Origin: an uncultured Pirellulales bacterium | Lineage (GTDB): Bacteria > Planctomycetota > Phycisphaerae > Sedimentisphaerales > Anaerobacaceae | NCBI GenBank assembly: GCA_964434085.1 | Contig: CAYSTP010000002.1 | Span: 1-41,021, forward strand | DNA length: 41,021 bases | Direction: 5' to 3' | Shown: positions 1-41,021 of the stretch, one piece after another | How positions within the stretch are numbered: the stretch's first letter is position 1 | Layout of the letters: each line of letters starts with the position of its first letter | The notes under the pieces: generated by a model | Database searches by the model: none | What the model was told of the DNA's origin: nothing | The model's input: the letters and a program-made list of their open reading frames with translations, nothing else | Position numbers and translations under genes: made by a program

Positions 1-647
1 TAACCATCGCCGAGTACTTCAGAGACAAAGGCAGAGACGTCCTGTTCATGATGGATTCCCTGACACGATTTGCACAAGCGCAGCGTGAAATCGGCCTGGC
101 CGCCGGCGAACCACCCGCAGCCAAAGGATATTGTCCGAGCGTCTTTTCACTGATGCCGCGCCTGATAGAAAGACTCGGCAAAGGTCCTTGTGGAAGTATA
201 ACCGGCATCCTGACCGTGCTGGTCGAAAATGACGACCTGACCGACCCCGTCGCCGACAGTGCCAGAAGTCTGCTCGACGGGCACATCGTCCTTTCCCGCA
301 AACTCGCCGAGAAGGGATACTTTCCCGCCGTTGATATACTGGCAAGCGTCAGCAGATTGATGCCGGCCGTTACAACAGAGCAGCACAAGACCGCAGCGCA
401 AAAGCTGCGCGAAATCTACGCCATATACACCGACGCCGAAGACTTGATTAACATCGGCGCCTTTGCGCATGGAAGCAACCATCGAATCGACGGGGCTATA
501 GCACTTATAGACAAGATAAGAGATTTTCTAATTCAATCTGTAAGGCAAAGAACAGCCTTCGAAGAGACAATAAAGCAAATGACGGCCATTACAGACACCT
601 GGGACCAGTTGCTCAGCACACAAGGTCGGAAAGCTAAAGTCAAATGA
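1..647 (+). CDS. fliI: Flagellar type III export ATPase FliI, C-terminal part (5' end lies outside the window; frame enters at nt 3)
   Basis: Translation from nt 3 reads TIAEYFRDKGRDVLFMMDSLTRFAQAQREIGLAAGEPPAAKGY...GSITGILTVLVENDDLTDPVADSARSLLDGHIVLSRKLA, typical of FliI/T3SS ATPases. It has an ATGA-type overlap with the next ORF. Confidence 0.95.
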   Translation, partial: TIAEYFRDKGRDVLFMMDSLTRFAQAQREIGLAAGEPPAAKGYCPSVFSLMPRLIERLGKGPCGSITGILTVLVENDDLTDPVADSARSLLDGHIVLSRKLAEKGYFPAVDILASVSRLMPAVTTEQHKTAAQKLREIYAIYTDAEDLINIGAFAHGSNHRIDGAIALIDKIRDFLIQSVRQRTAFEETIKQMTAITDTWDQLLSTQGRKAKVK

Positions 648-1096
648 AAAAGTTCGTCTGGCGACTGCAGAAAGTACTCGAGATTAATCAGAAAAGGCAG
701 CAAGCCAAAAAGGCCGAACTGTTCAAAATAACCCAAAAGCTCGCCCTGGCCAGGGCGAACCTGCTTGCACAGCAGAGGATTCTGCTGGACCTGATAGAAA
801 GCGTAGCCAGGCAAATCGCAGCCGAAAGACTGGACCACCAGCAACTGCTGCTCAAAAGTACAAGGAAAAACGATGAGCTGATAAAAAAATACAGGGATGA
901 AATTCGACAGCTCGAACAGGACCAGAAACGCCTAACCGCTGAGTTTCTGAAAATCAAACGATTTACCGAGTCACTTGAAAACCTCAGAGAACAGGACAAA
1001 CGTAAGTTTATCGTTGAACAGGAAAAACTTGAACAAAAGGAGATGGACGAGCACACGTCAATGCGTTTTGCAGGCCGATTGATACACAATACATAA
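644..1096 (+). CDS. fliJ: Flagellar export chaperone/stalk protein FliJ
   Basis: 150-aa, strongly helical, charged coiled-coil ORF. It is translationally coupled to fliI, which is the canonical fliI-fliJ position. The call rests on size, composition and synteny. Confidence 0.7.
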   Translation: MKKFVWRLQKVLEINQKRQQAKKAELFKITQKLALARANLLAQQRILLDLIESVARQIAAERLDHQQLLLKSTRKNDELIKKYRDEIRQLEQDQKRLTAEFLKIKRFTESLENLREQDKRKFIVEQEKLEQKEMDEHTSMRFAGRLIHNT

Positions 1097-1151
1097 GCTC
1101 CGGCCGGAAACGACGAAACGTGCGCCGCCTTCAAAAGTAAGGAGAAATCCG

Positions 1152-1844
1152 GTGAGTAAGAAGGTCATAATCATAACAGCAGCAGCGGGCCTGGTAGGTT
1201 TTGCAGCTACTTTTGGTCTGTCCTTTATGAAAGGCAAAAAAGCTGCCAAAATCGCAGCTGAGCAGCAGGCACAGGCGCAAGCCGCTCAGGCAGCCGCCGA
1301 AACCGAAGACACAAAAATCGCACAAGCTCTCGGCAAAAAGAATACGAACCTGTCACTGACGGAAAAACAGCTCGAAGGGCTTATCTATGATGTTCGAGAC
1401 AAAATACGTGAATACAACAGGAGAATGAATGAGCTCAGCTCCACCGAGGAAAGAGTCAGAATCGCCCAGGCCCAGTTGAAAAAGGATATCGAGGAGCTGA
1501 CGGACCTGCGCACCGAGCTGGCCTCGACCGTCGCAACTCTGAAGCAGGAACACGAGAGATTGCTCAAAACTCGAATTGAAATCAAAAAATCAGAGCAGCA
1601 GAACCTCGCGAGCATAGCAGCCACCTACGACAAAATGAACGCCGGCGGAGCCGCTGAAATATTCACCAACATGAGCAAGCTCGATACGGAGCAATCCAAG
1701 GGACTGACTGATGTGGTTAAAATTCTGTACTACATGAACGACAGAACCAAGGCAAAGATCCTGGCTGAGCTGGTTAATACCGAACCTAAACTGGCGGCGG
1801 TATTAAGTCAGGAGCTCAAAAGAATTAAAGAGGTCGCACAGTAA
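1152..1844 (+). CDS. FlbB/YlxF/MotE-family flagellar protein (N-terminal TM helix, coiled coil, MgtE_N-like C-terminus)
   Basis: GTG start 7 nt after AAGGAG. N-terminal hydrophobic helix IIITAAAGLVGFAATFGLSF. The C-terminus AAEIFTNMSKLDTEQ..VVKILYYMNDRTKAKILAEL resembles the MgtE_N-like domain of proteins that follow fliJ in Bacillus and spirochete operons. Confidence 0.6.
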   Translation: MSKKVIIITAAAGLVGFAATFGLSFMKGKKAAKIAAEQQAQAQAAQAAAETEDTKIAQALGKKNTNLSLTEKQLEGLIYDVRDKIREYNRRMNELSSTEERVRIAQAQLKKDIEELTDLRTELASTVATLKQEHERLLKTRIEIKKSEQQNLASIAATYDKMNAGGAAEIFTNMSKLDTEQSKGLTDVVKILYYMNDRTKAKILAELVNTEPKLAAVLSQELKRIKEVAQ

Positions 1845-1845
1845 G

Positions 1846-2622
1846 ATGGACATTGCAACAATAATCGGAATCCTGCTCGGCTTTTTCGTAATCATACTGG
1901 CAATTGTCGGCGGCTCCGGCGGCAGTTGGCAGATTTTTGTCAACCTGCCCTCGCTGGCCATCACCATCGGAGGGATGCTCTGCGCAACACTGATTCATTT
2001 TTCGCTTCCGCAGTTCCTCGGAATATTTGCCGTCATCAAAAAGACTATTGTCAGCAAAATTGCACCGTCGTCGCAACTGATTCAGAACATGGTGAACTTC
2101 GCAGCTATCAATCGCCGTGACGGGGCCCTCGCTCTGGAGCAGGAAATCTCAAAACTGCATGACCCGTTCTTTGTTAAGGGTCTGCAGATGCTCGTTGACG
2201 GCCAGAACGACGAGGCCATTCGTAACATCCTGAGCCTCGAAATTGATAACCTCAAAACGCGGCACTCGACAGGGAAAAAGATTCTCGAGTTCATGGGCGC
2301 CGCCGCGCCTGCCTTCGGTATGATTGGCACTCTCATCGGACTGGTTCAGATGCTGACAAATCTGTCATCGCCGGACCAGATTGGCGGGGGCATGGCAACG
2401 GCACTTCTTACAACCTTTTACGGCGCCTTCGCCGCGAACCTCGTCTTCCTGCCGCTGGCGGGCAAGCTGGGTATATATTCCCAGGCCGAGAGCACCAGCA
2501 AGGAGATGATAGTCGAAGGAATCTGCGCAATTGCCCAGGGCGAAAACCCAACGGCCGTCAGAGAAAAAATGCATGCCTTCGTCTCACAAAGCAGACGAGA
2601 AGAAGTAAAGGCTAATGTTTAA
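1846..2622 (+). CDS. motA: Flagellar stator protein MotA/PomA
   Basis: 258 aa with four predicted TM helices. Contains the MotA/TolQ/ExbB channel signature ...AAPAFGMIGTLIGLVQML...ALLTTFYGAFAANLVFLPLAGKL. Confidence 0.9.
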   Translation: MDIATIIGILLGFFVIILAIVGGSGGSWQIFVNLPSLAITIGGMLCATLIHFSLPQFLGIFAVIKKTIVSKIAPSSQLIQNMVNFAAINRRDGALALEQEISKLHDPFFVKGLQMLVDGQNDEAIRNILSLEIDNLKTRHSTGKKILEFMGAAAPAFGMIGTLIGLVQMLTNLSSPDQIGGGMATALLTTFYGAFAANLVFLPLAGKLGIYSQAESTSKEMIVEGICAIAQGENPTAVREKMHAFVSQSRREEVKANV

Positions 2623-3314
2623 TGGCACGAGAAAGACCACCTGCCCCACAGGACGAAGACCCTGGCGCACCGGAATGGATGGTAACATTCAGCGACTGTA
2701 TGACGCTGCTGCTGACATTCTTTGTACTGCTGTTGACCTTCTCCAGCTTCGATGAAAGAGTCTTCAAAAAATTACGCGCCATATACTGCGACGCCTTTCC
2801 AACGATTCACTCAAGAGTTCGTGCAAGCAAGGAATCACTGCTCGAAATCGAACAGCTTCGCTACCTCGAGGATATCGACAAGGGCAGTGAAAAAGCCACC
2901 TATGAACTCGGCTCCGAAGGAGTTCTGCATGAGCAGCACACAAACGACTATAAAAAGCACAAGGTCTTTCTGATAAGGTCGGACGAAGTCTTTTGGGGAA
3001 AGGGCACGGCGATGTCACAACAGGGCCGTGAAACACTTTCGACATTGGCCCGGTTTCTCAAAGACATGCCCGAAAACGTGGTAGTCAGCGAGAATAGCCC
3101 ACAGCGAAACGACCCCGAACTAAGTATGGCTCGCGCCTGGGCGGTAATCGAACATCTGACAAGTCAGCATGGTTTGGATATAGACCGCTTCAATGTTTCG
3201 GCAGGGTCCACCATAGGGCAAACGGGCTTCGAATTATTCAGCCTGACCGAACAAGACAACCAGCCACGGCGGTTGCTTGAAATAGTACTCTTGCAGCGGA
3301 GCCTGTGTAATTGA
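2622..3314 (+). CDS. motB: Flagellar stator protein MotB, paralog 1 (OmpA-like C-terminus)
   Basis: Its ATG overlaps the motA stop. PEWMVTFSDCMTLLLTFFVLLL matches the MotB TM helix with the conserved proton-relay Asp. C-terminal LSMARAWAVIEHL...RRLLEIVLL is OmpA-like. Confidence 0.8.
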   Translation: MARERPPAPQDEDPGAPEWMVTFSDCMTLLLTFFVLLLTFSSFDERVFKKLRAIYCDAFPTIHSRVRASKESLLEIEQLRYLEDIDKGSEKATYELGSEGVLHEQHTNDYKKHKVFLIRSDEVFWGKGTAMSQQGRETLSTLARFLKDMPENVVVSENSPQRNDPELSMARAWAVIEHLTSQHGLDIDRFNVSAGSTIGQTGFELFSLTEQDNQPRRLLEIVLLQRSLCN

Positions 3315-4039
3315 GAAGAAAAAGACGCTCACAATCCGGCCAAGGCGGCCCGAAGGTGCCCGGCTACATCGTAACTTTCAGCGACATGGTTACACTGTTG
3401 CTGACCTTCTTCGTAATGCTTCTGAGCCTGGCCACCACACAGGACCCCGAGATGTTCAATTCCGGAAGAGACTCCTTTGTAAAATCGCTCAAGGGACTCG
3501 GACTCGGCATGCTTATCGGCAAGGACCAGACCATTAACTTTACAAATCCCAAGATAAAATATCCGATTCAAGACCCTGAGGACACCCGGAACAAACGGAC
3601 CATAGACGCCAAGGAAGAAAGAACACGCCGCTTATTCAATCAGCTTCGCAACTCGGCAAAAACGATGCCCAGTCAGATACCGGGCCAGCGATACGATTTT
3701 CCCGTGACCGGTGTGCGATTCGCCACCGCAAGCACTGAATTGGACACCGCTGCAAAGCAGTCGCTTAGTGAGTTATGTAAAAAGCTCTACCGCGACCTGG
3801 AACCCAAACCGGCGCAGCTCTACGTGCTGGGACTGACCGAGGAAGGCTCCGACGACAGAGAGCAATGGACGCTCTCGGCGCTGCGGGCAAAGACCGTCGC
3901 CGATTTTGTTGCCGAAACCTTCCCCGAACAGAACCGCCCCGCCGTTTACTCCTGGGGCACGGGACCGGGCCGAATGTGGAGCGGTGATAACAGTGCTATC
4001 CCGAAGGGCTGCCAAATCGTTATCGCCGTCCTCAGGTAA
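3311..4039 (+). CDS. motB: Flagellar stator protein MotB, paralog 2 (OmpA-like C-terminus, divergent)
   Basis: TTG start overlaps the stop of paralog 1, with GGAG 9 nt upstream. PGYIVTFSDMVTLLLTFFVMLLSL repeats the MotB TM/Asp motif. C-terminal TLSALRAKTVADFV is an OmpA-like remnant. Confidence 0.75.
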   Translation: MRRKRRSQSGQGGPKVPGYIVTFSDMVTLLLTFFVMLLSLATTQDPEMFNSGRDSFVKSLKGLGLGMLIGKDQTINFTNPKIKYPIQDPEDTRNKRTIDAKEERTRRLFNQLRNSAKTMPSQIPGQRYDFPVTGVRFATASTELDTAAKQSLSELCKKLYRDLEPKPAQLYVLGLTEEGSDDREQWTLSALRAKTVADFVAETFPEQNRPAVYSWGTGPGRMWSGDNSAIPKGCQIVIAVLR

Positions 4040-4148
4040 AACATCTCCAGCCAATACCGTATAAATTCTCTACAACAGCAGCTTTTACCTAATCCGGCTC
4101 AGTCAAAAAACCGCCTTTTTCGGCTCAAAAACCACTATCAGCCGATTC

Positions 4149-4164
4149 GGGCACGTCTTTTGCA
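4149..4164 (+). promoter_or_regulatory. Sigma-54 (-24/-12) promoter upstream of fliO
   Basis: GGGCAC-GTCTT-TTGCA compared with the consensus TGGCAC-N5-TTGCW. The GG/GC spacing is correct. It lies 34 nt upstream of the fliO GTG, in a 158-nt intergenic gap. Confidence 0.6.
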
Positions 4165-4197
4165 CTATTTAATAAAAAATGAAGGTGCGCACGTAAC

Positions 4198-4665
4198 GTG
4201 ACTGCAAAGACAGTAAAAATCGTTGCCTTTTCCCTGGCAGCCCTGCCCCTGTTTTGGCAGGGTATTGTTGCGCCTGCCGCCGCAGCGCCGAACGAGCCTC
4301 TGCGTCCAGCCGCTACACTGCCGGACTCCATATTCGCACGCGACCCCAACTTTGCCGTTGGGGCAGACCGGCAGTTCGACACAGGCGGAATATACTGGAG
4401 GATGATGCTGGCCATCCTGCTCGTATTGGCCCTGGGTATCGCTGCATACTACGTCTCTAAAAAAGTCAGCGGCAAAATTGTCAATCTGCCAAACCGGCAG
4501 ATTAAGCTCGTTGAATCTCTCTACTTAGGCTCGAGAAAAGCGCTGCATCTGATAAAGGTCGGCGATAGAAGTATCATCGTTGGAACCACGCCGACCGCTA
4601 TTACCAGAATCGCCGACCTCGGCCAAAACGTTGGCGGCTCATCCGCGGCGGATGAGCCAAAATAG
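4198..4665 (+). CDS. fliO: Flagellar biosynthesis protein FliO
   Basis: Small protein with one central TM helix (MMLAILLVLALGIAAYYV) followed by LVESLYLGSRKALHLIKVGDRSIIVGTT, typical of FliO. It lies immediately upstream of fliP. The start (GTG 4198) is uncertain. Confidence 0.6.
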   Translation: MTAKTVKIVAFSLAALPLFWQGIVAPAAAAPNEPLRPAATLPDSIFARDPNFAVGADRQFDTGGIYWRMMLAILLVLALGIAAYYVSKKVSGKIVNLPNRQIKLVESLYLGSRKALHLIKVGDRSIIVGTTPTAITRIADLGQNVGGSSAADEPK

Positions 4666-4672
4666 TTGCTCT

Positions 4673-5470
4673 ATGTCACTCGGACGCTTCAAAATAATAC
4701 TGTGCACGATGGTTCTGCTGCTTACGGGGTTATCCCGGGCGGCGGAAAATACTCCCGCTTCAACAGCAGCAAACCAGATGCCGAGCATGTCCGATTTGAT
4801 GACGCTTATCGACAAGACAGCTACCACCGAAACCGAAGGCAAAGACTGGTCAACACCTGTCAAACTCGTAATCATCTTCGCAGGATTAGCGATACTTCCA
4901 AGCCTTCTGGTTATGATGACCTCCTTTACTCGGATAATCATCGTCCTTGGTTTCATCCGCAGGGCCTTGACTACACAAACCATACCACCGAATATCGCTA
5001 TCGTCGGACTGGCGCTGTTTTTGACGCTCTTTACAATGGCGCCTACCTTTTCAAAGATAAACACAGATGCAATTCAACCGTACATAAACGACCAGATTGA
5101 TTTCGGTACCGCGGCAAGCACGGCCTCTAACCATATCAGAGAATTCATGCTGAGGCAAACCAGAGAGGCCGACCTCGCCCTTTTCGTCAGGATTTCCAAC
5201 ATTCAGCCGCCGCAAACTATGACCGACATACCGCTGCACATCGTGGTGCCGGCCTTTATCATAAGTGAATTCAGGACGGCCTTTGAAATCGGCTGTCTGT
5301 TGTTTATTCCGTTTTTGCTGCTGGATATGGTCATTGCTGGTGTGCTTCTCAGTGCCGGTATGATGATGCTTCCTCCGATGATGGTTTCACTGCCCCTGAA
5401 GCTCATCCTGTTTATTCTGGTTGACGGCTGGGGCCTGCTTGCCAAAAGCCTGAGCCTTAGTTTCCATTAG
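4673..5470 (+). CDS. fliP: Flagellar export gate protein FliP
   Basis: FTRIIIVLGFIRRALTTQTIPPNIAIVGLALFLTLFTMAPT and the C-terminal PFLLLDMVIAGVLLSAGMMMLPP are FliP hallmarks. I placed the start at ATG 4673, which yields a signal peptide MSLGRFKIILCTMVLLLTGLSRA. The longest ORF (4580) would overlap fliO by 86 nt. Confidence 0.93.
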   Translation: MSLGRFKIILCTMVLLLTGLSRAAENTPASTAANQMPSMSDLMTLIDKTATTETEGKDWSTPVKLVIIFAGLAILPSLLVMMTSFTRIIIVLGFIRRALTTQTIPPNIAIVGLALFLTLFTMAPTFSKINTDAIQPYINDQIDFGTAASTASNHIREFMLRQTREADLALFVRISNIQPPQTMTDIPLHIVVPAFIISEFRTAFEIGCLLFIPFLLLDMVIAGVLLSAGMMMLPPMMVSLPLKLILFILVDGWGLLAKSLSLSFH

Positions 5471-5490
5471 ACCCTTTCGGGAAAAACGAT

Positions 5491-5760
5491 ATGGACAGCA
5501 ATTACGCCCTGTACCTCGGCCGCCAAACCCTCGAGACCGCCCTTATTGTTTCAACCCCGATACTTCTTACCTGTATGATAGTCGGCCTGGTTATTACACT
5601 CATTCAGGCGGTAACGTCCATACGCGATATGAGTCTGACCATAGTCCCGAAACTGCTCGCCGTAGGCGCGGTATTACTGATGCTCGGCGGATGGATGCTT
5701 GACGTTATCCTGAGATTTACAGCCGAGGTCTTCAGCCAGATTGAACACGTCGGGCAATAA
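5491..5760 (+). CDS. fliQ: Flagellar export gate protein FliQ
   Basis: 89-aa two-TM protein, ...PILLTCMIVGLVITLIQAVTSIRDMSLTIVPKLLAV, in the fliP-fliQ-fliR order. Confidence 0.9.
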   Translation: MDSNYALYLGRQTLETALIVSTPILLTCMIVGLVITLIQAVTSIRDMSLTIVPKLLAVGAVLLMLGGWMLDVILRFTAEVFSQIEHVGQ

Positions 5761-5762
5761 AC

Positions 5763-6515
5763 ATGGACCCCATAGCCGAAAAACTGCTCTCCTTTGCAAT
5801 GGTACTGACAAGGGTATCGGCTTTGGTCCTGGTCGTACCGGTATTCAGCTGGCAAAGTATTTCCGTTCGTATCAAGGCCGCCACCACTCTGCTTCTGACC
5901 ATTTTCTTTTTTATGGTAAAGGCTCCTCAGGTCAGTGTCGCTTCAGATTCGGCTCTGCGGGTCATATTGATTCTGGCTATAGAGGCTACGTACGGCCTGG
6001 CCCTGGGGCTGATTCTCGCCCTTGTTTTTGGGGCGGTAGGCCTGTACGGCAGAATCGTAGAAAGACAGATGGGCCTTGCACTGGCCGAGGTAATCGACCC
6101 GATGACCGGCGAAAGAGCACAGCCGCTCAGTATGCTGCTTGAGATGCTGTTCATAATCATGTTTCTCGCCGCCAACGGCCATCACTTATTCGTGCTGACA
6201 ATTTCGCGAAGTTACGATGTGTTCACCGCCGGAACAGTGCCCAGCATCTCCATCCTGACCGCAGGCGTAATGGAGGCCGGCTCGACAATGCTCATCGCCG
6301 CTCTTAGATTGGCCGCCCCGCTGCTCGCCGCGTTTCTGTTGCTGCTGGTTGCTCTTGGAGTTTTGGCAAGAGTTGCGCCGGAAATGAATATCCTGTTTAT
6401 CTCTCTGCCCATGCGGGTCGGCCTGGGACTTATCATGGTGATGGTTTTCATTCCGTTTATCGATGGCTTCGTCTCGGAATTTGCCGAGTGGATGAATAAG
6501 CTCCTGCCGTTGTAA
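5763..6515 (+). CDS. fliR: Flagellar export gate protein FliR
   Basis: 250-aa polytopic membrane protein following fliQ. Contains GLALGLILALVFGAVGLYGRIVERQMGLALAEVIDP, typical of FliR. Confidence 0.9.
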   Translation: MDPIAEKLLSFAMVLTRVSALVLVVPVFSWQSISVRIKAATTLLLTIFFFMVKAPQVSVASDSALRVILILAIEATYGLALGLILALVFGAVGLYGRIVERQMGLALAEVIDPMTGERAQPLSMLLEMLFIIMFLAANGHHLFVLTISRSYDVFTAGTVPSISILTAGVMEAGSTMLIAALRLAAPLLAAFLLLLVALGVLARVAPEMNILFISLPMRVGLGLIMVMVFIPFIDGFVSEFAEWMNKLLPL

Positions 6516-6541
6516 ATTTGTACTGAGCGTTATGAAAGAAA

Positions 6542-7606
6542 ATGCCTGAAACCGCAGCCGACAAGACAGAACAGCCGACACCGCGGCGAATCCGAAAGGC
6601 CCGTGAGCAGGGCCAGGTCCCGCAGAGCATGGAGTTCAGCTCCGTCGTCACTCTCGTCGTGATGGTGGCCGCCGTTGCCCTGCTGGGACCGCATCTTCTT
6701 AACTGGACCACCAGTGAGCTGCGACAGGGATTTTCCGCCAATAATGATGTCTTTGCCAGCACACAATCATTTATGAGTTTTGTAAGTACAAAGCTTACCG
6801 GTGCACTGTGGGTAACGGCCCCAATCCTTGCCGCACTGGTTGTGGCAGGTATAGCAGGCAATGTTTTTGTCTCAGGACCTAACTTCAGCGCAAAGGCCGT
6901 TCAATTCAAACTCAATGCGATTAATCCCGTCGCCGGATTCGGCAGACTCTTCAACGTAAAATCACTCGTCAAGCTCATCTGCTCAATATGCAAGATTATC
7001 TTTATCGGCCTCGTCGTCTGGTTCTACGTGCAAAGCAGGATAGAGGCTCTGGCAACTTTGCGCTGGGCCTGGTCAACGCAAATCTTAGTCGCAATGGCGC
7101 AACTGATTTTGGGAATGATGATCCGAGTCTGCATCGCACTGCTGGTCGTTGCGATGGCGGACCTTGCCTGGCAAAAATGGAAATACCTCCAGGACCTCAA
7201 GATGACCAAACAGGAGGTCAAAGACGAACGCAAGGAAACTGAGGGTGCTCCTGAGGTAAAGTCCCGAATACGCAGAATTCAATATGAAACCGCCCTGAAG
7301 CGAATCGTGCAGGAAGTGCCAAAAGCAAGCGTCGTGCTTGTTAACCCGACTCATTATGCCGTAGCCATCCGCTACGACGCCAAGACAATGGACTGCCCCG
7401 TACTCCTGGCCAAAGGCGTTGACTACATGGCCGAAAAAATCCGCGAGGTGGCCCGAGCCTACGGTGTGCCTATACTGCGAAGGCCCGAGCTGACCAGGAC
7501 CATTTACAATACTCTCAAACCTGGTCAGCCCATACCGCAGGAGCTTTACGTCGCCGTCGCCGAAGTGCTCGCCTTGATTTACAGACTCAAACGAAACAGA
7601 GCTTAA
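6542..7606 (+). CDS. flhB: Flagellar export switch protein FlhB
   Basis: N-terminal DKTEQPTPRRIRKAREQGQVPQS, four TM helices, and the NPTH autocleavage site (VLVNPTHYAVAIRY). Confidence 0.95.
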   Translation: MPETAADKTEQPTPRRIRKAREQGQVPQSMEFSSVVTLVVMVAAVALLGPHLLNWTTSELRQGFSANNDVFASTQSFMSFVSTKLTGALWVTAPILAALVVAGIAGNVFVSGPNFSAKAVQFKLNAINPVAGFGRLFNVKSLVKLICSICKIIFIGLVVWFYVQSRIEALATLRWAWSTQILVAMAQLILGMMIRVCIALLVVAMADLAWQKWKYLQDLKMTKQEVKDERKETEGAPEVKSRIRRIQYETALKRIVQEVPKASVVLVNPTHYAVAIRYDAKTMDCPVLLAKGVDYMAEKIREVARAYGVPILRRPELTRTIYNTLKPGQPIPQELYVAVAEVLALIYRLKRNRA

Positions 7607-7613
7607 AAAGCAA

Positions 7614-9080
7614 ATGAGAGAATCCGGTAAAAGCGAATTCGCCGTCAACGACTACAAGAGATTGAGCAGGCAGAACAATCTGCTCTTTATCGCAGGCACT
7701 GTTTCTGTGCTGGCAGGCCTGTTCTTTCCGAAAATCCCCGCTCTTGTTGACCTTCTCATGATTTTCAGCCTGACTTTATCGGCGGCCGTTGTAGTCATCT
7801 GTCTGCGCGGCAGCAAACCCACCGAGCTGACTGGTTTGCCTCTTCTTGCAGTCACCGCCATTGCAGCCCTGCTAACAGCGACCATAGCCTCGGCAAAACT
7901 TCTAATTATTGGAGATGCCGCCGGTCTAATCATTACACGCGTGGCACGGTTCAACATCATAGCTAATATCTTGCCGGCGCCACTGAGTGCTGTGGTCTTT
8001 ACAGTAGTATCAATTGTGCTCCTTATAGCCGCGGCGAAATCAACAAGGAAGCTTCTGCTCAACAGCAAAACTTATCTCGAAGAGGTTACCTCCGTTGAAC
8101 AGACCCAGCCCGAATTTAATCTTGTCACTGCTGAGAGCGAACAGGAAAACCTAACAGCAAAAGAAAAGGGATTCTTTTATGCCGCCCATGCCTTCGGACG
8201 TCTGGCTGTATGGCTTTGTGTGCTGATATCATCGGTTGTTATGCTCAGCCTTTTTGGTACGGCTCTTGCCGACAAAACGCTCGTCAGTCTCGCTGCAGGT
8301 TCCGGCATAATTCTGCAGGGCTCAGCCTTTTTCGTAGCCCTCGCCGTATCTCATTTGACACGTAAGATTGCCTTACAATCATCGCAGAGGAATCGTATGA
8401 CCGAAGAGCAGTTCCAGCAGCGTATTAAGGTCGTCGCACGCGAAGTGGCTGCGATACAAACAGACAGCCATCTGCATCGTCCATCGAGCGACGAGCTACT
8501 CCACAGGACGCCCTACGGCCCAGCGACGAGCGACGCATCTTTGTTTGACTGTAACGAGTTCGAAGATGAAGCTTCGTACGACTGTGTGACAAATCTGCTG
8601 ACTGAATCGGGCGGTGGCAAAGTGCTGCTTATGGCCGCCTGTGGGTCGCAATATGCGCCTGTCACAATCCCTGTCAATATCGCCGTGCGCCTGGCTGCAA
8701 GAGGGCTAAAGACCCTGATAATCGACTTCGACCTGAAACGCTCCGCTGTGCAGCGGGTCTTCGAAACAGGCGACTGCAATTCGCGGGCGGTGAAAACATG
8801 TATTGAAAATATCTCGCTGATTTCCGGCAAACATCTTGCCCCTGCAAAAACGCACATGCTGCAACAATTATTCACAAAGGCGGAAAAGCTCTATGACTAT
8901 ATTATAGTCTATGCTCCGGATGCCGCTGTCGGGCCGCAAATGTCCGAATTCTTCACGACAGCTATGTTCTTCGGCACAGAAAATACCGTAACAAATCCAG
9001 TATTGGATAACTTAATCAACGAATTGAGCAAAACCGCTTGCCGGGTGCTCACACCCTCACCTTTGCTTCAGACAGCCTGA
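7614..9080 (+). CDS. Atypical fusion: degenerate FlhA-like transmembrane domain plus MinD/ParA/FlhG-like domain lacking the Walker A P-loop
   Basis: It occupies the flhA position after flhB. The N-terminal ~260 aa resemble the FlhA TM region by eye, but the FHIPEP loop and the FlhA C-domain are absent. The C-terminal KVLLMAACGSQYAPVTIPVNIAVRLAARGLKTLIIDFDL...YDYIIVYAPDA resembles a MinD fold, with ACGSQYAP where GKGGxGK[ST] should be. Confidence 0.55.
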   Translation: MRESGKSEFAVNDYKRLSRQNNLLFIAGTVSVLAGLFFPKIPALVDLLMIFSLTLSAAVVVICLRGSKPTELTGLPLLAVTAIAALLTATIASAKLLIIGDAAGLIITRVARFNIIANILPAPLSAVVFTVVSIVLLIAAAKSTRKLLLNSKTYLEEVTSVEQTQPEFNLVTAESEQENLTAKEKGFFYAAHAFGRLAVWLCVLISSVVMLSLFGTALADKTLVSLAAGSGIILQGSAFFVALAVSHLTRKIALQSSQRNRMTEEQFQQRIKVVAREVAAIQTDSHLHRPSSDELLHRTPYGPATSDASLFDCNEFEDEASYDCVTNLLTESGGGKVLLMAACGSQYAPVTIPVNIAVRLAARGLKTLIIDFDLKRSAVQRVFETGDCNSRAVKTCIENISLISGKHLAPAKTHMLQQLFTKAEKLYDYIIVYAPDAAVGPQMSEFFTTAMFFGTENTVTNPVLDNLINELSKTACRVLTPSPLLQTA

Positions 9081-9083
9081 AGC
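9065..9083. terminator. Hairpin between convergent operon ends (possible bidirectional terminator, no U-tract)
   Basis: GCTTCAG-acagc-CTGAAGC, a 7-bp stem with a 5-nt loop. It spans the stop codon of the plus-strand ORF and lies 9 nt from the fliD stop. No T-run on either side. Confidence 0.3.
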
Positions 9084-9091
9084 ACTGTGGC

Positions 9092-11149
9092 TTATGTCCC
9101 CAGACCCAGATAGCTCATCTGGCTTCGCAGCAGTGAAAGCATCTTTTCCAGCCGGGCAAAACGCCCAATCAGCCTTTCTTCCCTTACCTCCAGACGCTTT
9201 TCTTCAGCGTCAATCTTGTCCTGCAGCAGTTTAATCTGGTCGCTTATATGTTCCTGGTCAATCTGAATCGAGCCGGTAGTGGCCTTGAGCATCCTGTCAA
9301 GCGTATCTTCCATGGCGCCGGTGAACCCCTGCTTTACCCGTATGGTTGCATATATCGTGCCGCCCGGCGTTCCGGTAGTCGGCGCGGTTACCTGAAGACC
9401 GTTTTCCCCGTAAACTGCATTGCCGTTATCATCGAACGTACTATCGCCGGTAATCACATTATCGACAATGGTAGCCGCCCGATACGCCGAGTCACTTTCA
9501 CTCGAAAGTTTGAAATACGCCTCGGACAGATTGCCCGAACCGTCATAGACTACTTTGACCCGGTAGCTGCCGGCCGTAGTGTAGTCGCTGCTGGCGCCGT
9601 AGAACCTGACGTTGGCACCGTCGCTGCTGCCGCTCTTGTCCGCGCCGAGCAGGGCCAGAACACCGAGATAATCCTCGGCTATCGCCTCATCAAACTCGCC
9701 CGCGTCAAACGAGAGCATACCGTCTTTGTCAAGCTCAAAACCTATATGCGCAGGTGTAAGGAACGTGTCCAAATCTTCGATAAAGCCCATGGTCTGAGAA
9801 TAAAGCGGCGAGCTAATCTGCTCCTTTATCGTCCTGACCACAAAATCGCCCATCAAAATGCCCGCCGTCTTGAGCACATCGTTGTAACCGGTCTTCTCCT
9901 TGATATAAGCGACAGCGTCGTTATAGGCCTCGACAAACTTATCAATCTTGGTCTTTATCGAAGCCACGTCTCTGGTCATGGTAATCTGCTCGCCGGTTTC
10001 ATCAGTCGTATCGTGCAAATGAAGCGTCACACCGCTGATAACGTCGTCAATAGTGTTCGAGCTTCGCGTAATCCAATCCTCGGCCGCCGGCGGCCAGCCG
10101 TCTACCTTAATCTGGCTGTCCTGTGCCTGCTGCGTCTCGGTAAAGTCAGTCTCGGCAAAACCAACAAGCGACGCATCCACATCGCCGCCCTCGGTAACAT
10201 CCCAGTCGGTCGTCTCAGTGGGCAAGGTCAGTGTAGCTGTACTGCTGGTAAAGTCGAGGTCAATCGATATACCACTATCGCCCGATGTATCGTCTGTCAG
10301 AATAATCTGGCCGTTCTCGAAAACCGCCTTGGCCACACCATCGAATGCATCGTTTATTTCACCAATCAGGTGCTCGATACGGGTATTGGCAGTTACCGTA
10401 AGCTGAACCGGCGTTATCGCAGCACCGCTATGGTCCGTGCCGCTGATGGTTATCGTGTCGCCGGTGCCGAGCGTGCCGTCGAACTGGTCCAGCTCAGTAA
10501 TCTTTGTGCTCAGTGTGGCGTTGTCGCCGTCGGCGGTAAACTCCCAATTCATCTGCCACACCTCTGTACTGCTGGCATTGACGGAAATCCCGTAATCAGT
10601 ACCCGCATCGTTTCCGCTTAATACCAGATGATACCCATCGTTATAATAAAGCAGACCAGCCGTTACACCGGGGTTGTTGGCGTCATTATTTATCAGCCCG
10701 ACCAGATCAGAAAGCGTTGTGTCGGTGGTTGTTGTAATTATCACCTCCTTGTGATTGTACGAGTAAATGAATGTGCCCTCATCAACATAGTCCTCGGCGT
10801 ATTCCAGACCGGCGGTGTGGACCCATCGCTCGGCGCTGGCTAATTGATTGACAACAATCGTATGATTGCCCTCGAAGGCGTTATACGTCGCCTCGGCGCT
10901 GATTATGTCCGCATCGCTGCTGGCCACATTAAAGGACCGAAGCTTGTTCGCATCGGACAAATCACGCACCGTCGTTCGCAGAGTACCGAGCTTGCTTTCG
11001 ATATCACTCAGGGCATCTTTCTTCTCGTCATAGCCCTCTTTGCGGGTTTCATACATAGTAACCGTGCGACGTTCAATCGCCATAAGCGCCGCAATCAACG
11101 CCTGAGTATCTATACCCGTCGCAAGGCCGGGAAGTTGTATCGTTGACAT
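9092..11149 (-). CDS. fliD: Flagellar filament cap protein FliD (HAP2), enlarged
   Basis: N-terminus MSTIQLPGLATGIDTQALIAALMAIERRTV and a C-terminal coiled coil (LQDKIDAEEKRLEVREERLIGRFARLEKMLSLL) are FliD hallmarks. The central region is Thr/Ser/Asp/Gly-rich. Confidence 0.9.
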   Translation of the reverse strand: MSTIQLPGLATGIDTQALIAALMAIERRTVTMYETRKEGYDEKKDALSDIESKLGTLRTTVRDLSDANKLRSFNVASSDADIISAEATYNAFEGNHTIVVNQLASAERWVHTAGLEYAEDYVDEGTFIYSYNHKEVIITTTTDTTLSDLVGLINNDANNPGVTAGLLYYNDGYHLVLSGNDAGTDYGISVNASSTEVWQMNWEFTADGDNATLSTKITELDQFDGTLGTGDTITISGTDHSGAAITPVQLTVTANTRIEHLIGEINDAFDGVAKAVFENGQIILTDDTSGDSGISIDLDFTSSTATLTLPTETTDWDVTEGGDVDASLVGFAETDFTETQQAQDSQIKVDGWPPAAEDWITRSSNTIDDVISGVTLHLHDTTDETGEQITMTRDVASIKTKIDKFVEAYNDAVAYIKEKTGYNDVLKTAGILMGDFVVRTIKEQISSPLYSQTMGFIEDLDTFLTPAHIGFELDKDGMLSFDAGEFDEAIAEDYLGVLALLGADKSGSSDGANVRFYGASSDYTTAGSYRVKVVYDGSGNLSEAYFKLSSESDSAYRAATIVDNVITGDSTFDDNGNAVYGENGLQVTAPTTGTPGGTIYATIRVKQGFTGAMEDTLDRMLKATTGSIQIDQEHISDQIKLLQDKIDAEEKRLEVREERLIGRFARLEKMLSLLRSQMSYLGLGT

Positions 11150-11301
11150 TTCTGTCTCCTGTCAGTCAAATGGTCATAACAATTTCAAAAACACCGCGAA
11201 CGTCAATAATTTCGCCGGTATCAGAGTTCATCTTAATCTCAAATCGTCACAACGCCCTTTCTTATAGTACGCGTTCACCGGCACCAAAGGTTACCGGACT
11301 T

Positions 11302-12270
11302 CTATTGAAGCTTCGATTTTACATCCTCTATAACGCTCCGCAGCGTCTGTTCCAGTGACATTTTGGGTTCATAACCTGTTACTGCCTTAATCCTGTCAAG
11401 ACACGGCACCCGCCGCATCATATCATCAAACGGCTTGCCGTAAGCCTGTTCATAAGACAGGTACTGTTTTTTGCTGCTGCTGCCGGTAAGTTCAATTATC
11501 CTGTCGGCAAGAGCCTCAATAGTCACCTCCTCATCTGAACCTATGTTGTAAACACCTCCTGTGGCCTTGTCGCACTCCATCAACGCAATAAATCCGCCAA
11601 CAACGTCGCTCACATGTGCAAAACAGCGGCTCTGTTTGCCGGTACCATAAATATGGATAGGCTTATTTCTAAGCGCGCTGGTTACAAACCGCGGCACTAC
11701 CATACCGTATTGGCCGATTTGCCTCGGCCCGACTGTATTGAAAATCCGCACAACAACTACCGGCAGATTGAACTGGTCCCGGTAAGCAAACGCCAGAAAC
11801 TCATCTATCGCCTTACTGCACGCATAAGACCATCGCGCAAACCTCGTGCTGCCCAACACTGCATCATCATCCTCTGAAAACGGCACCGCCTCGCTCCTGC
11901 CGTAAACCTCACTGCTGGAGGCTATAAGCACTTTTTTGCCGTATCTGTTCGCACTTTCAAGCACGACCTCACAGCCGTGAATGTTGGTCTCGATGGTTCG
12001 CACCGGCTCATCCACAATAAGCTGCACACCCACCGCCGCCGCAAGGTGATAAACAACATCGCACTGCCTTATCAGGGCATCCATTATCTGTGCGTTGCGC
12101 ACACTGTCCTGCACGAAACTAAAGGACTTATTATCCTTCACTGATTGCAGATTTTTCAGACTGCCCGTACTGAGGTCATCTACAACCATCACCTGGTGAC
12201 CGGTCTGCAGCAGTTTTTCCACCAGGTGCGAGCCGATAAAGCCCGCTCCGCCCGTAACCAATGCTCTCAT
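11302..12270 (-). CDS. NAD-dependent NDP-sugar epimerase/dehydratase (extended SDR family)
   Basis: MRALVTGGAGFIGSHLV Rossmann motif, catalytic YACSK (YxxxK), SSSEVYG. Substrate specificity cannot be called from the sequence alone. Confidence 0.9.
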   Translation of the reverse strand: MRALVTGGAGFIGSHLVEKLLQTGHQVMVVDDLSTGSLKNLQSVKDNKSFSFVQDSVRNAQIMDALIRQCDVVYHLAAAVGVQLIVDEPVRTIETNIHGCEVVLESANRYGKKVLIASSSEVYGRSEAVPFSEDDDAVLGSTRFARWSYACSKAIDEFLAFAYRDQFNLPVVVVRIFNTVGPRQIGQYGMVVPRFVTSALRNKPIHIYGTGKQSRCFAHVSDVVGGFIALMECDKATGGVYNIGSDEEVTIEALADRIIELTGSSSKKQYLSYEQAYGKPFDDMMRRVPCLDRIKAVTGYEPKMSLEQTLRSVIEDVKSKLQ

Positions 12271-12326
12271 ATGCTGCCCTTTACATTCTTGGATTTAACA
12301 TGCTCACGTAATACGTTGTCCAGGCA

Positions 12327-15300
12327 CTAAGCGTTCACCAAAACAGCGTTCGAAAGACTTCCCTCAAGCCGCTCACATCTGTCTATAAGCTTTCTAATGT
12401 TACCGTTGCCGGGGTCGATTTCGAGGCAGCCTCTGAGTTGCTCACCTGCGCTTTGAAGGGCTGCTCCGGCATAATTCGGCATCTTAACCTCGATATAGGA
12501 TTGTCCCAGCGATATAAAATTCATCGCAACCAGACATTTGAAGTGCAGTTGCCTCATGCCGGATGGAATTTGCTCCCACTGCACCTCAGGAAACAGCTCA
12601 TCGTGCGAGAACGTCTCGGCGTAACTCTTTACAATTCCAAAATGCGCTCGCGCCTTATCTACACTGTACTGCCGCGACAGACTTTCAGAGGCCAATCGCC
12701 TATAATACAAAGCAGCTTTTAAGTGATGGGCCTTCAGTCCCGCCTTTACAAAGCGCCTCATCATATCATAATCTTCACCTATCCGCAGGGTCTCGTCGAA
12801 CAAACCTATTTTATCGAACACGCGCCTTCGAATGCAGGTTCTGAAGGGAACAACAGGAAACCCCGCACGGAATAAATCCCTGATAAGAATCCTGCGGTCG
12901 GCATATTCCGGTCGCTTGATTATCCGAATGGGTTTGCTGTCTTCCTCAACAAGATAATCATCGCAGTAAACCACATCAGCATCCTGATGCTCGTAGAACT
13001 CAGTAAGATGTCGGCCAATAAAGTCAACAGCGATAAAGTCGTCAGCATCGACCTTTATCAAAAACTCGCCGCGCGACTGCCGGATGCCTTCATTATGCGT
13101 TGCCGCCAGACCCCGATTAGCCTGTTTGAAGTATCTTATATGGTCATCTTTATAACTGCGTACTATTTCCTCCGTTCCGTCGGTGGAGCCATCATTGATT
13201 ATTACCAGCTCGAAGTTCCTGTAGTTCTGAATCAGCACAGACTCAATGGCCTGCCTTATATACTTTTCAGCATTGTACGCAGGCAAAATCACAGAAACGA
13301 GCCGATTTCTTCCGGTATGATATGTTTCAAACGTAGAGATATACGAGGTGCCGTACCTCTTTCCCACCTTATGCCGCTCGTAATAACTGTGAAACTCGTT
13401 GCCGTGCTCGATACCTTCCCGGTTGAAATAGTAAAGCCCAAGAAATTCCGGAATATGTTTGAAACAGTACCCTTCGGAAACACGTAACCAAAAATCCCAG
13501 TCGGCTGCACAATCCAGCGTCTCATCGAAATATCCTAATTCCTCATGCAACGAGCTGCGCCACATCGGCTGAGAACCTACACAACATCCCAAAAGCAGTC
13601 TTTCCCGGCTGTAATCCGGCTGCCGGTACGTTTCAACTGCATTGTGTTTCTCAAAAGTAGCGTTGGGCGTGTCCGTACATATTTGGTCGCCGTATACAAG
13701 AGCAACCTCAGGATTATTTATTAACTCATTTGACAAAATCTCAAGAGCATCCCTCCGATGCCGGTCGTCAGTATTGGCGTTAGTTAGAAACCTGCCACTG
13801 GCGGCCCTCACCGCACGATTCCACGCTGCATAAACACCCTCCTTTTGTTCGGTCTTTATATAGACTATGTTGCTATATCCGGCTTGAAACTCCTTCACAA
13901 TCGCCTCTTCGTTCTGTTGCGAGCCGCTGTTGACAACTATAATCTCAAGCCTGTCAGCAATGGTCTGGTTCTCCAGGTCTTCGAGGCAGCCCCTGATAAA
14001 TTTTTCCGAGTTATAAGTGGATACTATGGCAGAGACAAGATATTTATATTCCTTGTTATCCGACCTCACTTCCGACAGCGGGGTAACTGCCGGTTTGCCG
14101 TCTATGCCAAGACTGGCCCGAACAGCTTCTTCGACCATCTCGAATGAAATAGCCTTTATGCACTTAATATCCTTTCCGTATTTGCACTTCCAGTTACAGC
14201 CGAAACAATCCATTTTCTTATAAACCATTTTTGTCAGTTCACTGTAAGGCCAAAACCTCCCAAAGTGTCCTCCGCCCACTAACACTACGTGGGGACAACC
14301 TGCTACAACAGCAAGATGTGCCGGAGCCGTACATGGACTCACGCATAATCTGGACCTTGAAATAAGAGCCGCCAGTTGCCTTACCGACGTTTCCCCGCAA
14401 AGGTTATGGACATTCGGATGGTCCGTAAGCAATATAATCTTGTCCGCATTTAGCTTGTTTGCTTCCAGGCCGCAAATAATGACAGGGATATCCCGATGAC
14501 TTGAAATTAATTTTGACCAACCATCGATGCGCCAATCACGAATTGGAGATTGTGCAAATGGAGCAATAAGAATCGGATTTTCCACACGAATACGCTCTAA
14601 CAAACTTTCCGCAAAATCAACGTCATCTTTCGTAAACCACGCCGCAGGCGTATATTCTCCCTCTATTTTTGCGCCCAACTGACGCAGGAATTCTTCATTT
14701 CGAAACGTTTCCAGCTTAATTCCTTCCGAGGCCGGCAATATCCTCGTGAAGTATTTATTATTATTCTCAATCTGCTCGGCGGTCTGATTGGCGGTATCGC
14801 CTGAAGTGGTAATCCGCTCTTTAGCACCGCTGTTCATAGCGATAAAATCGCTGACCCTGTCTCTCGAATGGGCCGGGCAAATCGCAATGTCATATTTTCC
14901 TGACTGTATCTGACGTATAAATAGGCCGGCATATTCCTGGTCAGATGTAATTTTAGTACGGTTAAAAGTTATAATTTCATCTATATACGGATTGGCTTGT
15001 GCCAAATCGCCAACCTTATCAGCAACGACAAGGGTAATATGGCAGTTGGAATATAACTGCCTGAAATATTGAAATGAACCGCCGAATATCACGAGGTCCC
15101 CGATAGAATCGCTGCGAACTATAAGTACTTTCCTTATGTCACCACCAACTCCACAAAGGCCGGCATTTATCTTATGAATATTGTCCGCCGTCATTTCTAT
15201 CTTGATCTGCGTCCCATGATTACAGGGGGTTGTCAGCAATTCTGCCTTCAAACCACAGGACTGAATAAATTCCCAGACTCTATGGCCTTTCTGGGCAGGC

Positions 15301-18300
15301 ACAGAAGTATCAATCCGATGATTCACAGGACAAATGCCTGCATCATCTATAATTACTATCCCACCCTCTGCCATCATAGGTATAATCAACTGGAATTCAT
15401 TAAAGATAAAGTCTTTGTCATTAACAGAATCCAGAAATGCAAGGTGAAATTTCTGTTTCTCTAATCCATCCAGATATTTAATTGAATCCGACTGTATAAA
15501 TTCAATATTTGTTAACTCATGGCAAAGCTGCTTACTTACCCTCAAAGAATCCTCGCTTATATCAACGGATATAAGCTTGCCTCTATCGCCAAGTGAACGT
15601 GAAATATGATAAGTGCTGAAATGCTCTTCGTAAAAGCTGCGAATCGTACCTGTTTCGATTGCTGAAATCTTTTCATCCACAAAACTGCTTTTAAGCTGTT
15701 CGACGGCGGCAATTACATGCTCCATTGCCTTACCGCTGGAAGGTTTGGCTGCTTCTTCAAGCACAAAATCCATCATTACTTCCGGATGTGTCCCCTTGAA
15801 TTCTTCAGTATGAGAACTTTTATCACCTGTCCATATTGGATACTTGGCGTCAATATCGACACGATTCCACGGCTTCCATTTCATATAGCACTGTTCATAC
15901 CATTGCTCCAGGTCAACACCCCACGATTTTCCCCAGCCGTACCTGCGATAAAGCTCTATTTTCTGCTTTACTTGCTTGTCCAGAACGTAACTATAATGGT
16001 AAAATTTGACTCCCATCCTCCGCGTGGCAGTTCCGTCCAGAAGCTTCATTTGCTCCGTTGTCTTATCGATTCCAGGCCAAACCATCGTCGGTGGACGGTG
16101 CGTGGTAAATACGGCGCCCGGCACATATTTAAACAGCCTGCGATAATGGTTTCGCGGTTCGTAAAATTTCGGCGAAGTGAAAATATAATCCAGCCCCTTC
16201 CAGAAACTATCAGGAATGAAGTTTACCTGTGTGATTGTAGGGTCCTTTTTAAGAATACTCCTTATTTTCTCAAGGTCCTCACCTTTATAAACCTCATCGG
16301 AATCTATGAGCCAGACATAATCACCGGTGATACGCTTCAGCGCCTCGTTTTGCATATCGCACTTTTCCAGCCATTTGCCCTGAATAAGTTTTATCTTTCC
16401 TGCCGGGTCAGGGAACGACTTTATAAACTCAACCGTACCGTCGGTCGAGCTGCCGTCTGGATTGGCTGCGAACATGCATTTCTCCACCGCCCCTTCGACA
16501 ATAATAATCTCATTCGCAAAATCATAGATGCTCTTTAGGCTGTATTCTATGAAAGGCACCCCGTTAAGGACAATCATTACGAATGAAAATTTAGGCCCTG
16601 TTTCTGACATCTGCAAAGTCGTGGAAGTTTCGTTCTTGTTAATGCATTTTGCCGGCAGTTTTTCTTTCTCCGCCACCCGCCTCATGGCTGAAATACTGAC
16701 TCCGTGTTTCAGGTTCAGATAGTTTTCGTTTACTTTGTACCACTCCTGCCGAGCTTTTTTAGCTGCACCAGCCGTAGCATCGTGGTAGATAACAGCTCGC
16801 GGCCAATAAATTATCTTATTAAAACATTTGTATCTTTTGCCAATTCTATAACTCAAATCAGAACCTTCGGCTCCGAAAAGCAATGGGTCCATACCATTTA
16901 TATCTAAATATATCCCGGTAAGAAAAGCTGAGTTACCTTCCTGGTCACAGAAGGTACAGAAAGACCCATCGCCGCGGTCGTAGTTAAAAGCCTGACGGTT
17001 TGCCTCAGTGTCGGTTACCGGCAGCACCTTGCCCCGAAAACCGAAGATATCATATCTATTGAAAGCCTCTTTTATAGAACCGATGTAATCAGGACCAACG
17101 AACGCATCATCATCAAGAAAAGCGACAATTCCGCCTCTGGCAAAACAAGCTCCTATATTCCGCCCTTCTGAAAGGTAAAGATTCGCAGGGCATTTGATAT
17201 ACTGGTCGCAAAGCGGTTTGATAATACCCTCATCAGTCAGTCCGTTATCTACTACAATTACTTCGTACTTTTCGCGGGGAGTTTGCTGCTTTTCGACTGA
17301 TTCGATACACTTCCTGACATCTTCGGTTCTGTCATAAGTTACAATCACAACCGATACATCAACTTCTTTGGTCTTTTCGCCCCTGATAAATCGGGGCAGA
17401 CTTCTATAGTCAATCGAAGTTTTGTATTTGTGCATCAACTCGAAAGCCTCTTCAAATCTCTCCTTATTAAACTCGTCTTGTGCCTTCAAGAAATACTTTA
17501 CCGCTTCGCAATTAGCTTCGCCGCTTCCAACCGCTTGCAAAGGAGATGTTTGCATGGATTCATTTGGCTCTGCATGCCCTTTTGTGAGCATTATCCTCTC
17601 AAACATCTTCCTGTAGTTTTCCGCCTGTTTATTCCAGTCCCAGACTTGTATCGATTTGAGAATCTCCGCGGACATCTTTAATCGCAAAGCCGGATTGTCA
17701 CGAAGCAAAATTAGTTTATTCTTTATATCGTTGACATCCCGCTCGATAAAAAATCCGTTCTTGCCGTCTTCAATCAACTCCGGCATATTGCCAACACGAG
17801 TTGTCAGTAAAGGCGCTCCGCACGCCGCCGCCTCAAGACACGGATTCGGCGTACCTTCGGCGGTACTGGCACAGATATACACATCAATCGAGCGGTAAAA
17901 CTCGAGCATTTCGTCTCTGTTGCGCCATTTATCTTCGCGCGCCGCCACCACCAGTTCTACTCCCTCAACTGAATTCGTCGCCGGTACTATGAAGTCATGG
18001 TAGCCCCGTGTATTGCCGTGATTCTTTATACTGCCCGCCCAGCCGACTCTAAGTTTCTGATGCGCTTGCCTGCTGGGTGCAGGCCTAAAGAATTCGGTAT
18101 CAACCCCATTGGGCGTACAGAAGACCGGAACCTCGAAACACGGTGAAAATTCCTTGTACAAAAGCATACTGTTTACGAATATCCCGCGAGCCAGCTTCCT
18201 CATAAATCCAAGAATCTCATCCCGGCCCCCGGCCATCTCCTGATGCGAACAGATTCCAATCAACAGCTTATGTTTGTTTTGGATAAACACCTCGAGCAAC

Positions 18301-24576: not shown

Positions 24577-26001
24577 CTAATTAACTGAAGCAATTTCGTC
24601 CTGTCGTTGCGAATCTATTTGGGTTTCCAACCCAATCAAAAGCTCATTGATTTTTGACAGTTGCTGTTTTTGAGAGTAGTTCTGCTCAACAAACTGCCGA
24701 TATCGCGCAGGCTCGTACCGCCCGGACTGAATCTGTTCGCAGAACTGCTCGAAAGTATTAAAAAGAAACTCATCAGGGTAAATCTCACAGGCGCCCGGGA
24801 AATTATGTATCACCGGTTTAAGACCCGAAGCCATACCCTGCATTACCCCCATCCCCTGACTTTCGATGATACTGCTTGAAACTATATAGTGTTTGTCCGC
24901 CAGCCAGTTATTTACGTCCGCCTGCCAGCCGTCAAACAGCACTATACCAGTAAGTCGCGTCTGATTTATCATGTGGCGCATATACTGCTCGAGCGCACCG
25001 TCCTGGAACGCACCTGCAACAAAGAGCCGATATTCAGGGTCGATACAATGAAGCTTCTGCATGCACTGCAATAGAAATGGCAGGTTTTTGACCATCCGCA
25101 GATTGCCCACGAAGGCAATATTCTTTCCACGCGGCCGCTCCACAAATTCCATTGCATCCAGGTCCACTCCGTTCGGTATCGTCACTATTGAAGTTGATGG
25201 ACTGATTTGACCGGTCGCATTTAACAAGGCCTTCATCACAAAGCTGTTGCCGACCGTTACAAGCACATCCACATTGGTCCAATTAACCTGTCTGGGAATA
25301 TCCGTATAAGCCTCATAACGATGAAGCCGGACAATCGTTTTGCACACCTTAGGTCCGTTGGAACCTATAACCGCAAGGTCGGTGCACCACTCGAACCAGC
25401 TTATATCCGACCACTGCATCAATTCGTACAGTTCGTCTTTCGTACGTCCGGTAAAATGGCGTATTTCAAATCTATTCCTGATATAATCGCAAACAGGGTC
25501 GAGAAACGTACTGCCGTCAGCGCCGCAGAAAAAGGCGATTCTCGGCCTCTTGCTTTTTATCACTGTCAGCATGTGTTCAAGTATCTCCTGGCCGGGCCAG
25601 CAATCCATCGACCGCAGCAGAACTTCAACAGCGCCGGCCTGGCTGCCCTGGTCCAGGAACAGTTTTGCAGTACGGTTCAACAACTCGGGGTTCAGAATCC
25701 CTGCTTCTTGGGCCTGGTCAAACAAAGCTTCGGCTTCGCCCGCCTTTCCCGCCGCGATATAAACCTCAATCAGATTCATCAGAATCTGTGGGCTGTCGCC
25801 CCCGAACTGTCGCGCCCTCAGCAGGTAATCTATGGCCTGGCCAGACCGACCCAGACAATGCAATAAGGCGCCGGCGTCATTTAATGCCTCGACATCCTCC
25901 GGTACTGCCCGCAGGTACTCTATGACACAGGATAAAGCCTCTTCATGTCTGCCTGCCTCGGTCAGGGCCATGGCTTTTTCGTATTTTTCCTTATTTCCCA
26001 T
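24577..26001 (-). CDS. TPR-domain glycosyltransferase (N-terminal TPR, C-terminal GT-B/GT4-like); architecture as in flagellin glycosyltransferase FlmG
   Basis: TPR repeats (KYEKAMALTEAGRHEEALSCVIEYLRAVPEDVEALNDAGALLHCLGR...) followed by a GT-B half (IPNGVDLD...FVGNL...SSSIIESQGMGVMQGMASGLKPVIHNF). I chose the ATG at 26001 as start, with GGGAG 9 nt upstream. The maximal ORF begins at a TTG (26067) inside a palindromic repeat. Confidence 0.8.
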   Translation of the reverse strand: MGNKEKYEKAMALTEAGRHEEALSCVIEYLRAVPEDVEALNDAGALLHCLGRSGQAIDYLLRARQFGGDSPQILMNLIEVYIAAGKAGEAEALFDQAQEAGILNPELLNRTAKLFLDQGSQAGAVEVLLRSMDCWPGQEILEHMLTVIKSKRPRIAFFCGADGSTFLDPVCDYIRNRFEIRHFTGRTKDELYELMQWSDISWFEWCTDLAVIGSNGPKVCKTIVRLHRYEAYTDIPRQVNWTNVDVLVTVGNSFVMKALLNATGQISPSTSIVTIPNGVDLDAMEFVERPRGKNIAFVGNLRMVKNLPFLLQCMQKLHCIDPEYRLFVAGAFQDGALEQYMRHMINQTRLTGIVLFDGWQADVNNWLADKHYIVSSSIIESQGMGVMQGMASGLKPVIHNFPGACEIYPDEFLFNTFEQFCEQIQSGRYEPARYRQFVEQNYSQKQQLSKINELLIGLETQIDSQRQDEIASVN

Positions 26002-26055
26002 GGGTTTTGCTCCCTGTTTCATCAAGAAACCCGAGATAGCCCACGAAAACAGCTT

Positions 26056-26094
26056 GGGGCCCCTCAAACGCGATAGGTTGCGCTTGGGGAGTCC
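26056..26094. repeat. GC-clamped palindromic repeat, family 1, copy 1
   Basis: GGGGCCCCTCAAACGCGATAGGTTGCGCTTGGGGAGTCC. The arms CCCTCAAACGC / GCGCTTGGGG can pair. It lies in the leader between the sigma-54 promoter (26134-26148) and the TPR-GT start. Confidence 0.8.
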
Positions 26095-26133
26095 ACCTGA
26101 ACTATCTGCGCACTAATACTCACAGGCGAATAT

Positions 26134-26148
26134 GCAAATCCCGTGCCG
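26134..26148 (-). promoter_or_regulatory. Sigma-54 (-24/-12) promoter upstream of the glycosylation gene block
   Basis: The minus strand reads CGGCAC-GGGAT-TTGCA compared with TGGCAC-N5-TTGCW. It sits in the 261-nt gap between the flgL stop and the TPR-GT start. Confidence 0.55.
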
Positions 26149-26262
26149 CTCGCAAAAACCGGCACTTGCGGCCCCATTTAGACAGACTAAATGCCGACGG
26201 CGTATAATTATCAAACATAGATGTCTCTGAGCCGGGGAAATACCCTCTCCCCCTAGGCCTGA

Positions 26263-27444
26263 TTACAGGTAATCCAGCAGCGAGACGTTCAGCAGCTTGC
26301 CGGCCATGGAAAGCGACATCTGGTAGAGAATCTCACGCCTCGAAAGGTCTATAGCAAGCTGGGCAATATCCGCCTGCTCAACCCGGGCCTTTTCATCCTC
26401 AGTGCTGTATTGCAGGGTCTCAAGATTGCCCTTGAGCTCTTCCAGAAACCCGATTTTGGCGCCGACCATCACCGATTTTTGAATCAAAACACCGTTCAGC
26501 TCATCGATAGCGGCAAAGGCGTTGGCCCGCAGTTCTTCCATATCGGCTGTAGTCAGCCCCTCGGTGGCAAGTCGGTCCCGCAGGGTAATCAGCGCGTTGA
26601 AAACATCATATGTACCGGGCACTCGCACCCACTCAGTGCCGGTGGTGTTTATGCCGGTCGTGTCCACGTAAAGTACCTGGCCTGTCCGCGAGTCCGTGAC
26701 CATCTGGTTGGCGTTGCCACCGGGGGGCACCACAACGTCCGTAAGACCGCCGTCGATTGATATTCGATAATTGCTGCCGTCATGCGTAACCGTCAGCCAT
26801 ACGTCTCCGCGAACACTGCTGGTCCCGGTCCCCGCTGCAGCGCCGCAGTCTCCGCTGAAAACCGGCTCGGACCTCACATCCGACCGAAACAGCTCATCTC
26901 CGGAATAAAAAGCCGAAGCATCAACTCCTGGCGCCACCTCAACATCACGCCTCAAATCACTGCCCTGGTAGGTCACAGACGTTATCCTGCCGTCAACTCT
27001 CGTAACCGCGTAAGGAGCGGTCGAAGTATTCGAGCCCGCGAAGATATATTTGCCGCTGTGTTTCGAGTTCGCCGCCGCAACTATCCTGTCCAGGGCATCG
27101 TTTATACCCTCAACTGTAACATTCAAGCTGACGCCGCCTCCGGTCCCGCCTGTTACATCACCAAGAAGTTTCTTGGCTTCGGCCAGTGCGCTCTTGATAT
27201 CATCGATGGCGATACTGGCGTATTCCAGAACGTCCGACACCTCCGACAGATTATCGAGGTAGTTTGCGATGGACCTTTGCTGCGAACTGAGATTCAGCAC
27301 ACGATAAGCAGCCGAAGGCGCATCGCTGGCCCGATTGATACGCGAACCCGTCGTGACCTGTTCCTGAAGTCTGAGTATCTCACGAGCATTCAGGCTCAAC
27401 CCGAAACTCACATTGTTGTACAGACTGCTAAGTGTTCCACCCAT
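26263..27444 (-). CDS. flgL: Flagellar hook-filament junction protein FlgL (HAP3)
   Basis: LQEQVTTGSRINRASDAPSAA and GKYIFAGSNTSTAPY match FlgL motifs. The C-terminus LAIDLSRREILYQMSLSMAGKLLNVSLLDYL is a flagellin-type helix. It lies directly downstream of flgK. Confidence 0.85.
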   Translation of the reverse strand: MGGTLSSLYNNVSFGLSLNAREILRLQEQVTTGSRINRASDAPSAAYRVLNLSSQQRSIANYLDNLSEVSDVLEYASIAIDDIKSALAEAKKLLGDVTGGTGGGVSLNVTVEGINDALDRIVAAANSKHSGKYIFAGSNTSTAPYAVTRVDGRITSVTYQGSDLRRDVEVAPGVDASAFYSGDELFRSDVRSEPVFSGDCGAAAGTGTSSVRGDVWLTVTHDGSNYRISIDGGLTDVVVPPGGNANQMVTDSRTGQVLYVDTTGINTTGTEWVRVPGTYDVFNALITLRDRLATEGLTTADMEELRANAFAAIDELNGVLIQKSVMVGAKIGFLEELKGNLETLQYSTEDEKARVEQADIAQLAIDLSRREILYQMSLSMAGKLLNVSLLDYL

Positions 27445-27463
27445 TTGTGGCCCCGTCTATTTA

Positions 27464-29449
27464 TCACATTATCGTCATAAGACTTTCCATAGTGGACTGA
27501 ACCGTGCTCAGGTACTTCGCCATCGACTGAAACATCTGCTCGAATATCAAAAGTTGCGCCGCCTCTTCGTTGATGTCAACACCGCTGATGTCATCTCGCT
27601 GATTAGTCAGATTCTGCACAATCACCATCAGATTATCTTCACGCATCTGCCTTATCGACAACTGCTGGCCGACATCAGTCACCAGCTTACGGTGGAAGGT
27701 GCCTATCGACATATTGTCAAGGCTGCTGATAGGTTCATCTTTCAACTGGCTCATTCGCAGAGCATTGTAATTATCCGTACCATCCGCTCCCAGAGACGTG
27801 GCCACGCGTGTAGGGTCCTCGGTGATTTGCGAGCGTACCGCTATATTCAGCGCACCGCTGCCGCTGAAAAAGCAGTTCACCCCCAAAGCCGCAAGCAACC
27901 CGGAAGTGTCCGTACTTGCAAAAGCAGCGACTTGAAAACTGTCGGTTGCCCCGAAGTCTCCGACGCCGACCGATATATCGATTCCGTTGCCGATGGAAAG
28001 TTTGTCGCCTGCCGCATAACCTTGGCCGATGTTCAGGGTCTTAATGACCTGCCCTGCCCCGTTTCTCACCGTAAGAGTCAAAGTATCATTACCTACAATA
28101 CCCGCTCCGGACACCTCGAAACTAAAGGTGTCGTTCTGAGAGCCGGTGTAGATACCGGATACCGTGATGGTCGGTACGGTTCCGCCGCTCAAACTGCTTG
28201 CGGTTGGTGTCGGCAGAACAGCAGGAAGGAAGTCGAATTTATAATTGGCAGCCGACTGCTCGATATGCAGACCAAGTGCGTCATACCAGCAGTTCAGACC
28301 CGTAATCGCGTTAATCTCATTAGCAACGTCTGATACGGTCAAACCCACAAGTGGGTCGGCAGGGACTATAGTGGCAAGGTCTATTTCATGTCTGCTTATT
28401 GTATCCGTTGCTGTGTCGGTGACTCTTATATATACCTTGCCGTCGGTGATGGGAGGCTCGAAGTTAGCGAGCACCTCATCCGTCAGCGGCCAGCCGTCAA
28501 GCCCCGTAAACGAGCCGTGCGAACCCATGCCCTGGACCTGGAAACTATTGACCTGGCGGATGAGAGCCAATGCAAGGTCATCGAGATCCTGAGCTACGTC
28601 GGCAAAAACCGTGTTCTTCAGATTCATCAGCCCTGCAAGTTTGCCGCCGCTGACGTATTTAGTATAGTTGAGCGCACCTTTTACAGTGAGCCCCAGACTA
28701 CCGTCGTCCATTATCCCGGTTTCAAGCTCGGTTGCTCTCGTTGCAATAACAACCGCGATACCTCCCGCCTCCACATCAACTACCCCGTTGTCACGCTCGA
28801 ACACACTGACCCCGATAATCTCCGAAAGCTCGGTTATCAGCTGGTCTCTCTCGTCGCGCAGATTGTTGGCCTTAGTACCCTGAAGCTCCATCTTCTCGAT
28901 ATCATCGTTAAGCCTGGCGATTTGATTGATAATAGCATTGGCCTGCTCTACATAGTTCTCCGCTTCCAACTGTATCTGGGCGTCAAGTTCACCAAGAAAT
29001 GAGCCGAGTGTACGGAATTTAGTGGCCAGAGTCTCTGCGCTGGTAACAACCTGTCTCTGCCAGACAATCTCATCGGTATGATTAGTCAGGTCGGCGAATG
29101 CATTGAACAGATTGTCAATCGCCTCATTCAGACCGCCACTGCCGGATAGTTCGCCCAAAGCGGTCTCAACCGTCTGTAGTGTGTCATATTCCTGCGATAC
29201 CTGCGCTAGCGACGAGCCTTGGCGAAGAAGTTCCTTCTCCAGCAGGTTATCAACCATGCGCGTAATACTCGAGGATTTGACCCCGCCGCCGATAATCGCC
29301 GACTGCCTGACGGTGCTGTAAGCGGGTGTAAAATTGATTCGCTGCCGGTGATAGCCCGGCGTGGCCGCATTGGCAAGATTGTTGCCGATTATATCGAGCG
29401 CCTTCTGAGCCGCCTGAAGCCCGCTTATGCCTATGGAAAGATTGGACAT
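27464..29449 (-). CDS. flgK: Flagellar hook-associated protein FlgK (HAP1)
   Basis: MSNLSIGISGLQAAQKALDIIGNNLANAATPGYHRQ N-terminus. C-terminus SGVDINEEAAQLLIFEQMFQSMAKYL. Confidence 0.92.
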   Translation of the reverse strand: MSNLSIGISGLQAAQKALDIIGNNLANAATPGYHRQRINFTPAYSTVRQSAIIGGGVKSSSITRMVDNLLEKELLRQGSSLAQVSQEYDTLQTVETALGELSGSGGLNEAIDNLFNAFADLTNHTDEIVWQRQVVTSAETLATKFRTLGSFLGELDAQIQLEAENYVEQANAIINQIARLNDDIEKMELQGTKANNLRDERDQLITELSEIIGVSVFERDNGVVDVEAGGIAVVIATRATELETGIMDDGSLGLTVKGALNYTKYVSGGKLAGLMNLKNTVFADVAQDLDDLALALIRQVNSFQVQGMGSHGSFTGLDGWPLTDEVLANFEPPITDGKVYIRVTDTATDTISRHEIDLATIVPADPLVGLTVSDVANEINAITGLNCWYDALGLHIEQSAANYKFDFLPAVLPTPTASSLSGGTVPTITVSGIYTGSQNDTFSFEVSGAGIVGNDTLTLTVRNGAGQVIKTLNIGQGYAAGDKLSIGNGIDISVGVGDFGATDSFQVAAFASTDTSGLLAALGVNCFFSGSGALNIAVRSQITEDPTRVATSLGADGTDNYNALRMSQLKDEPISSLDNMSIGTFHRKLVTDVGQQLSIRQMREDNLMVIVQNLTNQRDDISGVDINEEAAQLLIFEQMFQSMAKYLSTVQSTMESLMTIM

Positions 29450-29467
29450 TCCCTTGCCTCGATTCTT

Positions 29468-29989
29468 TTAAAACTGCAAATTCACAAAAGCGATTTCACC
29501 GCCCCTGCTCGTGCCGCCGCGCGCATCATAGGTAATACCGCATGCCTGTCCGGTTTCAAGAATTGTATTCAACAGCATATTGTTAAAACGCGCCAGGTCA
29601 GCCAGCAGCATTACAGTACCTGCGTGCTCATTCTGCAGTCTCGAAATCACATCCTGCAGCCGCCTTCGTACTTGTCCCACATGTATCGCCTGCTCAGCCG
29701 ACACAGTTTGCTGCAATCTGCCAAGCCTTACCTCGTCAACAGGCCAGCCAAGAATCCGGGCAATTTGCCGCCTTAACTGCTCCCGCAATTTCTGATTTTC
29801 AATATATTCCCGGGATTGTGACTGTATCTGCTCAAGCAAACGGTTTAGGCCCGAATCGTCGCGCCTGATTACCAGCTCACGCAGTTCACTGAGCTTTTCG
29901 ATACTGCGCTCAATATGCACAAGGTCCTTTTGCAGAACCAAAAGCAATTCATCTACTCTTTCTGTCAGCTCTGTCGTCGTAGTGTTCAT
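29468..29989 (-). CDS. flgN: FlgN-family export chaperone (for FlgK/FlgL)
   Basis: 173-aa helical protein immediately upstream of flgK. Has a FlgN-like heptad pattern (VDELLLVLQKDLVHIERSIEKLSELRELVIRRDDSGLNRLLEQIQ). Confidence 0.6.
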   Translation of the reverse strand: MNTTTTELTERVDELLLVLQKDLVHIERSIEKLSELRELVIRRDDSGLNRLLEQIQSQSREYIENQKLREQLRRQIARILGWPVDEVRLGRLQQTVSAEQAIHVGQVRRRLQDVISRLQNEHAGTVMLLADLARFNNMLLNTILETGQACGITYDARGGTSRGGEIAFVNLQF

Positions 29990-30360
29990 ATCTGCTTATC
30001 AACCGTTTCTAACTGACCATTGTCCTTTTGTTCCATCTGAGAAAGCGATTCGTAAATTTGCTTGGCCAGCCCGAATCCGCCGTTGCTTCCTATGTACTGA
30101 GAAAGATACAAATTTAAAATGCCCTTAACCTGGCCGAACGCCTGGTCATGCTCCTCGCCCCAGTCACCAATGGTATTGCTCATCTGGTCCAGCAGTTTGC
30201 CGATAAGAAGCGATTCAAAATCCTCAGCCAGCTTTTTCTTCTGCTCATCCCCCCGTGAGGGGTCCTGCAGAGGGGCGTTTTCGATACCTTTAACGTGCGG
30301 CAGAATCTCAGGCGGCAAAACCGGTTCGGTCAGTATTGTATTGCTGATATCCATAGGCAA
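29986..30360 (-). CDS. flgJ: Rod-binding protein (FlgJ N-terminal domain only, no muramidase domain)
   Basis: 124 aa with KKLAEDFESLLIGKLLDQM, resembling the FlgJ rod-binding motif. It sits between flgI and flgN. The C-terminal peptidoglycan hydrolase domain is absent. Confidence 0.7.
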   Translation of the reverse strand: MPMDISNTILTEPVLPPEILPHVKGIENAPLQDPSRGDEQKKKLAEDFESLLIGKLLDQMSNTIGDWGEEHDQAFGQVKGILNLYLSQYIGSNGGFGLAKQIYESLSQMEQKDNGQLETVDKQI

Positions 30361-30363
30361 CTC

Positions 30364-31482
30364 CTACATGATTTCGAGCTTGGCCTGCAGCGCACCTGCT
30401 TTTTTCAGTGCATTGAATATAGCTATCAAATCGGTCGGTGTAGCACCGATAGCGTTTAATGAATTAGCCAGCTCGGAAACCGTCACCACACGCGGCACCG
30501 GAATCAGATAACCCTGTTCCTCATCTATGCCTATGAGGGTCTCGGGAACGGTTACCGTCTGGCCCGCATCTGAAAAAGGCGCCGTCGGCTGGGACACGTT
30601 GGCAGTTTCTGAAACCTTTACTACGAGACTGCCCTGAGATATTGCCACTTCCGATATGCCCACGTTTTCACCAACCACGATTGTTCCGGTGCGCTCGTTA
30701 ATCACAACCACAGCCGGTGCATCAACAACCACATCGGGGCTTGTTGCAGCATCTATAAAGCCCGCTATTTCATCATCTCCAGTTTCATCCGGCACCTGAA
30801 CCTTCACCGTACCCGCATCAAGCACGACTGTACTTGACGGATAGACCCTGTTTATGGCAAGTCTGATGCGCTGGGCCGTTGAGAAATCACTGTTACGAAG
30901 ATTCAAAGTTACATACCTACGGCCCGAAAGATATTCGACGAAGCTGGCAAGTTCTTCTCGCTCTACTGTCGCGCCGTTCGGTATCCGTCCCACCGTCTGA
31001 TGGTTTTTACTGATAGAGCCCTGGTCACCCGACGCGGTCCAGCCGCTGATTGATATCGGCCCCTGGGCAACGGCATAAACCTGCCCATCCAGTCCCGGAC
31101 CATCGAGTCCTTTCAAAGGTGTGGGTAAAAGTATCCCACCCTTTAGACTTTCGGCGTCTCCGACTGACGAAACATCAACATCAAGGCTGCTGCCTTGGCG
31201 AGCAAAGGGACCTAATTCGGTCGTTACCATTACAACCGCGACGTTGCCGCCTTTAAGTTCGTCAGGTGAAAGCACAACACCCGAATCTCTGAAAATCTTG
31301 GCAAGTATCTGCTGCGACGGCAATGTAGAATCCCCCGTATCGGCAAGGCCCACCACCAGGCCTATACCCGTCAGCGGGTTCCCACGAACACCCTGAATAT
31401 CAACAATGTCTTTTATCCGCTGGCCATGCGCCGCTATCATACAGGCCACAACCAGAATCGAAGCTGTCAACACTCTTTTCAT
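30364..31482 (-). CDS. flgI: Flagellar P-ring protein FlgI
   Basis: Signal peptide, then RIKDIVDIQGVRGNPLTGIGLVVGLADTGDS. C-terminal LIAIFNALKKAGALQAKLEIM. Confidence 0.95.
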   Translation of the reverse strand: MKRVLTASILVVACMIAAHGQRIKDIVDIQGVRGNPLTGIGLVVGLADTGDSTLPSQQILAKIFRDSGVVLSPDELKGGNVAVVMVTTELGPFARQGSSLDVDVSSVGDAESLKGGILLPTPLKGLDGPGLDGQVYAVAQGPISISGWTASGDQGSISKNHQTVGRIPNGATVEREELASFVEYLSGRRYVTLNLRNSDFSTAQRIRLAINRVYPSSTVVLDAGTVKVQVPDETGDDEIAGFIDAATSPDVVVDAPAVVVINERTGTIVVGENVGISEVAISQGSLVVKVSETANVSQPTAPFSDAGQTVTVPETLIGIDEEQGYLIPVPRVVTVSELANSLNAIGATPTDLIAIFNALKKAGALQAKLEIM

Positions 31483-31517
31483 AACTATTGCTTCCCAACA
31501 GGTTTATATCGCGATGT

Positions 31518-32144
31518 TTAGAACAGCCAGATTTTGTCGAAGAATCTGCCAAGCCAGTTAGGCCTGGTAAATGGCGCCGAATGGCCGTCGTTCTTGGTCA
31601 CAAGATGGAAGTTCCCAACACGCCTGCTTTCCACAATATTACCAAACGAGATGTCCTCCGTGCGGACTATACCGCTGGCCTCAATCGTCTGGATGTCGCC
31701 TGCAATCTCTCGTTCGCGCTCGCCCGCCACCACCAGATTGCCGTTAGGCATAACATCAACAACTACAACTGTGATGTAGTCCACAAAGCTTCGTTCGTCC
31801 TTATAGTCCGCCTTGCCGTCAAGATTGTTCGTGTATTCGTCACCTATTCCGAAAGTTACTGCCGGTACATTCGGTATAATATGGTCGATTCCAACTTCGC
31901 CGCTGAATTGCTGGTTCCTCTTGGTCTTCTTTTCGAGTGTTCTTGTGGCCTTGTTGTCAACCGTGCTGTCTTCGTCTATCTTGATAGTCAGTATGTCACC
32001 GATATTACGGGCAACGTCATCGGCGTACATATCCTTCATCTTCTTGTCTCTTCGCGCCCAGATTGACCCAGCCTGGGCTGAAAAGACAGACGAAAATACT
32101 ATGGCTCCAACCAGCAGACAAATTACTTTTGTTCTCATAGTCAC
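31518..32144 (-). CDS. flgH: Flagellar L-ring lipoprotein FlgH
   Basis: SIWARRDKKMKDMYADDVARNIGDILTIKIDE and NGNLVVAGEREREIAGDIQTIEASGIVRTEDI are FlgH signatures. Confidence 0.92.
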   Translation of the reverse strand: MTMRTKVICLLVGAIVFSSVFSAQAGSIWARRDKKMKDMYADDVARNIGDILTIKIDEDSTVDNKATRTLEKKTKRNQQFSGEVGIDHIIPNVPAVTFGIGDEYTNNLDGKADYKDERSFVDYITVVVVDVMPNGNLVVAGEREREIAGDIQTIEASGIVRTEDISFGNIVESRRVGNFHLVTKNDGHSAPFTRPNWLGRFFDKIWLF

Positions 32145-32149
32145 ATCCC

Positions 32150-33139
32150 TTACATCAGCGGTTCGACGGTTCCGTTGTTTTTCACTTTTGCATAGATTAT
32201 TCGGGGTGTATCCTTTATTTGCATCCGCACCTTTATGTAATCACCCTCCCTGCCGTCCTCCATCGCTTTGCCGACCGCGGTGAGAGACAAGCCAGGCCGC
32301 TCAAAAACCACCGCCACATGCCTGTTCCTTTTGACCAGGACCTCTCGCTGCACCGGTCCAACCATCCCCGGCGTAACCAGGCTGTTTGCTGCGATAGGCC
32401 GCCTGGCCGCCATCCCGTACGGCACCTGCCAATCCAACGGCTCTGCTACGGATGAAATCTTCTGCGTGACCTCGACATTGTCTTTGGTGATGATTTCGCC
32501 CGGTGCTATGTCCCTCAGCGCAACAGCCTGCCGGCAGAAGTAATTCAGACGAAATCCAACTTCGCGTACACCCGCGTTTGTGCCGTCGGCAATAATCGCA
32601 ATATTTACCTTCATCCTGTTGCGAGAGCCGCCTGCAGCCAGGCTCGGCTGCAAATCGATTATTTTTGCCTCGACCGGCAGGACAAAATCGTCGACACTGC
32701 CAATCGTCTCATGCCGACAGACTGACTTGTCCGGAAAGTTCTTTTTAAGGAAGGACTCAGCCTCTTCTGTGATTTTGTCCGCCCGGATTATTTGTCTGCG
32801 CTGAGCAACTACGACCTTTTGGGCTCCGGTGATTTCAATATCGGCGGCCTCAAACCCACTGCCTGTAAGTCTGCCGAGTATCATGGCCCTGCTTATAACC
32901 ATCTCCTGCGACGGCGCGGACAGCCTGCCAAGATTGATTGCCTCGGCCTTTTCAATAACGTCTGATTGACCCCTGACAACGGTTACATCACCGAGTGTAA
33001 CCTTCTGGTCTGCCACCCGTGCTTGTCTGGGAAGATATATCCTCAACAGAGGTTCGGGGGCCCCTTCGGCATTGGAAACCGCATTCAGTACTACAAACAG
33101 AATCAATCCCAAAATCCTGATTTTCCGCTTAGTCTTCAT
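32150..33139 (-). CDS. flgA: P-ring assembly chaperone FlgA (longer than usual, 329 aa)
   Basis: Signal peptide. C-terminal VLVKRNRHVAVVFERPGLSLTAVGKAMEDGREGDYIKVRMQIKDTPRIIYAKVKNNGTVE matches the FlgA C-domain. It lies between flgG and flgH. Confidence 0.75.
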   Translation of the reverse strand: MKTKRKIRILGLILFVVLNAVSNAEGAPEPLLRIYLPRQARVADQKVTLGDVTVVRGQSDVIEKAEAINLGRLSAPSQEMVISRAMILGRLTGSGFEAADIEITGAQKVVVAQRRQIIRADKITEEAESFLKKNFPDKSVCRHETIGSVDDFVLPVEAKIIDLQPSLAAGGSRNRMKVNIAIIADGTNAGVREVGFRLNYFCRQAVALRDIAPGEIITKDNVEVTQKISSVAEPLDWQVPYGMAARRPIAANSLVTPGMVGPVQREVLVKRNRHVAVVFERPGLSLTAVGKAMEDGREGDYIKVRMQIKDTPRIIYAKVKNNGTVEPLM

Positions 33140-33144
33140 AATAG

Positions 33145-33930
33145 TTATCTGGCAATTTCATTAGCAGTTCTAAGCATATCGTCCCCGGCTTTTATTGCCC
33201 GGGAGTTAATCTCGTAGGCCCTTTGAGCCGTAATCAGATTTACCAGCTCCATCACCATCTGTACGTTTGATTTTTCGAGAAAGCCCGACTGAATTGAGCC
33301 GAAACCGTTCTGCCCCGGCGTGCCGGTGACCGGTGTTCCGCTGGCCTCGGTCTCGGCAAGAAGGTTGTCTCCCTCACTGCTCAGGCCCGCCGGGTTCAGA
33401 AAACGAGCCAATTGAATTGTCCCTGCCACAGAAGTGGTACCCGTAGAATTGGTGACATTAACTGTGCCGTCCTTGCCTATATCGATTGTCACCGCATCGG
33501 TCGGGATAGATATTGCAGGCTCAAGAAGAAAACCCGTGCCGGTGACCAGGTTGCCGTTTGCGTTAATCGTAAGCGCTCCGTCTCGTGTATACTTCGTACC
33601 GCCGTCCGGCATGCTGACCTGCAGGAACCCCCCGCCGGTAATCGCTATATCAAGCGGGCGGTTGGTGTTCTGCAGCTCGCCGGAAGTATAGACTTTCACA
33701 GTCGAGGCCGCCCGGACGCCGCTGCCAATCTCAAGACCGCTGGGCGAGGTAAGGCCTGCAACCACCTCCGCGCCGGATTCTTTAAGCTTTACATAAAGCA
33801 AATCCTGGAAGTCTATCTGGCTGCGCTTGAAACCATTCGTGTTGATATTGGCGAGATTATTGGCAATGATGTCAATATTCATCTGTTGTGCCGTCATGCC
33901 CGTCGCCGCTGTTGAAAATGCCCTTAGCAT
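33145..33930 (-). CDS. flgG: Flagellar distal rod protein FlgG
   Basis: MLRAFSTAATGMTAQQMNIDIIANNLANINTNGFKRS N-terminus. C-terminus GFLEKSNVQMVMELVNLITAQRAYEINSRAIKAGDDML. Confidence 0.93.
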   Translation of the reverse strand: MLRAFSTAATGMTAQQMNIDIIANNLANINTNGFKRSQIDFQDLLYVKLKESGAEVVAGLTSPSGLEIGSGVRAASTVKVYTSGELQNTNRPLDIAITGGGFLQVSMPDGGTKYTRDGALTINANGNLVTGTGFLLEPAISIPTDAVTIDIGKDGTVNVTNSTGTTSVAGTIQLARFLNPAGLSSEGDNLLAETEASGTPVTGTPGQNGFGSIQSGFLEKSNVQMVMELVNLITAQRAYEINSRAIKAGDDMLRTANEIAR

Positions 33931-33957
33931 AACTCGATACTCCTTACTATTTCGCCA

Positions 33958-34692
33958 TCAGCCCATCGCCACGTTCATAAGACTGTTCGAAGCCTCTTTA
34001 TTGGCTGTTATGAACTTCATATTAGCCTCATAAAGCCGCGAGACCGTAATCATACTTACTAATTCATCCACCATCTTGACATTTGAAGACTCAAGGTATC
34101 CCTGCCGCACAGTAACATCCTCTGCTTTCCTCGGCTCAACGTCTTCGGGCGCCTTAAAGCAACTGTTGCCGGTCGGAAGAATCTCGCCTTCGCCCTCGCC
34201 AAAATCAACGAGCCTGAATTTCCCAAGCTCCTGTCCATTGGCGCTGACCGTACCGTCATTTGAAATGTTGACCTGCGAGATAGGGGTATCAGCTCCAATA
34301 GTAACAGGACCAGCCTCGCCTGCAATCACCCTGCCGATTGAATCTACAATTTGCCCGTTCTGGTTGACCTTGAAGCTGCCGTTTCTCGTGTACAGAGGTC
34401 CCTCCGGCGTTTCAACTACGAAAAAGCCCTTTCCATAAAGAGCTGCATCGAGCGACCGCCCTGTTTCTATGAAGCTAAGGCCCTGAGAAAAATCAAGAGA
34501 TAGATTCAGCTCGGCCTCGCTGCTGTCCACAGCAGCACCGCTCTGCTGAGCCTCGAGTGCCTTTGAAAAAGAAGTCACTATGCGCTTATAGCCCACAGTG
34601 TTGACGTTGGCAAGGTTATGTGCGACCGCGTTGAACTCTTGCTCCAGCGAAGTTACGCTGGATGTGACCTGTGAGTTTATATCTATCGACAT
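33958..34692 (-). CDS. flgF: Flagellar proximal rod protein FlgF
   Basis: LEQEFNAVAHNLANVNTVGYKR and the C-terminal GYLESSNVKMVDELVSMITVSRLYEANMKFI. 244 aa, directly upstream of flgG. Confidence 0.85.
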   Translation of the reverse strand: MSIDINSQVTSSVTSLEQEFNAVAHNLANVNTVGYKRIVTSFSKALEAQQSGAAVDSSEAELNLSLDFSQGLSFIETGRSLDAALYGKGFFVVETPEGPLYTRNGSFKVNQNGQIVDSIGRVIAGEAGPVTIGADTPISQVNISNDGTVSANGQELGKFRLVDFGEGEGEILPTGNSCFKAPEDVEPRKAEDVTVRQGYLESSNVKMVDELVSMITVSRLYEANMKFITANKEASNSLMNVAMG

Positions 34693-34706
34693 TCGGAACT
34701 CCCTGC

Positions 34707-34744
34707 GGGTCCCTCAAACGCGACATTTTGCGTTTGGGGAGCCC
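34707..34744. repeat. GC-clamped palindromic repeat, family 1, copy 2
   Basis: GGGTCCCTCAAACGCGACATTTTGCGTTTGGGGAGCCC. Same orientation as copy 1. It fills the gap between the PilZ-gene stop (34745) and the flgF start (34692). Confidence 0.8.
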
Positions 34745-36010
34745 TTATACTGTCATGGCAGCCTCTGCGCTCTGCTTCGATGTCTGTTCCTGCCTGCCAT
34801 CGTGTCCATTAGCTTCCACCGCTGCAACATTTGTCGCGCGAGTTAGCCCATTGATATCGGCGTCGCTCAGGCCCGTCAGCTCAACAGCAATTGAAAACCC
34901 GTTTTCAATCACCTTAACATGCCTGACTTCACCGATACCTTCTGCTATCCTGACTGCCGGCTCGTCGGGTGGTTGGTCGCGATGCACTTCGTGCTTCTGC
35001 TGTGATTCAAGTTCAAATACTACGGCGACCCGCTGGCCTATTTTCAGTTCCAGCGACGACTCAATCCTCAAACCCGGCCCGGCCAATTCCGTCAAAACCG
35101 CTGGTGTAAACTGCGGCAGCGCGAGCCGCGACTCAAACGCGCCGGCCTGTGGTAACGAACCTGCGGCGCTGTCGGCAAAAATCTGCTTTTCGAAAGGAAA
35201 CGACGCTATGTATGCCTTCCTATTAACCGGCACACGCAGAAAACGCCGCCGATTGATAAAGCGAATATCATCACTGTGTCCTAAAACCAAAATGTCCCCG
35301 TCATTGCTGATTACGGAGACGTCAAACTCCCACACCGACGCACCATAAAAGTATCGCACCTGCCATTGCTCATTCGGCGGGCTGTTTACTTCCATGGGCA
35401 GTTTGACGACAATCCCCTCATCTGAGTTCCTGACTACTATCGCCTCAATATCATCCACGTCTCGATTTGTTCGCCGCGTAATATAGATAGTCTTACCCTC
35501 CGGTATTGTCCTGCTGTCCGGTTTGGACCTCGGTGCCGCACCACCGGCGGAATCGAAACGTTCCTGAAACCCGAGTTTTTCTCGAAGCCAGTTCAGCTCT
35601 TTTGTCAACTGCTTTATGCGCTCGGCGTTCATACCGGACGAAGGCGCTTCCCGGACCAGCTTCTGTGCACCGAGGTCAAATGCCTTTCTCATCGTGAATA
35701 TGGTGCTGTGGTCTTTAAGACCCGCCAGCTTCACCACGTAAAGGAGAATGCGAATCTCTCGCTCGCTGAGTCCCCTTCTGTGTGCCTGCTCGACAAAATT
35801 GTCACCACTGTCTTCTTCGCGTCTGGCCTTGCGCTTGAAAAAGAAAAGCACGTATGTCACAACTAATACCAACAGCGCGACCGCACCGACTATATATATC
35901 CATTGGTGCGTTGTAAGGGCATTGTCGAGCCGCCTTGCTGCTCGCCACCGCTCCGCCGGAGTCAAAGCCAGAACAAAGAAGTCACCTATTGTCGCGCAAA
36001 TGGCAGGCAT
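34745..36010 (-). CDS. Membrane-anchored PilZ-domain protein (YcgR-like flagellar brake architecture)
   Basis: N-terminal TM helix (WIYIVGAVALLVLVVTYVLFFF) followed by a beta-rich YcgR-N-like segment. PilZ motif RRRFLRV (RxxxR) is followed about 50 aa later by ELAGPG, a degenerate [DN]xSxxG. It sits between flgE and flgF. Confidence 0.6.
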   Translation of the reverse strand: MPAICATIGDFFVLALTPAERWRAARRLDNALTTHQWIYIVGAVALLVLVVTYVLFFFKRKARREEDSGDNFVEQAHRRGLSEREIRILLYVVKLAGLKDHSTIFTMRKAFDLGAQKLVREAPSSGMNAERIKQLTKELNWLREKLGFQERFDSAGGAAPRSKPDSRTIPEGKTIYITRRTNRDVDDIEAIVVRNSDEGIVVKLPMEVNSPPNEQWQVRYFYGASVWEFDVSVISNDGDILVLGHSDDIRFINRRRFLRVPVNRKAYIASFPFEKQIFADSAAGSLPQAGAFESRLALPQFTPAVLTELAGPGLRIESSLELKIGQRVAVVFELESQQKHEVHRDQPPDEPAVRIAEGIGEVRHVKVIENGFSIAVELTGLSDADINGLTRATNVAAVEANGHDGRQEQTSKQSAEAAMTV

Positions 36011-36027
36011 ATTATTCCATTTTACTT

Positions 36028-36066
36028 GGGTTCCCCAAACGCTACTTATCGCGTTTGGGGGCCCCC
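36028..36066. repeat. GC-clamped palindromic repeat, family 1, copy 3 (inverted relative to copies 1 and 2)
   Basis: The plus strand reads GGGTTCCCCAAACGCTACTTATCGCGTTTGGGGGCCCCC. Its reverse complement GGGGGCCCCCAAACGCGATAAGTAGCGTTTGGGGAACCC aligns with copy 1. It lies in the gap between the flgE stop (36070) and the PilZ-gene start (36010). Confidence 0.8.
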
Positions 36067-36069
36067 TTA

Positions 36070-37755
36070 TTATCTTATCAGGTTCGACAGCTCGCTGAGA
36101 ATGTCGTTGGCCACCTTGATAGTCCTTGCGTTGGCCTGGAAACCGCTTTGGGCCTGAATCATGTTGACGAATTCTCCTGCAACATCGGCATTCGACTTCT
36201 CAAGCGAGCCGCCATGAATGGTGCCGGCGCCACCTATCAGCGCCTGAGTAGCAACTGCACTGCCGGAGTTAGCCGAGGGTATATAGTAACCGTTACCGAT
36301 ATTCTCCATACCTTGCGGGTTCTGGAACAAAGCTATCTGCAAAACAGCCAGGTTCTTTTTGATACCATTTGAAAAAGCCCCTATTAGAACGCCAGCGGAA
36401 TCAACCGATACAGAACTGAGCTTGCCGGATTCATAGCCGTCTTGCTCTTTGGCAACGGCGGTGGAATTGCCTGAAAACTGCGTCAGGCCGTCCCATTTGC
36501 CTGTTGTGCCCATATCAAGTTCAATGGTTTGCTCGGTTGCAGGGTCATATCCCCACGTTATTCCGAATTCCGGCGTGCCGGTCACACTATCAAATGCTCC
36601 ATTTGTGTCGAAGGCAATGCCGTTGACTCTCCGCTCATCCATATCTATCGTTTCAACGTCGCCCGAAACCGAGCAAAGCAGAAAGTCCCATTCGTTCGTC
36701 GTATCTGTCCTGACAAACGCCCCGCTGAATGCATGCTTGCCGCCGAGCGAATCAAAAATCGTTATGTTGACGTTCTTGATTTCATCTCCGCCAATTGTCA
36801 GTATTTCAAAGTACGCGGGAGTCTCCAGCGTCGAATCGCCGCCTCCGGTATCCGCATAAGACAAGGCCAAATCAGTATAGCTGGCGCCTGTTTGCGTATC
36901 CATAACACGAATCTGACCGTTTACCAGAGACGCTGTGGCGCCTGTCGTTGAAGCCCCAAAGCAGTTGACGGTGTTAAGTTCGTCAATCAGGTTCTGCAGC
37001 GTGGTGGTTTCATCGATACTGAAAGTATGGTTGAACATCGCTCCGCCCTCGGGCAGGTAACCGTCAATCGTAATATCACCGTTGAACGCTCCTGCGCTCG
37101 AGCTGAACTGGTCCAAATCACCAATCAGCGTGGTTCCGGTCGCCAATGTACCGCCTAAGGTTGTATAGATTGTGTTGGAGCCGACTTTCTGGGCCTGAGG
37201 AGAATCCAGGACCGCATCGGCACTGAGGTTACCTGCTACCGTCATCGAGGTAGTGGCCCGGGCGGGCATAGCCACATCGTACGGCACACGAACATCACTA
37301 TCTCCGACAATCTGGAATCCGTCCGTTTCGCCGACCGAACCTATCCTCTGAACTCGATAACCCGTAGCAGGGTCCACAAGGTAGGTATCTGCATCAACAC
37401 TGAAGGCCCCTGCACGAGTATAAAGGTCCTGTTCACCGTCATTGACCACAAAATAACCCTCTCCTTCCAATGCCAAATCCAGTGGGTTGCCCGTATTAAC
37501 AATGTTGCCCTGTGCCATGTTCGGGCTAATACCCGCAATCCCGACTCCGCTGCCCATTTGTTGCGGGTTAGTACCGCCTACGTTCGTCGTCGGCTGAGAA
37601 GCTTTCTTTACTGTCTCAGCCAGAAGCTCCGAAAAGATTATCCGGCTGGCCTTAAAGGCGGTGGTATTGATATTTGCAAGATTGTGCCCGGCGATATCGA
37701 GCATCTTTTGATGGGCCTGCAACCCGGTGACCCCAGCGCTTAGTGCGAAACTCAT
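36070..37755 (-). CDS. flgE: Flagellar hook protein FlgE (large, 561 aa)
   Basis: MSFALSAGVTGLQAHQKMLDIAGHNLANINTTAFKAS N-terminus. C-terminus GSLEKSNADVAGEFVNMIQAQSGFQANARTIKVANDIL. Confidence 0.92.
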   Translation of the reverse strand: MSFALSAGVTGLQAHQKMLDIAGHNLANINTTAFKASRIIFSELLAETVKKASQPTTNVGGTNPQQMGSGVGIAGISPNMAQGNIVNTGNPLDLALEGEGYFVVNDGEQDLYTRAGAFSVDADTYLVDPATGYRVQRIGSVGETDGFQIVGDSDVRVPYDVAMPARATTSMTVAGNLSADAVLDSPQAQKVGSNTIYTTLGGTLATGTTLIGDLDQFSSSAGAFNGDITIDGYLPEGGAMFNHTFSIDETTTLQNLIDELNTVNCFGASTTGATASLVNGQIRVMDTQTGASYTDLALSYADTGGGDSTLETPAYFEILTIGGDEIKNVNITIFDSLGGKHAFSGAFVRTDTTNEWDFLLCSVSGDVETIDMDERRVNGIAFDTNGAFDSVTGTPEFGITWGYDPATEQTIELDMGTTGKWDGLTQFSGNSTAVAKEQDGYESGKLSSVSVDSAGVLIGAFSNGIKKNLAVLQIALFQNPQGMENIGNGYYIPSANSGSAVATQALIGGAGTIHGGSLEKSNADVAGEFVNMIQAQSGFQANARTIKVANDILSELSNLIR

Positions 37756-37797
37756 TTCTGTTTCTCCTTAAACAGCCCAAACCCAATCCGACCATTT

Positions 37798-38220
37798 TCA
37801 ATTTTCTACAAGAACAACGGCACCCAAACTTAAAGTGTAATCCTCGACCTCGTCACCCTCGCCGACTTTAACTCCTAAAAGTGTTTCACCCGTATCAGGG
37901 TCATTGAAAGCTGATTCAACCACTCCTTTCAATTTAGTCAATTGACCCGTCTGCTCGCCATCAGCAAAGAATGTCACTATCTTTCCGATAAGAGAATTTG
38001 CATAGCTGCGGTTAGTCGCTGCAAGTATTCTCTCAAAACTTGAGTTGAGCGCACCGAGGCTTGTATTAGCCTCTTCCAGCTGCTGCAGCTGAGAGAACTG
38101 TGTGAGCTGTGAAGCCATATCATTACTGTCAAGCGGCTCAAGTGGATTCTGATTCTTCAGTTGCTCCACAAGGAGCTTCATGTAATCCATCTGAATTTCA
38201 CTGGCCGTCGTTATTTGCAT
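37798..38220 (-). CDS. flgD: Flagellar hook capping/assembly protein FlgD
   Basis: DYMKLLVEQLKNQNPLEPLDSNDMASQLTQFSQLQQLE is the FlgD N-terminal signature. I placed the start at ATG 38220, with AAGGA 7 nt upstream. The longer TTG start (38253) would lie only about 10 nt from the predicted sigma-54 transcription start. Confidence 0.88.
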   Translation of the reverse strand: MQITTASEIQMDYMKLLVEQLKNQNPLEPLDSNDMASQLTQFSQLQQLEEANTSLGALNSSFERILAATNRSYANSLIGKIVTFFADGEQTGQLTKLKGVVESAFNDPDTGETLLGVKVGEGDEVEDYTLSLGAVVLVEN

Positions 38221-38274
38221 ATCCGAATCCTTATAACTTTCACCGCCTGGCAATACAGCACCTAAGACTTAAGA

Positions 38275-38289
38275 GCAACCGCCGTGCCA
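38275..38289 (-). promoter_or_regulatory. Sigma-54 (-24/-12) promoter of the flgD-flgE... operon
   Basis: The minus strand reads TGGCAC-GGCGG-TTGCT, a full match to TGGCAC-N5-TTGCW. It lies 55 nt upstream of the flgD ATG and is divergent from the sigma-54 activator gene. Confidence 0.7.
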
Positions 38290-38733
38290 GAGAAGCTTTT
38301 CTCTGTTGCAGAACCGCTGTTAACTCCTTGCATTAACAGAAGTTAAACAAAGTAACAAAATCTAATCACCAACCTGAAGATGCTTCCTGGCCGAACAAAT
38401 ATTCCGGCCGACCAGAAGATTCTTCCGCATGGAGAACATGCGATTCCCTGGAAACCTAATGCGCTTCGATAATCACAATCGCGCGATGCCGCGTATTTAA
38501 AGCAGTCAAAACATCAGGTCCTATAAAACTCGATACATTTGTCTAACTATATGGACAAGTAACCGGTCCGATAAGCAACGAAACAAATATAATGTATTTT
38601 GAAAACACAAGAGGAGGTGACATTTACAACTCGTCCCATAAAAAATTAAAGTCAGCCTTTGCTTGTGTCGATTTATTGGACATCCCTATTATGCGGGTTG
38701 CGTTCAACAAGGAAGGAATTACTAAGGTTACAT

Positions 38734-38761
38734 CCCATTTTGCCTCTGTTTGCAAAATAGG
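38734..38761. repeat. Palindromic repeat, family 2, copy d (leader of the activator gene)
   Basis: CCCATTTTGC-ctctgttt-GCAAAATAGG. It ends 12 nt before the ATG at 38774, and its 3' arm overlaps the only SD-like AGGA. Confidence 0.65.
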
Positions 38762-38773
38762 ACTCAGACACGC

Positions 38774-40204
38774 ATGACATTAAACATCATCCTTGCCGTA
38801 AGCAGACAACCCCGGTTACAGAAGATAGCAGGCCGACTCGCAAAAAAACTGTTGATTGCCGACGACCCGGCAGAAGCGTTTGCTCTCGTAGTTGGCTGCG
38901 GCTGTGACCTTGCCCTGTTCGACGATGTTTTTACGCCCGCTGATGTCGGACATTTCATAAATACGACCGATAATCATCATCTCAATATTCCGGTTATGGT
39001 TGTCAGCGCTCAGGACAAGCAAACTTATTTGGAACAGGAATTCGTCTCGGCCGGTGCAATCAGCTACCTTTGCGGCAAAACCGAACCGGACCGGCTTGAG
39101 AAAATTATTAGCGACTTGCTCAATTGTCCCGCCAAAGAGAAACCTTCAAATAAGCAATTGCGGTACTTCATAGATGAGCTTGCTGCTTCAACATCGCTGG
39201 CCGGAAAAAGTGACGCAATACAGCATGCACTGAAGATGACGCGCTTAGTGGGCTCAAGCCAATGTAACCCCATACTGGTCATCGGTGAAACCGGGACCGG
39301 CAAGGAGCTCATAGCGCGAGCGATACACAGCATCAGGCGTCCTGACGAACCTTTCGTTGCTGTCAACTGCGCTGCGCTGACGGCTACTCTGCTCGAAAGT
39401 GAGCTCTTCGGACATGTCAAGGGCTCTTTCACCGGAGCGGACAAAGAAAAGACCGGCCTGCTGGAACTGGCGGGAAAGGGCACAGTTTTTCTGGATGAAA
39501 TATCAGAAATGCCTCTGGAGCTTCAGGCAAAGCTGCTTCGCATCCTGCAGGAAAAGACCTTCAGAAAGGTCGGAGGGACAAAGGCAATCACCTGCAACGC
39601 CACCATCGTCACTTCCAGCAACCGCAATCTGCTCAGAGAAGTACAGGAAAAAAGATTCCGGCAGGACCTTTATTACCGTCTGAACATATGTCCGATAAAA
39701 TTGTCGCCCTTACGCCATGAACGACGAAAGCAGGACATTCGGCTGCTTGCCGAATACCTGCTCAACAACTCGATGGTCTGGCCTCAAAAGAGTAAAGGCA
39801 TCAAATCTCTGACGCCCCTGGCGCTCGAAGCCCTGGAAAAACACGACTGGCCGGGAAATGTACGCGAGCTAAAGAATGTTATCGACCGGGCGATTCTGCT
39901 CGAAAACACAGACAGAATCGGCTTAAGCAGCATCGTGGTTGAGCAAGCCGAAGACGCCACATCTTTAAGCGAAGCAAGCCGCAATCAGGTCAACGACTTT
40001 TCCATCGCCGCAGCCGAACGGCATCTCATCGCCCGGGCCTTGAGAGAAACGGGATGGCAGAAAACAAAAGCTGCGGCTCTGTTAGGCATTACCAGAGCCA
40101 CCCTGTATGCCAAAGTAAAGCAATACAATATCGCAGATACCCCGAACAAACTCCGACATAAAGCACACGAGACTATCGAGCCCGAGCCGGTTACAGCTCG
40201 GTAA
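38774..40204 (+). CDS. Sigma-54-dependent transcriptional activator (bEBP; FleQ/FlrA/FlbD-like) with atypical receiver-like N-domain
   Basis: AAA+ core: [19 protein letters not shown] (Walker A), [15 protein letters not shown] (GAFTGA loop variant), TVFLDEI (Walker B). C-terminal Fis-type [25 protein letters not shown]. The N-domain lacks the acidic DD pair of phosphorylatable receivers ([10 protein letters not shown]). I placed the start at ATG 38774; the maximal ORF starts at 38750. Confidence 0.9.
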
Positions 40205-40366
40205 TCTTCACCACCACAATCGTCAGAAAATCTGGCGAATCGTATAGATTCTACACAGTATGGCTGACGCCACTGACACATCTCCCTGCCTTGTTGATGC
40301 TCATTGCTGATTCTTTTTCGCTGTTAAGGCTTTGAAAACCGCACATATTTATTCACGCCGCTCCTC

Positions 40367-40381
40367 TGGCACGGGTGTTGC
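40367..40381 (+). promoter_or_regulatory. Sigma-54 (-24/-12) promoter downstream of the activator gene
   Basis: TGGCAC-GGGTG-TTGCT, a full match to TGGCAC-N5-TTGCW. It lies 162 nt after the activator stop and about 160 nt before the next plus-strand ORF. Confidence 0.7.
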
Positions 40382-40412
40382 TGTATGTATTTCAACGGCT
40401 GACAAGTGCGCT

Positions 40413-40451
40413 GGGACCCCATTGTGCGCTTTTTCGCAAAATGGGAACCCC
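40413..40451. repeat. GC-clamped palindromic repeat, family 2, copy a
   Basis: GGGACCCCATTGTGCG-ctttt-TCGCAAAATGGGAACCCC. It begins about 20 nt downstream of the predicted sigma-54 transcription start. Confidence 0.75.
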
Positions 40452-40490
40452 TCCACCTTGCCTTCGGGTAAAGGTGTGTTCGAAATTATA

Positions 40491-40518
40491 GGGCCCCCGT
40501 TTTGCAAAATGGGAACCC
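40491..40518. repeat. GC-clamped palindromic repeat, family 2, copy b (short form)
   Basis: GGGCCCCCGTTTTGCAAAATGGGAACCC. It shares the 15-mer GCAAAATGGGAACCC with copies a and c. Confidence 0.75.
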
Positions 40519-40542
40519 ATATAGATACAAAGGCTCCTTACA

Positions 40543-41021
40543 ATGACAGACAGTAAACAAGATAACAATCCCGAAAACAATTTGCCGAAGCCGCATGAGA
40601 CTGACAGCAACCCTGCCGCAATAAACGCCGCGTCACCATCTGAAAAGGGACCCCATTTCGAGAAAAATCGCAAAATGGGAACCCAAAACGACATTTCCAC
40701 CGACGACAAAGAATTTTTCGACGCCCTTGAGGCCTCTGTGCGCGGGGCCTCAGGCAAAAGCCACGGCCATATACGTTCTGACAGGGACAAAAAAAACAAG
40801 GCAAGGCTGTTAAGGATTGAGTTAATACTTTTAGCCGGCATAGTTGCGATAGCAATAGCCTTTGTCTATAGTTTCTTCAGGGTGCGATTCACCGCTCAAA
40901 ACCAAAGGCCACCGGTAGTTTCCAGACAGTATCAGACATATCCAGCCCAGCAACCCACACCTCCCGACACATTACAGACACAGCCGCAGCAAACCGATAA
41001 AATTGAATCCCTGCCTATGCC
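40543..41021 (+). CDS. Hypothetical membrane-anchored protein, 3' end outside the window (start uncertain)
   Basis: My own translation from ATG 40543 stays open to the window end: MTDSKQDNNPENN...KNKARLLRIELILLAGIVAIAIAFVYSFFRVRF...QQPTPPDTLQTQPQQ. It has one clear TM helix followed by a Pro/Gln-rich tail. An alternative ATG at 40675 lies inside a repeat. No homology recognised. Confidence 0.4.
   Translation, partial: MTDSKQDNNPENNLPKPHETDSNPAAINAASPSEKGPHFEKNRKMGTQNDISTDDKEFFDALEASVRGASGKSHGHIRSDRDKKNKARLLRIELILLAGIVAIAIAFVYSFFRVRFTAQNQRPPVVSRQYQTYPAQQPTPPDTLQTQPQQTDKIESLPM
40647..40684. repeat. GC-clamped palindromic repeat, family 2, copy c
   Basis: GGGACCCCATTTCGAGAAAAATCGCAAAATGGGAACCC. 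It lies inside the open reading frame that starts at 40543. Confidence 0.75.

Follow-up and report, generated by a model that had tools for sequence, protein, structure and literature searches.

FlhA is both the ion-powered engine and the substrate sorter in every flagellar and injectisome export apparatus studied, and the structure of its membrane domain has been solved only recently. In the planctomycete DNA analysed here, a stretch of 41,021 nt hereafter called the window, the export-gate genes are followed by a gene (X) whose product resembles FlhA in its membrane half only. This locus raises the question of whether X is the FlhA of its flagellum, an accessory protein derived from FlhA, or a remnant of the flhA gene. 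The first-pass annotation had described the product as a 488-aa chimera, and this description was borne out by three recognisable parts: an FlhA-like transmembrane (TM) region, an acidic linker and a domain of P-loop fold (Table 1).

X starts with an ATG 7 nt after the flhB stop codon, encodes 488 aa plus a stop, and closes the fliOPQR-flhB row on its strand. Its end lies 11 nt from the convergent fliD, too close for an FlhA C-terminal domain to fit in between. With fliD so close and the same architecture in orthologues, the possibility that a sequencing error hides a full-length flhA here can be set aside. Gene order around X (fliOPQR-flhB, X, convergent fliD) was constant across the X loci compared; the upstream order of the window recurs in L003, L004, L005, L008 and L092-L097, and the X operon is identical on contigs of up to 247 kb. 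The window otherwise has most flagellar genes, and it encodes FliJ, FlgN and part of FliI. The linker and C-terminal domain (FlhA_C) of FlhA are the normal site of action for FliJ, FlgN and FliI. The genes fliL, fliM, fliN, fliA and flhF were not found in the window. As candidates for a separately encoded FlhA_C, the ORFs at 1152-1844 and 34745-36010 (conserved, no Pfam match) gave no FHIPEP or PDB match.

Table 1. Coordinates of gene X, its parts and its neighbours in the window
Feature	Position	Strand	Residues of X	Remarks
fliO-fliP-fliQ-fliR-flhB (export gate)	4198..7606	+		upstream of X, same strand
X, whole ORF	7614..9080	+		FlhA-TM(1-6)-like domain, linker and predicted dead BY-kinase/MinD-type domain
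N-terminal cytoplasmic segment	7614..7682	+	1-23	conserved 'RLSRQNNLLF' start, as at FlhA N-terminus
FlhA-like TM1-TM4	7683..8051	+	24-146	alignment with FlhA, structure model
FHIPEP loop remnant, degenerate, acidic	8052..8183	+	147-190	alignment; motif intact in P0016
FlhA-like TM5-TM6	8184..8369	+	191-252	alignment with FlhA
Juxtamembrane helix 'MTEEQFQQRIKVVAREVA'	8370..8468	+	253-285	replaces FlhA TM7-8; helix in model; alignment
Linker	8469..8546	+	286-311	variable, acidic, low-confidence in model
C-terminal P-loop-fold domain (MinD/ParA/BY-kinase class)	8547..9077	+	312-488	profile, structure model; predicted catalytically dead
Former Walker A 'CGSQYAPVTIPVN'	8640..8678	+		catalytic Lys position is Pro349
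Walker A'-like 'LIIDFDLKR', retained	8712..8741	+		D371, D373, R376 invariant
Former Walker B 'YDYIIVYAPD'	8892..8921	+		Asp position is Tyr433
fliD (filament cap)	9092..11149	-		convergent to X
σ54 activator near contig end	38750..40204	+		orthologue in syntenic Phycisphaerae contigs has canonical flhA 8-9 kb downstream

As a single sequence, X matches the FlhA families below threshold: FHIPEP (PF00771) at E=7.8e-4 over aa 33-140 (18.5 bits, cut-off 29.1) and TIGR01398 at 16.5 bits against a cut-off of 772. At E=5.6e-9, a profile of 15 orthologues aligned aa 7-257 with residues 5-276 of the solved FlhA structure; its register agrees with that of the by-eye alignments that had likened the first ~260 aa to the FlhA TM domain. 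Homology to FlhA/SctV, whose gene likewise lies beside flhB in the export-gate row, covers the N-terminal segment and TM1-TM6, and the invariant L17, Q20, L24 and F25 of X align with FlhA N-termini. Also shared are D46 (FlhA D45) and K95 (at the basic R94) in TM1-TM4, the invariant Q235 (Q254), and K251 at the basic R270 position. Against FlhA/SctV, X has lost R85 and N137 in TM1-TM4 (both now Leu) and D199, D208 and D249 in TM5-TM6 (now His, Leu and Ser). Between these segments the FHIPEP loop has given way to acidic sequence, as had been proposed (8 D/E vs 3 K/R); 'EKGFFYA' is its sole remainder, and R147, R154, D158 and the KQxxIDxDLNAG motif are gone. Q254 is thus the only member of the FlhA proton-path set (R85-D208, D249, N137, Q254) kept in X. 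FlhA cannot do without the R85-D208 bridge, D249 and N137 (PMC13308203), and in Salmonella FlhA the essential D208 can be changed to Ala with the protein still incorporated and dominant-negative (PMC3139655).

The core of FlhA consists of TM2-6, with TM1 and TM7-8 touching neighbouring subunits (PMC13308203). In X the FlhA alignment ends after TM6 (FlhA ~276) and a soluble helix comes next, so TM7-TM8 are absent; this loss had escaped the first-pass annotation, which had correctly reported the FlhA C-terminal ring domain as missing. Profile comparison found no FlhA_C (D1-D4), the part that forms the nonameric docking ring of FlhA, in X, which also lacks the FlhA linker and carries a foreign domain at its C-terminus. 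In the juxtamembrane helix Q266, I271, A275 and E277 are invariant, and an 'R-x-K/N-V-V-A' core is common to most of the fusion subtypes compared. The linker that follows is much longer in the P0016 and P0117 subtypes than in X.

The foreign domain had been assigned to a MinD/ParA/FlhG fold. Its fold class, the SIMIBI P-loop class, stands, but FlhG (the flagellar member of the MinD/ParA class) and MinD are not its nearest kin. A deep profile of the domain searched against PDB matched CapB at E=1.9e-14, BceF at 1.8e-10 and MinD at 4.7e-10. The Foldseek search rests on a model of the C-domain alone (AF2, pLDDT 90, with a low-confidence C-terminus), and its top 50 matches were all bacterial tyrosine kinase (BY-kinase) domains (E~1e-7, TM 0.56-0.67); the full-length AF2 model (pLDDT 59) gave weak Wzc matches only. 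The closest relatives of the domain are therefore the BY-kinases Wzc, CapB and BceF, with MinD and Soj more distant by both sequence and structure and no flhF nearby. The domain scores 38.6 bits with the BY-kinase family TIGR01007 (eps_fam), whose cut-off is 108. As in Wzc, Etk, CapB, BceF and VpsO, a membrane domain bears a cytoplasmic kinase-fold domain with the Walker A' DxD kept, but the membrane partner is FlhA-like in X and a Wzz/PCP domain in BY-kinases.

In contrast to the BY-kinases, X has lost the catalytic residues. Walker A 'GAGKST' aligns with 'YAPVT' of X (within 'SQYAPVT'), which puts Pro349 in place of the Lys, essentially in the register from which loss of Walker A and of ATP binding had been proposed. 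The Walker B Asp is also gone, its position held by Tyr433 in the fusions and by Asn in stand-alone homologues. With both residues lost, the domain should neither bind nor hydrolyse ATP canonically, and it is predicted to be catalytically dead. The last 55 residues contain no Tyr and hence no C-terminal tyrosine cluster, and the Arg positions of the ExxRxxR ring motif align to D/E and T; as this motif is not conserved, a cytoplasmic ring of X cannot be assumed. Unlike MinD, FlhG and ParA (Soj), X has neither the Lys nor the Gly-rich loop of the deviant Walker A (KGGxGK[ST]), and nothing in its sequence points to an ATP-driven dimer switch. Three motifs, PVTIPVN, DxDLxR and VYxP, do not vary within the fusion alignments (A2/A3) and are strongly conserved over the whole family of 102 members, where PVTIPVN is at least 90% conserved.

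The first-pass annotation had named orthologue conservation and dN/dS as a check on X, and the gene proved to be kept in relatives and maintained by purifying selection. Length and architecture are the same in 15 full-length orthologues (58-80% identity), and clustering at 50% identity gives over 100 full-length clusters with that architecture. The dN/dS of X is 0.13-0.23, against 0.09-0.13 for flhB and fliR. For the C-domain it is 0.12-0.13 in three of four comparisons, where constraint is about that on FlhB, and 0.23 between the window and L004. X is the fastest-evolving gene of its operon, which could reflect a looser or lineage-specific role. Fast evolution, the sub-threshold Pfam matches of the single sequence, and the disappearance of catalytic and engine residues from both halves are what a decaying relic of an flhA-flhF-flhG deletion or fusion would lead one to expect, or an assembly or sequencing artefact hiding a full-length flhA. 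This reading, of which the relic part had been offered in the first-pass annotation, is effectively refuted by the breadth of the family, by dN/dS values well below 1, by the retained C-domain motifs and by the 11 nt before fliD that leave no hidden C-domain. An origin in fusion with flhF and flhG fares no better, since the C-domain has its nearest kin among the BY-kinases rather than in FlhG and also occurs as a stand-alone protein in Phycisphaerae, and no flhF or flhG was seen between flhA and fliA in related Planctomycetota.

P0016, a distant member of the family (E=1e-38 to X), has the same C-domain and the same position between flhB and convergent fliD, and it matches FHIPEP at E=1.9e-62. 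Its match to the 657-position FHIPEP profile ends at ~260, that of X at ~108, and its FHIPEP loop motif is intact. Because this less diverged member keeps the loop, the descent of the family from FlhA is proved, and P0016 appears to be an intermediate form between FlhA and the X type. Despite the kept KQxxIDxDLNAG motif, its charge ring is altered (R147→D, R154→E); D208, D249, N137 and R147/R154 are absent from both subtypes, and in P0016 a Glu stands one turn past the D208 position. These sequence comparisons establish X as a conserved, Planctomycetota-specific offshoot of FlhA. Neither planctomycete FlhA nor FHIPEP paralogues nor a fusion of this type came up in a literature search, an exact look-up of the X protein gave no record, and the family is previously undescribed, its members being annotated only as 'FHIPEP family' or 'Mrp family ATPase'.

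Phycisphaerae also encode relatives of the C-domain on their own. These proteins, of which P0057 and P0092 are examples, are ~237 aa long and are annotated as 'Mrp family chromosome partitioning ATPase' or as hypothetical. Like X they present a membrane-anchored dead domain with 'LPVTIPVN', 'LLIDLDLKRDA' and '(I/L)INAPS', but the anchor is a single N-terminal TM helix, compared with FlhA TM1-6 in X. Their genes neighbour polA, SMC and glycosyltransferases, and family searches on the adjoining genes gave no informative matches. As these homologues lie outside flagellar clusters, a role in flagella is no more than putative for the C-domain itself. Canonical FlhA also exists in Phycisphaerae, and the occurrence of the domain there as a single-TM protein constitutes "Rosetta-stone" evidence.

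That the place after flhB is the flhA position was an enterobacterial premise, and it does not carry over to related Phycisphaerae contigs, where flhA sits in a fliL-fliM-fliN-flhA-fliA operon. No canonical flhA was found in the window and none was recovered for its own lineage or for Pirellulales; the contigs with canonical flhA and an assigned taxonomy are all Phycisphaerae. We found no case of X and canonical flhA on one contig or in one genome, and sample, GC and tetranucleotide composition gave no pairing. In eight Phycisphaerae-type contigs the flgF-orf421-flgE-flgD/activator block of the window is followed, 8-9 kb downstream, by a full flhA; the downstream operon of these eight recurs in L011, and L030 has the start of canonical flhA downstream of a truncated activator. 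Among the matches listed, the best metagenomic relatives of the σ54 activator are 51-68% identical, and those with taxonomy are Phycisphaerae. Beyond the activator the window has 0.8 kb left, and this last segment is not similar to the gene next after the activator in L011. A functional flhA is probably present elsewhere in X-bearing genomes, and synteny with the relatives' fliL-fliM-fliN-flhA-fliA operon suggests that it probably lies just past the contig end.

The explanation we favour, with a probability of roughly 0.6, is that X serves the export gate as an accessory scaffold or modulator and is not a true FlhA, export being driven by a canonical FlhA encoded elsewhere. X would be made together with the export gate, and its FlhA-like membrane core would position the protein in the basket of FlhA or next to it, with TM2-6 as the core and TM1 still able to dock on an adjacent subunit. 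The inert kinase-fold domain would then be displayed beneath the gate, where it would serve as a modulator or as a platform that binds proteins, while the canonical FlhA, probably from the fliL-fliM-fliN-flhA-fliA operon just beyond the contig, would power export. The presence of FliJ, FlgN and part of FliI as FlhA_C partners in the window speaks for such a FlhA. A scaffold linking the export gate to a placement or number-control module had been suggested earlier; the scaffold fits the evidence better than a relic does, but nothing ties X to placement or number.

It is unlikely, on balance, that X is instead the sole FlhA, with the FlhA_C ring, TM7-8 and the classical proton path replaced and the kinase-fold domain taking over the ring or docking role. 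In favour of this reading, X lies directly behind flhB, where many bacteria have flhA, the window has most flagellar genes and no canonical flhA, and none was recovered for Pirellulales; BY-kinase domains form rings in Wzc/CapAB, the structures matched by Foldseek, and P0016 keeps the FHIPEP loop and has a Glu close to the D208 position. Yet D208, D249, N137 and the R147/R154 charge ring, each needed in Salmonella, are missing in both subtypes, and the FlhA_C partners FliJ and FlgN are kept. The sister class has its canonical flhA at another locus, adjoining a synteny block common with the window, which points to a paralogue and not to in-situ replacement, and the window also lacks fliL, fliM, fliN and fliA, exactly the companions of flhA in relatives. 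The fuller proposal that X serves as the FlhA of Pirellulales-type flagella, exporting without an FlhA_C docking ring or a D208/R85 path and with a dead kinase-fold ring or platform as substitute, is improbable. More doubtful still is a built-in negative regulator that would join the FlhA nonamer or cap the basket and so throttle or stop export, for example at the swarmer-to-sessile transition of budding planctomycetes. The analogy is with the Salmonella D208A/K/N mutants, which are incorporated and block wild-type motility (PMC3139655); X likewise has TM1 and the TM2-6 core without the engine residues, and its fast evolution would suit a regulatory add-on. Co-orientation 7 nt behind the gate-building genes is odd timing for an inhibitor, however, the conserved kinase-fold domain would be left unexplained, and the idea is pure analogy.

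On either reading, as accessory subunit or as FlhA itself, X defines an unannotated protein family and, in Rosetta-stone fashion, links the FlhA membrane domain to a dead P-loop protein that is widespread in Phycisphaerae. A branch of the Planctomycetota keeps, in its export-gate row, an FlhA-derived protein that has retained the assembly core, no longer has the engine residues or the sorting ring, and has gained an inert kinase-fold domain. If X were the sole FlhA, it would change what counts as essential for type III secretion and overturn the universality of FlhA_C and D208. If X is an accessory subunit, it would be a natural 'separation-of-function' FlhA, showing which parts suffice for incorporation into the gate, and would hint that bacteria with a swarmer/sessile life cycle regulate flagellar assembly at a further, hitherto unrecognised level.

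A flagellar gene cluster fills nearly all of the 41-kb window. On the forward strand lie, in order, fliI (3' part), fliJ, a conserved unknown ORF, motA, two motB genes, fliO, fliP, fliQ, fliR, flhB and X, our name for the ORF that joins an FlhA-like TM1-6 region through an acidic linker to a C-terminal kinase-fold domain (C-domain). Converging on X from the reverse strand are fliD, an epimerase gene, a multi-glycosyltransferase/methyltransferase gene, TPR-glycosyltransferase genes, a flagellin-family gene, flgK and flgN, followed by flgI, flgH, flgA, flgG, flgF, an unknown ORF, flgE and flgD. The X reading frame is intact, starting 7 nt past the flhB stop, a spacing that suggests translational coupling, and ending 11 nt before fliD. 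This leaves no space for a hidden FlhA C-terminal domain and disposes of the possibility, raised in the first-pass annotation, that an error conceals a full-length flhA here.

Coordinates of X, neighbouring features and features in relatives' loci (L-numbers)
Feature	Position	Strand	Observation
230-aa ORF	1152-1844	+	Between fliJ and motA; no family match
First MotB paralogue	2622-3314	+	MotB plug only
Second MotB paralogue	3311-4039	+	Plug and weak OmpA domain
flhB-X junction	7604-7616	+	Stop TAA 7604-7606, ATG at 7614; no recognisable Shine-Dalgarno sequence between
X	7614-9080	+	488 aa
C-domain of X	8547-9077	+	aa 312-488
Epimerase and TPR-glycosyltransferases	11302-12270, 22363-26067	-	Flank the 3267-aa ORF
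3267-aa single ORF	12327-22130	-	At least four GT2 domains, GT1, GT9, two methyltransferase domains
421-aa ORF	34745-36010	-	Between flgF and flgE; no family/PDB match; faint PilZ hint (E=0.007)
σ54 activator	38750-40204	+	Last gene of contig; window ends 0.8 kb beyond
Stand-alone C-domain homologues	L006 10001-10714, L009 10001-10714		Phycisphaerae MAGs
FlgI fused to HEAT repeats	L006 1-1419, L009 1-482		543-544 aa; Phycisphaerae
Fusion called as two overlapping ORFs	L008 3601-5323		FHIPEP 282 aa, C-domain 306 aa

Several neighbours of X recur in relatives. The tandem, overlapping MotB paralogues directly after motA are also kept in L004, L005 and L092. The position of the 230-aa ORF is kept in L001, L002, L004, L005 and L092 (45-88% identity in L001, L002, L004 and L092; shared in position alone in L005), and L100 has a protein of similar size, without a Pfam hit, after fliA. 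Counterparts of the 421-aa ORF, 26-47% identical, occupy the same position in ~16 loci of Planctomycetota; it may be a flagellar component that has gone unrecognised. From its domains and its placement between fliD and the flagellin-family gene, the 3267-aa ORF with its flanking genes is probably a flagellin glycosylation island; comparable giant ORFs occur in L004 (3324 aa) and L092 (1518 aa).

As a single sequence, X gave only sub-threshold matches (FHIPEP, E=7.8e-4; AAA_31, E=4.6e-4). A profile of 15 full-length orthologues (58-80% identity) matched solved FlhA at E=5.6e-9 across X residues 7-257, in the same register as the earlier by-eye alignment. On sequence grounds, descent from FlhA is settled by P0016, a 590-aa family member of another fusion subtype (E=1e-38 to X), which matches FHIPEP at E=1.9e-62, retains the 'KQISIDSDLNAG' loop together with the C-terminal domain of X, and lies in the same flhB→X←fliD position. 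Similarity to FlhA stops after TM6. The subunit-core part (TM2-6) and TM1 arm are preserved; a conserved soluble helix (…EEQFQQRIKVVAREVA…) and a variable acidic linker stand in for TM7-8, the linker and FlhA_C. The reported loss of the ring domain and FHIPEP loop thus holds and extends to TM7-8.

We read the alignment against Salmonella mutational work (PMC3139655) and a 2026 export-apparatus structure (PMC13308203). Salmonella D45 is kept as D46 and Q254 as the invariant Q235, and R94 and R270 are replaced by lysine (K95, K251). R85, N137 and D208 have become Leu, D199 His and D249 Ser, and the R147/R154/D158 ring is gone together with the loop. P0016, which is more FlhA-like, still carries R147→D, R154→E, D199→A, D208→A and D249→A. 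With these key residues lost, neither subtype would, by the Salmonella model, be able to conduct protons or serve as an export engine.

A profile built from the last ~180 residues retrieved 86 homologues, and a 102-sequence profile matched CapB (1.9e-14), BceF (1.8e-10) and MinD (4.7e-10), as well as VpsO, Wzc and Soj. In an AlphaFold model on the 102-sequence alignment (pLDDT 90), the best 50 PDB matches were all bacterial tyrosine kinase (BY-kinase) domains (E~1e-7, TM 0.56-0.67), and the top NCBIfam match, under threshold, was TIGR01007 'tyrosine autokinase'. The initial MinD/FlhG-like assignment therefore stands as same-class homology, with BY-kinases as the nearest kin. Walker A 'GAGKST' aligns to 'YAPVT' with Lys→Pro349, bearing out the loss noted previously, and the Walker B Asp position is Tyr433 as well; Walker A' DxD is preserved (D371, D373). 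The C-domain alignment shows no tyrosine cluster and no conservation of the ExxRxxR motif. The motif 'PVTIPVN' is invariant in alignments of the fusions and at least 90% conserved over the 102-member family, and we therefore infer a pocket that was remodelled and then kept, rather than simple decay. C396 (motif 'TC-x-x-N') and C476 are invariant in the fusions, the latter nearly so over all 102 members, and C313 and C388 are invariant within the window subtype; these cysteines may form a metal or redox site.

The majority of C-domain homologues stand alone. They come from Phycisphaerae/Sedimentisphaerales, measure ~237 aa, have a single TM helix at the N-terminus and share these dead Walker motifs; their genes lie outside flagellar clusters. 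The name 'Mrp family chromosome partitioning ATPase' is attached to some of them. Those in L006 and L009 have an unannotated 160-181-aa ORF directly upstream and polA, SMC and PMT_2/GT2 genes nearby. The same two loci carry the FlgI-HEAT fusions; FlgI, the P-ring protein, is of normal size (368-372 aa) in the window and L033.

An exhaustive profile search recovered 110 proteins at E≤1e-30, each representing a 50%-identity cluster, most of 450-640 aa and matched end to end; canonical-length FlhA was reached only around 1e-30. Family members are entered at NCBI as 'FHIPEP family type III secretion protein [Planctomycetota bacterium]'. For P0117, which belongs to a third subtype, contigs of up to 247 kb show a gene order that matches the window's exactly between fliG and fliD. 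By these sequence matches, much of Planctomycetota has conserved the family. X is the fastest-evolving operon protein (identity 72/70/58/26% where FlhB has 90/87/80/58%), with dN/dS of 0.13-0.23 (0.09-0.13 for flhB and fliR); for its C-domain, three of the four comparisons give 0.12-0.13 and the one with L004 gives 0.23. Cluster breadth, dN/dS and the conserved 'PVTIPVN' together argue strongly against an accident or simple decay, the relic reading of the first-pass annotation. The two-ORF fusion in L008 is probably a product of sequencing frameshifts and no natural split, since fliP and fliQ are fragmented there too.

Whether X has replaced FlhA turns on the existence of a canonical flhA. The window has none, and it also lacks fliL, fliM, fliN and fliA. 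The canonical FlhA nearest to the family, P0213, is of Phycisphaerae type. L011 and L100 have the order σ54 activator, TPR, TPR, REC-σ54 activator, fliL, fliM, fliN, flhA, small ORF (~98 aa in Phycisphaerae) and fliA; neither flhF nor flhG lies between flhA and fliA in these or other Phycisphaerae loci with the activator block. A metagenome scan with the window's σ54 activator yielded at least 80 loci; among the matches listed, eight (L014, L016, L018, L021, L024, L029, L033 and L046) share the flgF-orf421-flgE-flgD/activator block, with FlgE 51-63% identical to the window's, and all eight have a complete flhA 8-9 kb downstream. L030 holds an flhA start only, downstream of a truncated activator. 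Taxonomically assigned flhA-bearing loci are all Phycisphaerae (L033 Anaerohalosphaeraceae, L024-type Sedimentisphaerales); the two relatives from the genome collection are MAGs that bear the name 'uncultured Pirellulales bacterium'. Judged by gene order, the activator marks a block whose synteny holds across classes of Planctomycetota. Four points indirectly indicate that the Pirellulales lineage would have a canonical flhA: this synteny, the dead proton path in X, the fact that FliJ and FlgN are retained, and the lack in the window of flhA's usual companions as a group. We consider replacement by X unlikely.

We propose that X would be made along with the export-gate components, use its TM1-6 core to enter or abut the FlhA basket, and display an inert kinase-fold domain beneath the gate, where it would serve as a platform for binding or as a modulator. 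Salmonella FlhA with a mutated D208 is still incorporated and has a dominant-negative effect (PMC3139655), and purely by analogy it is conceivable that X throttles export; nothing in the analysis supports the FlhF/FlhG-like placement or number-control role suggested earlier. X lacks FlhA_C, TM7-8, the FHIPEP loop and the proton path of FlhA and scores under cut-offs, yet is homologous to it; it likewise lacks Walker A and B of BY-kinases and MinD/FlhG, and the BY-kinase Tyr cluster, yet is homologous to both. Neither Pfam nor NCBIfam has a family for the architecture of FlhA TM1-6 with a dead BY-kinase fold, which was not found in the literature searched either. X would best be described as a paralogue of the export-gate engine and a 'double pseudo-enzyme'.

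Follow-up and report, generated by a model that had tools for sequence, protein, structure and literature searches.

A 3,267-codon reading frame with ten enzymatic modules between flgL and fliD: a probable variable part of a flagellar glycosylation island in uncultured Planctomycetota

Between the flagellar genes flgL and fliD, the window (the whole 41,021-nt stretch of DNA that was analysed) carries one very long open reading frame, for which an earlier note, made from the sequence alone, had proposed a fusion of about ten glycan-building domains. We ask whether this frame is one real gene, how it is tied to the flagellar genes around it, and what such a chain may do there. Characterised chains with several glycosyltransferases (GTs) hold 2-3 modules (PMC11231755, PMC9614988). 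A literature search for giant or multi-domain flagellar glycosyltransferases gave nothing relevant, i.e., no characterised enzyme with this architecture, as the earlier note had supposed. The giant and its relatives are known from metagenome assemblies throughout; relatives are denoted by our handles (L001, P0001 and so on), and the features discussed are collected in Table 1.

Table 1. Features of the flgL-to-fliD region, listed in the direction of transcription.
Feature	Position (nt)	Strand	Remarks
FlgK	27464-29449	minus	upstream border of the slot, with FlgL
FlgL	26263-27444	minus	upstream border of the slot, with FlgK
sigma54-type -24/-12 element GGCACGGGATTTGCA	26133-26147	minus	66 nt upstream of the TPR-GT4 start
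TPR-GT4 protein, 496 aa	24577-26067	minus	first operon gene, conserved; N-terminal TPR, C-terminal GT-B
GT2 protein, 528 aa	22986-24572	minus	C-terminal TPR-like (ANAPC3) region
TPR protein, 210 aa	22363-22995	minus	weakly similar to SycD/LcrH-type type III secretion chaperones
FliT-like ORF, 111 aa	22031-22366	minus	position conserved in relatives
Giant ORF	12327-22130	minus	3,267 codons from first ATG, no internal stop (ORF list, translation)
M1, small complete GT-B glycosyltransferase	20763-21803	minus	aa 110-456; Pfam Glyco_trans_1_2
M2, class-I SAM methyltransferase	19821-20762	minus	aa 457-770; Pfam Methyltransf_23/11
M3, PaaK/CapK-type adenylate-forming (ANL) ligase	18546-19820	minus	aa 771-1195
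M4, GT4 GT-B	17526-18545	minus	aa 1196-1535; Pfam 61.8 bits; E-x7-E motif EGTPNPCLE
M5, GT2	16596-17525	minus	aa 1536-1845; FLDDDA; Glycos_transf_2 69.7 bits
M6, GT2	15741-16595	minus	aa 1846-2130; LIDSDE; Glycos_transf_2 47.5 bits
M7, Methyltransf_24 / O-methyltransferase-like	15156-15740	minus	aa 2131-2325
M8, GT9 (heptosyltransferase-like) GT-B	14076-15155	minus	aa 2326-2685; Glyco_transf_9 49.7 bits, cut-off 22
M9, GT2	13326-14075	minus	aa 2686-2935; NANTDD; Glycos_transf_2 93.1 bits
M10, GT2	12651-13325	minus	aa 2936-3160; KVDADD; Glycos_transf_2 114 bits
C-terminal tail, 107 aa	12330-12650	minus	conserved with M9-M10 in L018, L019/P0002 and P0009
Extended-SDR nucleotide-sugar epimerase/dehydratase, 322 aa	11302-12270	minus	sole sugar-precursor gene in the window
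FliD filament cap	9092-11149	minus	downstream border of the slot

Extent and modules of the giant reading frame

The translation bears out the single uninterrupted frame described before. At about 50% GC, 3,267 open codons do not arise by chance, since (61/64)^3267 is about 1e-68. The start is less certain: the frame is indeed open from the previously assigned ATG 22130, but this start overlaps the conserved FliT-like ORF by 100 nt and competes with GTG 21926 (3,199 aa), upstream of which GGAAAGGA stands, and with ATG 21896 (3,189 aa). The NCBI-sourced copy of the giant (P0001, 3,189 aa) aligns from residue 79 of the 3,267-codon reading, and in L023, the closest relative, the gene is called from the same Met (21896). 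Whichever start is used, the product has at least 3,189 aa; the first conserved domain starts near aa 113.

For the module assignment, Pfam was run on ten segments of the giant and matches were counted above the gathering score (23.3 bits for Glycos_transf_2, which M5, M6, M9 and M10 all exceed). Nine segments were matched, by Glyco_trans_1_2, Methyltransf_23/11, Glycos_transf_1 (GT4), Glycos_transf_2 (four times), Methyltransf_24 and Glyco_transf_9. The remaining one, M3, is matched by the NCBIfam PaaK, F390-synthetase and DVU_1553 models and by PDB PaaK 4r1l (E 1.9e-27 over module aa 11-322); it carries a TGGSTGQP phosphate-binding loop, and a CapK_C match is precomputed on its orthologues. 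That is, all ten domains lie essentially where they had been placed from the translation. The giant consists of seven GT modules, i.e., three GT-B (M1, M4, M8) and four GT-A/GT2 (M5, M6, M9, M10), together with two SAM methyltransferases and one PaaK/CapK-type adenylating ligase. Each GT2 module shows a DxD-type motif (DDD in M5, DSD in M6, TDD in M9, DAD in M10), and M10 is best matched in the PDB by the second of the GT2 domains in chondroitin synthase (2z86). Family profile searches with the 107-aa tail gave nothing. We also considered M8 as a relative of the autotransporter heptosyltransferases, a GT9 precedent directed at protein; this idea was dropped since the PDB sequence search gave only the generic GT9 3tov.

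M1 had been taken for half of a GT-B fold. The Pfam match does span only its C-terminal half, but the AlphaFold2 model (pLDDT 92) shows a complete, compact GT-B. Top PDB matches of this model in Foldseek are ManT 7qsg, PglA, GlgM and PimA/B; GT4 structures match it at up to TM 0.65, with a probability of 1.00. M1 matches 62 clusters (E<=1e-30) in a set of 1.84e9 representatives and is the signature module of the giant family; M4 comes straight after it in many relatives.

Each inter-module junction is crossed by one unbroken alignment in 2-16 homologues or loci, including at least one other organism. For the nine modules shared with L001, dN/dS is 0.08-0.19, which is close to the neighbouring GT/TPR genes of the operon (0.09-0.19) and a little higher than the 0.07 of FlgK/FlgL. 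Given the unbroken homologues across all junctions and the purifying selection on the shared modules, the giant is genuinely one fused gene rather than several genes side by side, which upholds the earlier interpretation; nor was a Shine-Dalgarno sequence found before the in-frame Met at 16610 that opens M6. The highest 19-residue Kyte-Doolittle mean is 1.58, such that no 19-residue window with a mean of 1.6, and hence no candidate membrane helix, is present in the giant. The product is probably best explained as a single soluble cytoplasmic polypeptide of about 360 kDa.

The flagellar slot and the giant family

The co-directional context from flgL to fliD described earlier holds: FlgK, FlgL, three GT/TPR genes, the giant, the SDR gene and FliD follow each other in this order on the minus strand. 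All family assignments made in the window are flagellar or glycan-related. The glycosylation genes between flgL and fliD comprise nine GT domains in three genes, two methyltransferases, one ANL ligase and one SDR; the window holds no flagellin gene. Within the TPR-GT4 protein, the TPR region covers about aa 29-122 and Glycos_transf_1 aa 314-446. Its homologues number more than 1,100. For the best 120, which carry generic protein names, identity is about 57-86%, and those among them with an organism name are Planctomycetota. The label of the FliT-like ORF comes solely from precomputed FliT (PF05400) matches on its orthologues in L019 and L023, while the window copy has no Pfam or NCBIfam match.

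The sigma54-type motif has four matches in the window versus 0.32 expected. All four occupy gaps that precede or separate genes of the flagellar cluster, and the window encodes a sigma54 activator. The element before TPR-GT4 is kept in L022 and L023 and has one mismatch in L001, L006, L019 and L020. Judged by its sequence, GGCACGGGATTTGCA is likely the promoter of the glycosylation operon. A scan of 9000-27600 for sigma70 promoters and terminators returned sites no more frequent than in shuffled sequence; it thus lends no support to internal transcription units and is uninformative.

In uncultured Planctomycetota, the slot has the order FlgK-FlgL, TPR-GT4, GT2, TPR, FliT-like, giant, (SDR), FliD. 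A giant occupies it in at least seven independent planctomycete contigs (L001, L003, L006, L018, L019, L020, L023), with lengths of 2,204 aa in L003, 5,536 aa in L019, 2,549 aa in L020 and at least 2,257 aa in L023. L001 carries two giants (1,898 and at least 3,483 aa) in the same frame with one TGA between them. We considered the pair as one gene with read-through or a sequencing error and rejected this: past the stop there is a Shine-Dalgarno sequence, GAAGGA, with an ATG at 30 nt, which speaks for two real genes. The complete Phycisphaerales genome L022 has the same four-gene core and lacks the giant. Labelled relatives with the locus are Pirellulales, Phycisphaerae and Sedimentisphaerales MAGs.

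The whole family has at least 25 clusters of 1,856-5,536 aa. A giant of 3,600 aa (P0027) and the M1-bearing ORF of L010 sit directly downstream of fliW-csrA-fliC, and an Acidiferrobacteraceae MAG has an M1 giant near flgK. Together with the conserved slot and the sigma54-type motif, the two loci behind fliC make the flagellar link much stronger than the earlier note could. This link is established for Planctomycetota, for one Acidiferrobacteraceae locus and for one MAG labelled Verrucomicrobiota. By tblastn, no flagellar gene was found within 10 kb of the M1 loci of Acidobacteriota, Vicinamibacteraceae, Melioribacteraceae, Anaerolineales, Syntrophaceae and Lentisphaerota. A pattern-limited genome scan for M1 returned MAGs only and no cultured organism.

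Module exchange among close relatives

The most striking property of the giants is in-frame module exchange between close relatives. L023 is 90% identical to the window at the nucleotide level. The two giants are about 90% identical over aa 79-1750, unrelated over 1841-2333 and again about 90% identical from aa 2334, i.e., exactly from the first residues of M8; L023 has a different GT2 where the window giant has M6 and M7 (GT2 plus methyltransferase). Relative to L001, there are two large insertions and one replaced methyltransferase, the one at the M2 position. M9 occurs twice in L001 and L019. Giants thus have conserved N-terminal (M1-MT-ANL-M4) and C-terminal (M9-M10-tail) blocks around a middle in which modules are exchanged in frame, with the linkers as points of exchange. 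With regard to composition, GC3 of M5-M8 is 0.40-0.50 compared to 0.51-0.62 in the flanking genes, and M7 has the lowest value within the giant (0.40). Given that whole modules are swapped in frame among close relatives, the giant most likely acts as a machine that coats the flagellum with a complex glycan and can be reprogrammed.

Proposed function and competing readings

With somewhat better than even confidence, we regard the giant as a multi-enzyme component, and the variable one, of a flagellar glycosylation island in uncultured Planctomycetota. For acceptor, donors and order of action we infer the following. The operon would be transcribed from the sigma54 promoter between flgL and fliD. 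The FlmG-like TPR-GT4 protein, the GT2 protein with its TPR-like end, the TPR protein and the FliT-like protein would select a secretion substrate, most likely flagellin, before its export via the flagellar type III system, and these small proteins would put on the first sugar(s). The giant would then lengthen and decorate the O-linked glycan with one linkage per GT module, while its methyltransferase modules would methylate the glycan and its ANL module would activate a carboxylate (either a free acid or, on the glycan, a uronic or nonulosonic acid) to give an amide or ester. Gain, loss and exchange of modules at linkers in the middle region would alter the glycan between lineages. Several points speak against the flagellar reading: the window has no flagellin gene, M1 loci of other lineages showed no flagellar gene within 10 kb by tblastn, a glycan of at least nine residues at many sites would have to fit through the narrow flagellar export channel, and the SDR gene is the sole sugar-precursor gene in the neighbourhood. 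A literature search on planctomycete flagellin glycosylation found no report of a flagellin glycan or of flagellar glycosylation for Planctomycetota.

In P. aeruginosa, the flagellin glycosylation island reportedly occupies the interval from flgL to fliC. For both P. syringae and P. aeruginosa, genes for flagellin glycosylation map to the part of the flagellar cluster from flgL to fliD (PMC3927599). These islands (P. aeruginosa PAK; P. syringae fgt1/fgt2 plus viosamine) resemble the giant's locus in gene content and position: GT, methyltransferase and sugar-modifying genes share the stretch, vary between strains and serve cytoplasmic O-glycosylation before export, as we propose for the giant. 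In contrast, they consist of separate genes of ordinary size, while the giant joins ten catalytic modules in one chain and varies inside its ORF. The flagellin O-glycosyltransferase FlmG of Caulobacter crescentus combines an N-terminal TPR region, which binds flagellin, with a C-terminal GT-B (PMC7591256). Its counterpart is the TPR-GT4 neighbour and not the giant, and the likeness is one of domain layout and flagellar gene setting (a PDB sequence search with TPR-GT4 gave only designed or generic TPR proteins and is uninformative on relatedness to FlmG). Furthermore, FlmG adds just one pseudaminic acid and works without extension machinery; the window has no nonulosonic-acid synthesis genes.

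Among multi-GT chains, WbdA uses one GT module per linkage (PMC11231755). Like the giant, WbdA, WbbB, WbbM, K. pneumoniae O7 ORF6 and the Hib capsule polymerase unite several GT modules, in some cases also a methyltransferase, in a soluble or peripheral chain, and in the ABC-transporter-dependent polymerases the module distribution varies by serotype (PMC11231755). Enzymes of the WbdA type have 2-3 GT modules, act on undecaprenyl-linked acceptors and adjoin Wzm/Wzt, several with a coiled-coil ruler; the giant, in contrast, has seven GT modules plus three others. The chlorovirus PBCV-1 enzyme A064R is likewise soluble, cytoplasmic and multi-domain, with two GTs and one methyltransferase that act in N-to-C order to complete a glycan on a protein (PMC9614988). 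It differs in its size (638 aa, three domains), its viral origin and its substrate, the N-glycan of a capsid protein; a review counts it among the few enzymes with three transferase domains, and the largest predicted viral case mentioned there has four GT domains (PMC9614988). By analogy only, NRPS/PKS lines share huge chains of linker-joined catalytic modules, an adenylating (ANL) domain and diversification by insertion, deletion, duplication and exchange of modules. However, Pfam and NCBIfam scans found no carrier-protein (PP-binding), condensation or ketosynthase (KS) domain in the giant, whose growing product would sit on the acceptor protein and not on the enzyme.

A bolder version, which we hold tentatively and consider rather doubtful, takes the giants as true glycan assembly lines, in which module order would set the order of sugars and decorations. 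Exchange of linker-bounded cassettes, as between the window and L023, would then give near-identical strains different glycans, and the driving force would probably be phages or grazers that attack the flagellar surface.

A competing reading that has to be given appreciable weight is that the fusion merely secures equal amounts and co-localisation of enzymes whose substrate specificity, not chain position, sets the order of action, maybe on several acceptors. Module order does vary in the family (P0011 and L015 have M2 ahead of M1), and in L001 the chain is split into two genes, the second with its own Shine-Dalgarno sequence. The same functions also exist as separate genes, a search for which the earlier note had suggested: MTase_24 proteins of 267 aa (L003) and 217 aa (L007) were found, as were stand-alone M1 proteins of about 300-360 aa. 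On the other hand, shared modules keep their order among the slot orthologues (window, L001, L003, L018, L019, L023), and the only characterised enzyme with three domains, A064R, has them arranged in the order in which they act.

It is unlikely that the glycan belongs to a sheath, capsule or holdfast polysaccharide, or to a glycolipid, and shares no more than its regulation with the flagellum. GT2, GT4 and GT9 are just as typical of LPS and exopolysaccharide synthesis, and the M1-M4 core is also found outside flagellar loci, e.g., with a separate MTase_24 in the non-flagellar neighbourhood on the Acidobacteriota chromosome L007. Sheathed flagella are reported for some planctomycetes (PMC7175336). 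Yet the giant is without a candidate membrane helix, its partners are TPR proteins and a FliT-like chaperone rather than membrane machinery, and other giants directly follow fliC. Moreover, neither in the 41-kb window nor, by Pfam tables, in the flanks of L019 and L020 was an ABC transporter, Wzx/Wzy, an initiating phosphoglycosyltransferase or any other transporter family found.

Still less probable is an acceptor among the other flagellar secretion substrates, e.g., FliD, FlgL, FlgK or the hook protein. In its favour, the giant is encoded between flgL and fliD beside a FliT-like gene, and FliT is the FliD chaperone (PMC8036289), but flagellin is the main target of all characterised flagellar glycosylation islands (PMC7591256) and related giants adjoin fliC, not fliD. 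Finally, a mis-assembly or a joining of genes through sequencing errors is extremely improbable: the contig stems from a metagenome assembly in which repeated GT2 domains might mislead the assembler, but these modules are only 23-36% identical to one another and too divergent for mis-joins, homologues span every junction, the shared modules are under purifying selection, and unbroken orthologues of 2,204-5,536 aa occupy the same slot in independent assemblies from other samples.

Compared to the 2-3 modules of characterised enzymes, the family to which the giant belongs has ten or more modules per chain and reaches 5,536 aa. The defined and conserved flagellar operon suggests an acceptor for testing, and close relatives with clean in-frame replacement, insertion and duplication of modules provide a natural experiment on module order versus glycan sequence. 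If the order rule is true, glycan structures could be read from sequence and the chains would offer a scaffold for custom protein glycans. If the giants are assembly lines, they would be the glycan counterpart of NRPS/PKS logic and hold a ready set of compatible linkers for engineered protein glycans. For the organisms themselves, the giant points to heavy, fast-diversifying flagellar glycosylation in Planctomycetota.

The giant ORF and its modules

The giant ORF belongs to a mega-enzyme family of planctomycete flagellar operons that is conserved and, at the same time, rapidly re-shuffled. The ORF listing of the window returned it as the only ORF at 12327..22130 (minus strand, 3267 aa, ATG start), and its translation is free of internal stops. 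Given a GC content of about 50%, an ORF of 3267 codons is not a chance event. The uninterrupted minus-strand ORF described in the earlier note, which was made from the sequence alone, is thus confirmed.

Several start codons come into question. The window makes up a complete 41,021-bp contig of an NCBI-sourced assembly, where the protein is recorded with 3,189 aa, its alignment beginning at residue 79 of the 3267-aa ORF, and the gene call of the closest relative (locus L023) starts at the equivalent Met. The first candidate, the ATG at 22130, yields a 100-nt overlap with a 111-aa ORF (22031-22366) that is kept in relatives. An alternative GTG at 21926 is preceded by GGAAAGGA. This motif sits in a 43-nt stretch (21928-21970, minus) just upstream of the Met-79 start, which is 100% identical between the window and L023 within surroundings that differ by about 10%; the stretch may serve in regulation or in the initiation of translation. 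In L001, another relative, the called start lies further upstream still than the window candidates. Since every candidate start precedes the first conserved domain (at about aa 113), the giant comprises 3,189-3,267 aa. It should be soluble, because the Kyte-Doolittle mean stays below 1.6 in all 19-residue windows.

We ran Pfam on the whole protein as well as on ten segments (M1-M10, N- to C-terminal); all families listed from it in the table below are above the gathering score. M3 has no match in the Pfam version used. It does match the NCBIfam PaaK, F390-synthetase and DVU_1553 ligase models and the PaaK structure 4r1l (PDB sequence search, E 1.9e-27), and a CapK_C match is precomputed on its orthologues. 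Sequence motifs are present as well, i.e., DxD-type motifs in all four GT2 modules, E-x7-E in M4 and a TGGSTGQP loop in M3. The domain inventory of the earlier note is thereby recovered, while its reading of M1 as a GT-B half is not borne out: the AlphaFold2 model (17 homologues, pLDDT 92, pTM 0.89) is a compact, complete two-lobed GT-B, whose closest PDB structures are GT4-type enzymes (ManT 7qsg, PglA, GlgM, PimA/PimB').

Modules of the giant (residues of the 3267-aa ORF) and further features of the window (nucleotides)
Feature	Position	Strand	Assignment or remark
M1	110-456		Glyco_trans_1_2 (Pfam)
M2	457-770		Methyltransf_23/11 (Pfam)
M3	771-1195		PaaK-type ANL ligase (NCBIfam, PDB 4r1l)
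M4	1196-1535		Glycos_transf_1, GT4 (Pfam)
M5	1536-1845		Glycos_transf_2 (Pfam)
M6	1846-2130		Glycos_transf_2 (Pfam)
M7	2131-2325		Methyltransf_24 / O-methyltransferase-like (Pfam)
M8	2326-2685		Glyco_transf_9 (Pfam)
M9	2686-2935		Glycos_transf_2 (Pfam)
M10	2936-3160		Glycos_transf_2 (Pfam)
Plus-strand genes		+	fliI (3' end), fliJ, motA, two motB-like, fliO, fliP, fliR, flhB
Minus-strand genes		-	fliD, SDR epimerase/dehydratase, giant, 111-aa ORF, 210-aa TPR protein, 528-aa GT2 with TPR-like C-terminus, 496-aa TPR-GT4, flgL, flgK, flgN, flgJ-like, flgI, flgH, flgA, flgG, flgF, flgE, flgD
Sigma54 activator gene	38750-40204
Sigma54-type -24/-12 element	4150-4164	+	GGCAC-N5-TTGCW
Sigma54-type -24/-12 element	38274-38288	-	GGCAC-N5-TTGCW
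Sigma54-type -24/-12 element	40368-40382	+	GGCAC-N5-TTGCW
First MotB-like gene	2622-3314	+	after motA; MotB plug present, OmpA peptidoglycan-binding domain absent
Second MotB-like gene	3311-4039	+	consecutive to the first; same pair in L019 and L020
488-aa ORF	7614-9080	+	directly after flhB, in the expected flhA position
230-aa ORF	1152-1844	+	between fliJ and motA; faint FlbB collar-protein similarity, no convincing family match
421-aa ORF	34745-36010	-	between flgF and flgE; no convincing family match
149-aa ORF	40392-40841	-	in or beside the flagellar cluster; no convincing family match

Each of the ten inter-module junctions is spanned by one unbroken alignment in 2-16 homologous proteins or loci, at least one of them from another organism. 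In a codon-level comparison with the orthologous modules of L001, nine modules show a dN/dS of 0.08-0.19 (FlgK and FlgL: 0.07; neighbouring GT/TPR genes: 0.09-0.19). That is, the modules common to both are under selection. Unbroken homologues across every junction and low dN/dS bear out the earlier claim of a true fusion rather than adjacent genes, and the Met at 16610 is indeed not preceded by a Shine-Dalgarno sequence. The GT2 paralogues inside the giant share only 23-36% identity and thus cannot cause assembly mis-joins; an ORF produced by faulty assembly is extremely improbable.

Operon context and homologous giants

Every family assignment in the window is flagellar or glycan-related, with five ORFs left without a clear one; no flagellin gene, transporter or initiating phosphoglycosyltransferase was found within its 41,021 bp. 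Upstream of the giant, four genes follow one another with overlaps or hardly any gap, and a sigma54-type element, GGCACGGGATTTGCA, is located at 26133-26147 (minus), 66 nt upstream of the start of the first gene, TPR-GT4. The respective pattern (GGCAC-N5-TTGCW) occurs 4 times in the window compared to 0.32 expected occurrences, always in gaps before or between flagellar-cluster genes. The copy before TPR-GT4 is exact in the relatives L022 and L023 and has one mismatch in L001, L006, L019 and L020. Of the three other elements, one precedes fliO, one precedes flgD and the last falls into the gap that separates the sigma54-activator gene from the convergent 149-aa ORF, with no same-strand gene called downstream. 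A scan of 9000-27600 for sigma70 promoters and terminators gave no more sites than shuffled sequence. On these sequence grounds, the giant is part of an operon with a putative sigma54-type promoter, between flgL and fliD.

The 488-aa ORF after flhB has no Pfam match at 1e-4; in NCBIfam, its residues 20-145 weakly match the FlhA/SctV N-terminus, and residues 326-435 resemble the P-loop region of MinD/tyrosine autokinases. Comparably sized ORFs without a name adjoin fliD in L019 and L003, one of those in L003 with a FHIPEP match.

A homology search retrieved 29 other proteins, between 1,856 and 5,536 aa in length. Of these, at least 25 match at least one window module at 50-79% identity. Several are named merely 'FkbM family methyltransferase' or 'glycosyltransferase', and where relatives bear a label, they are MAGs listed as Pirellulales, Phycisphaerae, Sedimentisphaerales or Planctomycetota. 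Their gene order is that of the window, i.e., flgH-I-J-N-K-L, TPR-GT4, GT2, TPR, a 111-115-aa ORF (with a precomputed FliT match in L019 and L023), the giant, sometimes SDR, and fliD. The slot between the FliT-like gene and fliD holds giants of 2,204 aa (L003), 2,549 aa (L020), 5,536 aa (L019), at least 2,257 aa (L023, where the contig end cuts the gene) and at least 2,946 aa (L006). L001, a Pirellulales MAG, carries two giants (1,898 aa, then at least 3,483 aa) in the same frame with one TGA between them (15695-15730). The TGA is followed by a GAAGGA Shine-Dalgarno and, 30 nt on, an ATG, which points to two real genes; the same stop is found in the Logan assembly L002.

The slot may also lack a giant. 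The complete Phycisphaerales MAG L022 (5.06 Mb) has the four-gene core, and its slot after the FliT-like gene (14244-20960) holds two SDR genes as well as two pairs of E1-dehydrogenase/transketolase-like genes, which may encode enzymes for an unusual sugar. For TPR-GT4, the number of homologues exceeds 1,100. Identity is about 57-86% among the best 120, of which the named ones are all Planctomycetota. Together with L022, this marks the four-gene core as widespread and the giant as its optional, variable tenant.

Exchange of modules within the ORF

When mapped onto the relatives' proteins and loci, the window modules show conserved blocks at either end, N-terminal (M1, a methyltransferase, M3, M4) and C-terminal (M9, M10, tail), around a variable middle. 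M4 directly follows M1 in many family members, others have a methyltransferase alone inserted, and the window lineage has both the methyltransferase and the ANL ligase. Compared to the window, L001 shows a different methyltransferase at the M2 position, an insertion of about 1,270 aa in the M4/M5 linker (sulfatase-like domain, stop, B12/radical-SAM domain, GT2) and an extra block between M8 and M9, which consists of a second M9 copy (59% identity) and a GT2 with TPR. In the relative L018, M4 and M10 enclose GT2-GT4-GT2.

L023 (sample JGI 3300061472) provides the most clear-cut case. Its nucleotide sequence shares 90% identity with the window, starting at the TPR-GT4 gene and reaching into the middle of M5. 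On the protein level, identity is about 90% for residues 79-1750, decays within 1751-1840, is absent for 1841-2333 and is back at about 90% from residue 2334, i.e., the first residues of M8. Here, L023 encodes an unrelated GT2 module (about 330 aa) in place of the window's M6 (GT2) and M7 (MTase_24; together about 490 aa). Judged from these alignments, the giant evidently diversifies by in-frame module exchange.

Within the window, M5-M8 (14076-17525, minus) have a GC3 of 0.40-0.50 compared to 0.51-0.62 in flanking genes, and their GC content is also lower than in the rest of the giant and in the flagellar neighbours. With regard to L001, dS is 0.48-0.64 for M7, M8 and M10 and 1.0 for flgK and flgL. 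Both values hint that these modules originated separately and more recently, although they do not constitute a rigorous test.

The sulfatase/alkaline-phosphatase-superfamily and B12-binding radical-SAM domains of L001 (14159-17977) are absent from the window. Their presence suggests that the glycan of the L001 lineage undergoes C-methylation and reactions involving sulfate or phosphate.

Probable flagellar glycosylation and alternative readings

Related giants are also found near other flagellar genes. P0027, a distantly related protein (3,600 aa; GT9, MTase, GT2, GT4, TPR), is encoded immediately downstream of fliW-csrA-fliC, on a contig with PSCyt1/PSCyt2/PSD1 domain genes, which are typical of Planctomycetota. 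The same position is taken in L010 (a MAG labelled Verrucomicrobiota) by an ORF that bears M1 and exceeds 1,470 aa. In an Acidiferrobacteraceae MAG, a flgK-like gene is followed downstream, at a distance of about 1.5 kb, by P0012, an M1 giant of 1,969 aa. The flagellin in L021 is short (268 aa) with a Ser/Thr-rich central segment.

M1 itself is rare, as a search of 1.84 billion representatives gave only 62 clusters at E<=1e-30. Giants make up most of the top tier, and the next tier holds stand-alone proteins of about 300-360 aa. In a pattern-limited genome scan, M1 occurred in MAGs only, from at least 8 lineages. An Acidobacteriota chromosome (L007, 9332-12235) encodes a 746-aa M1-M4 protein and a separate 217-aa MTase_24 next to G6PD, 6PGD, pilM and spoT genes, i.e., the two-GT core exists outside flagellar loci. 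Using tblastn, no flagellar genes were found within 10 kb of five other non-planctomycete M1 loci. Given these non-flagellar loci, we regard the M1-M4 pair as an older two-enzyme unit that was recruited into the flagellar operon.

The giant is a predicted soluble chain of ten modules, encoded together with TPR proteins and a FliT-like protein and without membrane export machinery. It probably acts in flagellar-protein glycosylation. In Caulobacter, the TPR domain of FlmG binds flagellin (PMC7591256), and the window's TPR-GT4 shares the TPR + GT-B layout of FlmG. By this analogy, TPR-GT4 and its partners would act in the cytoplasm, where they would pick the secretion substrate and attach its first sugar(s). 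The giant would then extend the O-glycan by one linkage per GT module, which is the established rule for WbdA-type polymerases (PMC11231755). Its methyltransferases would add methyl groups, M3 would activate a carboxylate so that an amide or ester can form, and SDR would supply a modified nucleotide sugar.

The earlier note had further proposed a processive, colinear machine aimed at filament proteins. Its one-chain fusion, inventory (M1 as a GT-B half excepted) and flagellar setting stand; strict colinearity of module order and action is less likely than not. Two family members carry M2 before M1. A toolbox fusion without colinearity is slightly more probable than strict colinearity and compatible with flagellar-protein glycosylation. 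A polysaccharide or glycolipid product, not attached to protein, agrees with the GT families and the non-flagellar M1-M4 locus but is unlikely, as no membrane, transporter or priming component is present in the window. A flagellar acceptor other than flagellin is less likely still.

Regarding function, the giant is closest to flagellin glycosylation islands. In P. aeruginosa, this island is located between flgL and fliC. Flagellin glycosylation genes of both P. syringae and P. aeruginosa have been mapped in the flgL-to-fliD flagellar cluster (PMC3927599). Regarding architecture, multi-module GT polymerases and the three-domain viral enzyme A064R come closest. The former have 2-3 modules, lipid-linked acceptors and ABC transporters, and those companions are absent around the giant. 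A064R of PBCV-1 is the one characterised three-domain precedent, its modules acting in chain order; a giant-virus glycan review notes that few other enzymes have three transferase domains and refers to a protein predicted to carry four GTs (PMC9614988). The mode of evolution resembles NRPS/PKS systems, yet Pfam and NCBIfam scans detect no carrier domains in the giant. Full-text literature searches brought up nothing published on giant GTs encoded in flagellar loci, nor on flagellin glycosylation in planctomycetes. Compared to the known flagellar glycosylation islands and multi-module glycosyltransferases, the giant is unusual in its scale and its in-frame cassette exchange.
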